Part shown: positions 1 to 64,000 of the stretch, in pieces | Position numbering within the stretch: the stretch's first letter is position 1 | How the letters are laid out: every line of letters starts with the position of its first letter | DNA from: a virus | Taxonomy: Duplodnaviria > Heunggongvirae > Uroviricota > Caudoviricetes | Strand: one strand, 5' to 3' | Virus record (IMG/VR): IMGVR_UViG_3300025778_000009 | Length of the DNA: 64,000 nt | The notes under the pieces: generated by a model | Databases searched by the model: none | What the model was told of the DNA's origin: nothing | The model's input: the letters and a program-made list of their open reading frames with translations, nothing else | Position numbers and translations under genes: made by a program

Positions 1-44
1 TTCAGACGAGTCCGCCTCGTGGTGAGGCAAACAAAATTCACTCT
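1..44 (+). ncRNA. 3' part of a Y-RNA-like array unit, truncated by the window edge
   Basis: Ends TCACTCT followed by the array linker GTTGATTTT-AG; internal hairpin GCCTC-GTGGT-GAGGC (14-28). Confidence 0.55.
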
Positions 45-53
45 GTTGATTTT

Positions 54-164
54 AGGTTGTTTACAGCATATTTTTGCGCTTGTAGTGCCGGGTCGTGGGT
101 TCGAATCCCACCGGGAGCTCCTTGCTTCTGTAGCTCAGTGGGTAGAGCACGTAAAAGACAACCT
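54..164 (+). ncRNA. yrlA: YrlA-type Y RNA: circularly permuted tRNA-like module inside a closing stem
   Basis: Closing stem AGGTTGT(54-60)/ACAACCT(158-164). T arm GTGGG-TTCGAAT-CCCAC (95-111) comes before an acceptor-like stem CGGGAGC/GCTTCTG closed by TCCTT, then D arm GCTC-AGTGGGTA-GAGC (133-148). No CCA end. Ro-like gene 1.4 kb downstream. Confidence 0.8.
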
Positions 165-251
165 GTTGATTTTATTGAGAAAAAACTAACCTATTGAAAT
201 ATAACGATTTTTTTATAGAAAAAACTCAATGATTTCAAGGTCATATTTCTG

Positions 252-280
252 TTGACTTTATATCCATTCTATCCTATTAT
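252..280 (+). promoter_or_regulatory. sigma70-type early promoter
   Basis: TTGACT-N17-TATTAT. Confidence 0.65.
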
Positions 281-657
281 AATAATATAAGGAATCGATG
301 AACACTATTATTGTATTACGAGAGGTTAGCTATGAAGCTTTATAGGATCCGTTCTGGAAACCGTTGGTATGTTGGACAACGAGTCTCTGAAACCTTTGGC
401 AAGGATGAAGATGCTGGCGCCATTTTCAGGAATCGTGAAAAAGCAGAGCGTGAGATCCGTTCTCATTCCAAGAACTCTAACGGATACGATTTCACCGATC
501 CTAAGATGGCATGGCGCAAGAAGGAACATGATCGCTGGACTAACGCTGTCGTGGTTGAATATGATCTTGTGAGGATTGTTAACTAGATCGTTACAAAATT
601 TCGGTTGGCAGAATCCAAAATGGTGCTATTCTATCCTATTATAATAATATAAGGAAT
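266..657 (+). repeat. 30-bp exact direct repeat of the -10/leader region (266-295 and 628-657)
   Basis: ATTCTATCCTATTATAATAATATAAGGAAT occurs twice, each ahead of a small gene. Confidence 0.85.
332..586 (+). CDS. hypothetical early phage protein
   Basis: ORF 311..586; ATG at 332 with GAGGT RBS. Confidence 0.7.
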   Translation: MKLYRIRSGNRWYVGQRVSETFGKDEDAGAIFRNREKAEREIRSHSKNSNGYDFTDPKMAWRKKEHDRWTNAVVVEYDLVRIVN

Positions 658-669
658 GGAGATAAAGAT

Positions 670-878
670 ATGTCCGACGCCGATATAATCAACGCGAGAA
701 TCAAGCTTTTCAAAAAAAGAGTCTCTCAGCTCTGGGCAAAGCATATACTACACCAACGTTCTACCGCACTTGGCAAACCCAGTCAGTTTGTGCTCTCACA
801 GAAGCGGAGATTGATGAGGTCAAGGCTTATAGGGATGAGATCCCTGCCCTAGAGCAACTTCTCGCGAAGAAGGATTAA
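670..878 (+). CDS. hypothetical protein, probably frameshifted at the A7 tract 712-718
   Basis: GGAG RBS. The -1 frame reads LSALGKAYTTPTFYRTW...LEQLLAKKD* and ends at 878, next to the following gene. Confidence 0.5.
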
Positions 879-882
879 TGAT

Positions 883-1122
883 ATGAAGCCGTTGATATTT
901 ATTGGTGTAGTTGTTGTTGGTGTTGTGAGTCTCGCCGTTGCAGCTGGTATATATGATCAGAATCAATGGAATGATTTTTCCGCAGCTCACGATTGCAAGT
1001 TGGTTGGTCATAAGAACTCAACTGTTGGCTATGGTTTGACACCGTCTGGCAAAATGGGCACGGTAATCCTTCCTGAAGAAAATTCTTACCTTTGCGATGA
1101 TGGTGTAACATATACTCGTTAA
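883..1122 (+). CDS. small membrane-anchored hypothetical protein
   Basis: N-terminal hydrophobic helix, two Cys. Confidence 0.7.
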   Translation: MKPLIFIGVVVVGVVSLAVAAGIYDQNQWNDFSAAHDCKLVGHKNSTVGYGLTPSGKMGTVILPEENSYLCDDGVTYTR

Positions 1123-1147
1123 TTATATAGGAAATGGAGATAGGGAT

Positions 1148-1345
1148 ATGAAAAAGCAATATCGCATCTTTGTTATGGAATCAGAACGGGGATGGGGTCA
1201 GAGATATGAACAGTGGGATTACGATACGTATGAAGAAGCAAAAGCAGCCATTCATCGAATCAATTCTGATAATACTGCACCAACTGCTCCTGATTGGTAC
1301 ATGCAAGCAGAAGATCGTGTTGAGGTAGTCGAAGTTAAAGTATAA
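1148..1345 (+). CDS. hypothetical phage protein (ESERGWG motif)
   Basis: ORF with GGAG RBS. Confidence 0.7.
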   Translation: MKKQYRIFVMESERGWGQRYEQWDYDTYEEAKAAIHRINSDNTAPTAPDWYMQAEDRVEVVEVKV

Positions 1346-1353
1346 AAAGTTTT

Positions 1354-1545
1354 AGGGTCAGTTCAGCAACCAATTTTGCACGCCTGAATAGCAAAAAAAG
1401 TTGACCCTGTTGATTTTAGGATCTCTACAGCATAATCGCCGTAAGGCACTTTTTTTTGGAGAAAGCAGAGTAGATCCTGTTGATTTTAGATTCAGTTCCG
1501 CAACAAAAACAAATTTTGTATCGAAAACAAAACCAAGTTGAATCT
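1354..1545 (+). ncRNA. tandem array of three Y-RNA-like stem-closed units (1354-1408, 1418-1478, 1488-1545)
   Basis: Stems AGGGTCA/TGACCCT, AGGATCT/AGATCCT, AGATTCA/TGAATCT covary. C(A/C)GCA lies 3 nt after each 5' arm. Identical GTTGATTTT linkers. Ends 22 nt before the Ro-like gene. Confidence 0.75.
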
Positions 1546-1567
1546 GTAGTAAAAATGGAGAAGTGAA

Positions 1568-3001
1568 ATGACTACATTTGCAAACGCCGTTAAGAATCAG
1601 TCTGCACGTACTGAGAACGGTATGATGGCTCGTGCATCTACTGCTAACGCTCTTACTGATCTTTTCTTTAAGATTGGTGCAATGCGTGGCAAGAACGTAA
1701 TTCCAGATTGGACTGCTGCTCGTGTTCAAGATGCTAATATCGCTGGTCGTATTGCATTGTGGGCTCGTGACGTTCGCGGTGGTGCTGGTGAGCGTAAGAT
1801 CTTCCGTGACATCCTTTTGGATCTTGTTAATACAGATCAAGATCGTACACGTGCAATGATGAACAAGGTACCTGAGCTTGGTCGTTGGGATGACTTGCTC
1901 GTTTTTGTAGGTACTGATCTTCAAAACGAAGCGTTTGAAATGATCCGTCAAGCTCTTAATGAAGGCAATGGTCTCTGTGCTAAGTGGATGCCTCGTCAAG
2001 GTGAAGTAGCTGCAAAGCTTCGTACTCACTTTGGTTGGTCTCCTAAGTATTACCGTAAGCGTTTGGTTGAATTGACTAAGGTCGTTGAGACTCAGATGTG
2101 TGCAAAGGACTGGGATAACATTAACTTCAATCACGTTCCTTCTGTTGCTTCTGCTCGTTACAAGAAGGCTTTCTCACGTCACACTGAGAAGTATAAGGAA
2201 TGGGTTATGAAGCTTGTTTCTGATAAGCCAGAAGAACGTGCAGAGGTTAAGGTCAACGCTGGTGCAGTATATCCATACGATGTATTGAAGGGTGTGATCG
2301 GTTCTTATGGCGTAGCTTACGACAAGTCTAACTTGGGTCATATTGTTGCACAATGGGAAGCGCTTCCTAACTATGTTGGTGATGCAAACATTCTTCCTCT
2401 TGTTGACGTATCTGGTTCAATGTCTTGTAAGGCTGGTGGTATTAACTCTAAGTCTCAGACTACTTGTATGGAAGTTGCTGTATCTCTTGGTCTCTACCTT
2501 GCAGATAAGAACAAGGGTAAGTTCAAGGACACTTTCCTGACTTTCTCTGGTCGACCACAATTGCTTAACTTGCAGGGTAATATCCTTGATAAGATCAAGC
2601 AAATGGTCTCTTCTGATTGGCAAATGAATACTGACTTGGTTGCAGCCGTTCAAAAGATCTTGAATGTTGCAGTTGAGAACAATGTTCCTCAAGAAGAAAT
2701 GCCAGCAGTATTGTTAATCTTGTCTGACATGCAATTTGACCGTTGTGCACAGTTTGATGACTCTGCTATGCAAATGATTGCACGTAAGTATTCAGAATTT
2801 GGTTATACAATGCCTAACATTGTGTTCTGGAATCTGAATGCTGCAGACAATGTGCCTGCTAAGTTCAATGAACAAGGTGTGGCTCTTGTGTCTGGCTTCT
2901 CACCAGCGATTGTCAAAGGTGTTCTCGCCGCTGATCTTGATAACTTTACACCAGAAGCTATCATGCTGAAGACAATCATGGCCGAGCGCTACGATTACTA
3001 A
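1568..3001 (+). CDS. Ro60/TROVE-like protein with C-terminal vWA domain (DUF2828 type)
   Basis: RTENG, RDVRGGAGER, GRWDDL, AKWMPR; MIDAS motif DVSGS; SDMQFD; IVFWNL. Confidence 0.8.
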   Translation: MTTFANAVKNQSARTENGMMARASTANALTDLFFKIGAMRGKNVIPDWTAARVQDANIAGRIALWARDVRGGAGERKIFRDILLDLVNTDQDRTRAMMNKVPELGRWDDLLVFVGTDLQNEAFEMIRQALNEGNGLCAKWMPRQGEVAAKLRTHFGWSPKYYRKRLVELTKVVETQMCAKDWDNINFNHVPSVASARYKKAFSRHTEKYKEWVMKLVSDKPEERAEVKVNAGAVYPYDVLKGVIGSYGVAYDKSNLGHIVAQWEALPNYVGDANILPLVDVSGSMSCKAGGINSKSQTTCMEVAVSLGLYLADKNKGKFKDTFLTFSGRPQLLNLQGNILDKIKQMVSSDWQMNTDLVAAVQKILNVAVENNVPQEEMPAVLLILSDMQFDRCAQFDDSAMQMIARKYSEFGYTMPNIVFWNLNAADNVPAKFNEQGVALVSGFSPAIVKGVLAADLDNFTPEAIMLKTIMAERYDY

Positions 3002-3005
3002 TAAA

Positions 3006-3028
3006 TAGAGGGGAAGCATTCCCCTCTA
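3006..3028 (+). terminator. stem-loop after the Ro-like gene
   Basis: TAGAGGGGAA-GCA-TTCCCCTCTA; weak U tract. Confidence 0.55.
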
Positions 3029-3067
3029 ATACTTTAAATCCATAAAAAAATAATGAAAGAAATATAA

Positions 3068-3490
3068 GTGACTAAAACAATTGGATTTACCTGTTCTACA
3101 TTTGATTTGTTTCATGCAGGCCATGTAGCTATGCTTGAAGAAGCAAAACAACAATGCGATTGGTTAATTGTAGGTCTTCAAGCAGATCCTTCTGTTGATA
3201 GACCTGAAAAAAATAAACCCATCCAAAGTTTAACAGAACGACAGATACAAGTCAGAGCTTGCAAATATGTTGATGAAATTATTGTTTATTCAACAGAATT
3301 GGAACTTTTAGAAATTCTTTGCATGCTTCCAATAGATGTCCGTATATTAGGTTCAGAATATGAAAATAAAAATTTTACTGGACATCATCTTAAACATATG
3401 AGATATTACTTTAATAAAAGAGATCATGGTTTTAGTACATCCGAATTAAGAAAAAGGATTGCTAATGCTGAAAATGCCAAGCGGGTATGA
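3068..3490 (+). CDS. tagD: glycerol-3-phosphate cytidylyltransferase-like (TagD family)
   Basis: FDLFHAGH (HxGH), KYVDE, RDHGFSTSELR; stop codon lies inside tRNA-Gly. Confidence 0.8.
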   Translation: MTKTIGFTCSTFDLFHAGHVAMLEEAKQQCDWLIVGLQADPSVDRPEKNKPIQSLTERQIQVRACKYVDEIIVYSTELELLEILCMLPIDVRILGSEYENKNFTGHHLKHMRYYFNKRDHGFSTSELRKRIANAENAKRV

Positions 3491-3554
3491 TGTAGAGGTA
3501 ACCTGTCACCTTGCCAAGGTGAACTCGCCAGTTCGATTCTGGCTACCCGCTCCA
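3481..3554 (+). tRNA. tRNA-Gly(GCC)
   Basis: Cloverleaf; TCACC-TTGCCAA-GGTGA; TTCGA; encoded CCA. Confidence 0.93.
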
Positions 3555-3571
3555 ATTTTTTATGGTGACTT

Positions 3572-4177
3572 ATGGAAGACACTGAAAGCCTAGCTTGGAA
3601 GAATACAGAGATTGAAGATCTCTGGATCTTTGATAAATTAATTCTTTCAAAAAAACTAGGATATATTTGTGGACCAGTTGGCGTCGATGTTCCAGTTCCT
3701 GGAAATTATATTGTCCGACCATGCGTTAATATACCTGGAATGGGTAGAGGCGCAGAAGTAAAATTTATAGAAAAAGATACTTATAATATGACACCTGGTC
3801 ATTTCTGGTGTGAATTATTTAATGGTAGACACATCAGTGTTGACTATAAAAATGGCAATCAAGCACTTGCAGTTGAAGGCTTAAGATATAAAGACAAGAA
3901 TGAGCTTTGGCGTTTTAGTATGTGGAAGAAATTGGATGAAAATATTCCACTACCTTCTATCTTTTATAGCTTGACTAAAAAATATGAATACGTTAATATA
4001 GAATTTATAGATGGAAATCCAATAGAGGTTCATCTAAGGAATAATCCAGACTTTGAGTATAACAACACAATAGCAATTCCTGTATGGAATGATCAAAAAG
4101 ATCCTGAATTGGACGTTACTGGATTGAGATATGTTATGGATCCTTGCTACCATAGAAAAGGATTCTGGATAGACTGA
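3572..4177 (+). CDS. conserved myophage protein, possibly ATP-grasp-like
   Basis: YIVRP..N..GMG, GRHISVDY, NIEFI..IEVHLRNNPDF. Confidence 0.55.
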   Translation: MEDTESLAWKNTEIEDLWIFDKLILSKKLGYICGPVGVDVPVPGNYIVRPCVNIPGMGRGAEVKFIEKDTYNMTPGHFWCELFNGRHISVDYKNGNQALAVEGLRYKDKNELWRFSMWKKLDENIPLPSIFYSLTKKYEYVNIEFIDGNPIEVHLRNNPDFEYNNTIAIPVWNDQKDPELDVTGLRYVMDPCYHRKGFWID

Positions 4178-4187
4178 GGAGGTCAAA

Positions 4188-4688
4188 ATGCATAGACAAC
4201 AAATGAATATCAATCAAGTAGCTGAGTTTATCAATGCTCAGTCTGCTGATACCAAGATTTACATTGGTGGTGATTCAGAACGATTTCTAATAGACAATGT
4301 CTGGCATGCTGACTATACTCTTGCTGTTGTTGTTCACTATGGTGGCAATCGTGGTTGTAAGATCTTTGGTGAAGTTGTTCGTGAAAGAGACTTTGATCAA
4401 CAAAAAGACAAACCACGTATGCGACTTATGAATGAAGTAATGAAAATTGCTGATTTGTATTTGAAGTTAGCAGAAGTGTTGGAGGATCGTCATGTTGAAG
4501 TACATCTTGACATTAATCCAGATGAGCATCACGGTAGTTCTTGCGTTATCAATGAAGCAACAGGATATATTCGTGGAATGTGTAATGTCGTGCCTTTGGT
4601 TAAGCCAAACGCTTTTGCTGCATCTTACTGCGCTGACCGATTGAAGGAAATTTTATATAATCAAGAAAATACAAAAAAAGCTAGTTAA
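4188..4688 (+). CDS. RNase H-like YkuK family protein
   Basis: YIGGDS, RLMNEV, VEVHLDIN, KPNAFAASYCAD. Confidence 0.75.
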   Translation: MHRQQMNINQVAEFINAQSADTKIYIGGDSERFLIDNVWHADYTLAVVVHYGGNRGCKIFGEVVRERDFDQQKDKPRMRLMNEVMKIADLYLKLAEVLEDRHVEVHLDINPDEHHGSSCVINEATGYIRGMCNVVPLVKPNAFAASYCADRLKEILYNQENTKKAS

Positions 4689-4695
4689 AATGCGG

Positions 4696-4736
4696 CCTCC
4701 TATGCTGCTGATATATAAATAGTAAAGCATAGGAGG
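4696..4736 (+). promoter_or_regulatory. RBS-sequestering hairpin with a T4-type late promoter in its loop
   Basis: CCTCCTATGCT(4696-4706) pairs with AGCATAGGAGG(4726-4736); TATAAATA at 4714-4721. Confidence 0.85.
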
Positions 4737-4741
4737 TTAAT

Positions 4742-5380
4742 ATGAATTATTTAACTGTATATAATAGCATTATAGAAAAATCTAAGTGTAGAGTAAACGA
4801 TATGTATGTAGAAAAACATCATATTATTCCTAAATGCATTGGAGGAAATAACAACTCAGATAATTTAGTTTCTTTAACTTATAGGGAACATTTTATATGT
4901 CATTGGCTATTATGTAAAATATATCCAGATAACTATAAACTAAAAGCTGCATTTGCAAAAATGTTAGAGTCAAATAAAAACAACAAACGTATAACTTCTT
5001 CTTATATGTTTGATGCAGTTAAAAGAAATTTAAAAGATACTCAATACCCGTGGTTAAGAAATTTAGAACCATGGAACAAAGGTAAAAAAGGTTTGCAAGT
5101 TCCTTGGAATAAAGGTATTAAAACAGGACCTGCTACGGAAGAAAGAAAAAAGAAATCTTCAGAAACTCTTAAAAAGAAATATAAAACATTAGAACATCAT
5201 AGAAAAAATAAATCACCATGGAACAAAGGTAAAAAAGGTTTGCAAGTTCCTTGGAATAAAGGTATAGAAACTGTTAAAGAAGAATGTCCACATTGTAATA
5301 AAATGGTTGATAGGTTAAATATGAAAAAATGGCATGGTGATAAATGTAAACTATCACCTCTTAATAGGAGTATATTATGA
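4742..5380 (+). CDS. free-standing HNH homing endonuclease with PWNKG (NUMOD-like) repeats
   Basis: EKHHIIPKCIGG..N..NLV.LT.REHFICHWLL; four PWNKG; C-terminal CPHC. Confidence 0.85.
   Translation: MNYLTVYNSIIEKSKCRVNDMYVEKHHIIPKCIGGNNNSDNLVSLTYREHFICHWLLCKIYPDNYKLKAAFAKMLESNKNNKRITSSYMFDAVKRNLKDTQYPWLRNLEPWNKGKKGLQVPWNKGIKTGPATEERKKKSSETLKKKYKTLEHHRKNKSPWNKGKKGLQVPWNKGIETVKEECPHCNKMVDRLNMKKWHGDKCKLSPLNRSIL
5068..5265 (+). repeat. 51-bp exact direct repeat inside the HNH gene (5068-5118, 5215-5265)
   Basis: ACCATGGAACAAAGGTAAAAAAGGTTTGCAAGTTCCTTGGAATAAAGGTAT occurs twice. Confidence 0.85.
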
Positions 5381-5592
5381 CATTGATGTTACCAGAAGAT
5401 GTAGAACATTTCCAGACTAAACTTGATCGTGTTATTCAAAAAGATACGATTGATTCTTGGACTTATGTTAAAGTTCTTCAACATGAAATTGAATATCTTA
5501 AAAGTCAATTTCAGGATCATGATACAGGACATTTGAGAACAGCAGTCAGTGTTCTTGAGAATCGTGTGAGAGATTTACGTATACAAATGTAA
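5377..5592 (+). CDS. hypothetical phage protein
   Basis: ORF with AGGAG RBS. Confidence 0.7.
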   Translation: MTLMLPEDVEHFQTKLDRVIQKDTIDSWTYVKVLQHEIEYLKSQFQDHDTGHLRTAVSVLENRVRDLRIQM

Positions 5593-5600
5593 TAACAATT

Positions 5601-5674
5601 GCGGAGTTGGTATATGGGTTGTGCCCCAGGTTTCCAACCTGTAGAAACGAGTTCGAATCTCGTACTCCGCTCCA
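5601..5674 (+). tRNA. tRNA-Gly(TCC)
   Basis: Cloverleaf; anticodon loop TTTCCAA; TCCA end. Confidence 0.92.
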
Positions 5675-5745
5675 ATACAAGTGGTTGTGTTTTTGCTGAG
5701 AAGAAACACACGTAAGAGAAACTCAGAATCTGCCACTTACTTTAT

Positions 5746-5820
5746 GGGCTGTTAGTGATAATGGTAGCACGACGCGTTTGCACCGCGTAGGCTGGAGTTC
5801 GATTCTCCAACGGTCCACCA
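5746..5820 (+). tRNA. tRNA-Ala(TGC)
   Basis: ACGCG-TTTGCAC-CGCGT; G3:U70 pair; ACCA end. Confidence 0.92.
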
Positions 5821-5833
5821 CTAAGGTTTAATT

Positions 5834-6298
5834 ATGCAAATAGTAAAAGTAACAGGTTTTAAAAAACATTACGCATTTACCTATCTTATGAAGATAGAAC
5901 ATGCATGCTTTAACGGTGATTATATTACAAAAAAAGATTTTAAAACCAATTACGAAAGAACTTTTTTTCTTTTAGACATTGATCAAAATATTATTGGTTA
6001 CTATATGTGGTATCCTGAAAATGGTTATGCCTATCTTTACAGCCTTGCTATAGATAAATATTATCAAGGTAATGGTTATTCAAAGCTAATGCTAGATCAT
6101 TTTCTAGCCAATAGTGGGCATAATATACATTGCTTGCACGTAAAAGATATTAACGATAAAGCTAGACAACTTTATAAAAATTATGGGTTTATAGAATCTA
6201 CAGTAGTAAATAATTTTTATGAAGATGGTGCTCCTGCAATAACAATGTACAAAAAGATAAATGAAACACAAAATAGTCCACTTGTTTGGAAACATTGA
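5834..6298 (+). CDS. GNAT N-acetyltransferase (RimI-like)
   Basis: LAIDKYYQGNGYSK, LHV...N.KARQLYKNYGF, FYEDG..A. Confidence 0.8.
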   Translation: MQIVKVTGFKKHYAFTYLMKIEHACFNGDYITKKDFKTNYERTFFLLDIDQNIIGYYMWYPENGYAYLYSLAIDKYYQGNGYSKLMLDHFLANSGHNIHCLHVKDINDKARQLYKNYGFIESTVVNNFYEDGAPAITMYKKINETQNSPLVWKH

Positions 6299-6947
6299 TG
6301 ACTATGATCTACAAACATATCGATTAGATCTTGATCCAGAAGACACCAAAGAGAGTGAGATTCTAGATAATGGTTGGTATGTTTTTAATGGTCGATGGAT
6401 TGCTAATCGTCTTGTAAGGCTTGATCTTTCCAAATATACAAAAGAACCTAAACAGATTAAAGGCTATGAATTTGTCTTTAAAGAACGTTTAGATGATCAT
6501 TCAGAAGTTGATAGGGTATTTCAAACCTTTATCAAGCTAAGAGGCCTCAGTCCAATTTACAGTGTAACTTGTGATCCTGAGAGAACTTCTTGGCTTTTAG
6601 TTTATAAAAATAACATTCTAGTTGCATTCACAAAGTTTACAAACTATGAAGGCGCATTAGAAAGTCAATTCACTGCCTGGGATTATTCAGAACCAAAAAT
6701 ATCTCTTGGTGTAAAGATAGTTGATTATGAAGTTATGCATGCCAGAAAAAAAGGTTATCCATTTCTTTATATTGGGCCAGGTTATGGGGCAATAGCAGCT
6801 TATAAATCTAGATTTCAAGGCTTTGAATGGTGGACTGGCTCAGAATGGTCTAAGGATATCGATAAATATGTTGAAGCTTGTAACAGAGATTCTACTATTA
6901 AGACTCTCGATGATTTAAATAGATTGTTTAACGACCCAAATGCATAA
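6261..6947 (+). CDS. aminoacyl-tRNA-protein transferase-like (ATE1/Bpt C-terminal type)
   Basis: WDYSEPKISLG...EVMHARKKGYPFLYIG.GY...AYKSRF resembles the ATE_C pattern SLG...YLYLGY..YKxxF. Confidence 0.65.
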   Translation: MKHKIVHLFGNIDDYDLQTYRLDLDPEDTKESEILDNGWYVFNGRWIANRLVRLDLSKYTKEPKQIKGYEFVFKERLDDHSEVDRVFQTFIKLRGLSPIYSVTCDPERTSWLLVYKNNILVAFTKFTNYEGALESQFTAWDYSEPKISLGVKIVDYEVMHARKKGYPFLYIGPGYGAIAAYKSRFQGFEWWTGSEWSKDIDKYVEACNRDSTIKTLDDLNRLFNDPNA

Positions 6948-7458
6948 AAGACATACTCAGTTAATTAAAGACTTGACTTTTAAAGCTCACAAAATGCTTA
7001 ACGACCCTAAGGTGAAAGCCAGAGTCGATCAAGAAGTTACAATTAATAGAAAGTATGACGTTCCTTTTATTGCTGGTTATTCTAAAGATGGTAAAACAAT
7101 CTATATTGACAGACACTTCAATCCAATGTTTGGAAAGATAGATGTTACACCTTATTTGTTAATTCATGAAAAGACTGAAAAGGCTTTGTTGGATTATTAT
7201 CATTTAGATTATCAACAAGCACACCATCTTGCAACTCACAATGAACATATGCATGTCAAAGCTGATGGTATAGATTGGCGTAAGTATACGGATCATTATG
7301 ATCCTTATGAAAAGAATCTAGAGCACGAACATTTGACAAAAGTTCCTCCAGATTTAGATCTTGAACCTTATAGAGACGAGCATGATCCTAACTTCAAGAA
7401 GTTACAAGACTTGCAAAAAAAAGAAATAAAGTTTAATATAGTAAATAAGCGCGTGTAG
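6940..7458 (+). CDS. His-rich hypothetical protein (HExxE motif, possibly metal-binding)
   Basis: AGYSKDGKTIYID, IHEKTEK, YQQAHHLA; stop codon lies inside tRNA-Leu. Confidence 0.6.
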   Translation: MHKRHTQLIKDLTFKAHKMLNDPKVKARVDQEVTINRKYDVPFIAGYSKDGKTIYIDRHFNPMFGKIDVTPYLLIHEKTEKALLDYYHLDYQQAHHLATHNEHMHVKADGIDWRKYTDHYDPYEKNLEHEHLTKVPPDLDLEPYRDEHDPNFKKLQDLQKKEIKFNIVNKRV

Positions 7459-7525
7459 TCCAATTGGTAGAGGCGCCAGTCTTAGAAACTGGATGTTGAA
7501 GGTTCGAGTCCCTCCACGCGCACCA
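7449..7525 (+). tRNA. tRNA-Leu(TAG) with a short variable loop
   Basis: CCAGT-CTTAGAA-ACTGG; 5-nt variable loop; ACCA end. Confidence 0.88.
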
Positions 7526-7530
7526 TTTCT

Positions 7531-7588
7531 GCCCTAGTAGTCCAATTGGTAGAGGCGCCGGCTTCAAACTCCGGATGATGGGGGTTCG
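7531..7588 (+). pseudogene. 3'-truncated tRNA-Leu(CAA)
   Basis: D arm identical to the upstream Leu tRNA; breaks off after GGGGGTTCG; no acceptor 3' strand or CCA. Confidence 0.7.
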
Positions 7589-7775
7589 TTTCATGATCAT
7601 CTCCTAGTTGAAAGATCATAATAAATTCAATCATTCAATCAGTAATATAAACATGAAATAATGTATAAGACGATTTGAGTACTCGCGTGCCAATTCGTTG
7701 AACTCAAGCCCGAAAGGTGGAAAAAGACTTGATCTACTATCCTCGTCATGCCACCTTAACATTATACTTTTTATT

Positions 7776-7783
7776 TATAAATA
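7776..7783 (+). promoter_or_regulatory. T4-type late promoter
   Basis: TATAAATA 30 nt upstream of ATG 7814. Confidence 0.7.
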
Positions 7784-7813
7784 GTATTAAATATTTCATT
7801 TAGGTAATAATAT

Positions 7814-9085
7814 ATGTCAAGACCATACACAATTGTACCACTTTCTGGTCAAATAACTATGACCGATCTAGACAATGCATTTCATTTAGGTACAGATCTT
7901 GAAGCATATAGAGGTGTTCTCTATTTTAAACCTTCTGTTGATGACAATCCAAGGTATTTCCCTGCTAGCAATTTAGATATGGATATGTTCCATGGTACAT
8001 GGGCAGTTACTCCACCTTCAGTAATAAATTTAAATGGTGGTGAAGCAGGCACTTTTTATATTCCTATTTTTAGAAATTTTATTATTATTCAGGTATGGGG
8101 TGCTGGTGGTGTATCTAGCGACTTAGCTGGTGCAGGCGGCGGCGCTTTTAGACAATTTAATTATTGTTTAGATAGTAGAGCAAATTATATTAATGTTAAT
8201 TATGGAGACACATTTACATATAGAGTAGGAGTAAGTGTTAATGATCCTACAGGAGATTTAAAAAATTCTGTATGGAATGGTATTAAAGTATATGGCGGGG
8301 GATCAGCTTATTCTGTATATGGTGCAGGAGGGGCCGGCTGGAATTCTGCAGGCGGTATAGATAGTAGCAGAGGTTGGTTTCAATCACCTGGTGATCCACA
8401 AATAGAACAATATGGAAGCTTATCAAATAGTCCGTATAATGTACCTTCAGGTAGAGGTAGTGGTTACTATGATGGTAATTTAAGCCCGTTTGGAGGTGGG
8501 GGCGGCCAGTCTGGTCTAGATAAATGGAATGCTGGTCCTTCCGGAGGGTATGCAATATTCGGTGGCGGCGGTGGCGGACAAGCATGGGGCGGAAATAGTA
8601 AATACGGTGGTGCTGGTCGTGGTATGTTAAGAAACGGCTCATCACAATATGGCGGTCAAATAGGTCAAGTACCTGGTGGTGCAGACGCTAATGGTCTTAT
8701 TAAAATTTTTATAGATATTACTCCACCTTTAGACGCCACCAGCGATATGGTATTATACGGTGCACCTCCCGGAAATGATGCTCCCACAAGCGGAGGACCA
8801 TGGGCCAATGTGCCTAGTAATCCGGGTGCAATATCGTGGCCTCCACCTCCGCCACCACCCCCTCCTCCTCCTCCACCACCCCCTCCTGTTGGGGGTCCTG
8901 GAAGTAGTGGCGGAACGGATATTTTTAGTTTTTCTTTGGGTATTCCAAGTCTTGGACCTCCTCCACCACCACCACCACCTGGAGTACCGCCTCCGCCTGC
9001 TCCACCCCCTCCTCCTCCGCCACCCCCTCCTCCTCCTGCTCCACCACCACCTGATTATGGAAGCGGTGAAGGCGGCCACGGCTAA
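7814..9085 (+). CDS. Gly-rich protein with polyproline C-terminus, probably a virion protein
   Basis: VWGAGG...GGGG Gly-rich domain; long Pro runs; late promoter. Confidence 0.7.
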   Translation: MSRPYTIVPLSGQITMTDLDNAFHLGTDLEAYRGVLYFKPSVDDNPRYFPASNLDMDMFHGTWAVTPPSVINLNGGEAGTFYIPIFRNFIIIQVWGAGGVSSDLAGAGGGAFRQFNYCLDSRANYINVNYGDTFTYRVGVSVNDPTGDLKNSVWNGIKVYGGGSAYSVYGAGGAGWNSAGGIDSSRGWFQSPGDPQIEQYGSLSNSPYNVPSGRGSGYYDGNLSPFGGGGGQSGLDKWNAGPSGGYAIFGGGGGGQAWGGNSKYGGAGRGMLRNGSSQYGGQIGQVPGGADANGLIKIFIDITPPLDATSDMVLYGAPPGNDAPTSGGPWANVPSNPGAISWPPPPPPPPPPPPPPPPVGGPGSSGGTDIFSFSLGIPSLGPPPPPPPPGVPPPPAPPPPPPPPPPPPAPPPPDYGSGEGGHG

Positions 9086-9088
9086 TAA

Positions 9089-9117
9089 AAAACCGGGTAT
9101 AAAAAATACCCGGTTTT
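9089..9117. terminator. bidirectional terminator between convergent genes
   Basis: AAAACCGGGTAT-AAAAA-ATACCCGGTTTT. Confidence 0.75.
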
Positions 9118-9142
9118 AAATTTAATAATTTTTATTTTTATT

Positions 9143-9889
9143 TTACTTGTTAATATCTATATTTTTTATTTTTTCTGCATACAGCTCTACACTATGATCA
9201 TACAACCCATCAAACCACTGACCTTTAGACCATGATCTTTTATGAGCGCGCCATTTATCTTTAAAGCGCTGCCATTTAGAAAGATCACGAATATTACCAT
9301 AAAAGTTAATATAATGTAAATTGCCATGGTGTCTAAATCCTAGAGCTGATGGCGGAACTGTTGTTACCATGTCATTGCAATTTACAAATCTATGGTGATC
9401 TGTTTTAATGCCAGCAACATAATCATGGCTCCCTACTCTGGGACTACCATAAGTGTATAACCCAGCTACTTCATAACCTGCAAATTCTAATTCTTGTGTG
9501 ATATAAGTAGCCATTGCAGCACCCAGTGAATGGCCTGTTATCCATATTGTTCTTTTAGGATATTTTTTAACATAATCTAGCACTAAATCTAAAATTTTTC
9601 TTGCTTCTTTTCTAAATCCAGCATGAACAAAACCGTTACCGTGTCTTTTCGGAATAGTGTCAAGATCAGCTAATAAGTCGTTTACTTGAGTCGGTTGTGT
9701 CCCTCTACATGTAATAATAAGATCGTCTCTATTACATGCAGCATGTCCTTGTGCACCTTCATTATCAAAAAATACATAATTTTTTAAGTTGATTTCTTTA
9801 AAATTGTCGCTACAATCATCTTTATAGGCAGCTCCTGCTAATGTAGCAAAGAGATAGGCTCTTTCTAAAAATTTTAGATCTTGTATCAT
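9143..9889 (-). CDS. class 3 lipase (alpha/beta hydrolase)
   Basis: RGT, VHAGF, TGHSLGAA (GxSxG), TYGSPRVG, D.V..VPP, C-terminal DH. Confidence 0.88.
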   Translation of the reverse strand: MIQDLKFLERAYLFATLAGAAYKDDCSDNFKEINLKNYVFFDNEGAQGHAACNRDDLIITCRGTQPTQVNDLLADLDTIPKRHGNGFVHAGFRKEARKILDLVLDYVKKYPKRTIWITGHSLGAAMATYITQELEFAGYEVAGLYTYGSPRVGSHDYVAGIKTDHHRFVNCNDMVTTVPPSALGFRHHGNLHYINFYGNIRDLSKWQRFKDKWRAHKRSWSKGQWFDGLYDHSVELYAEKIKNIDINK

Positions 9890-9931
9890 TGCAGGTTCCC
9901 TTTATATAATATATAATAATAATATTAACCT

Positions 9932-9939
9932 TATTTATA
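9932..9939 (-). promoter_or_regulatory. late promoter for the lipase gene
   Basis: TATTTATA on + reads TATAAATA on -. Confidence 0.6.
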
Positions 9940-9949
9940 GGAGTGTACT

Positions 9950-10177
9950 ATGAAAATGTTACAAGACCAGTTAAACCAATTTATTGGACATGAATTCTCT
10001 TCAGTTAGCGATCAAATTAATAAACTTGCAGAAGAATATCACTTGCAAGTTTTACCATGGCCTGCTAATATAGGTATGGTAAGTGAAGATGCAGGCACAC
10101 TTATAGTTCACATTAATAATGATATAGAAGATATTATTGTTAATTTTAAAATAATTGATGTGGATGCAAATAATTAA
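9950..10177 (+). CDS. hypothetical protein
   Basis: ORF with AGGAG RBS. Confidence 0.65.
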   Translation: MKMLQDQLNQFIGHEFSSVSDQINKLAEEYHLQVLPWPANIGMVSEDAGTLIVHINNDIEDIIVNFKIIDVDANN

Positions 10178-10202
10178 TAATTTAAACAACTTATAAATTA
10201 AC

Positions 10203-10292
10203 GGAGAGTTGGCTGAGTGGCCGAAAGCACTCGTTTGCTAAATGAGCGAACCAGAAATGGTTCCGTGGGTTCGAATCCCACACTCTCCGCCA
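10203..10292 (+). tRNA. tRNA-Ser(GCT)
   Basis: CTCGT-TTGCTAA-ATGAG; long variable arm; GCCA end. Confidence 0.95.
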
Positions 10293-10306
10293 TAATAAAT
10301 AGAAGT

Positions 10307-11050
10307 ATGCAATACAAATCTATCTTTATTTCTGACATTCACTTAGGTACTAAGATGAGTCAAGCCGATAAGGTTATTGACTTTTTGAAAAACACTGAGT
10401 CAGAGAATTTATTTCTTGTAGGTGATATTATTGATGGATGGGCTTTGCATAAGAACTTCTACTGGCCACAAGAACACAATGATGTTGTTCAAAAAATTCT
10501 CCGTAAAGCACGTAAAGGTACTAACGTAGTTTATCTACCTGGTAACCACGATGAGTTCTTAAGATCTTTTGGATTACATTCATTTGGTAATATCGCACTC
10601 AAAATGTCAGATCTTTATACTGGTATTGATGGTAAGAAGTATTATATCTGTCATGGCGATCAATTTGATATTGTAATTAAAAATGCAAAATGGTTAGCCC
10701 ATATTGGTAGTTGGGCTTATGACATGGTAATGTATCTAAACATTGCATTTAATTTTTGCAGAAGAATGTTGGGTCTTAAACCTTGGTCACTAAGTGCATG
10801 GGCCAAGTATAAAGTTAAACAAGCTGTAAGTTTTATTTCTCTTTACGAAGAGAATCTTTCTAACTATGGTAAAAGTATTAAAGCAGATGGTATGATTTGT
10901 GGTCACATCCATCATGCTAATATCAGAGATATTGATAGTCTTCAATATATGAATTGCGGTGATTGGGTAGAGAGTTGTACTGCCCTTGTTGAACACTTAG
11001 ATGGTAAGTGGGAAATTATACGATGGAACGAACAAGACTCTGCATCGTAA
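10307..11050 (+). CDS. plcP: PlcP/LpxH-like metallophosphoesterase (phospholipase C)
   Basis: SDIHLG, GDIIDGW, WPQEHNDVVQKILRKARKG, GNHDE, HGDQFD, CGHIH, GDWVES; start moved to ATG 10307, after the tRNA. Confidence 0.75.
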   Translation: MQYKSIFISDIHLGTKMSQADKVIDFLKNTESENLFLVGDIIDGWALHKNFYWPQEHNDVVQKILRKARKGTNVVYLPGNHDEFLRSFGLHSFGNIALKMSDLYTGIDGKKYYICHGDQFDIVIKNAKWLAHIGSWAYDMVMYLNIAFNFCRRMLGLKPWSLSAWAKYKVKQAVSFISLYEENLSNYGKSIKADGMICGHIHHANIRDIDSLQYMNCGDWVESCTALVEHLDGKWEIIRWNEQDSAS

Positions 11051-12051
11051 CAGATGCCTGGCTACCACAAGTAAATGGTGTAGTCACTACCCTAACTAAT
11101 TTAGTAGAACAAGCAGAAAAAGATAACTGGGAAGTGTTGGTAATTCATCCTGGTTTGTTTAAAAATATATCTGCGCCTGGATATCCTGAAGTTAAACTAT
11201 CCTGGCCTCGAGGATTAAAAAAAATGATAAGGGGTTTTTCTCCTCATCATTTACATATTGCTACAGAAGGTCCTTTAGGTTTAGCAGCACGAATTTCTTT
11301 CCGTAAAATTACTTTTACTACTGCATATCACACTAACTGGCCTCAATTTCTTAAAAATATTCTTAAAATATCACCGTCTATTACATGGAAATTTATAAAA
11401 TGGTTTCATTCTAATTGCAAGGTAATGGTGCCTACTAAAGGTATTAAAGAAGAACTTGAGAAACATAATATTGGTAAGTCTGTAGTTTTGTTTAGTAGAG
11501 GTGTTAATCTTACTAATCTAAAACCTACAATTAAACATATACCTTCAGATAGAAAAATTAAGTTACTTTGTGTTAGTAGAATTAGTAAAGAAAAAAACTT
11601 AGATGCATATTGTAGTTTAAATCCAAAGTTATATGAATTAGTATTAGTAGGTGATGGTCCATATAAAGAAGAACTTATAAAGAAATATCCTTGGGTATAT
11701 TTTACTGGTACATTAAAAGGTACTGATCTTGCTAATGAATATGTTAATGCTGAATGTTTTGTTTTTCCTTCTTTAACAGATACATTTGGTTTAGTAATGA
11801 TAGAAGCTCAATGTTTAGGAACACCAGTTGCTGCTTTTCCTGTGAATGGCCCTATGGATGTTATTTTACCTGAAACAGGTTTTATGCATGAAGATATAAA
11901 AATAGCAATAGATAAGGCTATGTTCCTTAACAGAACAAAATGCATGAATATTGCACGTGATAAATATAATTGGACTTCCGCTTGGAGACAATTCAAAGGT
12001 CATTTAATTGACCATGAAGATGATAATGATCCTATATTTTTTTTAACATGA
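11023..12051 (+). CDS. GT4 glycosyltransferase, Agt-like (diacylglycerol glycosyltransferase)
   Basis: IVTDAWLPQVNGVV.TL, HIATEGPLG, SRISKEKN, FVFPSLTDTFGLVMIEA; directly follows plcP. Confidence 0.8.
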   Translation: MERTRLCIVTDAWLPQVNGVVTTLTNLVEQAEKDNWEVLVIHPGLFKNISAPGYPEVKLSWPRGLKKMIRGFSPHHLHIATEGPLGLAARISFRKITFTTAYHTNWPQFLKNILKISPSITWKFIKWFHSNCKVMVPTKGIKEELEKHNIGKSVVLFSRGVNLTNLKPTIKHIPSDRKIKLLCVSRISKEKNLDAYCSLNPKLYELVLVGDGPYKEELIKKYPWVYFTGTLKGTDLANEYVNAECFVFPSLTDTFGLVMIEAQCLGTPVAAFPVNGPMDVILPETGFMHEDIKIAIDKAMFLNRTKCMNIARDKYNWTSAWRQFKGHLIDHEDDNDPIFFLT

Positions 12052-12059
12052 GGTATACA

Positions 12060-12860
12060 ATGAAAAAGTTTCTACTTTCCCTTTTATTTTTAATTCCTAC
12101 ATTAGCTTTTGCTGCAGACCAGCAACCTCCAAAAGACATTAAGACATGTGCAGTGCAGATGCCTTACGGTCAGCCTTCTACAAAGGCAAATGATCCGGTT
12201 ATCTGCCGTACTGCATATGTTTTAGAGCACGACTCATTAGCAAAAATTCCAGTTTGGGTAGTCTGGACCTTGACTCCAGAACACGCAATCGGGTGTGTTG
12301 CTCGTACTAATGCTTTTGCTGCTGATCAATCACTTCCTGCTACTGCTCGTTCAACTCCTGCTGATTATGCAGCATCTGGTTATGATCAAGGACATTTAGC
12401 AAACGATGCTGATATGTCATGGGATGATCAAGTTGAGCATGAGTCATTCTACATGTCTAATATGTCACCACAGCTCCCTAACGTTAACCGTGGTACTTGG
12501 AAGAGCCTTGAATCAGCTGCTCGTGCATGGGTATATCAGACTAAGCATGCTCATACAATATATGCCGGTAATATCTTTGCTACTTCTACAAAGACAATCG
12601 GGCCAGATAAAGTATTTGTACCAACTGATCTTTATAAGATTGTAATTGACGACGTAACTAAAAAGTCTTATGCTTTTATTATTCCTAATAAAGAAGGTAT
12701 TGATGCAGACTTTACTAAGTTCCAAGTTACAGTCGCTGACGTAGAAAAAGTTTCTGGTGTTACTTTCCCTGTACCAGATGCAAAGAATGTAAAGAACCCT
12801 TTAATAGTTGCAGATCTTAAGACAATTGCTGCAGATAAAAAGAAGCAATGTAAAGAATGA
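12060..12860 (+). CDS. exported DNA/RNA non-specific endonuclease (NucA/EndA family)
   Basis: Signal peptide; GYDQGHLA; SNMSPQ...NRGTW..LE. Confidence 0.88.
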   Translation: MKKFLLSLLFLIPTLAFAADQQPPKDIKTCAVQMPYGQPSTKANDPVICRTAYVLEHDSLAKIPVWVVWTLTPEHAIGCVARTNAFAADQSLPATARSTPADYAASGYDQGHLANDADMSWDDQVEHESFYMSNMSPQLPNVNRGTWKSLESAARAWVYQTKHAHTIYAGNIFATSTKTIGPDKVFVPTDLYKIVIDDVTKKSYAFIIPNKEGIDADFTKFQVTVADVEKVSGVTFPVPDAKNVKNPLIVADLKTIAADKKKQCKE

Positions 12861-12908
12861 TAGAAAAAATAGGTTGCTTTAATTAGCAACCTATACTATT
12901 ATTTTAAT

Positions 12909-13196
12909 ATGAGCAACATTGATAATTATGTAAGACGTTTATGGCTCGCTTATCGAGCATATCACGACGTATCGTGTCGTAACGGTTCAGACGGTGACGA
13001 GTACGCTACCGCCTGTACTAACGGTTACTTAGAATACCTTCATAATCTTACTAAAGCAGAAGATTCTGTATATGACTGGGGTGACTGGTCAGATGCTATA
13101 GAGAATCATGTTCGTATTTTAGTAGGGTTTATTGAATGTTACGATAGGCCAGTTAAAAGAGATAAAATAGTTAGTAAGACCAGATGGTCTGTATGA
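12909..13196 (+). CDS. hypothetical protein
   Basis: ORF track. Confidence 0.6.
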   Translation: MSNIDNYVRRLWLAYRAYHDVSCRNGSDGDEYATACTNGYLEYLHNLTKAEDSVYDWGDWSDAIENHVRILVGFIECYDRPVKRDKIVSKTRWSV

Positions 13197-13211
13197 TTAG
13201 GAGATTATAAA

Positions 13212-13976
13212 ATGGGTATTGCGGTTGCTGAACTAGAATTTCTAATTCGTATTAAAGACCACATTCGAGGTGATGCATTACAACTAGGCCGTCAAGGTAT
13301 GCATATTGTTTTTAGGCAAGACATTTTTAATGCTGCTTATGAAACATTTAAGCGATATTTTCCGGATGGTAATATAGAAGACATTCTTGCTACTCGCCCA
13401 CATGCAGATGCTTTGTTTACGTATCTAGGTGCCTCTACAGTAGAGAGTTTAGACTACTCTCCTTTTGAAGAAGCAACTATCATTCATGACTTAAATAACC
13501 CAGTTCCTCCAGAACTACAAAATCGTTTTGATTTTATCTATGATGGTGGTACAATCGAGCATGTTTATGATATTAAAACTACAATGGAAAACATTAAGAA
13601 GATGCTTCGTGTAGGCGGTATTTTTGCTGGTCTTTCTGTTGCTGATGGTTGTTTAGGACACGGGTTCTATCAATTTAGTCCAGAACTTTATAGAACAGTA
13701 TTCTCAGAAGAGAACGGCTATAAAATTCTTTCTTATGAATTGGTTGATATCACAGATTTTGGTGCTAAATTTGTACCTCTAGAAACACCCCCAAGAGGTC
13801 AGAGACAAGAATTTAGACTACAATCTGCTGTATCAGTAAATAATGGATTCGTAATTCAAAAAGTGCGCGATATTGATGTTACCCCAGAATATCAACAAAG
13901 CGATTATGTTGCTAACTGGGATCATTACAATAGTCGTGTAAATCAAAATCCAAACGTATTTGTTTATCGTACTTAA
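13212..13976 (+). CDS. class I SAM-dependent methyltransferase-like protein
   Basis: LQLGRQ, FDFIYDGGTIEHV, LRVGG, HGFYQFSPEL. Confidence 0.65.
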   Translation: MGIAVAELEFLIRIKDHIRGDALQLGRQGMHIVFRQDIFNAAYETFKRYFPDGNIEDILATRPHADALFTYLGASTVESLDYSPFEEATIIHDLNNPVPPELQNRFDFIYDGGTIEHVYDIKTTMENIKKMLRVGGIFAGLSVADGCLGHGFYQFSPELYRTVFSEENGYKILSYELVDITDFGAKFVPLETPPRGQRQEFRLQSAVSVNNGFVIQKVRDIDVTPEYQQSDYVANWDHYNSRVNQNPNVFVYRT

Positions 13977-13988
13977 CAGGAGACATAA

Positions 13989-14078
13989 ATGATCAAGCGT
14001 TACGACCTTATTCTTAAGAAGTGGCTTGTTGGTTATTGGATTGGTTCTACTTTTAAGATAGTTGCTGCTATAGATTAA
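13989..14078 (+). CDS. 29-aa small protein (MIKRYDLILKKWLVGYWIGSTFKIVAAID)
   Basis: AGGAGA RBS; fills the gap between two genes; below the ORF-track cutoff. Confidence 0.55.
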   Translation: MIKRYDLILKKWLVGYWIGSTFKIVAAID

Positions 14079-14079
14079 T

Positions 14080-14868
14080 ATGAAAAGAATACTATTAGTA
14101 GGTAAAAATAGCTTTATATGTAAACAGCTACTAATAGATCTTAGTATGGTAAATTATGTCGATTGTATATCATTTCACAATTTAGGTGATGTGGTATACA
14201 ACGACTATGATTATATTATTAACTGTGCTATACATCCCGATTATAGAAGTCAACCTTACTCTTACAATAATGATATAGACCTGAAAATATCTAGAAAATT
14301 TTCAGGCTATTTTATTATGTTTAGTTCCCGTAAAGTTTACGGTTCTAATAATGATCTTTTATATTATACAGAAGACTCACCTATAAACCCTAACGATCAC
14401 TATGGGTTAAATAAATCTTTTACGGAAAATACTATTAAGAGTGAGCGCAATAAGAATATTATTCTTAGAGCATCAAACGTGTTTGGTTTGGAATATCAGA
14501 GAAAATCTTATATGGGATTTTTAATGAATCAGTTAAAAGATAGTGGTAATATCGAGATAGATGTGAGCCCGTATACTATTAGAGATTTTATTTGTGTACA
14601 AGATGTTTCTAAAATAGTTAATTTAATTGTTGAAAAAGAAATAGAAGGTACTTATAATTTAAGTTCTGGTTACGGTGAAATGGTAGGTTCTACTGCTGAG
14701 TATCTTATAAAAGGATATGGAAGAGGCAACCTCGTTTCTAAATCAAAAGAACGAAGAGATCAATTTATTTTAGATAATAAAAAACTTTTAACTGCTTTAA
14801 ACGTAGATATTGAATTTAATATTAAAGATCAAATGATGAATTTAGGTGAACAATTATGCAAGATATGA
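14080..14868 (+). CDS. NAD-dependent sugar epimerase/reductase (extended SDR)
   Basis: GKNSFI, SSRKVYG, YGLNK (YxxxK), RDFI. Confidence 0.75.
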   Translation: MKRILLVGKNSFICKQLLIDLSMVNYVDCISFHNLGDVVYNDYDYIINCAIHPDYRSQPYSYNNDIDLKISRKFSGYFIMFSSRKVYGSNNDLLYYTEDSPINPNDHYGLNKSFTENTIKSERNKNIILRASNVFGLEYQRKSYMGFLMNQLKDSGNIEIDVSPYTIRDFICVQDVSKIVNLIVEKEIEGTYNLSSGYGEMVGSTAEYLIKGYGRGNLVSKSKERRDQFILDNKKLLTALNVDIEFNIKDQMMNLGEQLCKI

Positions 14869-15704
14869 TTATTAGTGCTATTAGCGATTATAAAAAAGAT
14901 AATTTGAAATACTGGGTTAACTCTATTAATCGTTCTGGTTTTAATGGTCGTAGGGTTATGGTTGTTCATAATATTTTAGACGAGACATTAGAATATCTTG
15001 ATTCAGAAGGTTTTGAAGTTCTACTTACGTCTGATGTACGTAATAAAAATAACAATGGGTTTCATTTTGCTGATAACTATGGTAATCGTGTTACAGTTTC
15101 TCGTCATTGGTATAACTGGAAATTTTTAAAAGATCAAACTGATGTTCGTTTTGTGATATCGTGTGATATTGATATTATTTTTCAATCTAATCCATCTGAA
15201 TGGTTAGAAGAAAATCTAGGTGATAAAAAATTAAATTATGGGTGCGAGGCTTTGCTTTACAAAGATGAGCCATGGGGTAATGATAATTTAATGCGTTGCT
15301 TTGGTCCTGAGATACACGAAACAATGAAAAATAATCCAATCTATAATGCAGGCTCAATGGCTGGTGAATGTAAAACACTTGCTGATTTTTCTTTGAATGT
15401 ATTTAAAACTATTGAACGTATTCCTAATGATGTTCCAGATCAAGCTGGTGTTAATTTTCTTTTGAATCTTGAACCATATAAATCAATTACTAAATTTAAT
15501 GATCATGATACTAATTGGGCATGTCAGTTAGGCACAACAGCCAATCCTCAAAAGATAGGTCATTTCCGTCCTAACTTATTGAGCTCGGAACCAGTGTTTG
15601 ATGGACATTATATATACAATAGTAAGGGTGAAAAATATTGTTTAGCTCATCAATATAATAAAGTGCCTGAATGGCAAGCTAAACTAGAACAAATTTATGG
15701 ATGA
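14856..15704 (+). CDS. GT-A fold glycosyltransferase-like protein
   Basis: DxD motif CDID, IFQSNP, NAG, DQAGVN, HQY. Confidence 0.65.
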   Translation: MQDMIISAISDYKKDNLKYWVNSINRSGFNGRRVMVVHNILDETLEYLDSEGFEVLLTSDVRNKNNNGFHFADNYGNRVTVSRHWYNWKFLKDQTDVRFVISCDIDIIFQSNPSEWLEENLGDKKLNYGCEALLYKDEPWGNDNLMRCFGPEIHETMKNNPIYNAGSMAGECKTLADFSLNVFKTIERIPNDVPDQAGVNFLLNLEPYKSITKFNDHDTNWACQLGTTANPQKIGHFRPNLLSSEPVFDGHYIYNSKGEKYCLAHQYNKVPEWQAKLEQIYG

Positions 15705-15710
15705 TTTATT

Positions 15711-16661
15711 ATGATTATTGTGACCGGGGCTGCTGGGTTTATTGGCAGCAATTTTGTAAAATATCTAATTAATAAAACCTCAGAACAAATTGCCGTTGTA
15801 GATAACCTTACCTATGCATCTGCATTAGGATTTAAGGATATTGTCAACCTCCCTATTCTTTTATATCGTTTAAATATTATTCATTATGATGCACTTGAGC
15901 CGCTATTCAAAAATAATCAAATTACTGCAGTTATTCATTTTGCAGCCGAAAGTCATGTTGATAATTCTATTGCTAATTGTCAACCTTTTATTGATACTAA
16001 TATAACAGGTACAGTTAATCTTCTTAAGCTGGCTGTTAAATATAAAGTTTTAAGATTTCTGCATGTATCTACCGATGAAGTTTTTGGTCAAATTATAGAC
16101 GGTAAATTTGATGAGTCTTGGGCTCTTCAACCAAGAAATCCTTATTCAGCTTCTAAGGCTGCAGCAGAACATTTTGTAGAAGCATTTCATAACACATATG
16201 GTCTTAATACCACTATTGTTAATTGCTCTAACAATTATGGACCAAATCAATTTCCAGAAAAGCTTATTCCATTAACTATTAATAATCTTCTTAAGGGTAA
16301 GAAGATACCTGTATACGGTACTGGGCAACAAGTACGTGATTGGCTTTTTGTAGAAGATTGCTGTGAAGCAATCTTTAAGGTATACGAGCATTCAATGTCA
16401 GAATATGGGTGGGCACAGGATAGATTTTGTATTGGCGGTGATAATGAAATTGCTAATATTGATCTTATTAAGAAGATTATCTCTATTATGGGTATGTCAG
16501 AAGAATCTATAGAATATGTTAAAGATAGACCTGGGCATGATTATCGCTATGCAACTAGTATTGAAAAAATTAAAAAAGAGTTGAAATGGGAACCTAAAAC
16601 TTCTCTTGATGATGGATTAAAAATTACAATTGATAGGATTAAAAATGAAAATAGGATTTAA
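15711..16661 (+). CDS. rfbB: dTDP-glucose 4,6-dehydratase
   Basis: TGAAGFIG, HFAAESHVD, STDEV, YSASK, NNYGP.QFPEK, DRPGHD. Confidence 0.93.
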   Translation: MIIVTGAAGFIGSNFVKYLINKTSEQIAVVDNLTYASALGFKDIVNLPILLYRLNIIHYDALEPLFKNNQITAVIHFAAESHVDNSIANCQPFIDTNITGTVNLLKLAVKYKVLRFLHVSTDEVFGQIIDGKFDESWALQPRNPYSASKAAAEHFVEAFHNTYGLNTTIVNCSNNYGPNQFPEKLIPLTINNLLKGKKIPVYGTGQQVRDWLFVEDCCEAIFKVYEHSMSEYGWAQDRFCIGGDNEIANIDLIKKIISIMGMSEESIEYVKDRPGHDYRYATSIEKIKKELKWEPKTSLDDGLKITIDRIKNENRI

Positions 16662-17133
16662 CTGTTCTTCTTTTGATTTATTCCATGCTGGGCATGTCGC
16701 CATGCTTAAAATGGAAAAAGAGATGTGTGATTATTTAAAAGTAGCTCTTCAGGTAGATCCTTCTATTGATCGTCCTGGAATTAAAAATAAACCAGTTCAG
16801 TCAATGTACGAAAGATACATTCAATTACAAGCCTGTAAATACGTAGATGAAATTCTTTTGTATGATACGGAAGATGATCTCCTTAATCTAATTAAAAGTC
16901 AGACAATGCATATCCGGTTCTTAAGTGAAGAGTATAAGAACCGTGATTTTACTGGTAAAGAGTATTGTTTGAATAATGGTATTGAGATTCATTATCATCT
17001 TCGCCAACATAATTTTAGCTCTACTGAATTACGTGATAGAATTTATCAAATGGAATTACAAAAAAGATCAGAAAAATTTGAAAGTCCTATTCCACCACAT
17101 TCATTAGAATTGTTGAAGAAGGTTAAAAAATGA
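16645..17133 (+). CDS. tagD: second glycerol-3-phosphate cytidylyltransferase-like protein
   Basis: FDLFHAGH, KYVDE, RQHNFSSTELR; paralog of 3068..3490. Confidence 0.8.
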   Translation: MKIGFNCSSFDLFHAGHVAMLKMEKEMCDYLKVALQVDPSIDRPGIKNKPVQSMYERYIQLQACKYVDEILLYDTEDDLLNLIKSQTMHIRFLSEEYKNRDFTGKEYCLNNGIEIHYHLRQHNFSSTELRDRIYQMELQKRSEKFESPIPPHSLELLKKVKK

Positions 17134-17963
17134 ATCCAAATATGACAATAGTCACAGCCTTTTTTGATGTTGGTAGAGGTGAAGTACCACCCGTAGTAAG
17201 AGGTAGAGAAGTACCTGCATATCAACGTAGAGGCTTTGAGGAATATTTTTATTACTTTAATATGCTTGCATCTATGAAAAATGATATGATCATTTATACA
17301 GAACCAAAGTTTGTTGATGCAATTAATAATATTAGAGCATCACATGGTAATGTAGAGAATACAAAAGTTATTGTATACGAAAATGCGTTAGAGAGTTTTA
17401 ATTTTGTTACAGAGCAATTAAATAAAGTATTAAACTCAGAAGAGTATGTTAGTAAGATTGATAATCCTCATCTTATTGAATATTGGAATGCAAAATATAA
17501 TCTAGTAAATTTTTTAAAGTCACACTTTGTTGCACAAGCATATGAAAATGGTTTTATTAAGACCTCAAAGGCTGCTTGGATTGATTTTGGGTATGTTCGT
17601 ACTCCTAATAATCTTCCACCATCTTTTTATTGGGATTATGATTTCGATGTTAATAAGATTCACCTCTTTAACTTAAAAGAGATTGAACCGGAAAGACCTG
17701 TAGAAGATATTATTAAGACTGGTGACGTCTATATTATGGGTTGTCATATAGTTGCTGGTTCACATATGTGGTCGAGATTAAAAGATTTAGTATTTGATAA
17801 TGTTGCTGAACTGCTAAAACGTAATTTAACCGATGACGATCAAACAATGTTGTTGCTTTCTTATTTGCAAGAGCCTAATATATTTGAATTGCGTCATGTC
17901 GATCCTAGTAACTGGTTTATTATTTTTAATAAATTTAATGATTTGAGAGTTGCAAATGTATAA
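17130..17963 (+). CDS. HtrL/YibB family (putative glycosyltransferase)
   Basis: TIVTAFFD.GR, AWIDFG, DDDQ. Confidence 0.75.
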   Translation: MNPNMTIVTAFFDVGRGEVPPVVRGREVPAYQRRGFEEYFYYFNMLASMKNDMIIYTEPKFVDAINNIRASHGNVENTKVIVYENALESFNFVTEQLNKVLNSEEYVSKIDNPHLIEYWNAKYNLVNFLKSHFVAQAYENGFIKTSKAAWIDFGYVRTPNNLPPSFYWDYDFDVNKIHLFNLKEIEPERPVEDIIKTGDVYIMGCHIVAGSHMWSRLKDLVFDNVAELLKRNLTDDDQTMLLLSYLQEPNIFELRHVDPSNWFIIFNKFNDLRVANV

Positions 17964-18696
17964 TGTAGTTATACCTATGGCTGGATTAGGATCTAGATTT
18001 CCTTCTCATCAATTTCCTATGCCTAAACCGTTAATTCCGGTTAACGGTGAACCAATGATTACTAAGGCTATTAAAAGTTTTGGTTTTGATCTTTTATCTT
18101 TTGACTGTAACTGGTATTTTGTAGTTGCTAAAAATAACTATACAAACCAATTAAAAGATACTATTTGCCTTACAGTTCCTAGTGCAAATTTTATTGATAT
18201 AGACTATATTACAGAAGGACCGGCATGTTCAGCTCTTTTGTTTAAAGATAAAATTAACAATGAAGATGAATTAATTATTGCTAATTGTGATCAGATTATG
18301 GAATGGAGCAGCTCTATGTTCTTCCTTAATGCTCGTTCATTTCAAGGATGTGTAGTAACTTATCATACAGATACTGATAAGAATAGTTTTGCTCGTATTG
18401 ATGAAAATGGTTTAGTTAAAGAAATTAGAGAAAAACAAGTTCTTAGTAATGTAAGCCTTAATGGTATTCACTATTGGCGCCAAGGAAAATATTTTGTTGA
18501 TAGCGCAGAAGAAATGATTGCTGCTCAAGATAGAGCACCTAATGGTGAGTTTTATATTGGTCCAACATATAACTATATGATTAAATCAGGTAAAACTGTT
18601 GGCATCTACCATATACCTAACCAACAGCATCATGCCGTTGGTGTTCCTCATGATCTAGAAATGTATTTAAATTATGTTAAAAGAAAAACTAAGTAA
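17950..18696 (+). CDS. sugar-phosphate nucleotidyltransferase
   Basis: IPMAGLGSRF...PKPLI, TEGPA, IANCDQ, EK, NGEFYI.P.YN. Confidence 0.8.
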   Translation: MQMYNVVIPMAGLGSRFPSHQFPMPKPLIPVNGEPMITKAIKSFGFDLLSFDCNWYFVVAKNNYTNQLKDTICLTVPSANFIDIDYITEGPACSALLFKDKINNEDELIIANCDQIMEWSSSMFFLNARSFQGCVVTYHTDTDKNSFARIDENGLVKEIREKQVLSNVSLNGIHYWRQGKYFVDSAEEMIAAQDRAPNGEFYIGPTYNYMIKSGKTVGIYHIPNQQHHAVGVPHDLEMYLNYVKRKTK

Positions 18697-18994
18697 TATG
18701 ATCCGCGGATGGTTCATAGGTGATTTTGAACCATCCGTGTTTAAGACTAAAGATTTTGAAGTTGGCGTTCTTACTCATAAAAAAGGTGAAGAATGGCCAA
18801 AACATTATCATAAGATTGCTACAGAATATACCGTTTTGCTTTCTGGTTCAATGACCATTTGTGGTGAATTAATTGAAGCTGGAACTATTTTTATTTTAGA
18901 ACCGGGTGAAGTTGCAGATCCAGTCTTTCATGAAGACTGTACAGTGATTGTAGTAAAAACCCCTAGCGTGATTGGAGATAAGTATGTCGTTTGA
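18674..18994 (+). CDS. cupin (RmlC-like) protein
   Basis: RGWFIGDF, HYH...E, EPGE. Confidence 0.75.
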   Translation: MLKEKLSNMIRGWFIGDFEPSVFKTKDFEVGVLTHKKGEEWPKHYHKIATEYTVLLSGSMTICGELIEAGTIFILEPGEVADPVFHEDCTVIVVKTPSVIGDKYVV

Positions 18995-20183
18995 TGCTTT
19001 TCGTGATAAATCTTCTTTAGATCCTCAAGAATACGTATTTGTAAAATATGAATTAGATAGCACTGAAAGTGTTAAGAAGGCAGCTTGGGATCTAGCTATC
19101 GGTCAGAGTGTTGGTAATCCAAATGTTCGTAATGATTGGGAAACAGATGAGCTGTTTGAAAAACATAGTTGCTTGATTACTATGGTAGATGAAGAAAATA
19201 AATTAGCTGAAATAGCTTTTCCAGTTGAGAATACTAATTGGAAAGAAGATGGTATCTCTCACTTACTTTGTCAGATTATGGGTGGTCAAACAGATATTGA
19301 TCATATTATTAAGAGTCGTGTAATTGATATTGAAATCCCTGAATGTGTTAAAGCTTGGTTTAGGGAACCACGATTTGGATTTAAAGGTTATCGTGAGTAT
19401 TTAAACCAATATGATAAACCTTTATTGGGTGGTATTGTAAAACCAAAGACAGGTATTAGCCCGCAAACTCTTCTTGAGATGGTTAAGCAAATGGTCGAGG
19501 GTGGTGTTGATTTTATTAAAGAAGATGAAATTCTTTCCAATCCCAACTTCTGCCCTCTTTGGCAACGTGTTCCATTGATTGCTGATTATCTAGCTAATTG
19601 TGGTCGAAAGGTTGCTTATCATTTTTGTATTAATAGCGATCCTCTATATGTTCTTGAAAGAGCCAAATATGTTGCTAAGCACAGCACTGAAAATTTAACA
19701 TTAGGGGTTCATATTAATGTTTGGTCTGGACTTGGTGTTTACAATTCTATTCGTAAATTAAATTTGCCTTTATTCATTCATTATCAAAAGAGTGGTGAAA
19801 AGACATTTACACATCCAAAGAATCCATTTGGTATTTCATGGCCTGTACTTTGTGAATTAGCAGGATTGTCTGGTGTAGATACTATTCATGCAGGTATGAT
19901 CGGGGGGTATTCTTCTGATGATCCAGTAATGATGGAACAAGCTATTGCAAATCTTAATAAGTATGGGACGGTCCCATCATTATCATGTGGAATGCATCCT
20001 GGTCTTGTTAATCATGTAACTGAATTATTTGGTTCAGTTGATTATATGGCAAGTGTCGGTGGTGCTATTCATGGTCATCCAAACGGCACACTAGCAGGTG
20101 CAACGGCTATGCGTCAGGCTATTGATAAGACTTATGGGCCTGAATATGATGTAGCTATTGCTAAATGGGGTTTAGTAAATTGA
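18984..20183 (+). CDS. RuBisCO-like protein (form IV)
   Basis: IVKPKTG, GGVDFIKEDE, HAG, SCGMHP, GGAIHGHP; lacks equivalents of H294 and loop-6 K334. Confidence 0.88.
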   Translation: MSFDAFRDKSSLDPQEYVFVKYELDSTESVKKAAWDLAIGQSVGNPNVRNDWETDELFEKHSCLITMVDEENKLAEIAFPVENTNWKEDGISHLLCQIMGGQTDIDHIIKSRVIDIEIPECVKAWFREPRFGFKGYREYLNQYDKPLLGGIVKPKTGISPQTLLEMVKQMVEGGVDFIKEDEILSNPNFCPLWQRVPLIADYLANCGRKVAYHFCINSDPLYVLERAKYVAKHSTENLTLGVHINVWSGLGVYNSIRKLNLPLFIHYQKSGEKTFTHPKNPFGISWPVLCELAGLSGVDTIHAGMIGGYSSDDPVMMEQAIANLNKYGTVPSLSCGMHPGLVNHVTELFGSVDYMASVGGAIHGHPNGTLAGATAMRQAIDKTYGPEYDVAIAKWGLVN

Positions 20184-20884
20184 AAAAGAAAAGCGTTTCC
20201 TGGTCAGATGGCCAGACTAATCAAAACATTTTTGATAACTACAATAACTGGATTATGAGTGCTGATAAGAAAGTATTCTTTAAGCTTTGCATGCGCATGA
20301 ATCTTTATAATCAAGTAAAAGATTTACATGGTGATATAGTAGAATGTGGTGTGTTTAAAGGCGCAGGGCTTTTGGCCTGGCTTAAACTTATTGATATGCA
20401 TCAACCTCATTCTATTAAAAAAGTAATTGGTTTTGATTTTTTTGATCCAACATTTACTGATAATTTAGAAAGTACTATTGATAAAGAAAACATGAAACAT
20501 GTTTTTAATAGAGATCCTACACTTAAAGTATCAGAGTTGTCTGTAGAGAGTATTAAAACTAAATTAAATAATGCTGGATACAATGAAAGTAAATTTGAAT
20601 TAATTAAAGGCGATATTTCTGATACTGCTAAAATATTTGTAGAAGATAAACCAGGATTTAGAATATCACTACTCTACTTAGACCTTGATTTAGATCATCC
20701 AACATACGATACTTTAGAAGCATTCTGGGATAGAGTAGTCCCTGGTGGTATTGTTGTATTTGATGAGTATGCTATCTACAGCTGGACAGAGTCAAATGCA
20801 GTTGATAGATTCTTTAAAGACAAAAATGTCAAGATTATAAACACAAATATATTTTCACCATCAGCATATATTATTAAGGAATAA
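20165..20884 (+). CDS. TylF/MycF-family sugar O-methyltransferase
   Basis: GDIVECGVFKG, GFDFF, LDLDL, GGIVVFDEY; start may be TTG 20180. Confidence 0.85.
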   Translation: MGFSKLKKKSVSWSDGQTNQNIFDNYNNWIMSADKKVFFKLCMRMNLYNQVKDLHGDIVECGVFKGAGLLAWLKLIDMHQPHSIKKVIGFDFFDPTFTDNLESTIDKENMKHVFNRDPTLKVSELSVESIKTKLNNAGYNESKFELIKGDISDTAKIFVEDKPGFRISLLYLDLDLDHPTYDTLEAFWDRVVPGGIVVFDEYAIYSWTESNAVDRFFKDKNVKIINTNIFSPSAYIIKE

Positions 20885-20886
20885 AC

Positions 20887-21624
20887 ATGAAGACCGCTAT
20901 TGTAATTAATGGACATGTTCGTACATGGGAAAAATGTAAAGATAACTTCATTGACACTTTCGGTGATTTGAACGCTGACGTATTTGTTTCTGTCTATAAT
21001 AAACAATTTGAATATGCAGAATATATTAGATCAATTCAAGATTTTTATGGTGAAAATATCTTAGAAGAAAATGATATTAAAAGAATGTTTGAAGGTATTA
21101 ATCTTAAAAAGATTGTTATTGATAACAGTGAGGAAATGCAATCAATAGTTGCAAAAGAAAAAGAAAACGTAAAACTTCAATTTAATACACAAGCACACGG
21201 TAAAGATATTTTTATCTCTATTTACCCACAATACCGTAAACTATATTACATTATGAAAGATGTAGCCAAATACGAAGAAGAGAACAACTTTAAGTATGAT
21301 AGAATTATTAAGACAAGAACAGAAGTAATTTATCACCCTGAAGTTTTTAAAAGAGCTTATAGTATCTTAGGTGATAATGAAATACTGGTCGATGCCGGTG
21401 CAGTACCTCTTAACGATGTAATGTATGCATGTAGCCGAGATAATATGTATAAAATTGTTGACTTTCTTTATAATGAATTTTTTGATCCTAAATTTCCTGA
21501 ACATGACGTTCATTGGCCTCCTCACAGTATGTTAAAGATTGGCGTTGAATCAAATAATATTGGTGTTGTTTCTCGCCGGTTGTTTAAGCATATTGAAAGA
21601 GAAAAACTTCAACAGGTGTATTGA
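20887..21624 (+). CDS. putative glycosyltransferase-like protein
   Basis: KTAIVINGHVR and YDRIIKTRTE patterns; paralog of 22079. Confidence 0.55.
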   Translation: MKTAIVINGHVRTWEKCKDNFIDTFGDLNADVFVSVYNKQFEYAEYIRSIQDFYGENILEENDIKRMFEGINLKKIVIDNSEEMQSIVAKEKENVKLQFNTQAHGKDIFISIYPQYRKLYYIMKDVAKYEEENNFKYDRIIKTRTEVIYHPEVFKRAYSILGDNEILVDAGAVPLNDVMYACSRDNMYKIVDFLYNEFFDPKFPEHDVHWPPHSMLKIGVESNNIGVVSRRLFKHIEREKLQQVY

Positions 21625-22082
21625 TGATTAAGATTGCTCATCGTGGTTTATTTGAAAGTCAAAGTAACGACCGTGATTTAGAAAATAAACCTGAACAAAT
21701 TGAATTAGCTTTAGCTAAAGGATTTGATGCAGAGATTGACTTACAGGTAATTAATAATAAATTATTTTTAGGTCACGATACTCCTGATTATGAGATAAAT
21801 GAATCTTTTCTATTAAAAAGAGGTTTATGGATTCATGCCAAGAATGCTGATTCGCTTCGATATTTGGCCACTAAATTGCCTAACCTAAATTATTTTGCAC
21901 ATGCCAATGATCCAGTTGTTATTACGACTCATGGTTGGTTATGGTATCATTGCTATCATCTTAAAGATATGAAGAGAGGTAGAGCCATTGCTGTTATGCC
22001 TGAATACACAATAAGAGATGTTAATTCATTTAATTCTTTAGATTGTGATGGTATTTGTTCTGACTTCGTTGGCCTTTTATGA
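21621..22082 (+). CDS. short glycerophosphodiester phosphodiesterase-like protein
   Basis: IAHRG, EN, EID, GHD, WIHAK, GICSD. Confidence 0.7.
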   Translation: MMIKIAHRGLFESQSNDRDLENKPEQIELALAKGFDAEIDLQVINNKLFLGHDTPDYEINESFLLKRGLWIHAKNADSLRYLATKLPNLNYFAHANDPVVITTHGWLWYHCYHLKDMKRGRAIAVMPEYTIRDVNSFNSLDCDGICSDFVGLL

Positions 22083-22795
22083 GAACAGCACTTATATTAA
22101 CCGGTCATATGAGATGCTGGAAGCAAATGATTCCTCATATGACAGAAAAATATATTAATAAGTATAATCCTGATATATTTATTAGTTGTTGGGAGAACGA
22201 AGGTTGGTGGAAATGGGGGAATGAAAAGGGATTTCATGAAAATTCTAATCATGTAGATCCTGATGAGATAAGATCTCTCCTTAACCCTGTTGAAATGAGA
22301 TATGAATATTTTGATCCTCATGAACCGTATTTTACTGAGAGAGCAAAACGTTATCCTAATTCATATATTTCCCCTAAAAATATTTTATCGATGACTTATA
22401 AATGGCTTGATGGATTTTATCTATTAAAGCATCATATGGCTATTACTGGTAAACAGTATGATCTAGTTATTAAAACTAGAACTGACTTAGAGATAATGGG
22501 TGATTTGCCTGAATTTGATTTAGATAAATTTTATATCATCTATAACCACTACAACCAAGGTGGTCATAATGATGTGTTTTATGCTAGTAACTATCAAAAA
22601 GCTGAGCATGTATCTAATTTTATTCTTAATTTTGACTCATTATATTCTCAAACAAACACAGTCTGTACACATCTAATGACGCAAAAACATTTTGAAAATG
22701 CAGAAATAGACGTGATTTCTTTAAATATTCCATATAGACTACATAATACACCTTGGGGTCAGCACCAAGATGTTAACAGATTTATTAAACAATAA
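22079..22795 (+). CDS. putative glycosyltransferase-like protein
   Basis: RTALILTGHMR, YDLVIKTRTD, ND.F. Confidence 0.55.
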   Translation: MRTALILTGHMRCWKQMIPHMTEKYINKYNPDIFISCWENEGWWKWGNEKGFHENSNHVDPDEIRSLLNPVEMRYEYFDPHEPYFTERAKRYPNSYISPKNILSMTYKWLDGFYLLKHHMAITGKQYDLVIKTRTDLEIMGDLPEFDLDKFYIIYNHYNQGGHNDVFYASNYQKAEHVSNFILNFDSLYSQTNTVCTHLMTQKHFENAEIDVISLNIPYRLHNTPWGQHQDVNRFIKQ

Positions 22796-22867
22796 ATAAT
22801 AAATCGTGTTTTGTTTGACACGAGAAGCATAAGGAGAGTATCCTTATGTCAACCAAAAGGACAAACA

Positions 22868-23335
22868 ATGAAGAAACTACTATTAGCCCTAGTGATGGGG
22901 TGTAGTATGTCCGTTTCTGCATCATACGCCAAAGATACTTCGTCAAATATATCGTCTAATACATCGAAATATACATCGTTAGATATAAAAGAATTAGTTA
23001 CAACTATTGCAGAAAGACATCACGTTCCATTTGATTTAGCGCATGCTGTAATCTATGTGGAATCAAAATATAATCCTAATGTTATGGGTCAAAAAGGTGA
23101 ATATGGCTTAGGTCAGATTCGCTGTGGAACAGCCAAGAGCATGGGATTTAAAGGCAAGTGTGAAGAGTTGCACGATGCTAAGAATAACTTAGAATATAGC
23201 ATGGCTTATCTTCGTTATGCATTAGATCAAACAGATAACGATATCTGTAAAGCAGCATCTTATTACGGTAGCGGGTTGATCCCTAAATCCAATAAAACCG
23301 CATACTGCCGAAAAATACTTGACAATTTAAATTAA
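22868..23335 (+). CDS. exported lytic transglycosylase (SLT domain)
   Basis: Signal peptide; VESKYNP, GLGQI, TAK, NLEYSMAYL. Confidence 0.85.
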   Translation: MKKLLLALVMGCSMSVSASYAKDTSSNISSNTSKYTSLDIKELVTTIAERHHVPFDLAHAVIYVESKYNPNVMGQKGEYGLGQIRCGTAKSMGFKGKCEELHDAKNNLEYSMAYLRYALDQTDNDICKAASYYGSGLIPKSNKTAYCRKILDNLN

Positions 23336-23347
23336 TTACTATATTAT
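23319..23347 (+). promoter_or_regulatory. sigma70-type promoter ahead of tRNA-Gln
   Basis: TTGACA-N17-TATTAT. Confidence 0.7.
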
Positions 23348-23375
23348 AATAGTCAGCGTATTAACTGACTATTTT

Positions 23376-23449
23376 TGGAGGATCGTATAATGGAAGTACT
23401 AAGGACTTTGACTCCTTCAATCTAGGTTCGAATCCTAGTCCTCCAGCCA
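23376..23449 (+). tRNA. tRNA-Gln(TTG)
   Basis: AAGGA-CTTTGAC-TCCTT; U1:A72; GCCA end. Confidence 0.93.
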
Positions 23450-23486
23450 TAAATAAATTTTTAATAGTTTTGCGAAAGGGTTGCAA

Positions 23487-23849
23487 ATGAATAAGACTTG
23501 GGGCTATCATCTTCTATTGGATTGTACAGCTGGCGATAAAGAGCTTATTGGTTCAAGAGACAACATTTATAATTTTACTAAAGAATTAGTAGTGGCCATT
23601 GATATGGTTGCTTTTGGTGAACCATGGATTGAACGTTTTGCAACCCATGCAGCAGACAAAGCTGGCTACAGCATGTGTCAAATGATTGAGACATCAAACA
23701 TTACTGGTCATTTCTGTGACAATGATGGTAATTTTTATATTGATGTTTTTTCATGTAAGCCGTTTGAAAATGAAACAGTTATTAGTGTAGTTGATAAGTA
23801 CTTTAAGCCTGAAAAGGTTCGTACTCATTTTATCTCACGTGACGCTTGA
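23487..23849 (+). CDS. speD: S-adenosylmethionine decarboxylase-like proenzyme
   Basis: GYHLLLD, IETSNITGH, YIDVFSCK. Confidence 0.7.
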   Translation: MNKTWGYHLLLDCTAGDKELIGSRDNIYNFTKELVVAIDMVAFGEPWIERFATHAADKAGYSMCQMIETSNITGHFCDNDGNFYIDVFSCKPFENETVISVVDKYFKPEKVRTHFISRDA

Positions 23850-23860
23850 GACTAATTTAT

Positions 23861-23937
23861 CGCGGGATAGCGCAGTCAGGTAGAGCACCGGACTCATAAT
23901 CCGGAGGTCGTTGGTTCGAATCCATCTCCCGCAACCA
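23861..23937 (+). tRNA. tRNA-Met(CAT), initiator-like
   Basis: C1:A72 mismatch; anticodon loop CTCATAA; only two of the three G:C pairs at 29-31. Confidence 0.88.
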
Positions 23938-23954
23938 AACAATAAAGGTGATCT

Positions 23955-24710
23955 ATGAAAATTGAACATGCTTACATTTTGTATATTGATAACCCTGAAG
24001 CTACTAACTACATGGAGCAATGTAAGCAGTCTTGCATAGACCATAGCGTACCAGTCACCTCATTTCTCGGATTTAAGCTTCCTACAACGGTTGCTGAAGT
24101 TAAAGAGAAATGGGGTGTTCGTATAGACCCTGTTGTTCAAGAACGTATTGATGAACCTGTATTTCGTATTTGGTTTAAAGAACAACTTTGTACTGCAGGA
24201 CATATTGCAATGTGGAAAGAGATTGCTAAGCAAGATAAAGCTTATGCTATCTTTGAACATGATGCGATCGTAAAACGTAATTTTGATGGTATTGAAGTTA
24301 ATGATGGTGAAATAGTTTTCTTAGGATTCCGTGTTGATCACCGTGATGATTATGAATGTATAAATGATGTATTTACAAAAATTCCAATGAATAAATTTGA
24401 AGGTACTCATGCATACGCTATTACCCCTAATACTTGTAAATATCTTTTGGAAGCTATTGAACAAAGAGAATATCTCCCAGTAGGAATCTCTGTAGATTTT
24501 TATCTTGGTGTGCAGAATCTCTTTAGACTCAATATGTTTGTTGCTGACCCTGCACCTGTAGTTGCAGCAGTAGAAGATAAAGTATCAGAAACACAACCAG
24601 AAGGTAAAGTTGCAAAATACAATATGCTACCACCTGATGGGTTTCTTAAAGGTCTAGTTAAACCAGAGAAATATTCAATTGATGAAAAAAATGGATGGTT
24701 GGTATTCTAA
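23955..24710 (+). CDS. glycosyltransferase family 25-like
   Basis: CTAGH..MW, IFEHDA, GTHAYAITP. Confidence 0.7.
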   Translation: MKIEHAYILYIDNPEATNYMEQCKQSCIDHSVPVTSFLGFKLPTTVAEVKEKWGVRIDPVVQERIDEPVFRIWFKEQLCTAGHIAMWKEIAKQDKAYAIFEHDAIVKRNFDGIEVNDGEIVFLGFRVDHRDDYECINDVFTKIPMNKFEGTHAYAITPNTCKYLLEAIEQREYLPVGISVDFYLGVQNLFRLNMFVADPAPVVAAVEDKVSETQPEGKVAKYNMLPPDGFLKGLVKPEKYSIDEKNGWLVF

Positions 24711-25219
24711 TGAAAGTAAATATTGGCAAATATCCTAAGAGCGATAAAAAAGAACGTAAAATTTCAGTAAAGCTAGATTACTGGGATACATGGTCCATGG
24801 ATCATACTCTTGCTCTTATTATTCATCCGATGCTAGTACAATTACAAAAAACAAAGCATGGCTCTCCTTTTACTGACGATAATGATGTTCCGGAAGAACT
24901 TCGTTCTACATCAGCTCCTCCTAAAGAAAATGAATGGGATACAGATGATAACCATTTTAAGCGTTGGGAATGGATTCTTGATGAAATGATTTGGGCATTT
25001 GCTCAACAATTAGATGATAATGCATCTAGTCAATTTCATTCAGGAAAAATTGACTTACAATTTAAAGAAGTTGAGGTTGATGGTGAAAAATATAGTGAAA
25101 TGGTAAGAGGTCCATTAGATACTCACGTTTTTGATAAGGAGGGTCACGATGCTTGGCAAGCCAGAAAAACAAACGGATTTAAACTCTTTGGTAAGTATTA
25201 TGAGGCTCTCTGGGACTGA
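24710..25219 (+). CDS. conserved hypothetical myophage protein
   Basis: DTWSMDHTLA, W.WILDEMIWAF, GFKLFGKYYEALWD. Confidence 0.75.
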   Translation: MKVNIGKYPKSDKKERKISVKLDYWDTWSMDHTLALIIHPMLVQLQKTKHGSPFTDDNDVPEELRSTSAPPKENEWDTDDNHFKRWEWILDEMIWAFAQQLDDNASSQFHSGKIDLQFKEVEVDGEKYSEMVRGPLDTHVFDKEGHDAWQARKTNGFKLFGKYYEALWD

Positions 25220-25373
25220 AACACATAATTATTCAGTTGATGCTTTAAAAAAAGCTGCATTCGTTGACGAGCTTAATAATGTTCTTATTCATGCGGAAAA
25301 AACAGTTGCAAAAGATATCATAGTAGAATATCTTAATATAAGAGTTAATGAGATTAATAAAAGGTACAAATAG
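25200..25373 (+). CDS. hypothetical protein
   Basis: ORF 25131..25373; probable ATG at 25200. Confidence 0.5.
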   Translation: MRLSGTETHNYSVDALKKAAFVDELNNVLIHAEKTVAKDIIVEYLNIRVNEINKRYK

Positions 25374-25378
25374 GTTAT

Positions 25379-25470
25379 GGGCGTGGGTGTTGGTACACGA
25401 GAGGAGCTTATATCTCCTTTAGCGGCAGATTACCGTTCTAGACTTGGTTCGAATCCGAGCGCGCCTACCA
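25379..25470 (+). tRNA. atypical tRNA, anticodon TAT (Ile), long variable arm and reduced D arm
   Basis: Acceptor GGGCGTG/CGCGCCT-ACCA; AGGAG-CTTATAT-CTCCT; variable arm GCGG..CCGT; TTCGAAT. Confidence 0.75.
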
Positions 25471-25487
25471 ATTTCTAGGAGACTAAA

Positions 25488-25760
25488 ATGCCAACCGTTA
25501 CGACCGAAGTTGATTTTGATTTAGAAACAATCGATGACTATGACCTCATAGATGAGCTAGAGAGACGAGGTTATGAGATAATCGAAAACGGTAGAGAAGA
25601 CGACGATCTCATAGATATTTTAACTGATCGTGGATATTCAGTCATTGTTAGAGATTATTTAGAAGAACTCTATAGTACCTACTTGACAATGTCTCCTGAG
25701 TTTTTTCAGAAAGAATTGAAGAAATTATTCCGAGAGAAGTTAGACGTAAATATATACTAA
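25488..25760 (+). CDS. acidic hypothetical protein with an internal repeat
   Basis: DLIDEL.RRGY / DLIDIL..RGY; AGGAG RBS. Confidence 0.7.
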   Translation: MPTVTTEVDFDLETIDDYDLIDELERRGYEIIENGREDDDLIDILTDRGYSVIVRDYLEELYSTYLTMSPEFFQKELKKLFREKLDVNIY

Positions 25761-25767
25761 TACCAAT

Positions 25768-25805
25768 GGTCACATAGCTTAACTGGAATAAGAGCAAGAG
25801 ATTTC
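25768..25805 (+). pseudogene. 5' half of a tRNA, probably Arg(TCN), broken in the anticodon loop
   Basis: GGTCACA-TA-GCTT-AACTGGAATAA-GAGC-A-AGAGA-TTTC, then AT-rich sequence. Confidence 0.65.
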
Positions 25806-25811
25806 ATTTTA

Positions 25812-25819
25812 TATAAATA
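25812..25819 (+). promoter_or_regulatory. T4-type late promoter
   Basis: TATAAATA 7 nt before the D-armless tRNA. Confidence 0.7.
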
Positions 25820-25826
25820 CCTATAT

Positions 25827-25909
25827 GCGAACGTAGCCGAGGGGAGCTTCTACCTCCTTAGACGTAACTGGAGCTGTAAATGGGGGTTCGAATCCCTCCG
25901 TTCGCGCCA
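25827..25909 (+). tRNA. D-armless tRNA-like RNA, anticodon TCT (Arg)
   Basis: Acceptor GCGAACG/CGTTCGC-GCCA; about 7 nt replace the D arm; GGAG-CTTCTAC-CTCC; 22-nt variable region; GGGGG-TTCGAAT-CCCTC. Confidence 0.7.
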
Positions 25910-25922
25910 TAGGAAACAAAAA

Positions 25923-26663
25923 ATGAAAAAAACATTGTGTAATAAATGTAATAATTATTTTGCTAATAGAGCAGGCAATTATAATCGACATCACATGGTA
26001 TGTGACGGAAATTATATTTTACCTGAACAAAGAGGTGTTTGTAAATATTGCAATATTAAGTTTGATCTAAATGATAAACCTAAAGGCTGGATGGCTAACC
26101 ATAGCAGATGGTGTGATAGCAATTTAGATAGAGAAAAATATAAAAAATCAAATAAAACTAATATTAAATCTATGCAGACTCCAGAAGCTAGAAAAAAAGC
26201 TGTAGAAGGTATAAAAAAAGCATGGCAAGATGGTAAATATAATCATTGTGATCACAAAACATTTTTAGGTAGAACTCATTCAGATAAATCTAAAAAATTA
26301 ATGAGTGAGAGTGCTTTAAAAGCAAAGCACAGGAGAATTTTAAGATCAACTAGAAAATATATTTGTAAGGATGGTAGTGAAGTTTTATTAGATTCTTCTT
26401 GGGAAGAACAGTTAGCAATAAGATTGGATCAATTGAATATTAATTGGATAAGGCCGAAGGACCCTATTCAATGGTTAGATAAAGAAGGAAAAACACACAA
26501 TTATTTTCCCGATTTTTATTTAACCGATTATAACATTTATATTGATCCCAAAAATGATATAGTATATAATATAACAATAACTAAAATAGAAGCTCTTAAA
26601 ATTATTTTGCCTAATCTTATTATTTTAAGATCTTTAGAAGAGTGTAAGAATTTTAAAATATAA
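25923..26663 (+). CDS. free-standing PD-(D/E)XK (TnsA-N-like) homing-type endonuclease with Zn fingers
   Basis: Two CxxC..H..C motifs; NUMOD3-like GRTHSDKSK; DSSWE...YFPDFYL....YIDPK. Confidence 0.75.
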   Translation: MKKTLCNKCNNYFANRAGNYNRHHMVCDGNYILPEQRGVCKYCNIKFDLNDKPKGWMANHSRWCDSNLDREKYKKSNKTNIKSMQTPEARKKAVEGIKKAWQDGKYNHCDHKTFLGRTHSDKSKKLMSESALKAKHRRILRSTRKYICKDGSEVLLDSSWEEQLAIRLDQLNINWIRPKDPIQWLDKEGKTHNYFPDFYLTDYNIYIDPKNDIVYNITITKIEALKIILPNLIILRSLEECKNFKI

Positions 26664-26664
26664 T

Positions 26665-26741
26665 GTCCGTTTAGCCCAGTGGTAGGAGGCAAGGCGCTTA
26701 AAACGCCTACAGGACTGGTTCGAATCCAGTAACGGACACCA
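26665..26741 (+). tRNA. tRNA-Leu(TAA) with a short variable loop
   Basis: AGGCG-CTTAAAA-CGCCT; 5-nt variable loop; ACCA end. Confidence 0.88.
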
Positions 26742-26782
26742 AAATCTCCAAAGTGTCGGTTCGAATCCCACCATCCGCACCA
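26742..26782 (+). pseudogene. 3' half of another tRNA, probably Leu, starting in the anticodon loop
   Basis: AAA-TCTCC-AAAGT-GTCGG-TTCGAAT-CCCAC-CATCCGC-ACCA. Confidence 0.65.
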
Positions 26783-26802
26783 TTTTTAACAAAGGATATA
26801 TT

Positions 26803-27018
26803 ATGAACAAGTTCGTTAAGCTTACAAACAATGCAGATGCACATAAAGGCAATCCAATTTATATTAATGTAGATCATATTACTGCTGTTTATGATGCTGC
26901 CGTTGAAGGTGGAAACATTAAGACATTCATCTTTGGTGGTTATACAGGTGTTCAGTGGGAAGTAGAAGAATCCCCAAAGCAAGTAATTGATATGATTATG
27001 CCTGTGGAGTATATTTAA
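26803..27018 (+). CDS. hypothetical protein (FlbD-like pattern)
   Basis: FVKLT..G.PIYINVDHI..V...VEESP. Confidence 0.65.
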   Translation: MNKFVKLTNNADAHKGNPIYINVDHITAVYDAAVEGGNIKTFIFGGYTGVQWEVEESPKQVIDMIMPVEYI

Positions 27019-27019
27019 C

Positions 27020-27298
27020 ATGATTAAAGAATGTCTCGTTAAAAAGAAACCATTATATCAAAAAGCAATTCAATATACTCCTGAGCTTACTAATGAAGAA
27101 TTACGTCGATGGACAAATAATAAAGCTTTTATTATGCAGCTTGAGCGCGGCGATGACGAATGTGTAGTTATTAATACACTCGAAGGTACAATGAAAGCTT
27201 CAATGGGTGATTGGATTATGCAAGGGGTTACAGGAGAAGATTTTTATCCTATACGTGAAGATATAATGTATCAATCATATAATTTCTTGAGGGATTGA
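27020..27298 (+). CDS. conserved phage protein (TLEG..GDWI..G.FYP family)
   Basis: INTLEGTMKASMGDWIMQGVTGEDFYP. Confidence 0.7.
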   Translation: MIKECLVKKKPLYQKAIQYTPELTNEELRRWTNNKAFIMQLERGDDECVVINTLEGTMKASMGDWIMQGVTGEDFYPIREDIMYQSYNFLRD

Positions 27299-27299
27299 T

Positions 27300-27959
27300 A
27301 TGAATGCTAGTATAGTTGCAGTAACACGTCCTACCAGCGGGTTAGACGTGAATGAATTTGTTGCTTACGTAGCACGTGTATCCAATCCCTCCAATCAGAA
27401 CAATATAGAGACAGCACCAAAGCTTATTAAATATCTTATTAAAAATAAGCACTGGTCGCCATTAGAAATGGTTCATGTTGTAATGGAGATCAATACAACT
27501 CGAGACATTGCTCGTCAAATCCTTAGACATCGCTCATTTGCCTTTCAGGAGTTTTCTCAACGTTATGCAGATCCGACAAATGACTTGGGTTTTGTCACTC
27601 GTGAAGCCCGTCTCCAAGATACAAAAAATAGACAAAATTCAATTGAAGTTAAAGACGATCCAGAACTCAAACACGGTTGGAATGAGCGTCAAAAGATAGT
27701 TATTGAATATGCACAAAAAGAATATGATTGGGCTATTAAGAACGGTATTGCAAAAGAACAAGCTCGTGCAGTTCTTCCTGAAGGTCTTACTGTTTCTCGT
27801 CTTTATATGGCTGGTTCTCTTAGAAGCTGGGTGCACTATTGTCAGTTACGTTGTTCTAACGGTACTCAGAAAGAGCACAGAGAAATAGCATTAGATTGCT
27901 GGTATAATTTAATAAAAGAGTTTCCTTCTCTAATAGACTTAGAACTTATCTCACCTTAG
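27300..27959 (+). CDS. thyX: flavin-dependent thymidylate synthase
   Basis: HWSPLE, RQILRHRSFAFQEFSQRY, EQARAVLP, TQKEHR. Confidence 0.95.
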   Translation: MNASIVAVTRPTSGLDVNEFVAYVARVSNPSNQNNIETAPKLIKYLIKNKHWSPLEMVHVVMEINTTRDIARQILRHRSFAFQEFSQRYADPTNDLGFVTREARLQDTKNRQNSIEVKDDPELKHGWNERQKIVIEYAQKEYDWAIKNGIAKEQARAVLPEGLTVSRLYMAGSLRSWVHYCQLRCSNGTQKEHREIALDCWYNLIKEFPSLIDLELISP

Positions 27960-27969
27960 GAATATAATT

Positions 27970-28731
27970 ATGTTTGAACAAGAAATTATTAATGCTATGA
28001 CTCCTTTTATTCCTAATAGTTCAGGAGATAATAGTACTAAATTTAGTATGGCTCTTGATGGTAATAAAAATTTTGTTAGTAATCTATTAAGTATTGCTGA
28101 AGTTTTTGGTCATCAGATTATAGAATATACAGTTATTGAAACTATTGCGCAAGAGGATACTGCAGAACTTAAAACCCTTTTTAATTCATATGGAAGTGAT
28201 AAGTCTAACTCACATAACTATGATATTTTTTATGCTAATATTTTAAATGATAGAGAAAATATTAAAGCTGTTGCTGAAATAGGAATGGGCACCAATAATA
28301 CATCGGTCCTATCTAATATGGGATCAGATGGTAAACCTGGTGCATCTCTTAGAGCTTTTAGAGATTATTTGCCTAATGCTCAAATATATGGCGGTGATGT
28401 TGACCGTAATATTCTTTTTAATGAAGATAGAATACAAACATTTTTTGTTGATCAATTAAGACTGGAAACTATTGATAACTTTTTTAATAATCTTCCAGAC
28501 GATTTAGATCTTTTTATTGATGATGGACTTCATTCACCGGAAGCTAATTTAAATGTTTTAATGTATGGTATCTCTAAAATTAAAATCGGTGGTTGGTATG
28601 TAGTAGAAGATATATCAAATCAATCTATGAATTTATGGAAAGTAGTATCTCTTCTTATTTCAGATAACTATGATAAATATTTACTGAAAGCAGATAAAGG
28701 TAATTTATTTGTCATTAATAGGAATGCGTGA
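27970..28731 (+). CDS. SAM-dependent methyltransferase-like protein
   Basis: GSDK...HNY, EIG, GASLR, IDDGLH, GGWYVVED. Confidence 0.75.
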   Translation: MFEQEIINAMTPFIPNSSGDNSTKFSMALDGNKNFVSNLLSIAEVFGHQIIEYTVIETIAQEDTAELKTLFNSYGSDKSNSHNYDIFYANILNDRENIKAVAEIGMGTNNTSVLSNMGSDGKPGASLRAFRDYLPNAQIYGGDVDRNILFNEDRIQTFFVDQLRLETIDNFFNNLPDDLDLFIDDGLHSPEANLNVLMYGISKIKIGGWYVVEDISNQSMNLWKVVSLLISDNYDKYLLKADKGNLFVINRNA

Positions 28732-28739
28732 GGTTTATT

Positions 28740-29189
28740 ATGGCTACGTTAGAAGAAATTAAAAAACAAAAAGCAGAAGAACTTCAACGCAAAATGCGTG
28801 AAGAAGAAGATAAGATAAGAAGAGAATCTCATAATAGTCTTACTATACGTTCTTTCTTTGAACAAGAACTAGAACGTGAAATTAGAAAGACAGGATTTTA
28901 TAAGAAGTTAATGTATCTCACCCCTCTTATTGTTTTTGTAGTAATGCTAGCAGCAGGCTCTGCGTATATTTACTTCAAAGATTTTCTTACAATAAGAGAT
29001 GCTAATGCTGAAGCATATGCTATCGAAGCTATCGGTAAAGCCACCGCGTCAGCAGTAACTCAAGTTGGAATGGCTCTTAAACAAAATCCAGAATATGTAC
29101 CATTGACTACAGCTCAAAAGTGGGATGGTAAACTTCCTAACACTATGGTTTCTGGTCAAAATCCTCCGTTTATTAATACTAAACCTTAA
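28740..29189 (+). CDS. membrane protein with an SPFH-like C-terminus
   Basis: One transmembrane helix; AEAYAI..ALKQNP..KWDGKLP. Confidence 0.6.
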   Translation: MATLEEIKKQKAEELQRKMREEEDKIRRESHNSLTIRSFFEQELEREIRKTGFYKKLMYLTPLIVFVVMLAAGSAYIYFKDFLTIRDANAEAYAIEAIGKATASAVTQVGMALKQNPEYVPLTTAQKWDGKLPNTMVSGQNPPFINTKP

Positions 29190-29194
29190 AAAAG

Positions 29195-29259
29195 TCAATG
29201 ATTTCAACGGTATATTTTTTAAAAATACCGTTGATTTTATTAGGAATCCATGCTATATT
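29195..29259 (+). promoter_or_regulatory. early promoter with upstream TCAATGATTTCAA motif and an inverted repeat
   Basis: TCAATGATTTCAA (also at 226-238); TCAACGGTAT/ATACCGTTGA; TTGATT-N17-TATATT. Confidence 0.55.
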
Positions 29260-29285
29260 ATAATATAAGCAATGGAGATATATTC

Positions 29286-29441
29286 GTGGATAATTCAAAG
29301 ATACCTTACGTCTTTACAGGTCAGCTCAATTACGCTATTAAGAAAATGCGTACTATGCAGCGAGCAGGTTACCGTGTAGTAAAACAGCATATTCATCCAG
29401 ATAAGTCTATCACCATCTCTATGGAAAAGAAGTTATACTAA
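29286..29441 (+). CDS. hypothetical protein
   Basis: GTG start with GGAG RBS. Confidence 0.55.
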   Translation: MDNSKIPYVFTGQLNYAIKKMRTMQRAGYRVVKQHIHPDKSITISMEKKLY

Positions 29442-29620
29442 TGGAAAACATTCGTGCAGCACATAAAGAGTTTATATTGAATGGCGCTAAATGTGAGCGT
29501 ACTGATGCTACCTATACAATAAACGGTAGACCTCATTCTGCCCGTTTGCCCTGGATTGCTTCTGCTCAAGAAGTGCGATTCTTTATTATTAGACAGCGTC
29601 AGGGATATTCAAAAAAGTGA
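29441..29620 (+). CDS. 59-aa hypothetical protein (MENIRAAHKEF...)
   Basis: Translated by hand; overlaps the stop and start codons of both neighbours. Confidence 0.6.
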   Translation: MENIRAAHKEFILNGAKCERTDATYTINGRPHSARLPWIASAQEVRFFIIRQRQGYSKK

Positions 29621-29913
29621 ATATTGCTTTAGACTTTGATGATACGTATACTCGGGATCCAACTCTTTGGAATAAGTTTATTGAAGACGCCAAAGACAGA
29701 GGACATGATATACGTATCGTCACTTTCCGTAAGAAAGTAATGGAAGATCCAGCATTGAATTATCTTGCACTTTCTATTCCGGTCATCTATACTGAATATC
29801 AACAGAAGAGACAATTTACAAATAATATGGGATGGATCGTCGATGTTTGGATTGACGATAGTCCTGAATTTATTGTTAATAATATCCCTTTGATTGGTAA
29901 GAGTAATGATTAA
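29617..29913 (+). CDS. minimal HAD-superfamily phosphatase
   Basis: LDFDDT, VTFR, K, WIDDSP. Confidence 0.75.
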   Translation: MNIALDFDDTYTRDPTLWNKFIEDAKDRGHDIRIVTFRKKVMEDPALNYLALSIPVIYTEYQQKRQFTNNMGWIVDVWIDDSPEFIVNNIPLIGKSND

Positions 29914-30391
29914 GTTTGAAAATACACATTTGATTGGTAGAGAGTCTGCTAAGATGATGCGCAGTCTTGCAGAGTTTACTCTTAATAAGTTCTTTACCAA
30001 GCCTAAACAAGATAAACTAGACGTTACAGTTATTTTCAAAAAAGATCTTTTTGAAAAGACTAATCAATTTGGTAACTGTATTTGGGAAGACGAATATTAC
30101 CGTCCGTTTGATTTTACAATTCAAATAGATCCGGATCAGAAGATTCAACTTCTGCTAAATAGCCTAGCTCATGAACTCGTACATGTTAAACAATGGGCAA
30201 AAGGTGAATTTTATCAACTTCAACGTGAACGAAGTGTCTATAAATTTAATGGGCAAAAATTCAACACAGAAAAAGTTGATTACTGGGATACGCCCTGGGA
30301 AATTGAAGCCCATGGACGTGCAATCGGGCTAGTCGTGCAGTGGGCAAGAATGAATAAGCTCTCTCACAAAAATTTAGTCGTAGAAGGCTAG
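29906..30391 (+). CDS. putative zinc metallopeptidase
   Basis: LAHELVHVKQ ... PWEIEA. Confidence 0.75.
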   Translation: MIKFENTHLIGRESAKMMRSLAEFTLNKFFTKPKQDKLDVTVIFKKDLFEKTNQFGNCIWEDEYYRPFDFTIQIDPDQKIQLLLNSLAHELVHVKQWAKGEFYQLQRERSVYKFNGQKFNTEKVDYWDTPWEIEAHGRAIGLVVQWARMNKLSHKNLVVEG

Positions 30392-30422
30392 CCCCTATTT
30401 TTAACACTAAGGAGACTACTAA

Positions 30423-31085
30423 ATGAAAAAGCTACTTATTACTGTTGCTGCTGTTATGCTCGCAACTTCCGCATATGCTACTGATCTTCCAAACAAAAAG
30501 AAGGCACCAGCTGCACCTGCTCCTGTTGCTGCTGCTACTGCAACCGCAGAAAGCACAGATAGCTTAACTGCTGCTTATGGCCAGGATACTGCTGTTGGCA
30601 ATCTTGGTTCTAAGACTGACGACATTTATCAAATGACATACTCACATAAGCTAGGTAACGGTGTTGCTGTTGGTGGTATGGCTCAGACAACTCAAGTTCC
30701 TGGTTCACAATTGAATCAAAATCTTGAAGCACAAGCTTCATATACACTACCTGCTTTCTCTGGAGTTTCTGTAACAGGTAAGATTGGTGTTGGTGAGAAG
30801 TTTACCACTACTAACTTCCCATACTATGCAGTATACGGCAGTGCAGATTATAAGGTTATGGATAAGCTAACTTGGAACGCAGTTTCATATCGTTATCGTT
30901 CAGCATTTGATACAAACACATACGGTTATCAGACTCATCAAATTGGTACTGGTGTAACTTATGATCTTGCATCTAACTATTCAGTCAGTGCAAAGGTATA
31001 CCGTAACTATGATGCTTCATCAAGCTTTACTAATCCAACAGCATCTGGTGATGCGTTCATGCTTGGTTTGACTGTAAAGTTCTGA
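30423..31085 (+). CDS. outer-membrane beta-barrel protein (Rhizobiales porin-like)
   Basis: Signal peptide, then ATDLPNKKKAPAAP; alternating beta strands; C-terminal Phe. Confidence 0.75.
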   Translation: MKKLLITVAAVMLATSAYATDLPNKKKAPAAPAPVAAATATAESTDSLTAAYGQDTAVGNLGSKTDDIYQMTYSHKLGNGVAVGGMAQTTQVPGSQLNQNLEAQASYTLPAFSGVSVTGKIGVGEKFTTTNFPYYAVYGSADYKVMDKLTWNAVSYRYRSAFDTNTYGYQTHQIGTGVTYDLASNYSVSAKVYRNYDASSSFTNPTASGDAFMLGLTVKF

Positions 31086-31110
31086 TACAAAACTTGATGA
31101 TATCAGGCAG

Positions 31111-31135
31111 AAAAGGCGCTTAGGCGCCTTTTTTT
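31111..31135 (+). terminator. intrinsic terminator
   Basis: AAAAGGCGC-TTAG-GCGCCTTTTTTT. Confidence 0.85.
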
Positions 31136-31136
31136 G

Positions 31137-31165
31137 TTGCTTATTTTTGTAATGTATGTTATAAT
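31137..31165 (+). promoter_or_regulatory. sigma70-type promoter
   Basis: TTGCTT-N17-TATAAT. Confidence 0.6.
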
Positions 31166-31193
31166 ATATTGTAAGATTGAAATGGAGTGTGAA

Positions 31194-31409
31194 ATGAATC
31201 AACGTGCTGGTAAGACTCATGCAGCTGGACTAAATGATGGTGATAAGATACCTCTCGCATCTATTATTAAGTTCTGTAAAGAAGCAAAGACAGACTTAGA
31301 GAATAACGGTGATGAAGATGCCGCTCTTCGTTTTGAAATATTAGCTGACTATCTTCTTAATGACTATCGTGGATCCTTTAAATATCAATCTAAAATGATA
31401 GGACTATAA
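31194..31409 (+). CDS. hypothetical protein
   Basis: ATG 31194 with GGAG RBS. Confidence 0.65.
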   Translation: MNQRAGKTHAAGLNDGDKIPLASIIKFCKEAKTDLENNGDEDAALRFEILADYLLNDYRGSFKYQSKMIGL

Positions 31410-31412
31410 ATA
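31405..31412 (+). promoter_or_regulatory. late promoter
   Basis: TATAAATA. Confidence 0.65.
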
Positions 31413-31443
31413 TCATATAGATTCTAATTCATAGGAGAAAATC

Positions 31444-32645
31444 ATGGTTGATAACAAAATTGATCAATACGCAGCATTCATTTCAGGTCAAATAGATAAA
31501 AGTTCCATTAAGGAAGCTAGACTCGAAAAAGAAATTGAATCTGTAAATGAAGCTCATCCTGGCATGGATGAACCAGAATATCACAGCGATAAGGTTGATG
31601 AGATTACTAAAAAAATAGAAAAGATTAACCGTTCTGGTGGTAGAGTAGGCCCTAATCATCCATTAAGCCAAAAGCTATCATATCACATGGGTGAATTAAA
31701 AAGAACAAGAGCTAAAAAAAGAAGAGAAATGGATGAAGAAGTATATCAGATAGACGAGCTTAAAAAGAGTACATTAGGCTCTTATATTAATAAAGCAGCA
31801 CAAAGCAAGAGTGATGCAGAAAGCAAGATGTCTAATGACCAAGATTGGGATGATATGTCTGATAAAGAACAGGATAAAACTGTTCGTGATCAGAAAAATA
31901 GAACAAAGGGAATTGGTAAAGCTGTAGATAAATTGACTAAAGAAGAAGCAGATGTTAAATTCTCAGAAGCTGAAGTAAATGCTATTGAAAATATTATTGA
32001 TAATGATCAAATAGACGAAAAGTCTATGGGACCTAAAGCAAAACCTGGTCAATATGATCATATTGATCCAATGCGTCCAAAAAATACTGGCACAACAAGA
32101 TTGATCCACCCTGCTCCCCCTAAAGCTAAGCCTGGTGAAGAAAAGCATACCGACCCTGCACCTTCTAAAGCAAAACCTGGTGAAGGAAAACACATTGATC
32201 CAACATCATCTAAAAAGCCAGGTAATATGGATAAAATTACACCTATGAAACAACCTGCTTTTAATACTAAGCATTATAAAGAAGATAATGTTTCTTTCTA
32301 TGCTCAGTTTATTTCAAAGCAACTTGTCGGAGAAGGGGTGGAAACTCTTTCAGAATCACTAGCTAAGGCTACAAAAGCAATAGAAAAAATGGATGGGGAT
32401 GCAATCATGTAGGATCTCATGGTACACAGCATGTTTTTATACGCGGTGGCGATCATGGTGAAAGTCACCATTATACAGTACATGATACTGCTACTGGAAA
32501 AAACCATGATATACATCTAGAGCATGGTGGTAAAACAATGTCAATGGTTCAGGTTAAAAAAGCAGCAGATAAAGAAGTTCACCCAGAAATTCTTAGTATG
32601 ATTCATGCTGATCATAAAGAAGATGTAAAAACTCACAATATCTAA
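31444..32645 (+). CDS. charged putative internal-head protein with KAKPG repeats; probable frameshift near 32388
   Basis: ORF 31444..32412 with IDE/LSE/VNE protease-type sites; start-less His-rich -1 frame 32388-32645. Confidence 0.55.
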
Positions 32646-32664
32646 TTTATACGAATAGTCATTC

Positions 32665-32694
32665 AAGAGGGCCTCTTTAGGCCCTCTTTTTTTT
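32665..32694 (+). terminator. intrinsic terminator
   Basis: AAGAGGGCCT-CTTT-AGGCCCTCTTTTTTTT. Confidence 0.85.
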
Positions 32695-32741
32695 GTTTGC
32701 CTAAATATTATATTAAAAATTATCTTAATCGGAATATTTCC

Positions 32742-33719
32742 ATGAAAACATTCTTATCATATATTATTGAGGCAAAAGCTAAAATAGGTGGCAGCAGCAA
32801 TAATACAGCTATGGGTAATGCTTATGAAGCTGCTACAGTGCTTCATATTCACAATAATACTGCTGCAGCAAACAATGACGATGATGAATATCAAAGACAT
32901 ATTGCTGAAGTTAAAAAAACACATAAAGAAAATATGGACAAGCTTCCTCCTGAGGCTCGAGAGGATGTTGAGAAAAAAGCTAGAGATTCAGCTGAAGCAT
33001 ATTTGAATAGTCTAGAAAAAAATCACGGCATTAAAAGAAATCAAATTACTAGAGTCCATCATACTAATCAAGGCATTGATAAATCAATTGGTAAGACGGT
33101 TGATAGAGGCAACAATCCTCATGATTTAATTGTTCATGCAGATAATGTAAAGACTAAAGATGGTGGTCATTTTGTTCACGGTGCTTCTCTAAAAGCCACA
33201 TCTGGCACAGCCTCTAATAATACTGTTAATGCCTTTGATCAAAAAGCTGGTATTAAAACTAAATTAAATGATATTTGGAAAAAAGGTTTGAAGAGAGCAG
33301 GCCTTGAAGGTAAATCAGGCGCCGAAATCAAAGCTGTCAGAGATAATCCTAAAATTAAAAAAATAAATTCAGAAACACAGGCTGCTGCAGCTAGTCATCA
33401 CGGTGAAACCTTTAATAATCTTTCACACAAAGAAAAGCAAAAGCATCTTCAATATCTATTAAAAGGTAAACCTGATTTACCTTATGATTATGTGAAAGGT
33501 GAAAAAGGTGGTTCTGCAACCCCTCAAGCTAATATGTCACACTTTAAAGCTATTACAAATGCTAAAAAATTAAAAGCAACTGTATCTGGTAATCTTGTAC
33601 ACTTTCATGATGAAAAAGGTAATCATATTGCAACGGTTGAACATAGAACGACACATGGTGCATTCGGCAGCCCTCAAGTGAATGCAAAATTTGGTAATAT
33701 TAAAGAGTTAAAAGAATGA
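32742..33719 (+). CDS. His/Lys-rich putative capsid-packaged protein, possibly PD-(D/E)XK-like
   Basis: N-terminus MKTFLSYIIE; E..PHD...GASLK pattern. Confidence 0.6.
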   Translation: MKTFLSYIIEAKAKIGGSSNNTAMGNAYEAATVLHIHNNTAAANNDDDEYQRHIAEVKKTHKENMDKLPPEAREDVEKKARDSAEAYLNSLEKNHGIKRNQITRVHHTNQGIDKSIGKTVDRGNNPHDLIVHADNVKTKDGGHFVHGASLKATSGTASNNTVNAFDQKAGIKTKLNDIWKKGLKRAGLEGKSGAEIKAVRDNPKIKKINSETQAAAASHHGETFNNLSHKEKQKHLQYLLKGKPDLPYDYVKGEKGGSATPQANMSHFKAITNAKKLKATVSGNLVHFHDEKGNHIATVEHRTTHGAFGSPQVNAKFGNIKELKE

Positions 33720-34387
33720 AAACATTTTTATCCTTCATAGCAGAAGATACATCAGGTGTTGCTTCCGCCAAACATCAAGAACATCCTGAAGATAATGCTG
33801 TAAGAAGCAAAGAAGGTTTTGCACATACCGTATCGGCTTTAAGAGCTATTCATAAAGGGTTGAAGTCAGGTAGAACAGATAATGATACGCATACATCAAC
33901 TAAGCTTGATGGTGCGCCCGCTATTGTATTTGGTCATCATCCTAAGACTGGTAAATTCTTTGTTGCAACTAAACATGGTGCATACGGTAAAACACCAAAG
34001 TTAGCAACCTCTCATGAAGAAATTGAACAGCATTATGGCCATTCTTATGGACTTGCGCAAAAATTACATCATGCATTAAACCATTTACCTAAAGTTACCC
34101 CTAAGAAAGGTATTTTCCAAGGTGACTATATGCATGATGAATCAGAACGTAAAGAATCAAATGATGAAATTACATTCAAACCAAATACTATAAAATATCA
34201 TATAAAGAAAAATTCTGAAGAAGGTAAAAAAGCAGCTCGTTCTAAAATGGGAATCGCTGTACATACAAAGATTGAAGGTGATCCTGATCATCCTGGTACC
34301 CTTCATGCATCACCTCTTACCGATCACTCTCAATTTAAAAAACACCCTGATGTTCATATGATATCTCCTGAGGCTAAATTATCATGA
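33716..34387 (+). CDS. DUF6267-like, ligase-like protein, N-terminal part
   Basis: MKTFLSFIAE; HQEHPED; TKLDGAPA (KxDG); FQGD; FKPNTI. Confidence 0.65.
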   Translation: MKTFLSFIAEDTSGVASAKHQEHPEDNAVRSKEGFAHTVSALRAIHKGLKSGRTDNDTHTSTKLDGAPAIVFGHHPKTGKFFVATKHGAYGKTPKLATSHEEIEQHYGHSYGLAQKLHHALNHLPKVTPKKGIFQGDYMHDESERKESNDEITFKPNTIKYHIKKNSEEGKKAARSKMGIAVHTKIEGDPDHPGTLHASPLTDHSQFKKHPDVHMISPEAKLS

Positions 34388-34917
34388 AAAATATTACACC
34401 AGAAGAATCAAAAGCTGTTGAAGATCATTTAGCTAAAGCTGAAGAGATTCATAATAAGTTGCCGCCAGAACATCACGATATTATTAATAAACATCAAGAT
34501 CATTTTGATACTTATATTAATAAAACAGTTCGTACTGGCGAGAAACCTACTACAAAAGGGTTGAGAGAACATATCAAAACCCGCATGCAAAAAGAAGTAG
34601 ATAAGGTATCTACGCCTGCTGCTAAACAGCGTAAGACTGAAGCAATGACTGCTGCTCTGGCTTATCATGATGTTCATGAAAAACATTTTAAAGCTGCATT
34701 AGATATTCATAGTCATATTCAAGCTGCAAAAGATATTCTTACAAAAGGTTTACATAGAGCACAAAAATCATCTAATCCTATGTCACAATCAATAGAAGAT
34801 AAGCCAACAGATCCTGAAGGTTATGTTGTAAAACATAAGGGTCGTATTATTAAAATGGTTAATAGATCAGAATTTTCACAAGCCAATTTTAATAAACCAA
34901 AAGATTGGGTAAAATAA
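34384..34917 (+). CDS. DUF6267-like, ligase-like protein, C-terminal part
   Basis: PEGYVV and KMVNR.EFS.ANF. Confidence 0.6.
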   Translation: MKNITPEESKAVEDHLAKAEEIHNKLPPEHHDIINKHQDHFDTYINKTVRTGEKPTTKGLREHIKTRMQKEVDKVSTPAAKQRKTEAMTAALAYHDVHEKHFKAALDIHSHIQAAKDILTKGLHRAQKSSNPMSQSIEDKPTDPEGYVVKHKGRIIKMVNRSEFSQANFNKPKDWVK

Positions 34918-35534
34918 TGAAAACATTTTTAAATTATCTTTCTGAAATGAAAAGAAATAAACATGTTGTTTTGGCATATGGAAGATTTAATGCACCTACA
35001 ATTGGCCATGAAAAATTAATTCATAAAACAGAAGATCTAGCAAAAGAACAAGGTGCAGAAGCGCATGTTGTTACTACTCATTCTGAAGGTACAAGTAAAA
35101 ATCCTTTACCGCTTTCTAAAAAAGTTAAATTTATAAAGAAAGTAGCTGCAAAAGGTACACGTGTATCTCATACAACCCCAGAAGAACCAACACTGCTACA
35201 CCATCTAGCTAAACTACATAAACAAGGTGTAAGACATCTTACAATGGTTGCTGGTTCTGATCGTGTTGGAGAATATGAGTCACTTATTAACAAATATAAT
35301 GGTAAAACAGGCCCGCACGGTCACTATAAATTTGATTCAATAAAAGTTGTTTCTGCCGGTCAAAGAGATCCGGATTCTGAAGGAACTGAAGGAATGTCAG
35401 GTACAAAATTGAGAGCAAAAGCAAGAGCTGGTGAAGATATTAAACCAGCTTTACCAAAAGCTTTACATCCTCATGCAGAAGAAATTGCTAATCATATTAG
35501 AGCAATTAAAGAAGACTTTGAAAGCTATTATTAA
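34917..35534 (+). CDS. cytidylyltransferase-like (HIGH-family nucleotidyltransferase)
   Basis: YGRFNAPTIGH, KNPL, AGSDRV, SAGQRDPD, MSGTKLR. Confidence 0.8.
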   Translation: MKTFLNYLSEMKRNKHVVLAYGRFNAPTIGHEKLIHKTEDLAKEQGAEAHVVTTHSEGTSKNPLPLSKKVKFIKKVAAKGTRVSHTTPEEPTLLHHLAKLHKQGVRHLTMVAGSDRVGEYESLINKYNGKTGPHGHYKFDSIKVVSAGQRDPDSEGTEGMSGTKLRAKARAGEDIKPALPKALHPHAEEIANHIRAIKEDFESYY

Positions 35535-35806
35535 TGCCTGCAGTTGCCAGACTTGGTGATCCTAGTGATCATGGTGGTTCTATAATCAGCTCTGCATCGT
35601 TAACAAAAGTAAATGGAATATTAGTGGCTAGAATAGGCGACTTACATTCATGTCCCATTCCTGGTCATGGAATAACATCCATAACTACAGGCTCTAATAA
35701 ATTTACATGTGAGGGTGCAGTAGTAGCAGTAGTTGGAAGTGTTTGTGGTTGTGGAGCTACTATTAGTGCAGGAAGTGGTGATACAACATCACCTCTCGGC
35801 GGTTAA
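35534..35806 (+). CDS. PAAR spike-tip protein
   Basis: VARLGD..DHGG, ARIGD.H.CP..GHG, CGA. Confidence 0.9.
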   Translation: MPAVARLGDPSDHGGSIISSASLTKVNGILVARIGDLHSCPIPGHGITSITTGSNKFTCEGAVVAVVGSVCGCGATISAGSGDTTSPLGG

Positions 35807-35860
35807 CTGTTTGCCATTTTCATAAATAACTATAAAATACAATAATATTAAAGAAAAATT

Positions 35861-37651
35861 ATGGCAATACGCAGTAACCAGTCCTTAGCAGATCTTATTT
35901 CTATTATTTACATCGACGCTATAACTGGCGCCGTAATTATTAATTCTGACCTAGGGTTAGAAGTTGGCAACTCATCGTATTTTTCTACTATAAATGCTAC
36001 ATTTTATAATGCAACCTCTAATAATGCATTATATCTCGGCGGTCTTGCAGCTAATGTCTACGTAACAACTGAAACTGATACTATATTTAATGCTAACGTA
36101 ACATTTGATGCTAATGTTATGTTTTCCAATACTTCTAGCATTACTTCAAATGGTAATGTATTATTTAATGCCAATGTTACGTTTTCTAATACCTCTTATT
36201 TAATATCAAATGGCACAAATTTATTTTATGGTAGTGCTGCATTTGCTAATACTACCACATTTACCGGTAATGTATTATTTACGGATACATCATCCGTATT
36301 ATATAATGGTAATGTAACATTTTCAAATACTGCAATATTTACTGGCAGTATAGTATTATCAAATACATCTTCTATTGTTGCTAACGGTCAATTAGGTTCT
36401 GCTGGTCAATCACTTATTTCAAATGGTACCGCAGTATATTGGGGTATAGCTACACCATCTAATCCTTCACCGTTAGTTTTTACCACAAGCGGTTCTAACA
36501 GAAGTGTTACAGGGTTTCAAGAAAACGGTATTACTTATCCAGTAAGAACAACTGCATTTGTAGGTGGAGCACTACAATTTACACTTGCTTCTTTTACTCC
36601 AGGTTTATCTGCTTCTATTAATCCAGGATCATCGTTAAACTGGGATGTTCCTGCTACTGGATTTAGTGTATCAGTAACTAATCCTTCAGATTTTACAACA
36701 GAATATATTAGTAATGTTTATAGTATAACTGCAGTAACAGGAAATGTAAGTTCTCTTAGTACATTTACTGCTGGTTCTAAATCACCAACACCTGCAGGTG
36801 GTGTTAGCTGGTCTCAATCATTCACATTAGGCTCTGGTTATATTTACAGTTCAAGCTCTACAATTACCGGTGGTTCAGCATCTGGTACAGTTAGTTTTGT
36901 TGCTAATAATAACGGTACATCTTCTCAATATAATTCATCCAGTGCATCATTTAGTGTTAACTGGGCTACACCAACTTTAAGTGTTTCTACTACTGCATTA
37001 AGTGGTTCTACATTCCTTAGTTCATACGCTTCTACACCATATAGCATTAGCGTAACTGGTATTACAACATCATCGAATTATTCACATGCAGTAACAGGTA
37101 CAAATGCAACTCCTTCTAGTGAAACAGGGGCTGGTACATTAAACTTTACAAGTAATATTCATAAAGATAATACAGGTACTACAAGATCAGTTAGCGTAAC
37201 AACAACATTTACAAGGCCTTCTACTGTAACTGGAACAAGCTATACTGCTACACTAAGTGGATCTTCTGCTGTTTCTGCATCCTTTACATATCCTTCAGTG
37301 TGGCTATTTACTTCAAGTGCATCAAGTCCGCCTGCAAGATCAGACATAGTAAGCGGTACTGGATTTAAAGGTTCAGTAAACGTATTAGGTAACCAACAAA
37401 AGACTTTTGCAGGTAACGTAACAAATTCTCAAGGCACACCTCAAGAATTTTGGTTAGCAGTAAGAGCATCAGCATCACAGCCAACAACATTTCAAACTGG
37501 TGCAAGTGCTGCATTGTTAAGTGGTGTTTCTTATGTTACAAGTACCGTTGCATTACAACCAGATTCACCTCTACCAGGATATAATGCTGAGTCATATAAC
37601 TTATACGGCATTACTCTTCAACCAGGTACAACTTATGTGAGTATCTCATAA
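35861..37651 (+). CDS. Ser/Thr/Asn-rich virion fibre or structural protein
   Basis: ANVTFSNT beta repeats; ANG..GSAGQ.L.SNG..VYW module. Confidence 0.65.
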   Translation: MAIRSNQSLADLISIIYIDAITGAVIINSDLGLEVGNSSYFSTINATFYNATSNNALYLGGLAANVYVTTETDTIFNANVTFDANVMFSNTSSITSNGNVLFNANVTFSNTSYLISNGTNLFYGSAAFANTTTFTGNVLFTDTSSVLYNGNVTFSNTAIFTGSIVLSNTSSIVANGQLGSAGQSLISNGTAVYWGIATPSNPSPLVFTTSGSNRSVTGFQENGITYPVRTTAFVGGALQFTLASFTPGLSASINPGSSLNWDVPATGFSVSVTNPSDFTTEYISNVYSITAVTGNVSSLSTFTAGSKSPTPAGGVSWSQSFTLGSGYIYSSSSTITGGSASGTVSFVANNNGTSSQYNSSSASFSVNWATPTLSVSTTALSGSTFLSSYASTPYSISVTGITTSSNYSHAVTGTNATPSSETGAGTLNFTSNIHKDNTGTTRSVSVTTTFTRPSTVTGTSYTATLSGSSAVSASFTYPSVWLFTSSASSPPARSDIVSGTGFKGSVNVLGNQQKTFAGNVTNSQGTPQEFWLAVRASASQPTTFQTGASAALLSGVSYVTSTVALQPDSPLPGYNAESYNLYGITLQPGTTYVSIS

Positions 37652-38316
37652 TGACTACCGATTATAGTGGTTTAACTCGAAATCAATGGCCTGGTACTTG
37701 GAGCGCTGCTTCCAATACAATTCCTATTGTTCTTGATACTGAAATACGCGGCGGTCTGAGACAAGTATCAGGGGATGTAAATGATAGACTTACAGATATA
37801 CCTGGCCAGCGTCTTCAAGAAGGTATGCTTGCATATGTAAAAACCGGTTACTCTGCAGGTGGTGCTACAAGAACATCTGGTGGTTACTATAAGTACGTAC
37901 TACTTTCTGGACAATCTAGAGATCCTGCAACAGGTGCAATGCCTAATGCAGAAGGAAATTGGTCTGATTTCTCACCTACCTCTGTATCCAGCGGATCATT
38001 TTCTGGTACATCTACATTTAATGGCAATATAGTAATAGCTTCAACAGCTACTATTGTTGCAAATGGATCTGGTGGTTCTAATGGTCAAATATTATTTTCT
38101 AATGGTAGTACAGTATTTTGGAATTCATTTAAATTATCAAATTTAACAGACGTAGATGCTAACAATGTTACTGGAATTCCTGGTCTTCCTGCACAGCCAG
38201 CTAATAATTCTGTACTAACATATCGTGCAGATTATGATAGATATTTCGTTTTACCAGTGTCGGTTTCAGATACCTCACTTTCTAATACAGTGATGGATGG
38301 CGGTACTTTTACATAA
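37651..38316 (+). CDS. virion structural/fibre protein
   Basis: ANGSGG.NGQIL.SNG..VFW; LSNLTDV; C-terminal DGGTF. Confidence 0.65.
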   Translation: MTTDYSGLTRNQWPGTWSAASNTIPIVLDTEIRGGLRQVSGDVNDRLTDIPGQRLQEGMLAYVKTGYSAGGATRTSGGYYKYVLLSGQSRDPATGAMPNAEGNWSDFSPTSVSSGSFSGTSTFNGNIVIASTATIVANGSGGSNGQILFSNGSTVFWNSFKLSNLTDVDANNVTGIPGLPAQPANNSVLTYRADYDRYFVLPVSVSDTSLSNTVMDGGTFT

Positions 38317-38332
38317 TACAAATACTTTTTTT

Positions 38333-38340
38333 TATAAATA
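38333..38340 (+). promoter_or_regulatory. late promoter
   Basis: TATAAATA. Confidence 0.7.
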
Positions 38341-38393
38341 CAAAATATAATACTATTAATAATAACAATAACTATTGAGACGGGGAGTCCAAG

Positions 38394-40226
38394 ATGTCAG
38401 CTGTAGGCAATTTAATTCAAATTAAACGTTCTAATACAGTAGCTAAGCCATCTACGCTAAATGTAGGTGAATTAGCCTGGTCAAATACAACAGGTAAACT
38501 TTATATTGGTGCTTATGGTACTGTTACTGCTATTGGTGGCACACAGAATCCTGGGTATCTTACTGCTAATCAAGCATTAGTTGCTAACAGCACTGGTGGT
38601 ATTGATTATGTAGTTACAAGTAATCTAATTGCAACATCTATTACAGCAAATGGCGTTTATAGTCCAGGTGCTGGATACTTGCTATCTGTTGATGGTTCAG
38701 GTAAGACATACTGGGTTGACCCAAATATGCTTTCTGTTGGACCAGAATATGTCCAAAATACAGATTCAAGAACTCTTTCTGGTAACTTATATTTCTCTGG
38801 TGCTAACGTTACCATTGATAACCTTTATGTTGGTTCAGGCATTCTATCAGGTAATGGTTATGGCTTAACATCAGTTAATGCTGCAAAATTAGGTGGACAA
38901 ACTCTTTCTAACATCTATGATACAGCTAATAACTATGCGTATGCAGCAGCTGCTTCTGCTTTTGCTAACTCAGTATTAAGAACAAACGCAGCTTATACAA
39001 ACGCAACTGCTTGGGCTGCTCAATATGCAGATATGAAAGCTGGTAACGCATTTGCTAATGCTGCAAACTATGCTGATCAAGCTGCTGCAGCTGCTTTTGC
39101 TAACTCAGTATTAAGATCAGATGCTGCTTATACTAATGCTACTTCATGGGCTGCCAATTATGCTGACATGAAAGCAGGCGATGCATATGCAAACTCAACA
39201 GCATGGTCTAAGAATTATGCTGATATGGTTGCTGGTAGTGCATTTGCTAATGCTGTAGTTTATGCACAAAATGCATATGCTAATGCTACAAACTGGGCAG
39301 GCAATTATGCTGATATGAAGGCAGGCGATGCCTACACAAATGCTACTGCTTGGGCTAGCAGCTATGCAGATATGAAAGCTAGCGATGCTTACAGCAACGC
39401 CACTTCATGGGCATATAACAATCTAGTAGGTTCTATATCCAATTCTGACTATTCAATAGTAGTAGATGGATCAGCAACTGCTCCAACTATCCGTGTTAAG
39501 ATTGCATCAGGTAATGGCATTCATCTTGGTATGGATGGTATTTACATTGGTCAGAACGTTGAAACAACTGCTGATGTTACATTCAAAACTGGTAACTTTA
39601 CAAGTATCGTTTCTAACACATCTATTACTGGTAATAATGCAACAATTTATCACGACTTAGTAGTTGGTGGTAACCTTCTTGTTACTGGTAACGTAATTTC
39701 TTCTAACATTGAATCTATCCAAGTAAGTGATCCATTACTACATCTTGGTACAAATAACCATGTATCAGACGTTCTTGATATTGGTTTCTTTGCAGACTAC
39801 TATGATGGTGTAAATGTACAGTATACTGGTCTAGTAAGAGATGCATCAGACAAGATCTACAAGCTATTCCAACATCTTGATAATGATCCAAATCCACTTG
39901 TAAATTTCAATGAAACAACAACTGCAACTTTACAAGCATACTTACTTTCTGGTGCATTAGCATCTAACGGTACAGTATTAAATATTACTGCTAATAATAC
40001 ACTAGAAGTACACTTTGTTGCAAATACATTATCATTAACTACTCCTCTTGCATATGATTCTGGTGGTACTGGATTTAATTCATATGCAGATGGTGACTTG
40101 CTACTTGGTAATGCCACAACTGGCTTAACTAAACTATCTTCTGGATCAAACAGCGGATACGTATTACAAACAGACGGTATGGGCGGCGTTTCTTGGGCTT
40201 CTATCGATGGTGGAACATTCTCATAA
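38394..40226 (+). CDS. tail-fibre-like protein with Ala/Asn-rich helical repeats
   Basis: N-terminal IQIKRS...GELA; repeats AYxNATxWAxxYADMKAGD; C-terminal IDGGTF. Confidence 0.7.
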   Translation: MSAVGNLIQIKRSNTVAKPSTLNVGELAWSNTTGKLYIGAYGTVTAIGGTQNPGYLTANQALVANSTGGIDYVVTSNLIATSITANGVYSPGAGYLLSVDGSGKTYWVDPNMLSVGPEYVQNTDSRTLSGNLYFSGANVTIDNLYVGSGILSGNGYGLTSVNAAKLGGQTLSNIYDTANNYAYAAAASAFANSVLRTNAAYTNATAWAAQYADMKAGNAFANAANYADQAAAAAFANSVLRSDAAYTNATSWAANYADMKAGDAYANSTAWSKNYADMVAGSAFANAVVYAQNAYANATNWAGNYADMKAGDAYTNATAWASSYADMKASDAYSNATSWAYNNLVGSISNSDYSIVVDGSATAPTIRVKIASGNGIHLGMDGIYIGQNVETTADVTFKTGNFTSIVSNTSITGNNATIYHDLVVGGNLLVTGNVISSNIESIQVSDPLLHLGTNNHVSDVLDIGFFADYYDGVNVQYTGLVRDASDKIYKLFQHLDNDPNPLVNFNETTTATLQAYLLSGALASNGTVLNITANNTLEVHFVANTLSLTTPLAYDSGGTGFNSYADGDLLLGNATTGLTKLSSGSNSGYVLQTDGMGGVSWASIDGGTFS

Positions 40227-40247
40227 TAAATAAAAGGAATTTATATT

Positions 40248-40463
40248 ATGGATCAAGCGGAACTTTTTAATTTATATGTAGAGAAATTAACAAACTCAGT
40301 ATCTGAGCTGACTAAGACAAACATTCTTCAGTCAGCTCAGATCACTTACTACGCGAAGTTAAATGACTCACTAAATAGTAGAGTAAAAGAACTTCAAGAA
40401 AGTTTAGATGAAGCTTTAAATAAAGTTGATTCTAAATCTAAAAAAAGTGATAATGAGTTTTAA
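40248..40463 (+). CDS. small coiled-coil protein, possible fibre chaperone
   Basis: Heptad-like sequence following a fibre gene. Confidence 0.6.
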   Translation: MDQAELFNLYVEKLTNSVSELTKTNILQSAQITYYAKLNDSLNSRVKELQESLDEALNKVDSKSKKSDNEF

Positions 40464-40509
40464 TTTATAATTTTAGTCTTACAGTATATACTGTTTGTAA
40501 GAGGGCCAT

Positions 40510-40938
40510 ATGGCTGGTAATTTAATTCAGATTAAGCGTACGTCCGTTCCAGGGCGTGTACCAACCTTATCAAATTTAACAATTGGTGAGTTGGCCTTAA
40601 ATATGGCTGATGGAATTTTATATTCCTCAGACGGCAGCAAAGTATTTGAAATTGGTGCCAATAATACCAATCTGAATGTATCAGCAAATCTTACAATCAA
40701 CGCATTAATAGCCAACGGAAGCATCGGTTCCGTTGGTCAAATACTTGTGACTAATAGCATGGGTGCATATTGGCATACAAGATATACTGGCAGTGATACA
40801 AGCCCATCGGGTAATAATTTAGTTGGTGATATATGGTTTGATACTAATGCACAAAAACCATATATGTGGGTAGAATTATTTCCACAATATCCAGGGTATG
40901 GTTCCTGGTATGACTTTCTTCCGTATACAGGATCATAA
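40510..40938 (+). CDS. short fibre-associated protein
   Basis: IQIKRT..GELALN.ADG; GDIWFDT. Confidence 0.65.
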   Translation: MAGNLIQIKRTSVPGRVPTLSNLTIGELALNMADGILYSSDGSKVFEIGANNTNLNVSANLTINALIANGSIGSVGQILVTNSMGAYWHTRYTGSDTSPSGNNLVGDIWFDTNAQKPYMWVELFPQYPGYGSWYDFLPYTGS

Positions 40939-40942
40939 TTAA

Positions 40943-43900
40943 ATGGCAACAGCATACGGAACACTCCCTCAATTTCCACCTCCTCCATGGGCTAATGGTG
41001 ATACAGTAACAACCGGTGGTTTCAGTTGGATCTTTAATGCTGCTCAAAATACTTGGACAAAGACAGGTCAGGCAGCATCTACTACTTCATCTTTATCTAC
41101 TAATACAGCTACTATTTCAACCGCTAATATTAATACATCTAGCACCAATACAGCTATTATTAATACTGCCAACGTAAATTCGTCTACTACGAATACTGCT
41201 ATTATTAATACTGCTAATGTTAATACATCTACAACCAATACAGCTTTTATTAATACTGCTAATGTTACTAATATTACAGTTACTGGTAATTCAACATTTG
41301 CAAATATATTTGTTTATGGTATTAATGCAAACGGTTCTTTTGGTACACCTGGACAAATATTAGTTTCTAGTGGATCAAAAGCATATTGGTCATCTGCTGC
41401 TTCATTAACAGGCTATACAGGATCACAAGGTGATATCGGATATACTGGTTCACAAGGTATTCAAGGAGCATCTGGTTATATAGGTTCTATTGGTGCAACT
41501 GGTAATGTAGGTTATACTGGATCTAAAGGTGATCAGGGTAATGCTGGTTATACAGGTTCCAAAGGTGATCAAGGAAATAACGGCTATACAGGATCTATAG
41601 GTGCAACAGGTCTAACAGGATATGTTGGTTCTAGAGGTAATCAGGGTGTTGATGGGTACACTGGTTCTCAAGGTGTAACAGGTTACGTAGGTTCTATTGG
41701 TGCTACTGGTAATGTAGGTTATACCGGGTCACAAGGTGATCAAGGATTTACTGGTTATACCGGTTCTAAAGGAGATATTGGTTATACTGGTTCTCAAGGT
41801 AATATTGGATATTCAGGCTCACAAGGTGACAAAGGTTACACTGGATCACAGGGAGATATCGGATATACTGGTTCTCAAGGTAACATAGGCTACACTGGTT
41901 CATTAGGGTATGTTGGTTCTAAAGGTGATATTGGTTACGTAGGTTCTATCGGCCCCCAAGGACCACAAGGCAACTTTGGTGGTGAAACAGTAGACTATAT
42001 CTTTAATACCGCTGTTGATAATTCTAATCCTGGTACTGGTCATGTTAAATTTAATAATGCAGATTTATCTTCTGCTTCATATCTTTATATTAACCAGAAC
42101 GATAATTATGGTGCTAATGCCTATAACTTCTTATTGACTATTGATGCATCTACATCATCAATTAAAGGTCATTTTCTTGTTAAAGATAGTGCTAATAATG
42201 CAGACTATTCTATGTTTGCTATTACAGGCAACCACTCTTATTCATACCCTTATCTAACTATTCCAGTTTCTTATCTTTCTGGCTCTGCAACTTCATTTGC
42301 ACCAAGTCAAAATGTTATTTTAACATTTGCAGTAACTGGTGATAGAGGCGATTTTGGTTATACAGGTTCTAAAGGTGATACTGGATACGTTGGTTCACAG
42401 GGTGTAATAGGTTATACAGGCTCTCAAGGTGATATAGGTTATACTGGTTCTTTAGGTAATACTGGTTACACAGGGTCTAAAGGTGATATTGGATATACTG
42501 GTTCTCAAGGTAATATTGGTTATGTTGGTTCAACTGGTGATATAGGATATACTGGATCTATCGGTTTAACAGGCTATACCGGTTCTATTGGTGCAACTGG
42601 TAACATGGGTTATACTGGTTCTAAAGGTGATCAGGGTAATATTGGTTACACAGGTTCTATTGGTGCCACCGGTTATGTAGGTTCGGTTGGCTCACAAGGT
42701 ACTACAGGTTATACTGGCTCTAAAGGTAACCAAGGTGACTTAGGCTACGTAGGATCTACAGGTTCTCAAGGCGATACTGGTTACGTAGGTTCAATTGGTT
42801 CACAAGGCTTTACAGGCTATACCGGATCTAAAGGTGACCAAGGTAATAATGGTTACACCGGATCTCAGGGTACACAAGGTAACACTGGCTTTGTAGGATC
42901 CAAAGGTGATCAAGGCGCTACAGGTTATACAGGATCAATTGGTGCTTCTGGATACACCGGCTCTCAGGGTATCCAAGGTGTCGATGGCTATACCGGTTCT
43001 AAAGGTGATCAAGGAACTACTGGGTTTATTGGTTCTATAGGTGCAACCGGTTATGTTGGATCAACCGGATCACAAGGTATTCAAGGTGTTATTGGTTATA
43101 CTGGTTCATTAGGTAGCCTTGGATACACAGGTTCTAAAGGTGATTTAGGTTATACTGGTTCACAAGGTGTAACTGGTTATATTGGTTCTATTGGTTATAC
43201 AGGCTCAATAGGTGTTGGATATTTAGGTTCTACCGGATATTCAGGATCTAAAGGTGACACACAGCAGGCCAACGTTGTATTTGGTGATACTCCCCCGTCT
43301 CCCACATACACTGGCCTGCTGTGGTTCGATACTAATAATGCTATCTTTAATGCATTTTATGAACCAGCTAATACATGGATTGGTATTAATGGTGGTGGTT
43401 TTGGTCCAACTGGGGCTACTGGTTATACAGGATCATCTGGTGCCTCTGTTGCAATTGGCTATACTGGATCACAGGGCATTCAAGCTAATCTATTAGCTGT
43501 TCCTTCCAACATTATTCCTTCACAATCAAATGTGTTTACACTAGGTAATTCAACATTCTCTTGGGCTTCACTTTATCTTGGTTCTAACTCAGTTACGTTT
43601 ACTGATGTATTGACAAATACCACTCAGGTTCTTTCTGTTGCAAATAGTATTTTCTATATTACATCAGGAACAGGATCTAACACACAATTTAATCCTAATG
43701 CAGGATTCAATGCTGGTGGTATTATTCTTCAAAACTATCAAGTTAAATTAGCAAATACTCAACAGCTTCTTTACTTCAATTCAAATATGGGTATTGGTAA
43801 TGCTGTTGCTAATTCTGCGCAGACTGCATTCTTTGTAAGCAATACTGGTCTGACTACTATTCAAAATAATCTTCAGATTATCAATCCAATTGCTCAAACA

Positions 43901-44986
43901 AACACAGCGCCATTTACAATTCAAAGTCAATTAGGAACTCCTCAACCGTTCACCTATAATGGCACAACAATTTACACTATTAATTCAGCCAATGTTTCTA
44001 ACAGAACTGTTTTTGACTCGTATGGCAATGGTACATATATCAGTATTGCTGCTCGTACTGCAAGAGGAACAATTTCTAATCCAACTGGTCTTCAAGCCAA
44101 TGATATTATTCTTCGTATTTCTGGTAATGGTTATAGGACAACTGGTTTTGGTGGTCAGGGTTCAGCACGTATTGATTTCAGATCAATTGACAGCTTTTCA
44201 GATGTTCAAACAGGTTCTGTAATTGCATTATGGACAACACCACTTGGATCAAATGTTATTAGTGAAGTTGCTACAGTTACTGCAATTGGTATGACATCAA
44301 ATTCATATATTGCGGGATATGGTACACAGAACACAACTATCACTTCATCATCAGTAACCACAAATACTGTGTTTACAAATTACATAAGTGCTAATGGATC
44401 ATTAGGCAGTCCTAAACAAGTATTAATGTCAAGTGATGCTACTGGTAATGTTTATTGGCAATGGACCAATCAACATTTTGCTTTAGGTGCTAATCTATCA
44501 TTAAATGCTACTTCTACATCTGCGCAAAGTTTATTTGGAGTTGGTGTTCAAGTTGCTAATAATTCTAGATATGCTATTTCTATGTCAGGTTCAATGACAT
44601 ATACTGGTGGTGGTCCTGCAGGTGCAGGTAATATGGGATTTGGTTTTGGTGGCACTGCAAACTTATCTAGTGTATACTATCAAACATCTACTCTAGTTAG
44701 TGCTACAGAAACAGTATCAGGCTCTGCTGCTGATTATCAAGCATTTAGATTAACAAGCGGGTTTACTGCAAATTCATCATCTAATCCTGTAACTAACTTT
44801 AACAAGACATATTTAATTTTCAATGTACAAGGTGTGATTAATGTTGCAAATGGTGGTACTTTAATACCCCAATACGATTCAGATCACTCACCTACATCAC
44901 TTACATTACTTGCCCTTTCATCGGTTACATTAGAATTGCTAGGTGATGATAATAAGTCAAATTCAGTGACTGGGACATGGGCATAA
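40943..44986 (+). CDS. collagen-like (Gly-X-Y, GYTGS repeat) fibre protein
   Basis: Long GYTGSxG tracts; INTANVN repeats. Confidence 0.8.
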   Translation: MATAYGTLPQFPPPPWANGDTVTTGGFSWIFNAAQNTWTKTGQAASTTSSLSTNTATISTANINTSSTNTAIINTANVNSSTTNTAIINTANVNTSTTNTAFINTANVTNITVTGNSTFANIFVYGINANGSFGTPGQILVSSGSKAYWSSAASLTGYTGSQGDIGYTGSQGIQGASGYIGSIGATGNVGYTGSKGDQGNAGYTGSKGDQGNNGYTGSIGATGLTGYVGSRGNQGVDGYTGSQGVTGYVGSIGATGNVGYTGSQGDQGFTGYTGSKGDIGYTGSQGNIGYSGSQGDKGYTGSQGDIGYTGSQGNIGYTGSLGYVGSKGDIGYVGSIGPQGPQGNFGGETVDYIFNTAVDNSNPGTGHVKFNNADLSSASYLYINQNDNYGANAYNFLLTIDASTSSIKGHFLVKDSANNADYSMFAITGNHSYSYPYLTIPVSYLSGSATSFAPSQNVILTFAVTGDRGDFGYTGSKGDTGYVGSQGVIGYTGSQGDIGYTGSLGNTGYTGSKGDIGYTGSQGNIGYVGSTGDIGYTGSIGLTGYTGSIGATGNMGYTGSKGDQGNIGYTGSIGATGYVGSVGSQGTTGYTGSKGNQGDLGYVGSTGSQGDTGYVGSIGSQGFTGYTGSKGDQGNNGYTGSQGTQGNTGFVGSKGDQGATGYTGSIGASGYTGSQGIQGVDGYTGSKGDQGTTGFIGSIGATGYVGSTGSQGIQGVIGYTGSLGSLGYTGSKGDLGYTGSQGVTGYIGSIGYTGSIGVGYLGSTGYSGSKGDTQQANVVFGDTPPSPTYTGLLWFDTNNAIFNAFYEPANTWIGINGGGFGPTGATGYTGSSGASVAIGYTGSQGIQANLLAVPSNIIPSQSNVFTLGNSTFSWASLYLGSNSVTFTDVLTNTTQVLSVANSIFYITSGTGSNTQFNPNAGFNAGGIILQNYQVKLANTQQLLYFNSNMGIGNAVANSAQTAFFVSNTGLTTIQNNLQIINPIAQTNTAPFTIQSQLGTPQPFTYNGTTIYTINSANVSNRTVFDSYGNGTYISIAARTARGTISNPTGLQANDIILRISGNGYRTTGFGGQGSARIDFRSIDSFSDVQTGSVIALWTTPLGSNVISEVATVTAIGMTSNSYIAGYGTQNTTITSSSVTTNTVFTNYISANGSLGSPKQVLMSSDATGNVYWQWTNQHFALGANLSLNATSTSAQSLFGVGVQVANNSRYAISMSGSMTYTGGGPAGAGNMGFGFGGTANLSSVYYQTSTLVSATETVSGSAADYQAFRLTSGFTANSSSNPVTNFNKTYLIFNVQGVINVANGGTLIPQYDSDHSPTSLTLLALSSVTLELLGDDNKSNSVTGTWA

Positions 44987-45035
44987 AATGGCACCAATAA
45001 ATATTAATAATGTAATTATATAAAGTAATCAATAC

Positions 45036-48000
45036 ATGGCATTAAGTTTTCCTTCAAATCCATATCAAGGTCAGACAGCAACAACCGGTGGTAGAAACTG
45101 GGTGTTTAATGGTGCTGAGTGGGTTTCAGTTGGCGCGCTCGGTTATCAAGGTTCATTAGGATTTCAAGGTTCTTCAGGTTATTTTGGTTCTTCTGGCTAT
45201 CTTGGATCTGTAGGTTTTGCTGGATCTGCAGGTATTGGCTACGTAGGTTCTTTAGGTTATACAGGATCAAAGGGTGATACTGGTCCTTCAGGTTCTTCTA
45301 CAACTACATTCTCTTACCATGCAAATACAACAAGTACTGCTAATGCATATCCTGGTTCTGGTTATTTTACATATAATAGTCCTTCTCAAATATCAGCAAC
45401 CGGCCTTTATGTAAGTCATTATACATCAGATGCAGTACCAGTTGATATTGATCTTTATCTTGGATTACTTGCTAATCAACAACCACTTATTATTCAAGAT
45501 ATTACAAGTTCTGAAAACAATCAGCACTTCTTAATTACAGCAACTCCTAAAAATTATAATCCCGGTACTTCTAATAGTTACTGGTTTGTTCCAGTTTCTC
45601 TTGTATCTGCCGCTGGAACTGGTGATACTAATTTTAGTCAATCAACATCATTGTTCCTTTCTGTTGTTTATGGTGCAACAGGTGCTACTGGTTATACTGG
45701 ATCTATTGGTTCAACCGGTTATACAGGTTCATTTGGTTTAACTGGTTATACTGGTTCACAGGGTGTTATAGGCTATACTGGTTCACAGGGTGTTATAGGC
45801 TATACAGGATCTAAAGGTGATTCTGGTTATACTGGATCAACTGGTTTTGGTGGTTCATTTGGTTTAACAGGATATACTGGATCATTTGGTCTTACAGGTT
45901 ATACCGGTTCAATTGGTTATGGTGGATCATTTGGTCTTACCGGCTATACCGGTTCTTTTGGTTTAACAGGCTATACTGGTTCATTTGGTCTTACTGGTTA
46001 TACAGGATCTTTTGGTTTAACAGGTTATACTGGCTCACAAGGTAACCAAGGTATTCAAGGTAATATTGGATATACTGGTTCAGTAGGTGTTACAGGGTTT
46101 ACAGGATCACAAGGTACACAAGGTAATGATGGGTATACCGGATCTAAAGGTGCTCAAGGGGTATCAGGTTACACTGGCTCGCAAGGAAATGCAGGGTTTA
46201 CCGGATCAATAGGCGCCACAGGTACCACAGGGTATACAGGTTCACAAGGTATCCAAGGCAATTCAGGTTACACTGGTTCTACAGGACAAACAGGTACAAC
46301 AGGGTTTACTGGATCACAAGGTTTCCAAGGTGATTTTGGTTATACCGGCTCTAAAGGTGATACAGGATCACAAGGTAATATTGGATATACTGGTTCTAAG
46401 GGTGATAGTGGGTATACCGGTTCACAGGGTTCTCAAGGTATTCAAGGTAGCATAGGTTATAGTGGATCTGCAGGTTATCAAGGCTCTATTGGTGCTACTG
46501 GTAACACAGGTTATACAGGCTCACAAGGTAACCAAGGTAACACAGGCTATACAGGATCTAAAGGTGATCAAGGCAATAACGGGTATACTGGGTCAATAGG
46601 TACTACTGGTAATACCGGATATACTGGTTCAAAAGGTGATCAAGGTACTCAAGGTTATGCTGGTTCAGCTGGTACTAATGGTACAAACGGTGTTGATGGT
46701 TATAATGGTTCTGCAGGATTTACTGGATCACAAGGAATTCAAGGTTATACAGGTTCTGCAGGTACAAACGGCTATAATGGATCAAACGGATTTACAGGAT
46801 CAACTGGATCACAAGGTTATACTGGTTCTATAGGACCTCAAGGACCTCAAGGTAACTTTGGTGGAGAGACAGTAGATTATATCTTTAATACATCAACATC
46901 GGCTGCTAATCCTGGTACGGGTCAAGTTGCATTTAACAACACTAATCTTTCTTCTGCTTCTTATCTTTATATTAATCAAAATGACAATTATGGAAGTAAT
47001 ACATTTAACTTCCTATTAACAATAGATGCATCTACATCATCTATTAAGGGTCATTTTATGATCAAAGATTCTGCAAACAATGCTGATTACGCAATGTTTG
47101 CTATTACAGGATCACACTCCTATTCAGCACCATATCTTACTGTTCCAGTATCTTATCTTTCCGGTGCTACATCATTTAACGCCAGCCAGAATGTTATTTT
47201 AACATTTGCAGTAACTGGTGATAGAGGTGATGTAGGTTATACTGGTTCACAAGGTACAACAGGGTTTGTAGGATCACAGGGTACTATTGGATATACTGGA
47301 TCACAAGGAAATATCGGCTATACTGGTTCTCAAGGAACTCAAGGTAACATAGGTTATACTGGATCAACTGGTTCTCAAGGTATTGCAGGTTACACTGGAT
47401 CGCAGGGTGCACAAGGTAACAATGGTTATACAGGTTCAATAGGTGCAAGTGGATATACAGGTTCTATTGGTGCTACCGGTAATATGGGTTATACTGGTTC
47501 TCAGGGCATTCAAGGTGTCGCTGGTTATATTGGATCTACTGGTCAAACAGGTGCTGCAGGTTATACAGGTTCTATTGGCGCAACAGGTACTACTGGTTAT
47601 ACTGGTTCACAGGGTAACCAAGGTAACATTGGATACACCGGTTCTATTGGTATAGGTTATACAGGTTCAACAGGTACATTTGCATCTGGTCAAGATATAG
47701 TAGCTGGTAACGTTACCATAAACGGATATCTTTCAGCTAACGGTAGTACAGGTACTAGAGGTCAAGTATTAGCATCAAATGGTGCTGGTGGAATTTACTG
47801 GACAACAGATCAAGTAGGCAATTCCGTTACTGCTAATACAGTTGTTACATCTACTTTAGCTGCTGATTCTATTAACATAGGTGTTGGTTATCTTACTGTA
47901 GGTAATGCAACAGTTAATACAGTTGTAACTAATACATCTATTAGAACATCTTCTGCAAACATTCTATATCTTTCTGCAAATGGTGTTTATGGAGGAAACG

Positions 48001-51000
48001 GACAAGTACTTACTTCCAATTCTACTGGTGGTATATTCTGGTCCAACTCACTTAATAGTGTTATTGCTAATGATATTACAACAGGTACATTAGCAGCAGA
48101 TTCTATGAATATCGGTAAAGGTTTCTTGACTGTAGGAAATTCAACAGTTAACACTCAGGTTACCAATTCATCTATAGTTGTTCTTTCTATTACTGCTAAT
48201 GGTTCAGTAGGTGCAGCTGGAAGTGTTCTTACTTCTAATGGCAACGGAATGTATTGGTCTAATGCTGTAGCTACTCTACAAGCGCAGACAATTACAGCAG
48301 GTACATTAGCTGCTGATTCTATGAATATTGGAGCTGGTTGGCTTACTATAGGTAATTCAACAGTAAATACACAGATTACAAATACTGCAGTTACTACATC
48401 AATAGCAAGTATTCAAACAGCTTACTTTACATCAGATCAAAGCACACCATTTAACACCTATTCAACTCTATTAGATTCTGCAACTCCTAAAGCAGTTAAT
48501 TTTGCAGGTGTTGCCCTTAATAGTGGTGTTGGTGTTGGGTATACAGTAGAATTTTTTGTTAAGTTTAACTCTATATCAACTGGTGCTCAACAAGCATTTG
48601 GTGCTACAAATGCAGGCACATTAGGTTGGTCAGCCAATACATCAGCAATTTCTATTTACAATTCTGGTTACCATTCAGATACAACTACTGGATGGAATCT
48701 ACAAAGTAACGTATGGTATCACTTTGCCTATATTGGTTATAATGGACAAACATATGTTGCTATAAACGGTAATGTAAAAAGTCTTAATACCCCAGGTGGA
48801 TATAGTGCTTATACTGCAACAGGTACATGGGCAGGCGGCTGGACTAAGTTAACCGGTGATGCAACATTCTCTAACTTTAGAGTAGTAACCGGGCGTCCAA
48901 TTTATAATATACTTGGTTTTGTACCACCAACACAGCAGTTAACACCTATTAGCGGCACACAACTACTCTCATTACAGAGCTCTACATTTACAGATGTAAG
49001 CGGTAAGAGTAGATCTGTAACAACTAATGGTACACCCACACTTGCTATAGATTCTATTTCACTATCTACGGGTGTACTGACTATTGCTGGTAGTATTCAA
49101 AATGGTATTCTTAATACACCTGCTATCTATACAAATTATCTTTATGCTAATAATGCTGCAGGTACTGCAGATCAGTTCTTAGTATCTAATTCAGTAGGTG
49201 GTGTATATTGGGCATCCGAATCTATTGCTAACACAGTATCAGCAAATTCAATTAATGCAACAGCAATAGTAACTTCAACATTAAATGCTGATTCTTTAAA
49301 TATTGGTATTGGTATTTTATCTGTTGGTAATTCAACTGTAAATACTCAAGTATCTAATAATGGTGTGTTTGTATCAGGAAACATACTTGCATCTAATTCA
49401 TACAACAGTGCTACATATGCTTCTAATGCATATATTCAAACACTTGGAGTAAGAGGTTATACCGGTTCAATTGGTATAGGTTATACAGGCTCTACTGGAT
49501 ACACAGGTTCAATTGGTGCTTCTGGGTATAATGGTTCAATTGGTATAGGTTATACAGGATCTACTGGTGCTGGATATACTGGATCTATTGGTGGTAGTGG
49601 GTATACTGGTTCAATTGGTATTGCAGCACTTAATGATTCTAATTGGCAATCAAGAACTGCAATATTTGATTTTGAAGGAACTGCAGGTAGTACATTAGCT
49701 TATGAATATAGACACGGATTTTCATACCCTCTTACTGGTGGCGCTTCATTATCTTCTACTCAAGTAAAAGTTGGTTCAACATCACTTTACTTAGGATCAA
49801 CATCAGGTAGCGGTAATCAAAAATTAAGTGATGTTAATTTTGATAGTTTAGGCGGTGGTAATTTTACTGTAGAATGCTGGATTTACCCAACAGCATTTAA
49901 CAATACAACATACCCTGGCATTTGGGATACTAGAAATACAGGTACAGATACTAACGGTATAGGGGTATTTTTTACCTCAGGTACTAATTTGAATGTTAGA
50001 ATAGCCGGTACAGATCATAATTTTAGTTTATCAACAATAGGTATAACTGTAAATACTTGGACCCATTTAACTATTGAGCGTGTTAATTCAGTAATTACAA
50101 TTTATGTTAACGGTACAAGCGTAGGCACTATATCAGACTCTACTTTATACGATAGAACAACGTTATGGATTGGTAGTACGTTTGATGGTTATTCAATGGC
50201 TGGTTATATTGACAATTTTAGAATTACGTCAGGTATTGCAGTCTATAATGGTAATTTTACACCTTCAGTAAGTGCATATCCTTTATCTCAATATAATATA
50301 ATTGGAAGTACTACTGGGTTTACCGGATCTTCTGGTAATCAAGGGATAATAGGTTATACTGGATCTATAGGTTCAGGTTATGCAGGTTCTACTGGATATA
50401 CAGGTTCACAAGGTACTAATGGTGTTATAGGCTATAACGGTTCTGTTGGCTACACTGGTTCTGCAGGTTTTGCAAACGGTCAATCATTACAAGTACAAAA
50501 CTTAGTAGTAAACGGTGCTATTAGTGCAAACGGTACTAATGGTGTTGCTGGTTATATTTTATCATCTAATGGTAATGGTGCTTTTTGGTCTACACCATAT
50601 ACGTTCTTATCAAATGATTATTTTCAATCTGCAGCAACGGGTGTTTCAAATAATTATGTAACTAACAATATAGGCTCTAATTCCTATAATACAGCAACTT
50701 ATGTTTCTAATAGTTATATTCAAACAGTTGCATCTGGAACTTCAAATAGCTATATTACGAATAATATTGTATCTAATAACTACTTGAATACTCTTTCATT
50801 TGGAGGTTCAAGTATTGGTTATACAGGTTCAGCTGGAACAGCAAACGCAATCTCTCAATCATTTACCGGTGATGGTAATAGATCTTCATTCACTATTACT
50901 AGTTCTATTAAAAATCAAAACAACGCTATTGTAAGTATAAACGGTATTTTACAAGTACCAGTAACACATTATACAATTGCATCTACTAATCTTACTTTTA

Positions 51001-51527
51001 CTTCTATCCCTTCAAATAATAGCGTTATAGAAATACGTAATTTTGAAAATGGTACTGGAGGTGTAGGCGGTTCATTCTCAAATGGTCAAAGTATTGCAGT
51101 TGCTAACCTAACAATTGGTAATACTACTTCTGGTTCAGTATCTAGACAATATGTGCTATATGGCAATACGTACAATACAGCTTCAGAAACTATATTGACT
51201 ACTGACGGTACAAATAGTATACCGGTACCGGGTAACACAACAATTTATTATACTGCAGATATTGTCGGTCGCGGTAAAGATTCTGCTACTCAAACTATTA
51301 ATTACAGAACAGCTATTCAAATTAAAGGCGTTGTTGATAATCAAAACGGCACAACAACTGACGTGGGTAATCTATATGAATTAATTATAGCTAGAGATGT
51401 TGTAGGATTCTCTGTAGATGCAAGAGCAAATAATGCTGCTGATACAATAAATATATTTGCTACAGCAAATACAGGTTATAATGTTAACTGGGTTGCATTA
51501 GTAACTACAGTAGAGGTACCTTATTAA
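45036..51527 (+). CDS. 2163-aa collagen-like fibre protein with LamG/ConA-like domains
   Basis: GYTGS tracts; YTVEFFV..WYHFA and FTVECWI..WTHL..GYIDNFRIT. Confidence 0.8.
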   Translation: MALSFPSNPYQGQTATTGGRNWVFNGAEWVSVGALGYQGSLGFQGSSGYFGSSGYLGSVGFAGSAGIGYVGSLGYTGSKGDTGPSGSSTTTFSYHANTTSTANAYPGSGYFTYNSPSQISATGLYVSHYTSDAVPVDIDLYLGLLANQQPLIIQDITSSENNQHFLITATPKNYNPGTSNSYWFVPVSLVSAAGTGDTNFSQSTSLFLSVVYGATGATGYTGSIGSTGYTGSFGLTGYTGSQGVIGYTGSQGVIGYTGSKGDSGYTGSTGFGGSFGLTGYTGSFGLTGYTGSIGYGGSFGLTGYTGSFGLTGYTGSFGLTGYTGSFGLTGYTGSQGNQGIQGNIGYTGSVGVTGFTGSQGTQGNDGYTGSKGAQGVSGYTGSQGNAGFTGSIGATGTTGYTGSQGIQGNSGYTGSTGQTGTTGFTGSQGFQGDFGYTGSKGDTGSQGNIGYTGSKGDSGYTGSQGSQGIQGSIGYSGSAGYQGSIGATGNTGYTGSQGNQGNTGYTGSKGDQGNNGYTGSIGTTGNTGYTGSKGDQGTQGYAGSAGTNGTNGVDGYNGSAGFTGSQGIQGYTGSAGTNGYNGSNGFTGSTGSQGYTGSIGPQGPQGNFGGETVDYIFNTSTSAANPGTGQVAFNNTNLSSASYLYINQNDNYGSNTFNFLLTIDASTSSIKGHFMIKDSANNADYAMFAITGSHSYSAPYLTVPVSYLSGATSFNASQNVILTFAVTGDRGDVGYTGSQGTTGFVGSQGTIGYTGSQGNIGYTGSQGTQGNIGYTGSTGSQGIAGYTGSQGAQGNNGYTGSIGASGYTGSIGATGNMGYTGSQGIQGVAGYIGSTGQTGAAGYTGSIGATGTTGYTGSQGNQGNIGYTGSIGIGYTGSTGTFASGQDIVAGNVTINGYLSANGSTGTRGQVLASNGAGGIYWTTDQVGNSVTANTVVTSTLAADSINIGVGYLTVGNATVNTVVTNTSIRTSSANILYLSANGVYGGNGQVLTSNSTGGIFWSNSLNSVIANDITTGTLAADSMNIGKGFLTVGNSTVNTQVTNSSIVVLSITANGSVGAAGSVLTSNGNGMYWSNAVATLQAQTITAGTLAADSMNIGAGWLTIGNSTVNTQITNTAVTTSIASIQTAYFTSDQSTPFNTYSTLLDSATPKAVNFAGVALNSGVGVGYTVEFFVKFNSISTGAQQAFGATNAGTLGWSANTSAISIYNSGYHSDTTTGWNLQSNVWYHFAYIGYNGQTYVAINGNVKSLNTPGGYSAYTATGTWAGGWTKLTGDATFSNFRVVTGRPIYNILGFVPPTQQLTPISGTQLLSLQSSTFTDVSGKSRSVTTNGTPTLAIDSISLSTGVLTIAGSIQNGILNTPAIYTNYLYANNAAGTADQFLVSNSVGGVYWASESIANTVSANSINATAIVTSTLNADSLNIGIGILSVGNSTVNTQVSNNGVFVSGNILASNSYNSATYASNAYIQTLGVRGYTGSIGIGYTGSTGYTGSIGASGYNGSIGIGYTGSTGAGYTGSIGGSGYTGSIGIAALNDSNWQSRTAIFDFEGTAGSTLAYEYRHGFSYPLTGGASLSSTQVKVGSTSLYLGSTSGSGNQKLSDVNFDSLGGGNFTVECWIYPTAFNNTTYPGIWDTRNTGTDTNGIGVFFTSGTNLNVRIAGTDHNFSLSTIGITVNTWTHLTIERVNSVITIYVNGTSVGTISDSTLYDRTTLWIGSTFDGYSMAGYIDNFRITSGIAVYNGNFTPSVSAYPLSQYNIIGSTTGFTGSSGNQGIIGYTGSIGSGYAGSTGYTGSQGTNGVIGYNGSVGYTGSAGFANGQSLQVQNLVVNGAISANGTNGVAGYILSSNGNGAFWSTPYTFLSNDYFQSAATGVSNNYVTNNIGSNSYNTATYVSNSYIQTVASGTSNSYITNNIVSNNYLNTLSFGGSSIGYTGSAGTANAISQSFTGDGNRSSFTITSSIKNQNNAIVSINGILQVPVTHYTIASTNLTFTSIPSNNSVIEIRNFENGTGGVGGSFSNGQSIAVANLTIGNTTSGSVSRQYVLYGNTYNTASETILTTDGTNSIPVPGNTTIYYTADIVGRGKDSATQTINYRTAIQIKGVVDNQNGTTTDVGNLYELIIARDVVGFSVDARANNAADTINIFATANTGYNVNWVALVTTVEVPY

Positions 51528-52033
51528 TGACTACATCAAGAACCAGATCATTAATAATAGATAATACAACTAGCTCAGTGCTTACCGGTGTTGTTACAAC
51601 TTCATCTGCAAATGCTGCATCTTACTTATTAAGAAATGCAAGTAGAACATTACCTATTATAATAAAAGAAGCTGGTATTTCAGTTCAAACTATTACAGCC
51701 ACTAAAGGCTGGAAAGTATATAGTAATACTAAAATTACACAAATTGATATGGAATGTATGAAGGCAAATTCTACAGTCTCTAATGCATCAGTTTATCCAG
51801 TTAATACTTCTTATTCTGGTAATGCTATTATAATAAAAGTAAGATCAATTTCAAATACCGGCATTACAACAACATACGGAAACACTGCAATTACTTCTAA
51901 CAATATCTTTTCTTCTTCGGTTGTTAATTATAATATTAATGCAAATGAAACAGTATATGTAGATGTAGTTCAAGTAGGTAATACTGTGCCTGGTTCTGGT
52001 TTAAAAACAACCCTTTATTATTACGGTGGTTAA
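51527..52033 (+). CDS. fibre-associated structural protein
   Basis: VDVVQVG..PGSGL motif; gene context. Confidence 0.6.
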   Translation: MTTSRTRSLIIDNTTSSVLTGVVTTSSANAASYLLRNASRTLPIIIKEAGISVQTITATKGWKVYSNTKITQIDMECMKANSTVSNASVYPVNTSYSGNAIIIKVRSISNTGITTTYGNTAITSNNIFSSSVVNYNINANETVYVDVVQVGNTVPGSGLKTTLYYYGG

Positions 52034-52036
52034 AAA

Positions 52037-53059
52037 ATGTATGCTAAATTAGTTTCACCTAACGGAGTATCTGACGGCACACTTTTTATGAGAGATATCG
52101 TCAGACTATTAACTAGCAACAACCCATCTACTGCTAACCTAGAAGCTTTTAGTAACACATTATCTATTATTGTTGATTCTACACCTGCAGGTTGGTCATA
52201 TATTGGTAGTAACGTTCCAGGTGAAGTTCCAAATTTAAGTCAGCCATTCGCTGGTATTAACAATGGCGGTTTATCTAACACTAATTTTATTATCTCAGCC
52301 CCTTGTGCTTCAGTACCGGTAAACAAATATGCTGCTTTTACTATGGGATCACAATATTCATTAACACCTTATATTAGCACAAGTATTGGGCAAACCGGTT
52401 ATTCAAACGGCCAAATGTTGAACGAAAGCGGAAGAGTATACACTACAAGCACTATAACTGCTAACGTTATTAACGTAAGCATAGATCTTACTAATCCTGG
52501 TACTACATTACATGTAGTTTCTAACCCAAGACATGTCACCATAGTAGTTGAAGGTAAAGGTATTCATGGCATATGGGAATCATCTGCAACAGAAGCGCAT
52601 ATTTACTATAATACAGCACCTTATGTTCAATACGAACAGGCTGATTCTACAACTACTACATATACAGCTTATTTAAATCCTAATAATTATTTTACTGCTT
52701 CTGTTTTAGCTGCTACAAACTGGGGAACTGTAGTTAATCATTATAGCCCTTTCAATAACACTTATAACCCTACATACTCAGTACATCCTAGAAATTCAGG
52801 TAATTTTTATCAGCTATTTGGTCCAGGATATAGACTTAAAACTGTAAGTAATACTGGTATCGGTAAAGCTATGGTTACTCCAATCTGGTATGCTCTTACT
52901 GAACTTGGTTATCCTCCTCAACTGGTAACCGGTGTTACACCAATTTATTATACTAATCCTTTTATAGGCAACTCTGGTGACCCGTTAGTAATTAACGGTG
53001 TTACATATACATACTTTAATGCTGGATCTGGTTTCGGCGTTGCTATGTTAACGAACTGA
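52037..53059 (+). CDS. virion-associated protein, paralog A
   Basis: MYAKL..MRDI.RLLTS.NPS; PAGW.Y.GSN; NPRH.TIV.EG. Confidence 0.65.
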   Translation: MYAKLVSPNGVSDGTLFMRDIVRLLTSNNPSTANLEAFSNTLSIIVDSTPAGWSYIGSNVPGEVPNLSQPFAGINNGGLSNTNFIISAPCASVPVNKYAAFTMGSQYSLTPYISTSIGQTGYSNGQMLNESGRVYTTSTITANVINVSIDLTNPGTTLHVVSNPRHVTIVVEGKGIHGIWESSATEAHIYYNTAPYVQYEQADSTTTTYTAYLNPNNYFTASVLAATNWGTVVNHYSPFNNTYNPTYSVHPRNSGNFYQLFGPGYRLKTVSNTGIGKAMVTPIWYALTELGYPPQLVTGVTPIYYTNPFIGNSGDPLVINGVTYTYFNAGSGFGVAMLTN

Positions 53060-53068
53060 GGTAAAGTA

Positions 53069-54112
53069 ATGTATGCAAAATTAATTTCAGGCGCTAATGC
53101 ATTAAATAATCAAAATGTAATGCGTGATATTGGTAGATTACTTACTAGCCCTAATCCTAGTTTAGCAAACCTTTATGCATTTAGCAATACATTATCAGTT
53201 ATAGTTGATGCGACACCTGCAGGGTGGACATATGTAGGAAGCAATTATGCTAATGATGTGCCAAGTATTAGTACAAATTTAAATGATATTGCTAATACTA
53301 CAACTTCAAATTCTACAAACTTTGTTAACTATGCATTTTATGCACCAGCTTTAAATGGTAAAAACAAATATGCAGTATTAACACAAGGTTGCGTGCCTAC
53401 TACTTCGCCTAATACAGCTCCTAATTTTTGGTTAACAGGCGCAACCAATGCTGCATCTAATGGGTTTATTACAAACGAAGGTGGCAGAATAGGTACAACA
53501 TTAGCAGGTACTGGTGGAACCGGTGCTAATATTGGCATATATGCTAACAACATCGTTATTCATTTAATAGCTAATCCGAGACATATTACAATTGTTGCAG
53601 AAGGCAACTCTATGATGGGTGTGTGGGAAGCCACAAGTACAGATATGCACACCTATTATGGTAAAGCACCTTTTATTCAATATGGACAATTTTCTACTAA
53701 TACAATCACATCTGCAGTTTCACCGGGTGCCACAATTGCAGCAGTAACACAATCTACTTTTTATAATTTTGCAATTGCTTTTGATACATACAATGCCAAT
53801 ACAAGTGGATATGTTGGAAATTATAATTTAAATACAAAAAATAACGTTAATTTATTTACATTATATCAAGTTGAACCATCATTATATAGACGTAATACAA
53901 TCAGTACATCTGGTATAGGTAAGAGTGTATCAGGCCCGGTTATGTTTAGTATGGTTGAACTTGGTTACCCTTTACAAATGATAAGCGGTGTAACTCCTAT
54001 ATATTGGATGAATGCCAATACAGGTATCAGTGGTGATCAAGTTTACATAAACGGCGCTACTTATACGTTTATTAATACTGGAAATGCTGGTATAGCCATA
54101 GGAACAAGTTAA
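53069..54112 (+). CDS. virion-associated protein, paralog B
   Basis: Same motifs as 52037..53059 (tandem duplicate). Confidence 0.65.
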   Translation: MYAKLISGANALNNQNVMRDIGRLLTSPNPSLANLYAFSNTLSVIVDATPAGWTYVGSNYANDVPSISTNLNDIANTTTSNSTNFVNYAFYAPALNGKNKYAVLTQGCVPTTSPNTAPNFWLTGATNAASNGFITNEGGRIGTTLAGTGGTGANIGIYANNIVIHLIANPRHITIVAEGNSMMGVWEATSTDMHTYYGKAPFIQYGQFSTNTITSAVSPGATIAAVTQSTFYNFAIAFDTYNANTSGYVGNYNLNTKNNVNLFTLYQVEPSLYRRNTISTSGIGKSVSGPVMFSMVELGYPLQMISGVTPIYWMNANTGISGDQVYINGATYTFINTGNAGIAIGTS

Positions 54113-55059
54113 TGGCTAGTAGCGCAAATCTTTACACTACAATACTATCACTTTCACCAACTCTTTATTACGTGTGTAATGAAGTAACCGGGTCTACTAT
54201 CACTGATTATGGTAGCGCCAAAGCCAACCTTACACTATCAGGAACATATACATTAGGCGCTAACACTTTAATAGCAAGTGATCCCACTTCATTTTTATAT
54301 CTCGATTCTAATACAACCAATTTTTCTTCTAAAGCACAAGGCAATTTATCCGGGTTTTCTGTGCCTCTAACCGGTGATTATACTATTACCGCTATAGTAA
54401 AATTATACCCTAATACCTCAGTAAATAATACACATATATTTTCTGTAGGAGCATCAGGCGGTAACGCGAATGCTAATTTTCAAGCAGACTTGTATTATAG
54501 AACTGCTAACGGGTTTGTATATAATACACAGAATGGTGCAAAAGTTAACTCAACATTACCGTTTACTGCTTATGATGAATTAAACAGAATTAATTATGTT
54601 ATGCTTGTAAAAAATACTGCAAGTAAATTTGTTAAATTGTATGTGTTTAATTCAAATTTAGTTGCTTATAATACTACATTAAGATTAGGAGGATTTACTC
54701 CTCTACAAACTAATACATACACTACAGAAACTACAGGTGGTGCTAACGCTACAATTAATCTAGGAGCAACGGGTGATACAAACGTTCTATCTAATAGAAT
54801 GGATATAGGACACGTTGCATTTTTTTCAAGACAGCTTACAAATACAGAAATTTTTAGTTTAGCAAGCAATGCTAATTTTAATGTATCATCGGTCTTAACT
54901 TTAGATTCTACTTCTAATACATATGCAGCTAATGTTGTTTCATTCTTTGGTTCACCGTCGCTTACAAAACCTCCAATTACTTTAACTTCTGATGTGTTTG
55001 TAGATCCTTTTCTTACACATCCGGATTTTGGTTATCAAATTGCTACAACAAAATACTAA
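54112..55059 (+). CDS. LamG/ConA-like domain protein
   Basis: P.LYY.CNE.TG.TITD; IGHVAFFSRQLT..EI. Confidence 0.6.
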   Translation: MASSANLYTTILSLSPTLYYVCNEVTGSTITDYGSAKANLTLSGTYTLGANTLIASDPTSFLYLDSNTTNFSSKAQGNLSGFSVPLTGDYTITAIVKLYPNTSVNNTHIFSVGASGGNANANFQADLYYRTANGFVYNTQNGAKVNSTLPFTAYDELNRINYVMLVKNTASKFVKLYVFNSNLVAYNTTLRLGGFTPLQTNTYTTETTGGANATINLGATGDTNVLSNRMDIGHVAFFSRQLTNTEIFSLASNANFNVSSVLTLDSTSNTYAANVVSFFGSPSLTKPPITLTSDVFVDPFLTHPDFGYQIATTKY

Positions 55060-55088
55060 CAATAAATATTATAAAATATGGAATATAA

Positions 55089-57230
55089 ATGTCTGTTCAG
55101 CAAATTCAATTAAACCAAATAGATGTATCTACGAGCTCTAATGGACAAATATTAACGTCCAATGGCACTTCTACGTATTGGGGCAATGGTTTTGCAAACG
55201 GTCAATCCATAGCTGTATCTAATTTAGTAATTACTGGTGCTATTACAGCGGGCGGATCAACCGGTTCTATAGGCGGCACACAAGTACTAACATCTAACGG
55301 TACAGGTGTATATTGGAGTTCTTATGCTGGTAGTGGAGGTTCCTCGTACCCATTTACTTCTAGTGGTACAGCTCCATCAAATCCTAATGTAGGTGATCGT
55401 TGGTATAATACTAATTATGGTACTGAATTAATTTGGATTTACGACGGTAACTCATATCAATGGGTTGATTTATCGTCATCAGGTATTCAAGGTTACGTTG
55501 GTTCTGCTGGTTATACCGGTTCTGCAGGTGCAGGCTATCAAGGGCCAGTAGGATATACAGGGTCAATAGGTTCAAGTACACCCTCTAATACTTCAATAAT
55601 TTTTGTTAATAATACATCATATACTACAAGTGCTGGTTGGAGAAAAGTACCTCTTGATACAGTTCAAAATGATACCTCATCTTGGTGGGATACAACCAAT
55701 CTATGGTTTAAGCCAAATGTAAGCGGATTTTATCTAGTAAATGCTAGAGTTAAATTAGCTACAGCAGGATCAATAGAAACTATTGGTATATACAAAAATG
55801 GTGTGCTAGAAAAATCATTGAGTGCTGATTCTATCTATTCAACATTAGCTCATGCGGGATCAGCCTATGTTTACCTTAACGGTACTACAGATTATATTGA
55901 ATTATATGCATTTATTTTAGCAACAGGTGTAGCTTATGCAACCGGCTCCACTGATACATATTTACAAATTACAGGCCCTACAACAGGTATAGGGTACTCT
56001 GGATCTCAAGGTATTATTGGATATACTGGATCTCAAGGTATTATTGGATATTCTGGCTCTATTGGTTATGTGGGGTCAGTAGGTGTAGCTAGCATTAATG
56101 ATGTAGATTTTCCATACAGAGTTTCAAGACTTACGTTTAATGGTGTTAATGGATCAACTACAACTCTTGATTATGCCGGTACTGATGGTGGTAAACCTAT
56201 AACATTTATAAATGGAACACTTAAAAATACAATAGTAAAATATGGTAATACTTCGTTCGCCTCTTCAGGTGGAGCATCTAATAACTATTTTCAAATTACA
56301 AATACATTAAATTCACCTATAGGGTATTCTGATTTTACCATTGAATTTTGGATGTATCCTACATCATTTAACAACGTTACTAATCCAGGTATTTTTGATT
56401 CAAGAACAAGTGCTCTTGATACTTTAGGTTTTGGTTTAGTATTCGACACGAATACCAATATGGTATTAAAAAACGGAGCAAATAATTATATTTTTTCTCT
56501 TAGCAATTACGGCATTACATTAAATTCATGGAGTCATATTGCTTTAGAGAGAGTATCTGGAGGTTTAACAATCTATGTAAATGGGGCATCTATAACCAAC
56601 CCATTATCATTCAATACATCTTTAACAAATAAAACATATTATATTGCTTCTACTTTTGATGCTAATCCGTTTCAAGGGTATATTGATGATTTTAGATTTA
56701 CATTAGGTAAAGCAGTATACTATACCTCATTTACGGCTCCTACATCAGAATTACCTATTGGATATAGAGGTATTGTTGGATCTACTACAGGATTTACAGG
56801 TTCTATTGGTTCAACAGGTTATTCTGGATCAGCGGGGGTTAATGGTTATTCGGGTTCAATAGGTCAACAAGGTCCAGCTGGCGGGTATACTGGCTCAGCT
56901 GGTTTTACTGGTTCCACAGGATCTGCTTATAATTTAAAACTTAATTCACCTAGTACCACATATACACTTTTACCAACAGATAACGGATCTTTGATTAATA
57001 TTTCTGCTAATGTATCCTTACCATTAAATTTATTTACTGCCGGTCAATCTGTTTCAATTTATAATAGTAATACTACCTCTTCTATTAATATTATACCAAT
57101 TTCTGGAGTAACTTTATATCTTGTTGGTACTGCAAATACAAGCACCAGATCACTATCAGTTAACGGTGTAGCGACTATATTATGTGTAAATAGCAGCTTG
57201 TATGTGGTTACCGGTGGCGGATTGTCATAA
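55089..57230 (+). CDS. modular fibre protein (GYTGS, C1q/TNF-like, LamG)
   Basis: FKPNVSGFY.V..YLNGTTDYIELY; DFTIEFW..GYIDDFRFT. Confidence 0.7.
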   Translation: MSVQQIQLNQIDVSTSSNGQILTSNGTSTYWGNGFANGQSIAVSNLVITGAITAGGSTGSIGGTQVLTSNGTGVYWSSYAGSGGSSYPFTSSGTAPSNPNVGDRWYNTNYGTELIWIYDGNSYQWVDLSSSGIQGYVGSAGYTGSAGAGYQGPVGYTGSIGSSTPSNTSIIFVNNTSYTTSAGWRKVPLDTVQNDTSSWWDTTNLWFKPNVSGFYLVNARVKLATAGSIETIGIYKNGVLEKSLSADSIYSTLAHAGSAYVYLNGTTDYIELYAFILATGVAYATGSTDTYLQITGPTTGIGYSGSQGIIGYTGSQGIIGYSGSIGYVGSVGVASINDVDFPYRVSRLTFNGVNGSTTTLDYAGTDGGKPITFINGTLKNTIVKYGNTSFASSGGASNNYFQITNTLNSPIGYSDFTIEFWMYPTSFNNVTNPGIFDSRTSALDTLGFGLVFDTNTNMVLKNGANNYIFSLSNYGITLNSWSHIALERVSGGLTIYVNGASITNPLSFNTSLTNKTYYIASTFDANPFQGYIDDFRFTLGKAVYYTSFTAPTSELPIGYRGIVGSTTGFTGSIGSTGYSGSAGVNGYSGSIGQQGPAGGYTGSAGFTGSTGSAYNLKLNSPSTTYTLLPTDNGSLINISANVSLPLNLFTAGQSVSIYNSNTTSSINIIPISGVTLYLVGTANTSTRSLSVNGVATILCVNSSLYVVTGGGLS

Positions 57231-58150
57231 TGTTATCAAATTTATTAGTAGGGCAAGGAACAGGACTTGGTGGAGGTATTAGTTCAATAGGCGGATCTAA
57301 TACATTTACAACAGTTGGTACATTTCTTTGGACTGCACCAGCCGGAGTATCATTAGTAAGTGCGGTATGTATTGGTGGTGGTGGAGCTGGAAGTAAAGGT
57401 TGGTCTGGGCATAATGGTTACACTGGCGGAGCTGGTGGTGGTGGGGGAGGTCTTGGTTGGAAAAATAATATTCCTGTGATACCAGGTTTATCTTATACAG
57501 TAGTCGTTGGTGCAGGAGGATTAGCAGGAACAAGTGGAGCAATTTCAGATAATCCTACTTCTAACGGATCTAATAGTTATTTTGTTTCTGCTACTACAGT
57601 CCAAGGCAATGGCGGTCAATCGGCATTCGGTGATACTGGTGGTACAGGAGGCGGTTATGTTGGAACTGGTGGTGGTAACGGAGGCAGCGGAGCTTCTGTA
57701 AGTGGTCTTGGTGATTATGTATCTTCTGGTGGTGGAGGTGCAGGAGGTTATACTGGTAATGGAGGTTCTAGTGTAGCTAATGGATCCGGTAATGCAGGCT
57801 CTGGAGGAGGAGGGGGTGCAGGTGGTTCATCCGTAGATTGGGGTGGATCTGGAGGGGGCGGAGTTGGACTACTTGGTGCAACTTCTCCATCAAATAGTAT
57901 TTTAGGTGTATCTTCTGGAGGAACCAGCTCTCGTACTGCAAACGGCGGTGGAGGCGGTACTGGCGGAGGTTATGATGGTAACTCTAATGATGGTATTACT
58001 GGCTCAGGTGGTTCAGGCGGTCTTTATGGAGCTGGAGGCGGCGGCTGTACTTTTGAGACAGGATCAGCTAATGCTGGTAATGGTGCACAAGGTGCTGTTA
58101 GAATAGTATGGGGAAATGCTGGTGTTTCTTATCCTAACTTTGCTTCATGA
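57230..58150 (+). CDS. glycine-rich virion protein
   Basis: WTAPAGV..VCIGGGG; GAQGAVRIVWG. Confidence 0.7.
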   Translation: MLSNLLVGQGTGLGGGISSIGGSNTFTTVGTFLWTAPAGVSLVSAVCIGGGGAGSKGWSGHNGYTGGAGGGGGGLGWKNNIPVIPGLSYTVVVGAGGLAGTSGAISDNPTSNGSNSYFVSATTVQGNGGQSAFGDTGGTGGGYVGTGGGNGGSGASVSGLGDYVSSGGGGAGGYTGNGGSSVANGSGNAGSGGGGGAGGSSVDWGGSGGGGVGLLGATSPSNSILGVSSGGTSSRTANGGGGGTGGGYDGNSNDGITGSGGSGGLYGAGGGGCTFETGSANAGNGAQGAVRIVWGNAGVSYPNFAS

Positions 58151-58179
58151 TAATAAATAATTAAAAAGGTAATGTTTTT

Positions 58180-58947
58180 ATGGCAATAGATTTTCCAAAT
58201 TCTCCATACTTAGGTCAGGTTTATACTTCAGGGTATAAATCTTGGACTTATAATGGAACATTTTGGCAAGCTAGTCCTATAACCGGTTATACTGGTTCTA
58301 TTAGCCCTACAGTTTTTGTATCAGATTCTCCACCTGCTTTTCCAGCTGTAGGAAATCAATGGTGGAATAGTGCTCTAGGAACTTTGTTTATATATTATTA
58401 TGATGGTACTTCTTACGAATGGGTAGAAGCCGCCCCCGCCGCAGTAGGAGCTACTGGTTATACTGGTTCTAGTGGTATTAATCAGGGTACACCAGTTACT
58501 ACTACTTCTGGAACTTCAACTTCTTTTTCTGGTATTCCTTTTAGTGCTAAAAGAATATCTATTTTGTTTCAGGGTGTGCAAACAAGTGGTACAAGTTTTA
58601 AATTAATTCAATTAGGTACATCAGGTGGTTTTGTTACTTCAAATTACATTGGAAGCAGTGCGTACTATGGTACGTCAACTGGAGTTACTAGTTCCACAGC
58701 TGGATTTCCAATAGCATCTAATTCGTCTTCTGATTTACTATCAGGAAAAATTACTTTAGATAATTATTCAGGAAATCAATGGATTGCAAGTGGTACTCTT
58801 ATATCCTCTAGTAGTAATTACGGTTATACAACAGGTGGGTATATTACAGCAGCTAATTTAGGAGGAGTTCTTACTCAAGTACGCATTACAACAGTTAACG
58901 GAACTGATACATTAGTAGCAGGTGCTTTCAATGTACTTTACGAATAA
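58180..58947 (+). CDS. fibre-associated protein
   Basis: MAIDFPNSP..W.YNG..W; LGGVLTQVRITTVNGTDT. Confidence 0.65.
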   Translation: MAIDFPNSPYLGQVYTSGYKSWTYNGTFWQASPITGYTGSISPTVFVSDSPPAFPAVGNQWWNSALGTLFIYYYDGTSYEWVEAAPAAVGATGYTGSSGINQGTPVTTTSGTSTSFSGIPFSAKRISILFQGVQTSGTSFKLIQLGTSGGFVTSNYIGSSAYYGTSTGVTSSTAGFPIASNSSSDLLSGKITLDNYSGNQWIASGTLISSSSNYGYTTGGYITAANLGGVLTQVRITTVNGTDTLVAGAFNVLYE

Positions 58948-58981
58948 AAATAAATATTAATATGTATAATAAAGAGAAATC

Positions 58982-60019
58982 ATGTCAATAGTATTTCCAA
59001 GTAAACCATCTAATAATCAAGTTTTTATTTCAGGTAGTAGACAATACATCTGGAATAATGCTTATGGTGTTTGGAAATCATCCACCTTAACTGGTACATA
59101 TAATTTTACATCTGGTAATACTATACCAACTAATCCTAATGCAGGGGATCGTTGGTATAATACTGATTATGGTACTGAATTGGTTTATGTGTTAGATCCG
59201 GATGGATCTTCTTCACAATGGGTGGAAATTACAGGTGGTCAAACGGGATTTACAGGTTATACTGGATCAACAGGATATATAGGATCTATTGGTTATGTAG
59301 GATCCATTGGTAGTTTAGGATATACTGGTTCTGCTGGGTTATCATCAGCTGTTACACCCGCACAAGGTAATTCACAACAATTTACAGCCACTGGTACTTC
59401 TGATACATTCATCTTAGGAAGTACTTTAGCTAATACACCGGACGCTGTTGTTTCTATAAATGGTTTAGTATTAACACCATCAATACATTATAATTATATT
59501 TCATATACCAATCAACCGGCTATTCAATTTACAACAACCCCAAGATTAAATGATTTAATTGAAGTAAGAACATTTGTTGGTGGTGTTGGATATACTGGTT
59601 CACTAGGTCAACAAGGTCCGGCTGGTGGATATACAGGTTCACAAGGTTCAATCGGATTTGTAGGATCAATTGGTGGTTTAGGATATACAGGATCAATTGG
59701 TTATACAGGATCCTCTGCTCAATATCTTTCTGCTAATGCTCTCTCACAATTTTTTGTTTCAACAGGAGCTACAACAACCTTTGCTCTTTCAACATCGGTT
59801 GCCAATCAAAACAATATTATTGTTACAATGGATGGATTAGTACAGTCACCTGTCTTTCATTATACTATTACAGGTTCGGTTCTTGCATTTACGTCAATAC
59901 CTCCATTAAATAGTATTATTGAAGTAAGAAATTTTGAATCAGGAACAGGTGGTTCTGGAAGTGGATCCATAAGTAAGAGTGTAGCTTACACATATTCCCT
60001 AATATTTGGAAGAGGATAA
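58982..60019 (+). CDS. fibre-associated protein with GYTGS repeats
   Basis: GDRWYNTDYG; two V.INGLV..P...Y...IEVR modules. Confidence 0.65.
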   Translation: MSIVFPSKPSNNQVFISGSRQYIWNNAYGVWKSSTLTGTYNFTSGNTIPTNPNAGDRWYNTDYGTELVYVLDPDGSSSQWVEITGGQTGFTGYTGSTGYIGSIGYVGSIGSLGYTGSAGLSSAVTPAQGNSQQFTATGTSDTFILGSTLANTPDAVVSINGLVLTPSIHYNYISYTNQPAIQFTTTPRLNDLIEVRTFVGGVGYTGSLGQQGPAGGYTGSQGSIGFVGSIGGLGYTGSIGYTGSSAQYLSANALSQFFVSTGATTTFALSTSVANQNNIIVTMDGLVQSPVFHYTITGSVLAFTSIPPLNSIIEVRNFESGTGGSGSGSISKSVAYTYSLIFGRG

Positions 60020-60020
60020 A

Positions 60021-60386
60021 ATGACTGCTCCTAATCTTTTAGCAATTTCATCAGTTACAGGCGGCACAGCAGCTGCAAACGTATCCATTGTTTCTGCTAA
60101 TATAGTAAGTAATGCTTTAAATAGCAACACTGTAATTAAAATTAATAGTCTTGTAATCAGTAATGCTAATACATTTTCAAGCACGGTAGCTATTACTGCA
60201 GGTCTAATAAGAGCTGCAGGAAGTTATACAGTAGCTTCTAGTATTGCCGTTCCTGGAAATGCTGCTTTAATTGCTATTTCTAAAGATGCTAACATTTACT
60301 TAGTAGAAGGTGATGCATTGTACGTCTATAGTAATGCTAATACTTCTCTACAAGCTTTATGTTCATATGAAATTTTAGCTACTTAA
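60021..60386 (+). CDS. small structural protein
   Basis: APNL..KINSLVISN..IYLVEGD..CSYE. Confidence 0.65.
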   Translation: MTAPNLLAISSVTGGTAAANVSIVSANIVSNALNSNTVIKINSLVISNANTFSSTVAITAGLIRAAGSYTVASSIAVPGNAALIAISKDANIYLVEGDALYVYSNANTSLQALCSYEILAT

Positions 60387-60398
60387 TATAGGTAAATT

Positions 60399-63368
60399 AT
60401 GGTTTCCTTTCCTGGTGGTATTATCAGCTCTACCCAATACAATCCATCATTAGGTGGTGCTTCTGGCATGTGGTCTTTAACTACTCAGATGCAAAGTACA
60501 AGAGCTGGTTTGTGGCCAAACGTCTCTTTCTCTGTTGGTTCGATTAACGCTACCTCATTATTTGTAGGAGGAGGCGGTGGTGGTGGTACAAATTTTGGTG
60601 CAGGTGGGGGCGCAGGCGGTTTAGTATATAGTACGGCACAGTTATTTACAGGTATAAATTATACCGTAGTTATCGGTGCAGGAGGAGCAGGTGGAACCAA
60701 TTCTGTAGGAAGTGGTGGATCTAACGGTAGTAACACAACATTTACAGCAGCTGGTGGTAGTATTAATATAAATGCTATAGGAGGAGGCGGAGGTGGTTCT
60801 GCAAACGGAGTCCCTGCTATCGGTATAAGTGGCCAAAATGGTGGATCAGGCGGCGGCGGTGGTGGTGGCACTTCTACTGTTGGTGTGCAAGGATTTGCCC
60901 CATATGGTCAAGGTAATCCTGGTGGTATTGGTGTAGTGAGTGGAACTGGATTTGTTTATGCAGGTGGAGGCGGTGGAGCTGGAGCAGTAGGCGGCTCTGC
61001 TACTAGTACAGCAGGCGGGGCAGGAGGTAACGGCCTTTCATACAATATAGCTAACGGTACTTTATTATATTATGCAGGTGGAGGCGGAGCTGCTGGTTAT
61101 GCTGGAGCAGGCGGCGGACAAGGCGGATTAGGTGGCGGTGGTAGTGGAAATAACACCACAAGTGGTTCAGGTTCATCAGGCAATACTAACTTAGGTGGCG
61201 GAGGTGGTGGTGGCGCATCTACAGCAGGATACGGTAATACAGGCGGTTCTGGCGTTGCAATTATTTCTTATCCTATGCCACAATATTTTACTGGTGGTGT
61301 AGTAACTAATATTAATAATAGTAATGTTGTACACACCTTTAATACATCAGGTTTACTAAATGCATTATTAACACCGATTGATACATATCAAATTTATAAT
61401 ACATTACTAATTCACGGGGATGGAAATAATGGTGCAAATAATAGTGTGTTTATTGATTCTAGTTCAATAAACAATACTATGACAAGACAAGGTTCTACAA
61501 CACAAGGTAGTTTCTCACCATTCTCCACTACTAGTTGGAGTGTTTATTTTCCAGGAACATCAACTGATTACTTGACAGCAACTGTACCGGCAATTGGTAC
61601 TAGTGACTTTACTGTTGAATTCTGGTTTTGGCCTATAGCCCCAGTATTTTCAACAGCCAATTTTCCTACTTTATTTGAATTAGGTCCTTCACAGATTACT
61701 GGTAATCTGGGTGTATGGTGGAACGGATCTAATTTTACACTTAGAACAGGTGGTGCTTCAGCTTCAGGCGATATTAGATATAGTACTGCTGGATTAACAC
61801 TAAATACATGGAACTATATTTCTATTAATCGTGTTGGTGGTGCTTATAACGTTTATTATAATGGTGTAGCACAGACGTCAACAGGTAATGGTGGTACTAT
61901 AGTAAATAATCTTACTGGTACAGCACTATCTATAGGATATAGTACAGGTATTGGTGGGGGTTCGGTATACAATGGATATATTAGCAATTTTAGATATGTA
62001 GTTGGTAATGCTGTATATTCAACCAATTATTCACCTACTACAACACAACTTACTGTTATAGCTAACACTGCACTTTTATCTTTACAATCAAATAGAAACG
62101 TTGGAGCAAATACAACGGTTAGTAATGTTGCTATCACTGTTGTAGGAAATGCTACACAAGTAAATACACTTTCACCTTTCAACCCAACTACTGGTTATTC
62201 AAATGCAGTTGGGGGTAGTATACTTACAGGTATCACGAGTGGAGACGGGTTAACTACAACTTCATATAGTACATCAACCGGTAGATTTACTGGTGATTTT
62301 ACAGTTGAATGTTGGTTCTATATGAACAATGTTACTGGTACTCAAACAATATTTACACATAGAACAACTGGTTTCGTACCTATATTGGTATGGGTAGTTT
62401 CTGGTACTCTTACACTCTATATGTCATCAGCAGGCGCATCTTGGGATATTATTAATGGACAATCTCTAGGTACTGTTAATGCTGGTCAATGGTATCATTA
62501 TGCACTTGTAAGAAGTGGTAATTCTATTAAATCATACTTAAACGGCGTTGTAGTAGGAGCAGGAGCAACTAGCAGTGCAACTTTAGACTCTTCTACATTA
62601 CCTTTCCGTGTAGGAGGTACAGCTTCAACTACAGAATATTTTAACGGATATATTAGTAATGTGAGAATGGTAAATGGTACAGCAGTATATACTGCTCCTT
62701 TTACTCCGCCAACTGCTCCTTTGACTGCAGTTACTAATACTACACTTCTTTTAAATGCAAATAATGCAAGTATTATTGATCATGCACAAAAAGTAAATTT
62801 AATTACTTATGGAACAGCTTCAGTTTCTACTGCTCAAAGTAAGTTTGGTGGTGGTAGTATGTATTTTGATACAAGTAATACTGCATACATTGCTGCTCAA
62901 ACTGCGTTGTTTGCAACTGGCACTAGTACTGGTGACTTTACTGCAGAATGCTGGGTATATCCTACTGCGCTATACTCTTCTGGAGTAGCTTCACCTACAT
63001 TATTGTCTGCATGGAACGTTGGTGGTACAACTGGATGGGAACTTTGTATTGCTACACAAGGTGTATATGTAAGAAATAACTCTTCTACTATTATAGCAAC
63101 AGGGGGAACAGTAACTACTAATCAATGGTACCATATTGCATTAGTAAGATATGGTACAACAATATCATTATATCTTAATGGTACATTAGTAAATTCAACA
63201 ACTACTGGGTACACATTTACAGATACTATATTTACTATTGGGGCTGCTTATAATAATGCTGCTACATCTAATTTTAACGGATATATTGATGATGTTCGCT
63301 TTACTAAAGGATACGCACGTTACACATCAAACTTTACACCACCAACATCTGCATTTTTAAACACTTAA
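60399..63368 (+). CDS. Gly-rich protein with three LamG/ConA-like domains
   Basis: GGGGAGG tract; three DFT(V/A)E(F/C)W...GYI(S/D)..R modules. Confidence 0.75.
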   Translation: MVSFPGGIISSTQYNPSLGGASGMWSLTTQMQSTRAGLWPNVSFSVGSINATSLFVGGGGGGGTNFGAGGGAGGLVYSTAQLFTGINYTVVIGAGGAGGTNSVGSGGSNGSNTTFTAAGGSININAIGGGGGGSANGVPAIGISGQNGGSGGGGGGGTSTVGVQGFAPYGQGNPGGIGVVSGTGFVYAGGGGGAGAVGGSATSTAGGAGGNGLSYNIANGTLLYYAGGGGAAGYAGAGGGQGGLGGGGSGNNTTSGSGSSGNTNLGGGGGGGASTAGYGNTGGSGVAIISYPMPQYFTGGVVTNINNSNVVHTFNTSGLLNALLTPIDTYQIYNTLLIHGDGNNGANNSVFIDSSSINNTMTRQGSTTQGSFSPFSTTSWSVYFPGTSTDYLTATVPAIGTSDFTVEFWFWPIAPVFSTANFPTLFELGPSQITGNLGVWWNGSNFTLRTGGASASGDIRYSTAGLTLNTWNYISINRVGGAYNVYYNGVAQTSTGNGGTIVNNLTGTALSIGYSTGIGGGSVYNGYISNFRYVVGNAVYSTNYSPTTTQLTVIANTALLSLQSNRNVGANTTVSNVAITVVGNATQVNTLSPFNPTTGYSNAVGGSILTGITSGDGLTTTSYSTSTGRFTGDFTVECWFYMNNVTGTQTIFTHRTTGFVPILVWVVSGTLTLYMSSAGASWDIINGQSLGTVNAGQWYHYALVRSGNSIKSYLNGVVVGAGATSSATLDSSTLPFRVGGTASTTEYFNGYISNVRMVNGTAVYTAPFTPPTAPLTAVTNTTLLLNANNASIIDHAQKVNLITYGTASVSTAQSKFGGGSMYFDTSNTAYIAAQTALFATGTSTGDFTAECWVYPTALYSSGVASPTLLSAWNVGGTTGWELCIATQGVYVRNNSSTIIATGGTVTTNQWYHIALVRYGTTISLYLNGTLVNSTTTGYTFTDTIFTIGAAYNNAATSNFNGYIDDVRFTKGYARYTSNFTPPTSAFLNT

Positions 63369-63396
63369 TAAATACAATATAAACATATAGGTCATC

Positions 63397-63978
63397 ATGG
63401 CATATCAACATATTAATCCGCTTTTATTATCGGCAAATAACACATCCAATGGTGCTGTACTAGCTTCTAATGGAAGCTCAGCTTATTGGACTAATTATTC
63501 GTTTGTAAATTGGCCAGCGTTTAGTGTATATGCTAATAATAGTGCGACAAGTATTGCAAATACTAATCAACAAATTGCTACATTTAATAATAAAGATTTT
63601 GATACCGCTAACTGCTATAATGCTACCGGTAGTACTGCAACACTGAATGGCTTAACTGTTCCTGCATGGAGTTTTTGTCCAAACGTTCCAGGATATTATC
63701 AAATAAATTCAACAGTAAGATTAAATGGTAACGTTGGTATTGGTGAACAGATGCTTGTTGTATGGAAAAACGGAACCGAATGGAAGCGTGGTTGGAACGC
63801 ATCAGGTGTTTCTTGGGCTAATAACTGGTACTCTATGGCAGTTTCTACTCTAGTTTATTTAAACGGTACTGGAGATTATTGTAGTATTTACGTGCAACAG
63901 GGCAGTAATGTTACACAAACAATAACTGGTGGATCTAATATCTCTTATTTTAACGGTTCAATGGTAAGAGGCGGATAA
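63397..63978 (+). CDS. C1q/TNF-like domain fibre-tip protein
   Basis: PAFSVY..FDTANCY..F.PNVPGYYQIN..LVYLNGTGDY..FNGSMVR. Confidence 0.7.
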   Translation: MAYQHINPLLLSANNTSNGAVLASNGSSAYWTNYSFVNWPAFSVYANNSATSIANTNQQIATFNNKDFDTANCYNATGSTATLNGLTVPAWSFCPNVPGYYQINSTVRLNGNVGIGEQMLVVWKNGTEWKRGWNASGVSWANNWYSMAVSTLVYLNGTGDYCSIYVQQGSNVTQTITGGSNISYFNGSMVRGG

Positions 63979-63980
63979 TA

Positions 63981-64000
63981 ATGGCATACCCACAAGTTAC
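63981..64000 (+). CDS. start of the next gene (partial)
   Basis: ATG GCA TAC CCA CAA GTT directly after the stop codon. Confidence 0.4.

What the first reader, a model, noticed from the sequence alone, without database searches (positions are those of the whole stretch)
1..3001. Ro60-like (DUF2828-type) protein with tandem arrays of modular Y-RNA-like cassettes: conserved scaffold, variable cargo
Seen: at least five units in two arrays (one partial ending at 44; 54-164; 1354-1408; 1418-1478; 1488-1545). The four complete units share the grammar AG-N5-N3-C(A/C)GCA-[variable interior]-N5'-CT and are joined head to tail by GTTGATTTT. Their 7-bp closing stems all differ yet pair perfectly (AGGTTGT/ACAACCT, AGGGTCA/TGACCCT, AGGATCT/AGATCCT, AGATTCA/TGAATCT), which is compensatory variation expected of RNA structure. 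The interiors are unrelated: a permuted tRNA, a GTAA-tetraloop hairpin, and A/T stems with 7-11 nt loops. The second array ends 22 nt before a TROVE-like/vWA gene. Known: Ro60/Rsr binds Y RNAs through a terminal stem while a second module recruits effectors. Inference: a polycistronic, processed set of RNA adaptors or decoys loaded on a phage Ro-like protein, perhaps countering host RNA-damaging defences. I know of no description of such arrays for this family.
Basis: partly seen in the sequence, partly recalled or inferred. Interest (0 to 1): 0.93.

Follow-up and report, generated by a model that had tools for sequence, protein, structure and literature searches.

The report
Phage Ro60-like protein with handle RNAs
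A large freshwater phage encodes a ring-shaped Ro60-like protein preceded by arrays of small RNAs that share one conserved "handle" but carry different pieces of tRNA; the same pairing sits in very different phages and bacteria, and I found no paper or Rfam family that describes it.

Summary
The window holds four complete units (54-164, 1354-1408, 1418-1478, 1488-1545) and one cut unit (1-44). Each has a 7-bp closing stem, 3 nt, C(A/C)GCA, a variable interior, the complementary arm and then GU. A covariance model of the grammar finds exactly these four units in 64 kb.

The 477-aa protein (1568-3001; Pfam DUF2828 + DUF7788) is predicted with high confidence to have the full Ro60 fold (Z 21.2 to Xenopus Ro60 over 408 residues).

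The grammar recurs on the gene's strand, mostly beside the gene. I saw it in about 77 of 83 related phage loci, in Listeria, Mycobacterium, Campylobacter, Felix-O1-type and T4-type phages, and in 51 of 80 bacterial or MAG loci. It is missing from T4, T5, phiKZ and 117 Clostridia genomes that lack the gene.

The interiors are tRNA parts: anticodon-stem-loop mimics, YrlA-like bodies, or anticodon arm plus T arm. In some phages the handle sits inside a tRNA-shaped RNA.

Best reading (0.7): these are Y-RNA-like partner RNAs bound through the handle. Binding, processing and function are untested.

The handle closely resembles Dictyostelium Class I RNAs; whether that reflects kinship is open.

This scan has already noted the same system in many other genomes.

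The parts
1..44 (+). 3' part of a unit cut by the window edge. In relatives it is a 108-nt YrlA-like unit with 5' arm AGAGTGA.
   Evidence: Alignment with L005 and L006, 42 of 44 bases identical; sequence.
45..53 (+). 3' tail and linker GTTGATTTT. The leading GU(U) is part of the unit consensus.
54..164 (+). Handle RNA with YrlA-like tRNA-mimic cargo: stem AGGTTGT/ACAACCT, TTA-CAGCA, then T arm, loop-closed acceptor stem and D arm.
   Evidence: Rfam YrlA 33.6 bits; fold; model R1 29.2 bits.
165..173 (+). 3' tail GTTGATTTT after the last unit of the first array.
1354..1408 (+). Short handle RNA: stem AGGGTCA/TGACCCT, GTT-CAGCAA. I read its cargo as a 4-bp hairpin (TTGC/GCAA) with an 11-nt loop.
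   Evidence: the fold closes the terminal stem; R1 47.5 bits. The cargo hairpin is read from the sequence; the predicted fold of the interior differs.
1418..1478 (+). Short handle RNA: stem AGGATCT/AGATCCT, CTA-CAGCAT, cargo hairpin GCC-GUAA-GGC.
   Evidence: R1 48.1 bits.
1488..1545 (+). Short handle RNA: stem AGATTCA/TGAATCT, GTT-CCGCAA, hairpin cargo that can be read with an anticodon-like 7-nt loop AUCGAAA. It ends 22 nt before the start codon.
   Evidence: the fold closes the terminal stem and an interior hairpin drawn with a 5-nt loop; R1 54.3 bits; Rfam Dicty_Class_I_RNA 21 bits. The 7-nt loop is my reading of the sequence.
1568..3001 (+). Gene for a 477-aa Ro60-like protein (Pfam DUF2828 + DUF7788, PHROG 850 'RNA-binding protein'). 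The vWA metal-site residues D280, S282 and S284 are invariant.
4188..4688 (+). PF04308 RNase H-like gene. It is a recurrent neighbour of the Ro60-like gene in this phage group and a possible partner; the link is not established.
   Evidence: Homologs lie within 4 kb in 24 of 80 IMG/VR loci; the 26 homologs printed, including those of KVP40 and BUCT-ZZ01, are on the gene's strand.

Best explanation
The units are genes for small non-coding RNAs that partner the neighbouring Ro60-like (DUF2828) protein, a second kind of Ro60/Y-RNA particle.

Each RNA has a constant 'handle'. It consists of a 7-bp terminal stem (usually A-G...C-U), a 3-nt spacer with a U, single-stranded CAGCAA on the 5' side, an A-rich stretch on the 3' side, and a 3' G-U. 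I infer that this handle is the protein's docking site, as the terminal stem with its conserved motif is for Ro60 on Y RNAs.

The variable interior displays a piece of tRNA: an anticodon stem-loop, a T-arm/acceptor/D-arm body as in YrlA, or an anticodon arm plus T arm. I infer that these cargoes bring tRNA-recognising enzymes to the protein, or decoy them. Candidates are nucleases, repair ligases and modification enzymes.

In this window the RNAs are made as parts of longer transcripts: array 2 lies between an upstream ORF and the Ro60-like gene. They would be released by cuts in the A/U-rich linker.

Shown: the anatomy, the conservation, the co-occurrence, the protein fold and the tRNA-like cargo. 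Inferred: binding, processing and purpose. The most likely purpose is handling tRNA damage or anticodon nucleases during infection.
For: Protein fold. The AlphaFold model has pLDDT 91 and pTM 0.90. The top 11 Foldseek hits are all Ro60 or TROVE proteins. VIA gives Z 21.2, rmsd 4.3 A over 408 residues against Xenopus Ro60, while matches that cover only the vWA domain reach Z 10 at most.

Handle next to the gene. There are 163 perfect-stem hits on the gene's strand within 500 nt upstream in 83 loci, against about 2-5 per 250-nt bin elsewhere. Arrays hold up to 9 units. The consensus comes from 234 distinct units.

Independent test. Model R1, run on 80 bacterial or MAG loci that were not used to build it, gives 54 hits, all 54 on the gene's strand and most within 1 kb of the gene. 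The script finds 98 hits upstream on the plus strand against 3 on the minus strand.

Distant phages at about 30-45% protein identity also carry units: Listeria LP-048, mycobacteriophage Lumos, Campylobacter PC14, Felix-O1-type BPS17W1, Cronobacter S13, KVP40 and BUCT-ZZ01.

Whole genomes. In two genomes of 9.2 and 8.8 Mb, six of the seven R1 hits lie just upstream of a DUF2828 gene. T4, T5 and phiKZ have neither the gene nor a hit. In 120 Clostridia genomes, four have the gene and all four have arrays beside it. R1 hits none of the 117 without it.

Cargo. Of 104 short units, 76 have a stem with a 7-nt loop. The loop logo is C32 U33 NNN A37 A38. U33 plus R37 occurs in 51 of 76, against 3.2 of 23 in shuffles. 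Mid-size units carry T arms.

The handle acts as a module. In Cronobacter S13 and BUCT-ZZ01 it appears closed by a tetraloop (CU-GNNA-AG followed by AUU-CAGCA) inside tRNA-shaped RNAs with free acceptor ends.

The RNAs look trans-acting. Units lie downstream of the gene in some phages, 7-10 kb away in tRNA clusters in others, and behind a sigma-70-like sequence (TTGACA, 17 nt, TATCAT) that I read by eye in Listeria phage.

Precedent. Rsr-YrlA (PMC4201824); a Thermus phage Ro60 binds two upstream Y-like RNAs in vitro (PMC12135203).
Against: There is no direct evidence of expression, discrete ends or binding. Four lake metatranscriptomes gave contigs only over ORFs of relatives, none over the arrays.

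The handle differs from the Rsr site GNCGAA, and Pfam TROVE does not match the protein. Homology of the binding mode is therefore assumed, not shown.

The units were picked by requiring pairing, so the 100% pairing holds by construction.

In this phage group the last unit sits about 20 nt before the start codon. That position would also suit control of translation.

About 29 of the 80 bacterial loci show no unit under the strict grammar.
Confidence: 0.7

Rival explanations
1. The units are cis-acting operator sites in the mRNA leader. The Ro60-like protein, or another factor, binds them to control translation or stability of its own message, and no free small RNAs are made.
For: Array 2 lies between the stop codon of an upstream ORF (1345) and the Shine-Dalgarno sequence of the gene, and no promoter-like site was found just upstream of it. 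In the freshwater clade the last unit ends 15-23 nt before the ATG in most loci.
Against: Units lie downstream of the gene in Lumos, BPS17W1, S13 and some MAG loci. They lie 7-10 kb away in KVP40, S13 and BUCT-ZZ01. The first array here is 1.4 kb upstream, with four ORFs and two promoter-like sites in between. A plain operator would not need cargoes that are elaborate tRNA mimics, or the handle built into tRNA-shaped RNAs.
Confidence: 0.12
2. The handle is recognised by something other than the DUF2828 protein, such as a host or phage RNase or a tRNA-processing or modification factor. It sits near the gene only because both lie in tRNA gene regions.
For: Units often lie among tRNA genes. The linker is A/U-rich, as RNase E sites are (my inference). 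In Dictyostelium, a look-alike RNA was reported to bind an RRM protein directly (PMC7919456).
Against: The tRNA-rich phages T4 and T5 lack both the gene and the RNAs. In multi-megabase bacterial genomes the hits sit at the DUF2828 gene rather than at tRNA genes in general. The four Clostridia genomes with the gene all have arrays, and none of the 117 others has an R1 hit.
Confidence: 0.1
3. The units are repeats with no RNA function, such as remnants of mobile elements, degenerate tRNA genes or terminator-like palindromes.
For: They are repeated, contain tRNA-like pieces and form stems.
Against: The arms differ between copies yet always pair. CAGCAA is kept at fixed spacing across phyla at about 30% protein identity. 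All hits are on the gene's strand. The stems are not followed by T-runs.
Confidence: 0.03

Closest known systems
Bacterial and mycobacteriophage Ro60 (Rsr, TROVE + vWA) with the Y RNAs YrlA and YrlB (Rfam RF02553; Chen et al. 2014, PMC4201824)
   Same: A ring protein with the Ro60 fold. Small RNAs are encoded next to it on the same strand, their 5' and 3' ends form a stem, and a conserved single-stranded motif sits beside the stem. There is a tRNA-like module, and units 54-164 and 1-44 have YrlA topology. Several RNAs can accompany one gene.
   Different: The protein belongs to Pfam DUF2828/DUF7788, not TROVE. The motif is CAGCAA after a 3-nt spacer, not GNCGAA. Most units are only 50-66 nt and carry just an anticodon-like hairpin. 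Arrays reach nine units. Circularly permuted forms exist. No unit reaches Rfam's gathering score.
Thermus phage phiLo Ro60 with Yrl1 and Yrl2 (PMC12135203; PDB 9KOP, 9L5Y)
   Same: A phage-encoded Ro60 with Y-like RNAs directly upstream of the gene. In vitro binding was reported, as was a complex with host PNPase. It is the best Foldseek match of the model (E 4.7e-9).
   Different: It is a TROVE-family protein. Its RNAs were defined by a CGAA motif, there are two of them, and no tRNA-part cargo series was described.
Dictyostelium Class I RNAs (Rfam RF01414; Kjellin et al. 2021, PMC7919456)
   Same: About 60 nt long with a 6-7-bp covarying terminal stem. They start (A)AG and end CUGU. UUACAGCAA follows the 5' arm, an A-rich run precedes the 3' arm, and the interior is variable. 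RF01414 is the best Rfam match of unit 4.
   Different: The spacer is 4 nt, not 3. They are eukaryotic genes, each with its own promoter. The reported direct binder is an RRM protein. Rfam scores are only 21-24 bits against a cut-off of 41.5. No DUF2828 protein of Dictyostelium could be checked here.
Phage tRNAs that evade or offset host anticodon nucleases
   Same: Phage-encoded RNAs present anticodon loops in the setting of tRNA-targeting host defences.
   Different: Most units here have no acceptor end and cannot be charged. They are tied to a protein-binding handle instead.

Membership tests
Ro60 / Rsr proteins | Closed ring of helical repeats joined to a C-terminal vWA domain with a metal-site motif | tested here: met
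   The model (pLDDT 91) aligns over 408 residues to Xenopus Ro60 at Z 21.2. The ten best matches are all Ro60, Rsr or TROVE proteins. D280, S282 and S284 are invariant in 71 sequences.
Ro60 / Rsr proteins | Sequence membership in Pfam TROVE (PF05731) | tested here: not met
   hmmscan at E up to 10 lists only DUF7788, DUF2828 and a weak VWA_2 match. A profile of 71 homologs reaches TROVE chains of the PDB only at E 0.015.
Ro60 / Rsr proteins | Binds Y RNA through the terminal stem | not testable with these tools
   Needs EMSA, RIP or a solved structure.
YrlA-type Y RNA (RF02553) | 5' and 3' ends pair in a stem, and the RNA is encoded beside the Ro60 gene on the same strand | tested here: met
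YrlA-type Y RNA (RF02553) | Rsr-site motif GNCGAAN0-1G near the 5' end | tested here: not met
   The consensus of 234 units has N-U-W-CAGCAA at that place.
YrlA-type Y RNA (RF02553) | tRNA-like domain: T arm, loop-closed acceptor stem, D arm | tested here: met
   Met for 54-164 and, through relatives, for 1-44. Not met for the three short units.
YrlA-type Y RNA (RF02553) | Reaches the Rfam gathering score (69 bits) | tested here: not met
   33.6 bits. Units of relatives score 29-46 bits.
Dictyostelium Class I RNA (RF01414) | About 60 nt, short covarying terminal stem, conserved motif ending CAGCAA next to the 5' arm, 3' end CUGU | tested here: inconclusive
   All these features are present in the short units, but with a spacer one nt shorter. 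Scores are 21 and 23.9 bits against a cut-off of 41.5.
Dictyostelium Class I RNA (RF01414) | A shared protein partner | not testable with these tools
   DDB_G0281243, a pull-down partner of unknown function, and the Dictyostelium proteome could not be retrieved.
cis-regulatory mRNA leader element | Always in the 5' untranslated region of the regulated gene | tested here: not met
   Units lie downstream of the gene or several kb away in several phages.

The most novel reading that the evidence does not exclude
The handle RNAs and the Class I RNAs of Dictyostelium are one RNA family, and it serves Ro60-like DUF2828 proteins from phages to eukaryotes. The abundant, unexplained Class I RNAs would then be the 'Y RNAs' of a DUF2828-type protein. 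One candidate is DDB_G0281243, a pull-down partner of unknown function. DUF2828 + DUF7788 proteins do exist in fungi and dinoflagellates.
Probability: 0.12. Interest if true: 0.9.

Novelty: new variant of a known kind. Interest (0 to 1): 0.8.

Why it matters
Ro60 and its Y RNAs are a classic but poorly understood RNA-surveillance particle. This work points to a second, far more widespread branch. The protein family has 6088 clusters at 50% identity and occurs in 711 phage records.

Its RNA partners can be recognised from sequence alone and are modular: one handle with interchangeable tRNA parts. That gives a direct test of what Ro-like proteins do in infection. One can delete the arrays or the gene in tractable phages (Listeria A511/P100, Felix O1, KVP40, cluster L mycobacteriophages) and challenge them with tRNA-cutting host defences or RNA-repair mutants.

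It also explains odd 'tRNA-OTHER' and 113-121-nt 'tRNA' annotations in phage genomes, and it could supply a missing Rfam family.

If the likeness to Dictyostelium Class I RNAs reflects kinship, it would give a lead on RNAs whose function has been open since 2004.

Tried and rejected
1. Own upstream DNA. The rest of the first array was therefore seen only through relatives.

2. Expression. Four lake metatranscriptome runs held only 5-7% of the words. Their contigs cover ORF 311-586, part of 738-890 and parts of the DUF2828 gene at 90-99% identity, and none covers the arrays. This is uninformative, not negative.

3. Pairing of CAGCA with the UGUUG that follows the 3' arm. Rfam's YrlA alignment suggested it. 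I rejected it as a conserved helix. It would cross the 7-bp stem. Units with CCGCA show no compensating change in the tail, and the fourth tail base is A in 36% of units, opposite the invariant C.

4. The most abundant RNA of Listeria phage CKA15 (26,236-26,727; PMC12282133). I hoped it was the unit array. It maps instead to a separate noncoding stretch of about 500 nt, roughly 1 kb further upstream (L085 about 2486-2977). The three units correspond to about 25,287-25,550. The paper therefore gives no read-out for the units.

5. Dictyostelium protein link. DDB_G0281243 appears in one preprint only. It is not in the held supplements, and the proteome file there is truncated. The 'longer' homolog search found fungal and dinoflagellate DUF2828 proteins but no amoebozoan one. 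That preprint also says that, of the four partners, only the RRM protein is expressed in all four species examined.

6. RF01414 on five further loci gave only one more hit, although that hit lies exactly on a unit.

7. Model R1 is insensitive to the Firmicutes 'AAG...' arm type. It missed three of the four Clostridia genomes whose arrays the script finds.

8. A plain sequence search of the protein against the PDB found nothing.
Full report
**What is in the window**

Four complete units lie at 54-164, 1354-1408, 1418-1478 and 1488-1545, and one unit is cut by the window edge (1-44). All are on the + strand.

Each complete unit reads: a 7-nt arm that starts AG, three bases, C(A/C)GCA, a variable interior, the perfect reverse complement of the arm ending CT, then GT(T/A)G. 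A script for this grammar recovers the four units. The other 21 matches in both strands of the 64 kb share none of the AG...CT-GT ends.

GTTGATTTT occurs 7 times against 1.4 expected, and four copies follow units. RNAfold closes the 7-bp stem in every unit. A covariance model (R1) built from 92 short units finds only these four units in the whole window.

The cut unit matches the 3' end of a 108-nt unit of two relatives. Unit 4 ends 22 nt before the ATG of the 477-aa ORF 1568-3001.

**The protein**

Pfam gives DUF2828 plus DUF7788 and no TROVE match, even at E 10. PHROGs calls it 'RNA-binding protein'.

The family is very large. It has 6088 clusters at 50% identity with E up to 0.001, and 711 phage records hold a homolog. 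These include Felix-O1-type, T4-type (KVP40, Cronobacter S13), Listeria P100-type, Staphylococcus, Enterococcus, Bacillus, Campylobacter and cluster L mycobacteriophages.

An AlphaFold model built on 71 diverse homologs is confident (pLDDT 91, pTM 0.90). The 11 best Foldseek hits in the PDB are all Ro60 or TROVE structures. VIA-align gives Z 21.2 (rmsd 4.3 A, 408 residues) to Xenopus Ro60. Human Ro60, the Thermus phage Ro60 and Deinococcus Rsr follow. The next matches (Z 10 or less) cover only the vWA domain. The metal-site residues D280, S282 and S284 are invariant.

The protein therefore works like, and is surely related to, Ro60. By sequence it is a separate family.

**Co-occurrence of RNA and gene**

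- In 83 loci (80 IMG/VR contigs at 61-83% identity plus three phage records), the grammar gives 163 perfect-stem hits on the gene's strand within 500 nt upstream. Elsewhere there are about 2-5 per 250-nt bin. Arrays hold up to nine units.
- The consensus of 234 distinct units is UUUU | A G G W U N N | N U W | C A G C A A | ... A-rich ... | N N A W C C U | G U U R.
- The units were chosen for pairing, so the 100% pairing and high covariation score are partly circular. Independent tests matter more.
- R1 was run on 80 bacterial or MAG loci that were not used to build it. It gave 54 hits, all on the gene's strand and most within 1 kb of the gene. The script gave 98 hits in the first 500 nt upstream on the + strand against 3 on the - strand.
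- Distant phages carry units beside the gene. Listeria LP-048 has three upstream, behind a sigma-70-like sequence that I read by eye. Mycobacteriophage Lumos has three downstream, the middle one a weak YrlA match. Campylobacter PC14 has two. Felix-O1-type BPS17W1 has four downstream. Cronobacter S13 has one.
- Across whole phage genomes the only R1 hits lie beside the gene or, in KVP40, S13 and BUCT-ZZ01, 6-10 kb away on the same strand.
- In two genomes of 9.2 and 8.8 Mb, six of the seven hits lie just upstream of DUF2828 genes.
- T4, T5 and phiKZ have neither the gene nor a hit.
- Of 120 Clostridia genomes, four have the gene and all four have arrays of 3-4 units beside it. None of the other 117 has an R1 hit.

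**The cargo**

The interiors fall into classes.

- Of 104 distinct short units (48-70 nt), 76 contain a stem of at least 4 bp with a 7-nt loop. The loop logo is C32 (56%), U33 (71%), N N N, A37 (85%), A38 (76%), the signature of an anticodon loop.
- U33 plus a purine at 37 occurs in 51 of 76, against 3.2 of 23 in shuffled interiors. The 'anticodons' vary: UGA, UGU, CAU, GCA, UGG and others.
- Units of 71-100 nt often carry a T arm. Several read as hairpin, anticodon arm, 4-5 nt and T arm, that is, a tRNA body whose acceptor stem is replaced by the handle.
- Units of 101-135 nt are YrlA-like (weak Rfam YrlA hits).
- In Cronobacter S13 and BUCT-ZZ01, 113-121-nt 'tRNAs' (annotated tRNA-Ser and tRNA-OTHER in S13) have normal acceptor, D and T arms. 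Their anticodon arm is replaced by [A-rich]-[arm ending CU]-GNNA-[arm starting AG]-AUU-C(A/U)GCA. This is the same handle, circularly permuted and closed by a tetraloop.

The permuted form shows that the handle is a self-contained module that does not need free ends. That fits a protein-binding site better than a processing signal.

In this window, unit 54-164 and the cut unit are YrlA-like. Unit 1418-1478 carries a GCC-GUAA-GGC hairpin. Unit 1488-1545 carries a hairpin that can be read with a 7-nt loop AUCGAAA. I read unit 1354-1408 as carrying an 11-nt loop, although RNAfold draws its interior differently.

**How it most likely works**

The handle docks the RNA on the Ro60-like ring, and the cargo presents tRNA parts to other enzymes. 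This is by analogy with Rsr-YrlA and with the Y RNA that tethers PNPase to Rsr in Deinococcus (PMC4201824), and with the Thermus phage Ro60 that binds two upstream Y-like RNAs and host PNPase in vitro (PMC12135203).

The purpose is inferred only. Anticodon-loop and tRNA-body mimics suggest decoys or adaptors for tRNA-cutting or tRNA-repairing enzymes. Listeria phage LP-048 has an RtcB ligase gene 1.3 kb downstream of the Ro60-like gene.

In this window, array 2 follows the stop codon of ORF 1148-1345 directly, with no promoter-like site just upstream of it. It would be transcribed with the operon and released by cuts in the A/U-rich linker. This is my inference. Because the last unit lies about 20 nt before the start codon in this clade, some autoregulation is possible.

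Two further leads. The Listeria homolog CKA15_055 was detected in purified virions (PMC12282133). A PF04308 RNase H-like gene accompanies the Ro60-like gene in 24 of 80 related loci, in KVP40 and in BUCT-ZZ01.

**Comparison with what is known**

The idea of a phage Ro60 with adjacent Y-like RNAs is published for TROVE-family proteins. What I found in no paper and in no Rfam family is:

- the CAGCAA handle;
- its tie to the DUF2828 family;
- the arrays of short anticodon-displaying units;
- the permuted forms.

A 2025 paper on Listeria phage CKA15 only speculates that abundant non-coding RNAs near the gene might be Y RNAs. Its main abundant RNA maps to a different stretch.

**The Dictyostelium likeness**

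Rfam's best match for unit 4 is the Dictyostelium Class I RNA (21 bits, below threshold). The curated D. discoideum sequences read (A)GUUGAC-CUUA-CAGCAA-variable-A-rich-GUCAAC-UG. The paper describes them as about 60 nt long, with a covarying 6-bp stem, a start AAG and an end CUGU. This is the same design with a spacer one base longer.

Eukaryotic DUF2828 proteins exist in fungi and dinoflagellates. I could not check whether dictyostelids have one, or what DDB_G0281243 is; it is a pull-down partner of unknown function. I noticed the likeness on my own. Later I found that earlier reports of this scan note it too, and that one later check gave its bold reading low odds. I therefore keep the odds of kinship low.

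**Standing within the scan**

Look-ups show that the same protein-RNA pairing has already been reported from well over a hundred other genomes in this scan. This window is one more clear example.

New here, as far as the notes that I could read show:
- the DDB_G0281243 lead (that look-up found the name in no earlier finding);
- the PF04308 neighbour;
- the virion detection of the Listeria homolog;
- the Clostridia and T4/T5/phiKZ controls;
- the confirmation of the predicted 5' arm of the cut unit.

Noticed in passing
window 4188-4688 (+): A PF04308 'RNaseH_like' gene (phrog_11311). A homolog lies within 4 kb of the Ro60-like gene in 24 of 80 related IMG/VR loci, in KVP40 (KVP40.0299, directly downstream) and in BUCT-ZZ01; all 26 printed homologs are on the gene's strand. 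It may be an effector partner.
   Followed up: partly
window 7663-7771 (-): Rfam match to the Rhizobiales sRNA Atu_At1 at 56.5 bits, just under the gathering score of 60, over the full model. It lies in a phage tRNA region.
   Followed up: no
window 18972-20183 (+): A RuBisCO large-chain-like ORF (PF00016, E 1.4e-42) set among sugar-nucleotide, methyltransferase and glycosyltransferase genes. It is probably a RuBisCO-like protein serving some other chemistry.
   Followed up: no
window 5834-6947 (+): A GNAT acetyltransferase overlaps an ORF with a weak match to the arginine-tRNA-protein transferase C-terminal domain (below the Pfam cut-off). Both lie among tRNA genes.
   Followed up: no
L085 (Listeria phage LP-048) about 2424-3000: A sigma-70-like sequence that I read by eye, followed by a noncoding stretch of about 500 nt. 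It corresponds to the most abundant RNA of phage CKA15 (26,236-26,727 of OR088597; up to 34% of all transcripts). It has no Rfam match and is distinct from the three handle units.
   Followed up: partly
Listeria phage CKA15 (paper PMC12282133); Pectobacterium phage CBB: The Ro60-like homolog CKA15_055 was found in purified virions by mass spectrometry (20 peptides, 57% coverage). The CBB homolog is annotated 'structural protein'. The protein may be packaged and delivered with the DNA.
   Followed up: no
L002 (Cronobacter phage S13) 4895-5138; L001 (BUCT-ZZ01) 4581-4827: The 113-121-nt genes annotated tRNA-Ser and tRNA-OTHER in S13, and two like them in BUCT-ZZ01 that only the Rfam tRNA model marks, are tRNA-shaped RNAs. 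Their anticodon arm is replaced by a tetraloop-closed copy of the handle. They are probably not decoding tRNAs.
   Followed up: partly
G004:C1:87870-88974 (L171 1935-2971): In an Oscillospiraceae genome, two strong handle-RNA hits lie 44 kb from the DUF2828 gene, with no second gene checked nearby. They could be a second locus or a distal array.
   Followed up: no
window 275-297 and 634-656: A repeated stretch, TCTATCCTATTATAATAATATAAGGAAT, lies in front of small ORFs. A look-alike lies near 29250. It is probably a phage promoter plus ribosome-site consensus.
   Followed up: no

What the first reader, a model, noticed from the sequence alone, without database searches (positions are those of the whole stretch)
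54..164. Circularly permuted tRNA mimic (YrlA-like) as one cassette of the array
The T arm comes first, then an acceptor-like stem capped by a 5-nt loop (no free CCA), then the D arm, all inside the array's closing stem. This is the established order of YrlA RNAs. It independently links the repeat grammar to Y RNAs and the neighbouring gene to Ro function. The RNA cannot be aminoacylated as encoded, so a decoy or tether for tRNA-elbow-binding enzymes is inferred.
Basis: partly seen in the sequence, partly recalled or inferred. Interest (0 to 1): 0.8.

Follow-up and report, generated by a model that had tools for sequence, protein, structure and literature searches.

The report
Phage Y-RNA-like permuted tRNA mimic
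This 111-base stretch of a large phage encodes a small RNA shaped like a tRNA cut open and re-joined in a different order. It sits in a conserved "handle" stem next to a Ro60-like protein gene, so it is most likely a new variant of the known Ro/Y-RNA particles rather than a working tRNA.

Summary
Window 54-164 holds a 7-10 bp closing stem around an anticodon-arm-like hairpin, a canonical T arm, a 7-bp acceptor-like stem capped by a 5-nt loop, U8-A9 and a canonical D arm.

Sixteen homologues from IMG/VR phage contigs keep this structure: 98% of cells pair and 17 of 23 pairs show compensatory changes. The tRNA Levitt pair 15:48 also covaries.

The neighbouring gene (1568-3001, Pfam DUF2828+DUF7788) is not a Pfam TROVE protein. 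Its predicted fold matches Ro60 proteins over the full length (Z up to 15.4).

The RNA has YrlA's architecture but fails two YrlA membership tests. It scores 33.6 bits on the Rfam model against a cut-off of 69. It carries UUACAGCA(U/A) plus a 3' CCUGUU instead of the GNCGAA motif.

The same handle closes hundreds of cassettes with other cargo. They lie among phage tRNA genes and upstream of DUF2828 genes, on the gene's strand wherever orientation was known.

Best reading (about 0.7): a Y-RNA-like partner of a divergent Ro60-like protein, a new variant of a known kind. Expression and binding are untested. This scan has reported the same protein-RNA pairing before on other DNA.

The parts
43..53 (+). 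Inter-cassette linker CUGUUGAUUUU (the 3' CUGUU of the preceding cassette plus a U-rich spacer)
   Evidence: Exact copies of CTGTTGATTTTA start at 43, 163, 1407 and 1477. Nine matches with up to 1 mismatch against about 1 expected. The consensus over 448 cassettes is ...CCU GUU (G)(U)UUUU.
54..60 (+). Handle, 5' strand of the 7-bp closing stem (AGGUUGU); U61 and U62 also pair in this copy
   Evidence: MFE. 100% paired in 16 homologues, with 4 of 7 pairs changed on both sides. Positions 1-3 and 5 are conserved in sequence (A100 G99 G82. U93).
61..70 (+). Handle motif UUA-CAGCA-UA, unpaired, next to the 5' strand of the stem
   Evidence: CAGCA is invariant in 16 homologues. Frequencies are C100 A87 G100 C100 A100 A86 in 448 cassettes (C, G, C and the last A were fixed by the search pattern, so only A87 and A86 are independent there). 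It occupies the place of the YrlA GNCGAA motif.
74..90 (+). Anticodon-arm-like (V) hairpin: imperfect 5-bp stem and the 7-nt loop CUUGUAG
   Evidence: Read. After in-silico un-permutation ARAGORN calls the element tRNA-Thr(UGU). About 14 of 33 distinct relatives also carry an anticodon-arm-like hairpin here.
91..94 (+). Variable-loop equivalent GGUC; C94 corresponds to tRNA position 48
   Evidence: Position 48 covaries with position 15 (G138): C:G in 9, U:A in 4, A:U in 2, complementary in 15 of 15.
95..111 (+). T arm (5-bp stem, loop UUCGAAU)
   Evidence: G53, U54, U55, C56, A58 and C61 equivalents are invariant in the alignment.
112..130 (+). Acceptor-like 7-bp stem closed by the loop UCCUU (119-123); no free 5' or 3' end
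   Evidence: All 7 pairs show changes on both sides among homologues, 97% paired. Loop length and sequence vary from 3 to 7 nt.
131..149 (+). U8-A9, D arm (GCUC AGUGGGUA GAGC) and the A26 equivalent
   Evidence: U8, A14, G18 and A21 equivalents are invariant.
150..157 (+). 3' linker CGUAAAAG with the conserved A-run of the handle
   Evidence: A-rich run before the 3' stem strand: A63 A73 A81 A78 in 448 cassettes.
158..168 (+). Handle, 3' strand of the closing stem (ACAACCU) followed by the conserved GUUG
   Evidence: C99 U100 | G100 U89 U86; the G and the stem complementarity were fixed by the search pattern.
1..44 (+). 3' end of a second permuted tRNA mimic that starts upstream of the window (L081 4365-4477)
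   Evidence: Sequence. The fold shows V hairpin, T arm, closed acceptor and a divergent D arm.
1354..1545 (+). Three further handle cassettes with non-tRNA cargo (1354-1408, 1418-1478, 1488-1545), directly upstream of the gene
   Evidence: perfect 7-bp stems. R1 hit at 1350-1419. Folds.
1568..3001 (+). Gene for a 477-aa Ro60-like protein (Pfam DUF2828 + DUF7788; vWA MIDAS motif DVSGSM)
   Evidence: Pfam. PHROG 850 'RNA-binding protein'. Foldseek top 13 hits are all Ro60/TROVE. VIA-align Z 15.4 to 9KOP, 12.7 to human Ro60, 12.0 to Rsr. MIDAS residues are invariant.

Best explanation
Window 54-164 encodes a small non-coding RNA of the Y-RNA kind. A terminal 'handle' joins the RNA's 5' and 3' ends. 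The handle is a 7-bp stem with semi-conserved sequence, an unpaired UUACAGCA(U/A) on the 5' side, an A-run on the 3' side, and a 3' CCUGUU. It is inferred to be the docking site for the Ro60-like ring protein encoded 1.4 kb downstream (DUF2828/DUF7788). The handle displays a complete tRNA look-alike in circularly permuted order: anticodon-arm-like hairpin, T arm, closed acceptor stem, D arm. This look-alike should fold into the tRNA L-shape. It is inferred to act as the effector module, a tether or decoy for proteins that recognise tRNA. The cassette is one of at least six handle RNAs here (two with tRNA-mimic cargo, four with other cargo). They are probably transcribed with the tRNA cluster and cut out at the U-rich linkers. 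Shown here: the structure, its conservation and covariation, the shared handle, its association in position and strand with the gene, and the Ro60 fold of the protein. Inferred: transcription, processing, protein binding and the cellular role.
For: 1. All tRNA arms are present, and the invariant alignment columns coincide with universal tRNA nucleotides (U8, A14, G18, A21, G53, U54, U55, C56, A58, C61).
2. Covariation in 16 homologues: 98.3% of cells pair, 17 of 23 pairs change on both sides, 0 of 500 shuffles reach this, and slid controls give 33-49%. The Levitt pair 15:48 is complementary in 15 of 15 with three types.
3. The handle is shared with non-tRNA cargo. There are 448 unique cassettes in the fetched loci with one consensus.
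4. Model R1 gives 128 hits, all on the gene's strand, with only one downstream. Of 69 DUF2828 loci with enough upstream sequence, 55 have a cassette within 1.7 kb upstream and 29 have a tRNA-like one.
5. Reverse test. The handle pattern alone finds 117 of 149 instances with a perfect closing stem. Among these, 46 of 46 are on the same strand as a DUF2828 gene in the locus and 43 are upstream. Three of five records with no gene near the cassette have one elsewhere, including the only complete genome among them.
6. The same module lies close to the gene in cultured phages: Mycobacterium phage DuncansLeg, 118 nt downstream of its 'Ro-like RNA binding protein'; Synechococcus phage BUCT-ZZ01; Felixounavirus BPS17W1; and KVP40. 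Genome-wide hits occur only on the gene's strand within about 12 kb.
7. The protein has the Ro60 fold over its full length: Foldseek E 1.7e-8, and VIA Z 15.4 over 389 residues at rmsd 4.7 to Thermus phage phiLo Ro60.
8. Precedent. Ro60 orthologues have Y RNAs encoded nearby on the same strand, at least one of them with a tRNA-like domain (PMC4201824). Phage phiLo Ro60 binds two upstream Y-like RNAs (PMC12135203).
9. The phage already has a canonical tRNA-Thr(UGU), so the mimic is not needed for decoding.
Against: The element fails the Rfam YrlA gathering score and lacks the GNCGAA motif. The protein shows no sequence-level similarity to solved Ro60 structures, and the model has only moderate confidence (pLDDT 68). 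Many handle cassettes lie kilobases from the gene among tRNA genes, so the link to the protein is by genome and neighbourhood, not strict adjacency. Two incomplete records with cassettes showed no DUF2828 gene. The single-sequence folding z-score is weak at -1.9.
Confidence: 0.7

Rival explanations
1. A functional circularly permuted (or split) tRNA-Thr(UGU) gene. The transcript would be opened in the acceptor loop by RNase P, trimmed and given CCA. It would then either be held together as a two-piece tRNA by the closing stem, or re-ligated at the 26/27 junction by a phage RNA ligase.
For: All four arms are present. After in-silico un-permutation ARAGORN calls it tRNA-Thr(UGU), and it calls about 14 of 33 relatives tRNAs with several anticodons. 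The acceptor loop UCCUU has CC where CCA would start. M. smegmatis YrlA is cut by RNase P and extended by the CCA-adding enzyme in vitro (PMC4201824).
Against: The most conserved parts, CAGCA, the A-run and CCUGUU, lie in what would be discarded junction sequence. They are shared with cassettes that carry no tRNA parts. The anticodon-like stem is imperfect here (one mismatch, two G-U). About half of the relatives have no such arm. Acceptor loops vary from 3 to 7 nt with no conserved CCA. The closing stem is a plain helix, not a bulge-helix-bulge. A canonical tRNA-Thr(UGU) is encoded about 4.8 kb upstream. The mimic is no closer to that tRNA than to other tRNAs, at 68-69% identity.
Confidence: 0.06
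2. The handle RNAs are real small RNAs but do not work through the DUF2828 protein. They could be free tRNA decoys against host tRNA-cleaving or tRNA-modifying defences, or processing and stability elements of the polycistronic tRNA transcript. The gene linkage would then reflect only shared residence in the tRNA region.
For: Many cassettes sit between tRNA genes, kilobases from the gene. Anticodon-like loops are kept in several lineages. Two incomplete records have cassettes but no detected DUF2828 gene.
Against: Cassettes pile up 5-450 nt upstream of the gene's start in most loci. They keep the gene's strand wherever it could be checked (46 of 46 in the reverse test). The pairing persists across very distant phages (myco-, cyano- and enterobacterial). 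A constant handle with variable cargo is how Ro60 and Y RNAs are organised (PMC4201824, PMC12135203).
Confidence: 0.15
3. A DNA-level element rather than an RNA: a promoter array (the linker contains the TTGATT -35-like hexamer), a miniature inverted-repeat mobile element, or a recombination site that happened to capture tRNA fragments.
For: The linker CTGTTGATTTTA resembles a -35 box. A variant at 249-260 (TTGACT) does have a well-spaced TATTAT. Each cassette is bounded by an inverted repeat.
Against: The promoter scan calls none of the TTGATT linkers, and promoter-like sites are not enriched (6 against 5.5 expected). The inverted repeats differ in sequence between cassettes while staying complementary. 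That pattern fits RNA pairing, not a protein-bound terminal repeat. G-U pairs occur in the helices. The strand bias is absolute in oriented loci. A tertiary tRNA pair covaries.
Confidence: 0.03
4. A decaying tRNA pseudogene or rearrangement remnant with no function.
For: Imperfect anticodon-like stem; ARAGORN and the Rfam tRNA model do not call it in its native order.
Against: It is conserved with compensatory changes across phages whose Ro-like proteins are only 61-83% identical. The universal tertiary nucleotides are invariant. It is identical in a sister contig from another sample.
Confidence: 0.02

Closest known systems
YrlA, the tRNA-mimicking Y RNA of bacterial and mycobacteriophage Ro60/Rsr (Rfam RF02553; Chen et al. 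2014, PMC4201824)
   Same: The 5' and 3' ends pair in a terminal stem with an adjacent unpaired conserved motif. The cargo is V hairpin, T arm, closed acceptor-like stem and D arm, in that order. Universal tRNA tertiary nucleotides are kept and the Levitt pair covaries. It is encoded close to a Ro60-fold gene on the same strand, together with sister RNAs that lack the tRNA domain (as YrlB does).
   Different: It scores 33.6 bits against a cut-off of 69, and only the tRNA core aligns. The motif is UUACAGCA(U/A) plus 3' CCUGUU, not GNCGAA(N)G. There is no anticodon-stem-like helix between the junction and the handle; unpaired linkers of about 13 and 8 nt take its place. The V hairpin is built like an anticodon arm. 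The partner is DUF2828/DUF7788, not Pfam TROVE. The cassettes form tandem arrays embedded in a tRNA cluster.
Thermus phage phiLo Ro60 with Yrl1/Yrl2 (PMC12135203; PDB 9KOP, 9L5Y)
   Same: A phage-encoded Ro60-fold protein with Y-like RNAs encoded just upstream. It is the best structural match of the window's protein (Z 15.4).
   Different: The phiLo RNAs were identified by a CGAA motif in an internal bulge, and no tRNA-like domain is reported for them. Protein identity is only 16-18%.
Bas63 gp130 (Felixounavirus), a Ro60-like protein reported to counter the Ppl defence (bioRxiv 10.1101/2024.10.10.617714)
   Same: Felixounavirus proteins are 37% identical to the window's protein. The authors guessed that some 'tRNA genes' next to gp130 might be Y RNAs. 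Model R1 finds a permuted tRNA mimic with the same handle in the tRNA cluster of Felixounavirus BPS17W1.
   Different: That work did not identify or describe the RNAs. The link between the RNAs and the counter-defence is untested.
Dictyostelid Class I RNAs (Rfam RF01414; Kjellin et al. 2021, PMC7919456)
   Same: The grammar is shared: a short stem joining the ends, a conserved 11-nt motif (Rfam consensus CCUUACAGCAA) next to the 5' strand, variable remainder, and 3' CUGU. Length is about 60 nt, like the short cassettes here.
   Different: Only one cassette (1488-1545) matches, at 21 bits against a cut-off of 41.5, E 0.096 in a 231-nt search. The finding itself does not match. Class I RNAs are reported only in Dictyostelia and bind the RRM protein Rnp1A. 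This is a resemblance, not shown homology.
Circularly permuted tRNA genes of the Cyanidioschyzon merolae type (from my own knowledge, not checked in a paper here)
   Same: The 3' part of a tRNA lies upstream of the 5' part, with the acceptor ends joined by a short linker.
   Different: Those are matured through a bulge-helix-bulge junction and circularisation into ordinary tRNAs. Here the junction is a conserved plain helix with conserved motifs shared by non-tRNA cassettes, and a canonical isoacceptor is already present.

Membership tests
YrlA (Rfam RF02553 / Chen et al. 2014) | Arm order V, T, closed acceptor-like stem (AS), D, enclosed by pairing of the RNA's 5' and 3' regions | tested here: met
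   Conserved with covariation in 16 homologues. Definition.
YrlA (Rfam RF02553 / Chen et al. 2014) | tRNA-like tertiary nucleotides, and Levitt pair 15:48 kept through compensatory change | tested here: met
   Invariant U8, A14, G18, A21, G53, U54, U55, C56, A58 and C61 equivalents. Pair 15:48 is C:G in 9, U:A in 4, A:U in 2.
YrlA (Rfam RF02553 / Chen et al. 2014) | Score at or above the Rfam gathering threshold (69 bits) | tested here: not met
   Not listed at gathering. 33.6 bits, E 4.3e-5 in a 1.6-kb search. Nine relatives score 27-46 bits. No hit at E <= 0.01 on the modules of four cultured phages.
YrlA (Rfam RF02553 / Chen et al. 2014) | GNCGAA(N0-1)G motif near the 5' end (the presumed Rsr contact) | tested here: not met
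   The corresponding place holds UUACAGCAUA. CAGCA is invariant in relatives.
YrlA (Rfam RF02553 / Chen et al. 2014) | Encoded within 4 kb of a Ro60 orthologue, on the same strand | tested here: inconclusive
   Distance (1.4 kb) and strand are met. The gene has a Ro60 fold, but it is Pfam DUF2828/DUF7788, not TROVE, and has no sequence-level match to solved Ro60 chains. Orthology is therefore not shown.
YrlA (Rfam RF02553 / Chen et al. 2014) | Bound by Ro60/Rsr in vivo; carries pseudouridine 55 and dihydrouridine | not testable with these tools
   Needs immunoprecipitation and modification mapping.
Ro60 / TROVE protein family (for the neighbouring gene) | HEAT-repeat ring followed by a vWA domain with a MIDAS motif | tested here: met
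   The AF2 model (pLDDT 68) aligns over its full length to Ro60 structures. DxSxS (DVSGSM) is invariant in 25 homologues.
Ro60 / TROVE protein family (for the neighbouring gene) | Match to the Pfam TROVE model | tested here: not met
   Only PF11443 (DUF2828) and PF25043 (DUF7788) are listed at E <= 0.01.
Functional permuted tRNA gene | Processable junction (bulge-helix-bulge or equivalent) that is discarded on maturation | tested here: not met
   The junction is a plain 7-10 bp helix. Its flanking motifs are the best-conserved part and are shared with non-tRNA cassettes.
Functional permuted tRNA gene | Intact anticodon arm and acceptor end able to receive CCA | tested here: inconclusive
   ARAGORN accepts the un-permuted sequence as tRNA-Thr(UGU) once ACCA is added. 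The stem has a mismatch, and the acceptor loops of relatives show no conserved CCA.
Functional permuted tRNA gene | Fills a decoding need of the genome | tested here: not met
   A canonical tRNA-Thr(UGU) and a tRNA-Thr(AGU) lie upstream in a sister contig that is identical over the 431 nt of the cassette region compared.
Dictyostelid Class I RNA (RF01414) | Score at or above the gathering threshold (41.5 bits) | tested here: not met
   Only cassette 1488-1545 hits, at 21 bits. There is no hit on 54-164.

The most novel reading that the evidence does not exclude
The handle (7-bp stem, UUACAGCAA, A-run, CCUGUU) is the docking code of a separate, very large branch of Ro60-like proteins (DUF2828). 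Phages would use it to display interchangeable cargos. Among these cargos are complete four-arm tRNA mimics whose anticodon-like loops (UGU, GAA, UAU, UCA and others) serve as baits or decoys for host anticodon nucleases or other tRNA-targeting defences. The ring protein would then protect them, or hand them to a partner nuclease such as the nearby PF04308 RNase H-like protein. A further stretch is that dictyostelid Class I RNAs are the eukaryotic cousins of this handle family.
Probability: 0.15. Interest if true: 0.85.

Novelty: new variant of a known kind. Interest (0 to 1): 0.6.

Why it matters
Ro60 and Y RNAs are a conserved but still poorly understood RNA-surveillance particle. They are best known from human autoimmunity and from a few bacteria.

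The evidence here points to a second, uncatalogued version of the particle. It has a different protein family (DUF2828/DUF7788) and a different RNA docking motif. The protein is present in at least 711 sequenced phage genomes. These include Felixounaviruses, KVP40-type phages, mycobacteriophages, and phages of Listeria, Staphylococcus and Enterococcus.

Knowing the RNA partners makes the function of this common phage gene directly testable. One member, Bas63 gp130, has been reported to counter a bacterial defence.

It would also explain some unannotated gaps and some 'odd tRNAs' in phage tRNA clusters.

Tried and rejected
- Whole genome. None is held for the window, and the ENA record is not searchable by handle. 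Upstream sequence came from the look-up of encoding contigs instead.
- megablast of window 1-4000 against phage records: no match.
- An exact 52-nt pattern of the tRNA core in IMG/VR: no match.
- Sequence-level link of the protein to solved Ro60 structures. phmmer and a 25-sequence profile found nothing relevant. Only fold comparison shows the relation.
- The profile search of 1.84 billion representatives returned 7,484 relatives. Only the top 150 are listed, so it could not show whether the tail reaches TROVE proteins.
- Promoter reading of the linker: the scan gave no support.
- Recent duplication of the phage's own tRNA-Thr(UGU): rejected. Identity is 68%, no better than to Val, Met or Pro tRNAs.
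- Supplementary tables of Chen et al. 2014 are not held. I therefore could not check whether any of their 22 phages carry a DUF2828-type gene. The 2020 Annual Review (PMC10870794) is not held either.
- Complex prediction was not used, because it does not handle RNA-protein pairs.

Full report
**What is at 54-164**

A54-U60 pairs with A158-U164, and U61 and U62 add two more pairs in this copy.

Inside this closing stem lie, in order:
- UUA then CAGCA (61-68)
- a hairpin at 74-90 with the 7-nt loop CUUGUAG
- GGUC (91-94)
- a textbook T arm (95-111, loop UUCGAAU)
- a 7-bp acceptor-like stem (112-118 with 124-130) capped by UCCUU
- U131 A132
- a textbook D arm (133-148, loop AGUGGGUA)
- A149
- the linker CGUAAAAG (150-157)

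ARAGORN and the Rfam tRNA model do not call it a tRNA in this order. The folding z-score of the single sequence is unremarkable at -1.9. The case therefore rests on comparison with relatives.

**Is it real?**

The downstream gene (1568-3001) has 147 relatives in IMG/VR, of which 80 loci were fetched. A simple pattern search, then an alignment of 16 distinct modules, showed the same architecture upstream of the gene in phages whose proteins are 61-83% identical.

On that alignment the four helices pair in 98.3% of cells. Seventeen of 23 pairs change on both sides, no shuffle of 500 reaches this, and sliding the partners drops pairing to 33-49%.

The invariant columns are the universal tRNA nucleotides: U8, A14, G18, A21, G53, U54, U55, C56, A58 and C61. 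The tertiary Levitt pair 15:48 is complementary in 15 of 15 sequences, as C:G, U:A or A:U. Chen et al. used the same argument for YrlA. The element is identical in a sister contig from a second sample.

**The handle and the array**

The closing stem and its flanks are not peculiar to this cassette. A covariance model built from the 16 modules (R1) found 128 hits in the 80 loci plus the window, all on the gene's strand and only one of them downstream. About 30 hits are full tRNA-like modules. The rest are short cassettes of 52-66 nt that share only the handle.

A regular-expression census found 448 unique cassettes. Their consensus is UUUU | AGGAUNN | NUU CAGCAA ... AAAA N | NNAUCCU | GUU. Part of that consensus was fixed by the search pattern.

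In the window the cassettes are at 54-164, 1354-1408, 1418-1478 and 1488-1545. That is four, against 0.16 expected by chance. Upstream of the window lie two more:
- a second permuted tRNA mimic whose end is window 1-44
- a 150-nt cassette with other hairpins

Many cassettes in relatives sit directly after tRNA genes. This suggests, without proving it, co-transcription with the tRNA cluster and release at the U-rich linkers.

**Link to the gene**

Of 69 loci with at least 600 nt upstream, 55 have a cassette within 1.7 kb of the gene's start and 29 have a tRNA-like one.

The reverse test started from the handle pattern alone in IMG/VR. It gave 149 instances, 117 of them with a perfect closing stem. 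Where a DUF2828 gene lay in the same locus, 46 of 46 cassettes were on its strand and 43 were upstream.

Of five records with cassettes but no gene in the local stretch, three have the gene elsewhere, including the only complete genome. The two without it are 30% and 71% complete.

In four cultured phages a genome-wide R1 search hit only the gene's strand, within about 12 kb of the gene:
- Synechococcus phage BUCT-ZZ01
- KVP40
- Felixounavirus BPS17W1
- Mycobacterium phage DuncansLeg, where the tRNA-like module lies 118 nt after the 'Ro-like RNA binding protein' gene

**What the gene is**

Pfam gives DUF2828 plus DUF7788 and no TROVE. PHROGs calls it an 'RNA-binding protein'. Sequence searches against solved structures find nothing relevant.

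A predicted structure (pLDDT 68) matches Ro60 proteins over its full length and ahead of everything else:
- The 13 best Foldseek hits are all Ro60/TROVE, with E 1.7e-8 to 4e-5.
- VIA-align gives Z 15.4 (389 residues, rmsd 4.7) to Thermus phage phiLo Ro60, 12.7 to human Ro60 and 12.0 to Deinococcus Rsr.
- vWA-only proteins follow at Z about 9.

The vWA MIDAS motif is invariant. The family is in 711 phage records. Some are already annotated 'Ro-like' or 'Ro sixty-related'.

**Comparison with YrlA**

The published definition of YrlA has three parts:
- a GNCGAA(N)G motif near the 5' end
- V, T, AS and D stem-loops
- a location within 4 kb of a TROVE gene on the same strand

Here the arm order, the tertiary nucleotides, the distance and the strand are met.

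Two criteria are not met. The Rfam score is 33.6 against 69 bits, with only the tRNA core aligned; relatives score 27-46 bits; and the cultured-phage modules give nothing at E <= 0.01. The motif is replaced by CAGCA(U/A).

This is therefore a YrlA-like RNA by architecture, not a member of the curated family. A changed docking motif alongside a strongly diverged ring protein is what co-evolution of a protein-RNA pair would produce. That is an inference.

**The anticodon-like arm**

I joined the 5' acceptor strand and D arm to the 22 nt before the T arm, the T arm and the 3' acceptor strand, and added ACCA. ARAGORN then calls the window's element tRNA-Thr(UGU). It calls about 14 of 33 distinct relatives tRNAs, with Thr, Ile, Phe, Ser and UCA anticodons.

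In those lineages the 'V' hairpin is built like an anticodon arm, and the module is a whole tRNA permuted at the 26/27 junction. One relative (L063) instead has a perfect anticodon arm after the D arm.

This raises the permuted-tRNA-gene rival. I rate it low, for these reasons:
- The junction carries the best-conserved motifs, shared with non-tRNA cassettes.
- About half of the relatives lack the arm.
- The acceptor loops have no conserved CCA.
- The stem here is imperfect.
- The phage has a canonical tRNA-Thr(UGU) that is no closer to the mimic than other tRNAs are.

**Literature**

Y RNAs with tRNA-like domains next to TROVE genes are known in more than 250 bacteria and in 22 phages (PMC4201824). 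A phage Ro60 with two upstream Y-like RNAs has been solved (PMC12135203). A preprint noted that Bas63 gp130 looks like Ro60, counters the Ppl defence, and might use Y RNAs hidden among its tRNA genes.

I found no paper in the held library that describes the handle RNAs or their pairing with DUF2828.

The short cassettes share their grammar with dictyostelid Class I RNAs (PMC7919456). The Rfam match is weak: 21 bits against 41.5, for one cassette only.

**Earlier notes of this scan**

Other windows of this genome noted the array and the two tRNA mimics. Follow-up reports on at least eight other genomes reached the same protein-RNA pairing. This finding is therefore a further instance of a family the scan has met before. 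I re-derived the evidence independently here.

**Verdict**

It is a real, conserved, permuted tRNA mimic on a Y-RNA-like handle beside a Ro60-fold protein gene, and a new variant of a known kind. Transcription, binding and function remain to be shown.

Noticed in passing
window 4188-4688 (+): A PF04308 RNase H-like gene lies 1.2 kb downstream of the Ro-like gene. A homologue lies within 3 kb on the same strand in 24 of 80 related loci. In KVP40 the PF04308 gene (KVP40.0299) directly follows the DUF2828 gene (KVP40.0300). It is a possible nuclease partner of the particle.
   Followed up: partly
window 270-295 and 632-657 (+): An exact 26-nt repeat, TATCCTATTATAATAATATAAGGAAT, precedes two of the four small ORFs (332-586, 670-852) that separate the two cassette arrays. 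A sigma-70-like TTGACT-17-TATTAT overlaps the first copy. It is probably a phage promoter plus ribosome-binding region.
   Followed up: partly
L081 3166-3240 (1,194-1,268 nt upstream of the window): ARAGORN reports a tRNA with anticodon CUA (amber-reading, labelled tRNA-Pyl by the program) in the phage's tRNA cluster. The sister contig has the same gene.
   Followed up: no
L211 15495-16928 (sister contig, sample ERZ27271969): In the sister contig, which is identical over the cassette region compared, the Ro-like gene is called as two ORFs (261 aa DUF2828 and 193 aa DUF7788). This points to a frameshift, stop or assembly error in that sample.
   Followed up: no
L063 3745-3878: A relative's tRNA mimic has a different topology. 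A perfect anticodon arm (loop UUUGUAA) follows the D arm in normal tRNA order, and a separate hairpin precedes the T arm. The position where the handle joins the tRNA body is therefore not fixed in the family.
   Followed up: partly
window 25377-25470 and 25827-25906: The two tRNA finders disagree. ARAGORN calls a 94-nt tRNA-Ile(UAU) at 25377-25470, which Rfam does not list. Rfam lists a weak tRNA (34 bits) at 25827-25906, which ARAGORN does not call.
   Followed up: no
window 176-262 (+): After the finding comes an AU-rich hairpin (AUUGAG ... CUCAAU). It is followed by a one-mismatch copy of the linker (CTGTTGACTTTA at 249-260). This copy has no handle stem or CAGCA motif, and its TTGACT is the -35 of the predicted promoter.
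   Followed up: no

Follow-up and report, generated by a model that had tools for sequence, protein, structure and literature searches.

A form IV-like RuBisCO-like protein in a probable glycan-precursor cassette of a large uncultured tailed phage

Gene organization of the locus

The 64,000-nucleotide stretch of DNA analyzed here (the window; IMG/VR record IMGVR_UViG_3300025778_000009) contains an overlapping chain of genes on the plus strand. In order, these encode a sugar-phosphate nucleotidyltransferase of the 4EVW type (NTase; 17956–18696; phrog_3980, 4e-54), a cupin of 106 aa that carries the metal-binding motif HxH(x)4E(x)6G (18674–18994; phrog_24762, 8e-37), a form IV-like RuBisCO-like protein of 399 aa (RLP; 18984–20183), a TylF-family O-methyltransferase (20165–20884; PF05711, 60.3 bits against a cut-off of 23), a DUF7796-like transferase with a predicted GT-A fold (20887–21624), a minimal GDPD-like phosphodiesterase of 152 aa (mini-GDPD; 21624–22082) and a second DUF7796-like GT-A transferase (22079–22795). 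The last is a paralogue of the first GT-A gene, matches phrog_13607 (1.8e-10) and aligns with a DUF7796 cluster; the ORF at 20887–21624 had been left unnamed in the preliminary description of this DNA. The cupin gene overlaps the NTase gene by 23 nt and the RLP gene by 11 nt, and the TylF gene overlaps the RLP gene by 19 nt, so that the earlier picture of an RLP gene overlapping both neighbors, with the NTase gene close by, is borne out. These overlaps suggest that the cassette genes are translationally coupled. The RLP likely starts at ATG 18984 rather than at TTG 18972, because the resulting length of 399 aa matches that of its closest relatives.

Further genes lie upstream on the same strand. 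They encode a 282-aa protein (14856–15704; cluster 7) that weakly matches the PHROG glycosyltransferase phrog_1579 (1.5e-5) and whose family precedes the cassette in 16 groups, a dTDP-glucose 4,6-dehydratase (RmlB/RfbB; 15711–16661; TIGR01181, 370.8 bits against a cut-off of 365.1; PF16363, 7e-74), a cytidylyl/adenylyltransferase-like protein (16630–17133; PF01467, 5.6e-11) and an HtrL/YibB-family protein (17130–17963; PF09612, 5.9e-49; NF008462, 7.4e-61). The HtrL/YibB family is linked to the LPS core region. The window also contains genes for a weakly RmlD-like SDR (14080–14868) and a GT4 glycosyltransferase (11008–12051), and speD lies 1.3 kb downstream (23481–23849). Among the nearby genes named earlier, the mini-GDPD, RfbB and a glycosyltransferase (GT4) were found again. 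The label TagD was not upheld, as the product of 16630–17133 scored better against rfaE_dom_II (HldE domain II; 6.3e-18) than against g3p_cytidyltrns (TagD; 4e-10), and thus appears closer to a heptose-1-phosphate adenylyltransferase.

The presence of nine tRNA genes together with tail-fiber and baseplate genes confirms the phage setting. Comparison of the window with its nearest relative gave dN/dS values of 0.05–0.08 for the NTase, cupin, RLP and mini-GDPD genes, which indicates purifying selection on all of them. We propose that this large uncultured tailed phage carries here what is probably the core of a cassette for glycan precursors.

Residue pattern and classification of the RLP

The RLP matched both RuBisCO large-subunit domains, PF00016 at 146.4 bits (1.4e-42; cut-off 30.1) and PF02788 at 21.1 bits (cut-off 20.7), and is an intact member of the superfamily. 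We then aligned 85 family groups and numbered the residues against a form I reference. K175/K177 (VKPK), K201/D203/E204 (KEDE), S379, G381 and G403/G404 were retained in 85 of the 85 groups. E60 (to G), N123 (to G), H294 (to Q, in HYQK) and K334 (to Y, in GGY) were substituted in every one of them, and T65 (to N) and G380 (to C) were likewise invariantly replaced. The preliminary description had reported, from a single sequence, the retention of K175/K177, KEDE and the P1 glycines and the loss of H294 and K334, and this pattern extends to the whole family. Since the residues for CO2 addition and for processing of the intermediate (E60, N123, H294 and K334) are replaced in all members, carboxylation is very unlikely, as had been proposed. 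Retention of K175, K177, K201, D203 and E204 with loss of the carboxylation residues is the pattern of a form IV RLP. The residues that contact the P2 phosphate differ among the RLPs (K or S at R295; D, A or E at H298). This variation weakens any assignment of a substrate class and counts against the explanation that we favor below.

We also compared the RLP with characterized families. Its best PDB and NCBIfam scores were to form II/III and form III RuBisCOs. Assignment as a bona fide RuBisCO (forms I–III) was rejected, given the missing E60, N123, H294 and K334 and a form III score of 173.6 bits against a cut-off of 497 (TIGR03326). The MtnW/YkrW enolase models scored 132 bits against 409 (NF007095) and 109 against 514 (TIGR03332), and the OiaX decarboxylase model 126.9 against 700 (NF042437), so that these candidates were also rejected. 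None of the methionine-salvage genes mtnA, mtnB, mtnK, mtnX, mtnD and mtnP was found among the annotated neighbor clusters. The low MtnW score and the lack of mtn genes nearby argue that the RLP is not a methionine-salvage enolase; had it been one, the reading of the preliminary description would by its own terms have failed. In a tree that set the family beside a form I RuBisCO and a DUF1537-linked RLP, branches of 9–10 substitutions per site divided it from these two.

Partner proteins

The family profile of the NTase matched 4EVW in the PDB at 1e-37, and RmlA, ManC and GlmU at 1e-8 to 1e-12. Its GxGxR...K signature has invariant G12, G14 and R16, and at least 90% of the sequences share K26. 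The protein is therefore assigned, by sequence, to the sugar-phosphate nucleotidyltransferases with the RmlA/GlmU-N fold. Identification as RmlA itself (glucose-1-phosphate thymidylyltransferase) was rejected, with 27.2 bits against a cut-off of 320 (TIGR01208). In the cupin, H44, H46, E51 and G58 of motif 1 (HxH(x)3-4E(x)6G) are invariant, and no conserved motif 2 histidine was found in the second half of the alignment. The cupin profile matched quercetinase YxaG (1.4e-6), a 113-aa mannose-6-phosphate isomerase (7zvm; 7e-5) and, weakly, KdgF.

The mini-GDPD motif HR..EN..ExD..GHD (H7, R8, E38, D40, H52 and D53) is invariant in 28 sequences, and the family profile matched the GDPD 7e0v at 3e-4. 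The gathering threshold of PF03009 was not reached; matches were seen in 2 of the 28 members, with a best E-value of 0.033. An AF2 model (pLDDT 92.6) was searched with Foldseek, and the ten best matches (E ≤ 0.001) comprised nine GDPD chains and, at rank 2, one beta-1,3(4)-glucanase (7ww4), with E-values from 2.5e-4 and TMq of 0.53–0.63. The mini-GDPD is thus predicted to combine a GDPD fold with the catalytic motif. For the GT-A transferase at 20887–21624, the nearest atlas clusters carry DUF7796, and its AF2 model (pLDDT 87.5) gave GT-A glycosyltransferases as top Foldseek matches (about 1e-5, probability 1.0).

Conserved neighborhood and gene fusions

The neighborhood of the RLP proved to be conserved, another point on which the earlier interpretation could have failed: the NTase is found near the RLP in 81 of 85 family groups, the cupin in 54 and the mini-GDPD likewise in 54. 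Relatives of the RLP are encoded on 336 IMG/VR stretches and in 46 species-genome loci, including one complete Pelagibacter chromosome. The carriers are phages, giant viruses, SAR11, CPR bacteria, DPANN archaea and Legionellaceae, and glycan genes surround the RLP throughout. GT4, GT25, WavE, FkbM methyltransferases, NDP-sugar C-methyltransferases, SDR enzymes and GT-A proteins recur among the neighbors. A LicD gene (PF04991, 6e-44) adjoins the RLP–NTase pair in four Legionellaceae loci; a BLAST search found none in phage loci. Other genes of the window are less constant. An SDR of one type or another lies within about 8 kb of the RLP in only 27 of the 85 groups, by which RmlB appears to be an accessory gene. 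TylF occurs in 2 of 131 loci, and the closest relative (L001) retains only a 45-aa remnant of it; it would therefore be a lineage-specific addition outside the conserved set. The speD gene was found in 1 of the 131 loci. In one subfamily the cupin is missing and the RLP is flanked by two NTase paralogues, an arrangement that a simple linear pathway leaves unaccounted for.

Gene fusions connect the same proteins. Two tri-domain RLP–NTase–cupin proteins were found (P0126 and P0127), the former on two separate contigs. Their NTase–cupin parts are only 41% identical, which argues that they are independent. At another locus (L145), an NTase–cupin fusion adjoins the RLP. The giant-virus fusion gene is followed by a gene of the same family as the GT-A transferase at 20887–21624. 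Cultured cyanophages encode homologous NTases without an RLP. In S-CAM9 the NTase is fused to a HAD domain from the family of beta-phosphoglucomutase; genes for a mini-GDPD and a DUF7796-like protein lie close by. In S-SKS1 it is fused to RibB with an intact DHBP synthase domain (219 bits); a DUF7796-like gene accompanies this fusion, and no mini-GDPD was detected near it. Because HAD or RibB stands in these phages in the place of the RLP and cupin, we infer that the latter two act at the head of the pathway and remodel a keto-sugar phosphate before its activation.

Possible role of the RLP

Gene order and the natural fusions with the NTase and cupin suggest that the RLP most likely helps to build an unusual activated sugar in a surface-sugar gene cluster. 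The preliminary description had proposed such a biosynthetic role; the conserved glycan neighborhood and the RLP–NTase–cupin fusions favor it, but TylF, which had been counted as part of the context, falls outside the conserved set. What the RLP retains is the lysine that is carbamylated, with its Mg2+ site, K175/K177 and the cradle for the P1 phosphate. It would bind a keto-sugar phosphate, or an NDP ester of it, form a metal-stabilized enediolate and then re-protonate it, and would thus be an isomerase or epimerase that may also eliminate a group. The metal cupin would carry out a neighboring tautomerization or isomerization. With the RLP and cupin acting first, the 4EVW-type NTase would activate their phosphate ester product as an NDP donor, which the DUF7796-like GT-A proteins would pass to a surface glycan. 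In the phage of the window, TylF may O-methylate the transferred product, and the mini-GDPD may make or trim a phosphodiester within the same pathway. Behind this proposal stand the kept and lost residues of the RLP, a gene set that recurs across groups, the fused proteins, the fold predictions and purifying selection, and we regard a glycan-precursor pathway leading from RLP and cupin through NTase to GT-A transferase as reasonably probable as a whole. If it is true, a RuBisCO relative without CO2 fixation serves activated-sugar synthesis, which would be a new role for the enzyme family; to our knowledge, this role has never been shown for a RuBisCO-like enzyme, and our literature search found no paper linking an RLP to an NTase–cupin–GDPD cassette.

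We also considered the possibility that the product is a phospho-alcohol. The RLP and cupin would then yield the phosphate of an acyclic ketol or a polyol, the NTase would turn it into a CDP-type donor for attachment through a phosphodiester (as with ribitol phosphate, glycerol phosphate or phosphocholine), and the mini-GDPD would edit the linkage. RibB makes dihydroxybutanone phosphate, a reaction comparable with the enediolate chemistry required here, and its fusion to the S-SKS1 NTase, the Legionellaceae LicD genes, the conserved mini-GDPD with its full catalytic motif and the cytidylyltransferase-like gene of the window are all consistent with this scheme. However, BLAST detected LicD in none of the phage loci, the recurrent transferases of the phage loci have the GT-A fold typical of glycosyl transfer, and the S-CAM9 fusion has a HAD domain of the beta-phosphoglucomutase family, as would suit a sugar-1-phosphate route. 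We therefore consider this scheme unlikely, though deserving of serious attention. The cues conflict in direction, with GT-A transferases pointing to a glycosyl donor, and LicD, the RibB fusion and the mini-GDPD to a phospho-alcohol donor.

The RLP could also act after the NTase, isomerizing or epimerizing an NDP-4-keto-6-deoxyhexose made by RmlB, within a diverged version of the Rml pathway that comprises an NTase, RmlB, a cupin and a reductase. RmlC of the canonical pathway is a cupin, and the window has a true RmlB, a weakly RmlD-like SDR, an NTase of RmlA-like fold and a cupin. This order of steps seems improbable to us, given the patchy and mixed occurrence of SDR genes, a 106-aa cupin whose metal motif is unlike RmlC, and the replacement of the RLP–cupin pair by HAD and RibB upstream of the NTase.

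Salvage of SAM by-products is a much more doubtful explanation. By analogy with the MTA–isoprenoid shunt of Rhodospirillum and Rhodopseudomonas, it would have the RLP isomerize 5-methylthio- or 5-deoxy-ribulose-1-phosphate and the cupin process the product, with phage SpeD supplying MTA. An adjacent RLP–cupin pair in consecutive steps is documented (PMC5893883), and speD lies close to the cassette. Yet the RLP is far below the MtnW cut-off, mtnA, mtnB, mtnK and mtnP were not found among the annotated neighbor clusters, speD occurs in only one of the 131 loci, and the conserved partners are the NTase and glycan genes. A catabolic role on sugar acids, as an OiaX-like decarboxylase, or true carboxylation boosting host carbon fixation has almost nothing to recommend it beyond superfamily membership and best scores to form II/III and form III RuBisCOs, against the poor OiaX and form III model scores, the loss of E60, N123, H294 and K334, and neighborhoods in which no DUF1537 kinase, PRK or AMP-pathway gene was found.

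Comparison with known systems

Divergent RLPs of a ‘Form IV-like’ clade have been described from many environments, where large phage contigs of the myovirus type encode them (Jaffe, Castelle, Dupont and Banfield 2019, PMC6389311). The passages of that paper on the clade report clustering with Beckwithbacteria sequences and only some of the canonical residues, assign no function, and make no mention of an NTase–cupin–GDPD cassette, of fusions or of SAR11, Legionella or giant-virus members. The present family, which may correspond to this clade, includes one Beckwithbacteria sequence (L096), and its viral contigs number in the hundreds.

MtnW/YkrW is the 2,3-diketo-5-methylthiopentyl-1-phosphate enolase (PDB 2oej, 2zvi), an RLP that enolizes its substrate through a core of K175, carbamylated K201 and Mg2+, as the present RLP may do. 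The latter differs in its sub-threshold MtnW score, in PDB E-values of around 1e-25 and in having no mtn neighbors. According to PMC3698126, Bacillus MtnW works alongside a HAD phosphatase and a cupin dioxygenase. OiaX (3-oxo-isoapionate-4-phosphate decarboxylase), a NonPhoto-type RLP, acts on a branched keto-sugar-acid phosphate; it is catabolic, about 27% identical and set in a different gene context, illustrated by the DUF1537-like sequence that adjoins an Azospirillum RLP (L139).

The RmlA–RmlB–RmlC–RmlD pathway to dTDP-rhamnose uses an NTase, a 4,6-dehydratase, a cupin and an SDR, and the window encodes all four protein types. However, its NTase is of the 4EVW type and not RmlA, its cupin is a short metal cupin, and the rhamnose pathway includes no RLP. 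Known GDPDs (PDB 2o55, 1zcc, 1v8e) share the HR...ExD...HD motif and the barrel fold with the mini-GDPD; they have 220–250 aa, whereas the mini-GDPD is smaller and falls below the Pfam threshold.

In the MTA–isoprenoid shunt of R. rubrum and R. palustris (RPA2169/RPA2170), adjacent genes for a DeepYkr RLP and a cupin serve consecutive steps (PMC5893883). The likeness lies in the adjoining RLP and cupin genes and in the DeepYkr RLP being an enediolate-based isomerase of a ketose phosphate; no sequence evidence assigned the present RLP or cupin to the shunt families. DXP, the product of the DeepYkr route, later reaches an NTase, IspD, in the MEP pathway. In contrast to the DeepYkr RLP, which serves sulfur salvage with mtnP and mtnA, the present RLP is found with glycan genes and a coupled or fused NTase.

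Gene organization of the phage region

The window, with a GC content of about 35%, is part of a large tailed phage; it carries nine tRNA genes, along with genes for the baseplate and for collagen-like tail fibres. Closest to it is a 216-kb metagenomic contig, which shares its gene order. From about 11.0 to 22.8 kb, we found a single run of plus-strand genes, most of which overlap. The run opens with a GT4 glycosyltransferase, followed by a DNA/RNA non-specific endonuclease (12048-12860; PF01223, 2.8e-46), a methyltransferase, an SDR-like protein (14080-14868), a 282-aa protein of unassigned family, RmlB (TIGR01181, 370.8 bits against a cut-off of 365.1), an HldE-domain-II/TagD-like nucleotidyltransferase and HtrL/YibB. 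Then come the 4EVW-type sugar-phosphate nucleotidyltransferase (NTase; 17956-18696), a 106-aa cupin (18674-18994), the RuBisCO-like protein (RLP; 18984-20183; PF00016, 1.4e-42), a TylF O-methyltransferase (20165-20884), a DUF7796-like GT-A transferase (20887-21624), the 152-aa mini-GDPD (21624-22082) and a second DUF7796-like GT-A transferase (22079-22795). The NTase and cupin genes overlap by 23 nt, and the RLP gene overlaps those of the cupin and TylF by 11 and 19 nt, respectively; the preliminary description had noted these two overlaps of the RLP gene. Between the window and its nearest relative, the dN/dS values of the NTase, cupin, RLP and mini-GDPD were 0.05-0.08.

The SDR-like protein aligned with no more than the C-terminal two thirds of the epimerase/RmlD models, starting at about profile position 93-124 depending on the model; its N-terminal cofactor-binding part may be degenerate. 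The endonuclease gene within this glycan operon occupies an equivalent position in the 216-kb relative. Downstream of the run, among the tRNA genes, are an SLT lytic transglycosylase (22811-23335) and speD, encoding a SAM decarboxylase (23481-23849). A Thy1/ThyX-family gene (27300-27959) lies in this tRNA-containing stretch too, labelled from the Pfam Thy1 match of its counterpart in the relative.

We also compared the phage with cultured phages. Megablast of the region against 50,697 phage records gave no match, and tblastn against the same number of records gave none for the RLP (INPHARED) or for a 610-aa protein encoded at 38394-40226. These results place the phage far from cultured phages, among which its lineage is poorly represented. 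The RLP had no PHROG match, nor did three large ORFs (35861-37651, 38394-40226 and 52037-54112) in the structural-gene region at 35-64 kb.

Residues and classification of the RLP

To characterize the RLP family, we took a single representative from each of 85 groups, defined at 90% identity, and aligned these with a form I enzyme. K175, K177, K201, D203, E204, S379, G381, G403 and G404 were invariant, as were six substitutions (E60 to G, T65 to N, N123 to G, H294 to Q, K334 to Y and G380 to C). Three positions varied: R295 is replaced by K or S, H298 by D, A or E, and position 327 is H or Q. The preliminary description had listed K175, K177, the carbamylation and metal site and the P1 glycines as kept, and H294 and K334 as lost; these calls were correct. 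The pattern over the 85 groups indicates that the enolisation core is kept and the CO2-handling residues are gone. Thus, the RLP retains the lysine-carbamate/Mg2+ centre, the enolisation residues and the P1 phosphate cradle, but has lost those residues that hold CO2 in place and handle the carboxylated intermediate, and its second phosphate site is degraded.

The RLP scored below every curated equivalog tried (form III, 174 bits versus 497; MtnW, 132 versus 409; OiaX, 127 versus 700). It is roughly equidistant from all solved RuBisCOs and RLPs (E-values 1e-38 to 1e-21), and its identity to plasmid-borne RLPs, OiaX among them, does not exceed 30%; its placement among the RLP clades rests on the HMM cut-offs, the PDB E-values and a published tree. 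In our maximum-likelihood tree, the family formed one clade, in which the window RLP paired with that of the 216-kb relative (SH-aLRT 100), nested among viral contigs. Branches of 9-10 substitutions per site led to the form I enzyme and a DUF1537-linked RLP. The two outgroups joined at different points on branches of this length, so that the root is unreliable and we draw no conclusion on the donor or the direction of transfer. In Azospirillum oleiclasticum (locus L139, G003:C66), a second, unrelated RLP and a DUF1537-like sequence share one 926-codon open frame, which could represent either a fusion or a pair of genes without an intervening stop codon.

A conserved gene cassette and its carriers

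Relatives of the RLP are numerous, with 2,756 in the protein database, 336 IMG/VR stretches and 46 species-genome loci. Cellular carriers include a complete Pelagibacter chromosome and many SAR11 single-cell genomes, Patescibacteria (among them one Beckwithbacteria), Woese-, Nano- and Micrarchaeota, Verrucomicrobia, three Legionella species, Tatlockia, a Francisellaceae genome and A. oleiclasticum.

We called and clustered the ORFs in 131 loci, and counted neighbours per RLP group. The set of NTase, cupin, RLP and mini-GDPD singled out in the preliminary description proved to be conserved: the NTase was found near the RLP in 81 of the 85 groups, and the cupin and the mini-GDPD in 54 each. SDR enzymes (27/85), DUF7796-like proteins (19/85), FkbM methyltransferases (17/85) and the 282-aa family (about 15/85) were less frequent, and GT4, GT25, WavE-like proteins and NDP-sugar C-methyltransferases also recurred. 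TylF is outside the conserved set. The 216-kb relative, which is 88% identical, has a 45-aa remnant (L001:11182-11319) in its place, and this suggests a recent gain or loss within the cassette. In four Legionellaceae loci (Tatlockia, Legionella maceachernii, L. nautarum and L. drozanskii; L125-L128, about 6900-10000), an RLP-NTase pair stands back to back with, and divergent to, a LicD-family phosphotransferase, which by BLAST was confined to these loci. In a cupin-less subfamily from SAR11, a planctomycete and DPANN, two NTase paralogues, or three in some cases, flank the RLP. Position 292 in this subfamily (L100-L108, L098 and L104) is F, not H. A 706-aa 'fusion' ORF in an Azospirillum locus (L121) had no Pfam match, looks like an ORF-calling artefact and was discarded.

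The partner proteins keep their own motifs. The NTase retains the GxGxR...K signature; among solved structures it comes closest to the uncharacterised 4EVW (1e-37), with ManC, RmlA and GlmU next. The cupin retains the metal motif HxH(x)4E(x)6G and is most like quercetinase, a 113-aa mannose-6-P isomerase and KdgF. In the 152-aa protein, the GDPD motif HR..EN..ExD..GHD is invariant, the profile matches a GDPD at 3e-4, and the predicted model (pLDDT 92.6) found nine GDPDs and one beta-1,3(4)-glucanase among its best ten Foldseek matches, so that the label 'mini-GDPD' of the preliminary description is sound. The two DUF7796-like proteins are predicted to adopt a GT-A transferase fold.

A search for longer relatives revealed two single-chain RLP-NTase-cupin proteins, 813 and 817 aa long. 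With just 41% identity between their NTase-cupin parts, the two fusions are independent and have been maintained. The 813-aa fusion occurs on two separate contigs (L143:6389-8830 and L144:471-2912), with a DUF7796-like gene directly after it; both carry a poxvirus-type VLTF3 gene beside the fusion, which indicates a giant virus. At a third locus, an NTase-cupin fusion adjoins an RLP with an extra C-terminal extension. The C-terminal 345 aa of protein P0128 had no NCBIfam match and no similarity to the NTase. The fusions are the strongest evidence that RLP, NTase and cupin share one metabolite.

Alternative front ends in cyanophages

NTase homologues without an RLP were found in 19 Synechococcus phage records. 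The NTase of S-CAM9 (L132, NC_031922) forms a fusion with a HAD domain belonging to the beta-phosphoglucomutase family. Around it lie another HAD gene, three DUF7796-like genes and a mini-GDPD ORF. This ORF is an intact 152 aa (L132:8040-8498); GenBank annotates 8211-8498 only, as a hypothetical protein, and the gene thus appears to be under-called. The S-SKS1 NTase is instead joined to an entire DHBP synthase (RibB) domain; one DUF7796-like gene is nearby, and no mini-GDPD was detected. The HAD-NTase fusion also occurs in some RLP cassettes. The recurring elements are therefore the NTase and the DUF7796-like GT-A genes, with the mini-GDPD in S-CAM9 and most RLP cassettes, and the place ahead of the NTase is taken by RLP plus cupin, HAD or RibB. 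RibB, like RuBisCO, acts via an Mg2+-bound enediolate of a ribulose phosphate. From this exchange of front ends, we infer that the RLP and cupin would supply a phosphorylated substrate for activation by the NTase.

Proposed function of the RLP cassette

We consider it probable that the RLP and cupin reshape a keto-sugar phosphate, which the NTase activates, GT-A proteins transfer and TylF methylates. The RLP would enolise the keto-sugar phosphate and re-protonate it, thereby acting as an isomerase or epimerase that might also eliminate a group; an adjacent tautomerisation would fall to the cupin and activation of the resulting product to the NTase, and transfer by the GT-A proteins and methylation by TylF would follow. 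Alternatively, the donor may be a phospho-alcohol instead of a glycosyl donor. LicD, the RibB fusion and the mini-GDPD are consistent with this, but the GT-A fold and the phosphoglucomutase-like HAD argue against it, and we regard it as a weaker candidate. A somewhat more speculative proposal makes RLP and cupin a front end of RuBisCO origin for the rearrangement of a pentulose phosphate, perhaps by phosphate or water elimination or a RibB-like carbon-skeleton shift. The outcome would be the phosphate of an acyclic deoxy-ketol or of a branched compound, from which the NTase would make a new nucleotide-activated donor for an undescribed envelope decoration on SAR11, Legionella, CPR, DPANN and cells infected by phages or giant viruses. 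Action of the RLP on an NDP-4-keto-6-deoxyhexose in an Rml-like route seems rather unlikely: the window encodes its own RmlB, but SDR enzymes are patchy. Salvage of SAM by-products is improbable, since speD, although nearby here, occurs at just one other locus. No kinase, mtn or catabolic genes were present among the annotated neighbour clusters of the 131 loci, and catabolism or carboxylation by the RLP can hardly be entertained.

RuBisCO-like proteins are a textbook example of functional divergence and, to our knowledge, the functions assigned to them are all salvage or catabolic ones. If true, a role in the biosynthesis of nucleotide-activated sugars would be a new function for the RuBisCO superfamily. 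SAR11 is among the most abundant marine bacteria, and the cassette carriers span SAR11, Legionella, the reduced-genome CPR and DPANN lineages, phages and giant viruses. This range could indicate a widespread, unrecognised glycan component, which, if real, would bear on phage-host recognition. Viral 'RuBisCO' genes should not be counted as carbon-fixation auxiliary genes. The question is directly testable with the natural tri-domain fusion and cultured carriers: the three Legionella species that carry the RLP are genetically tractable, and S-CAM9, without an RLP, offers a comparison phage.

We found nothing in the literature on the function of the phage RLP clade, and no paper connecting the Form IV-like clade with glycan synthesis or with a cassette of NTase, cupin and GDPD. 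Jaffe et al. (2019; PMC6389311) described about 80 'Form IV-like' RLPs from phage contigs, including some myoviruses; these group with Beckwithbacteria sequences and have no known function, and the window RLP fits this description. In the MTA-isoprenoid shunt, a cupin methylsulfurylase acts after the DeepYkr RLP isomerase and yields DXP (PMC5893883). The consecutive steps of that RLP-cupin gene pair provide a precedent for the pairing of RLP and cupin found here.
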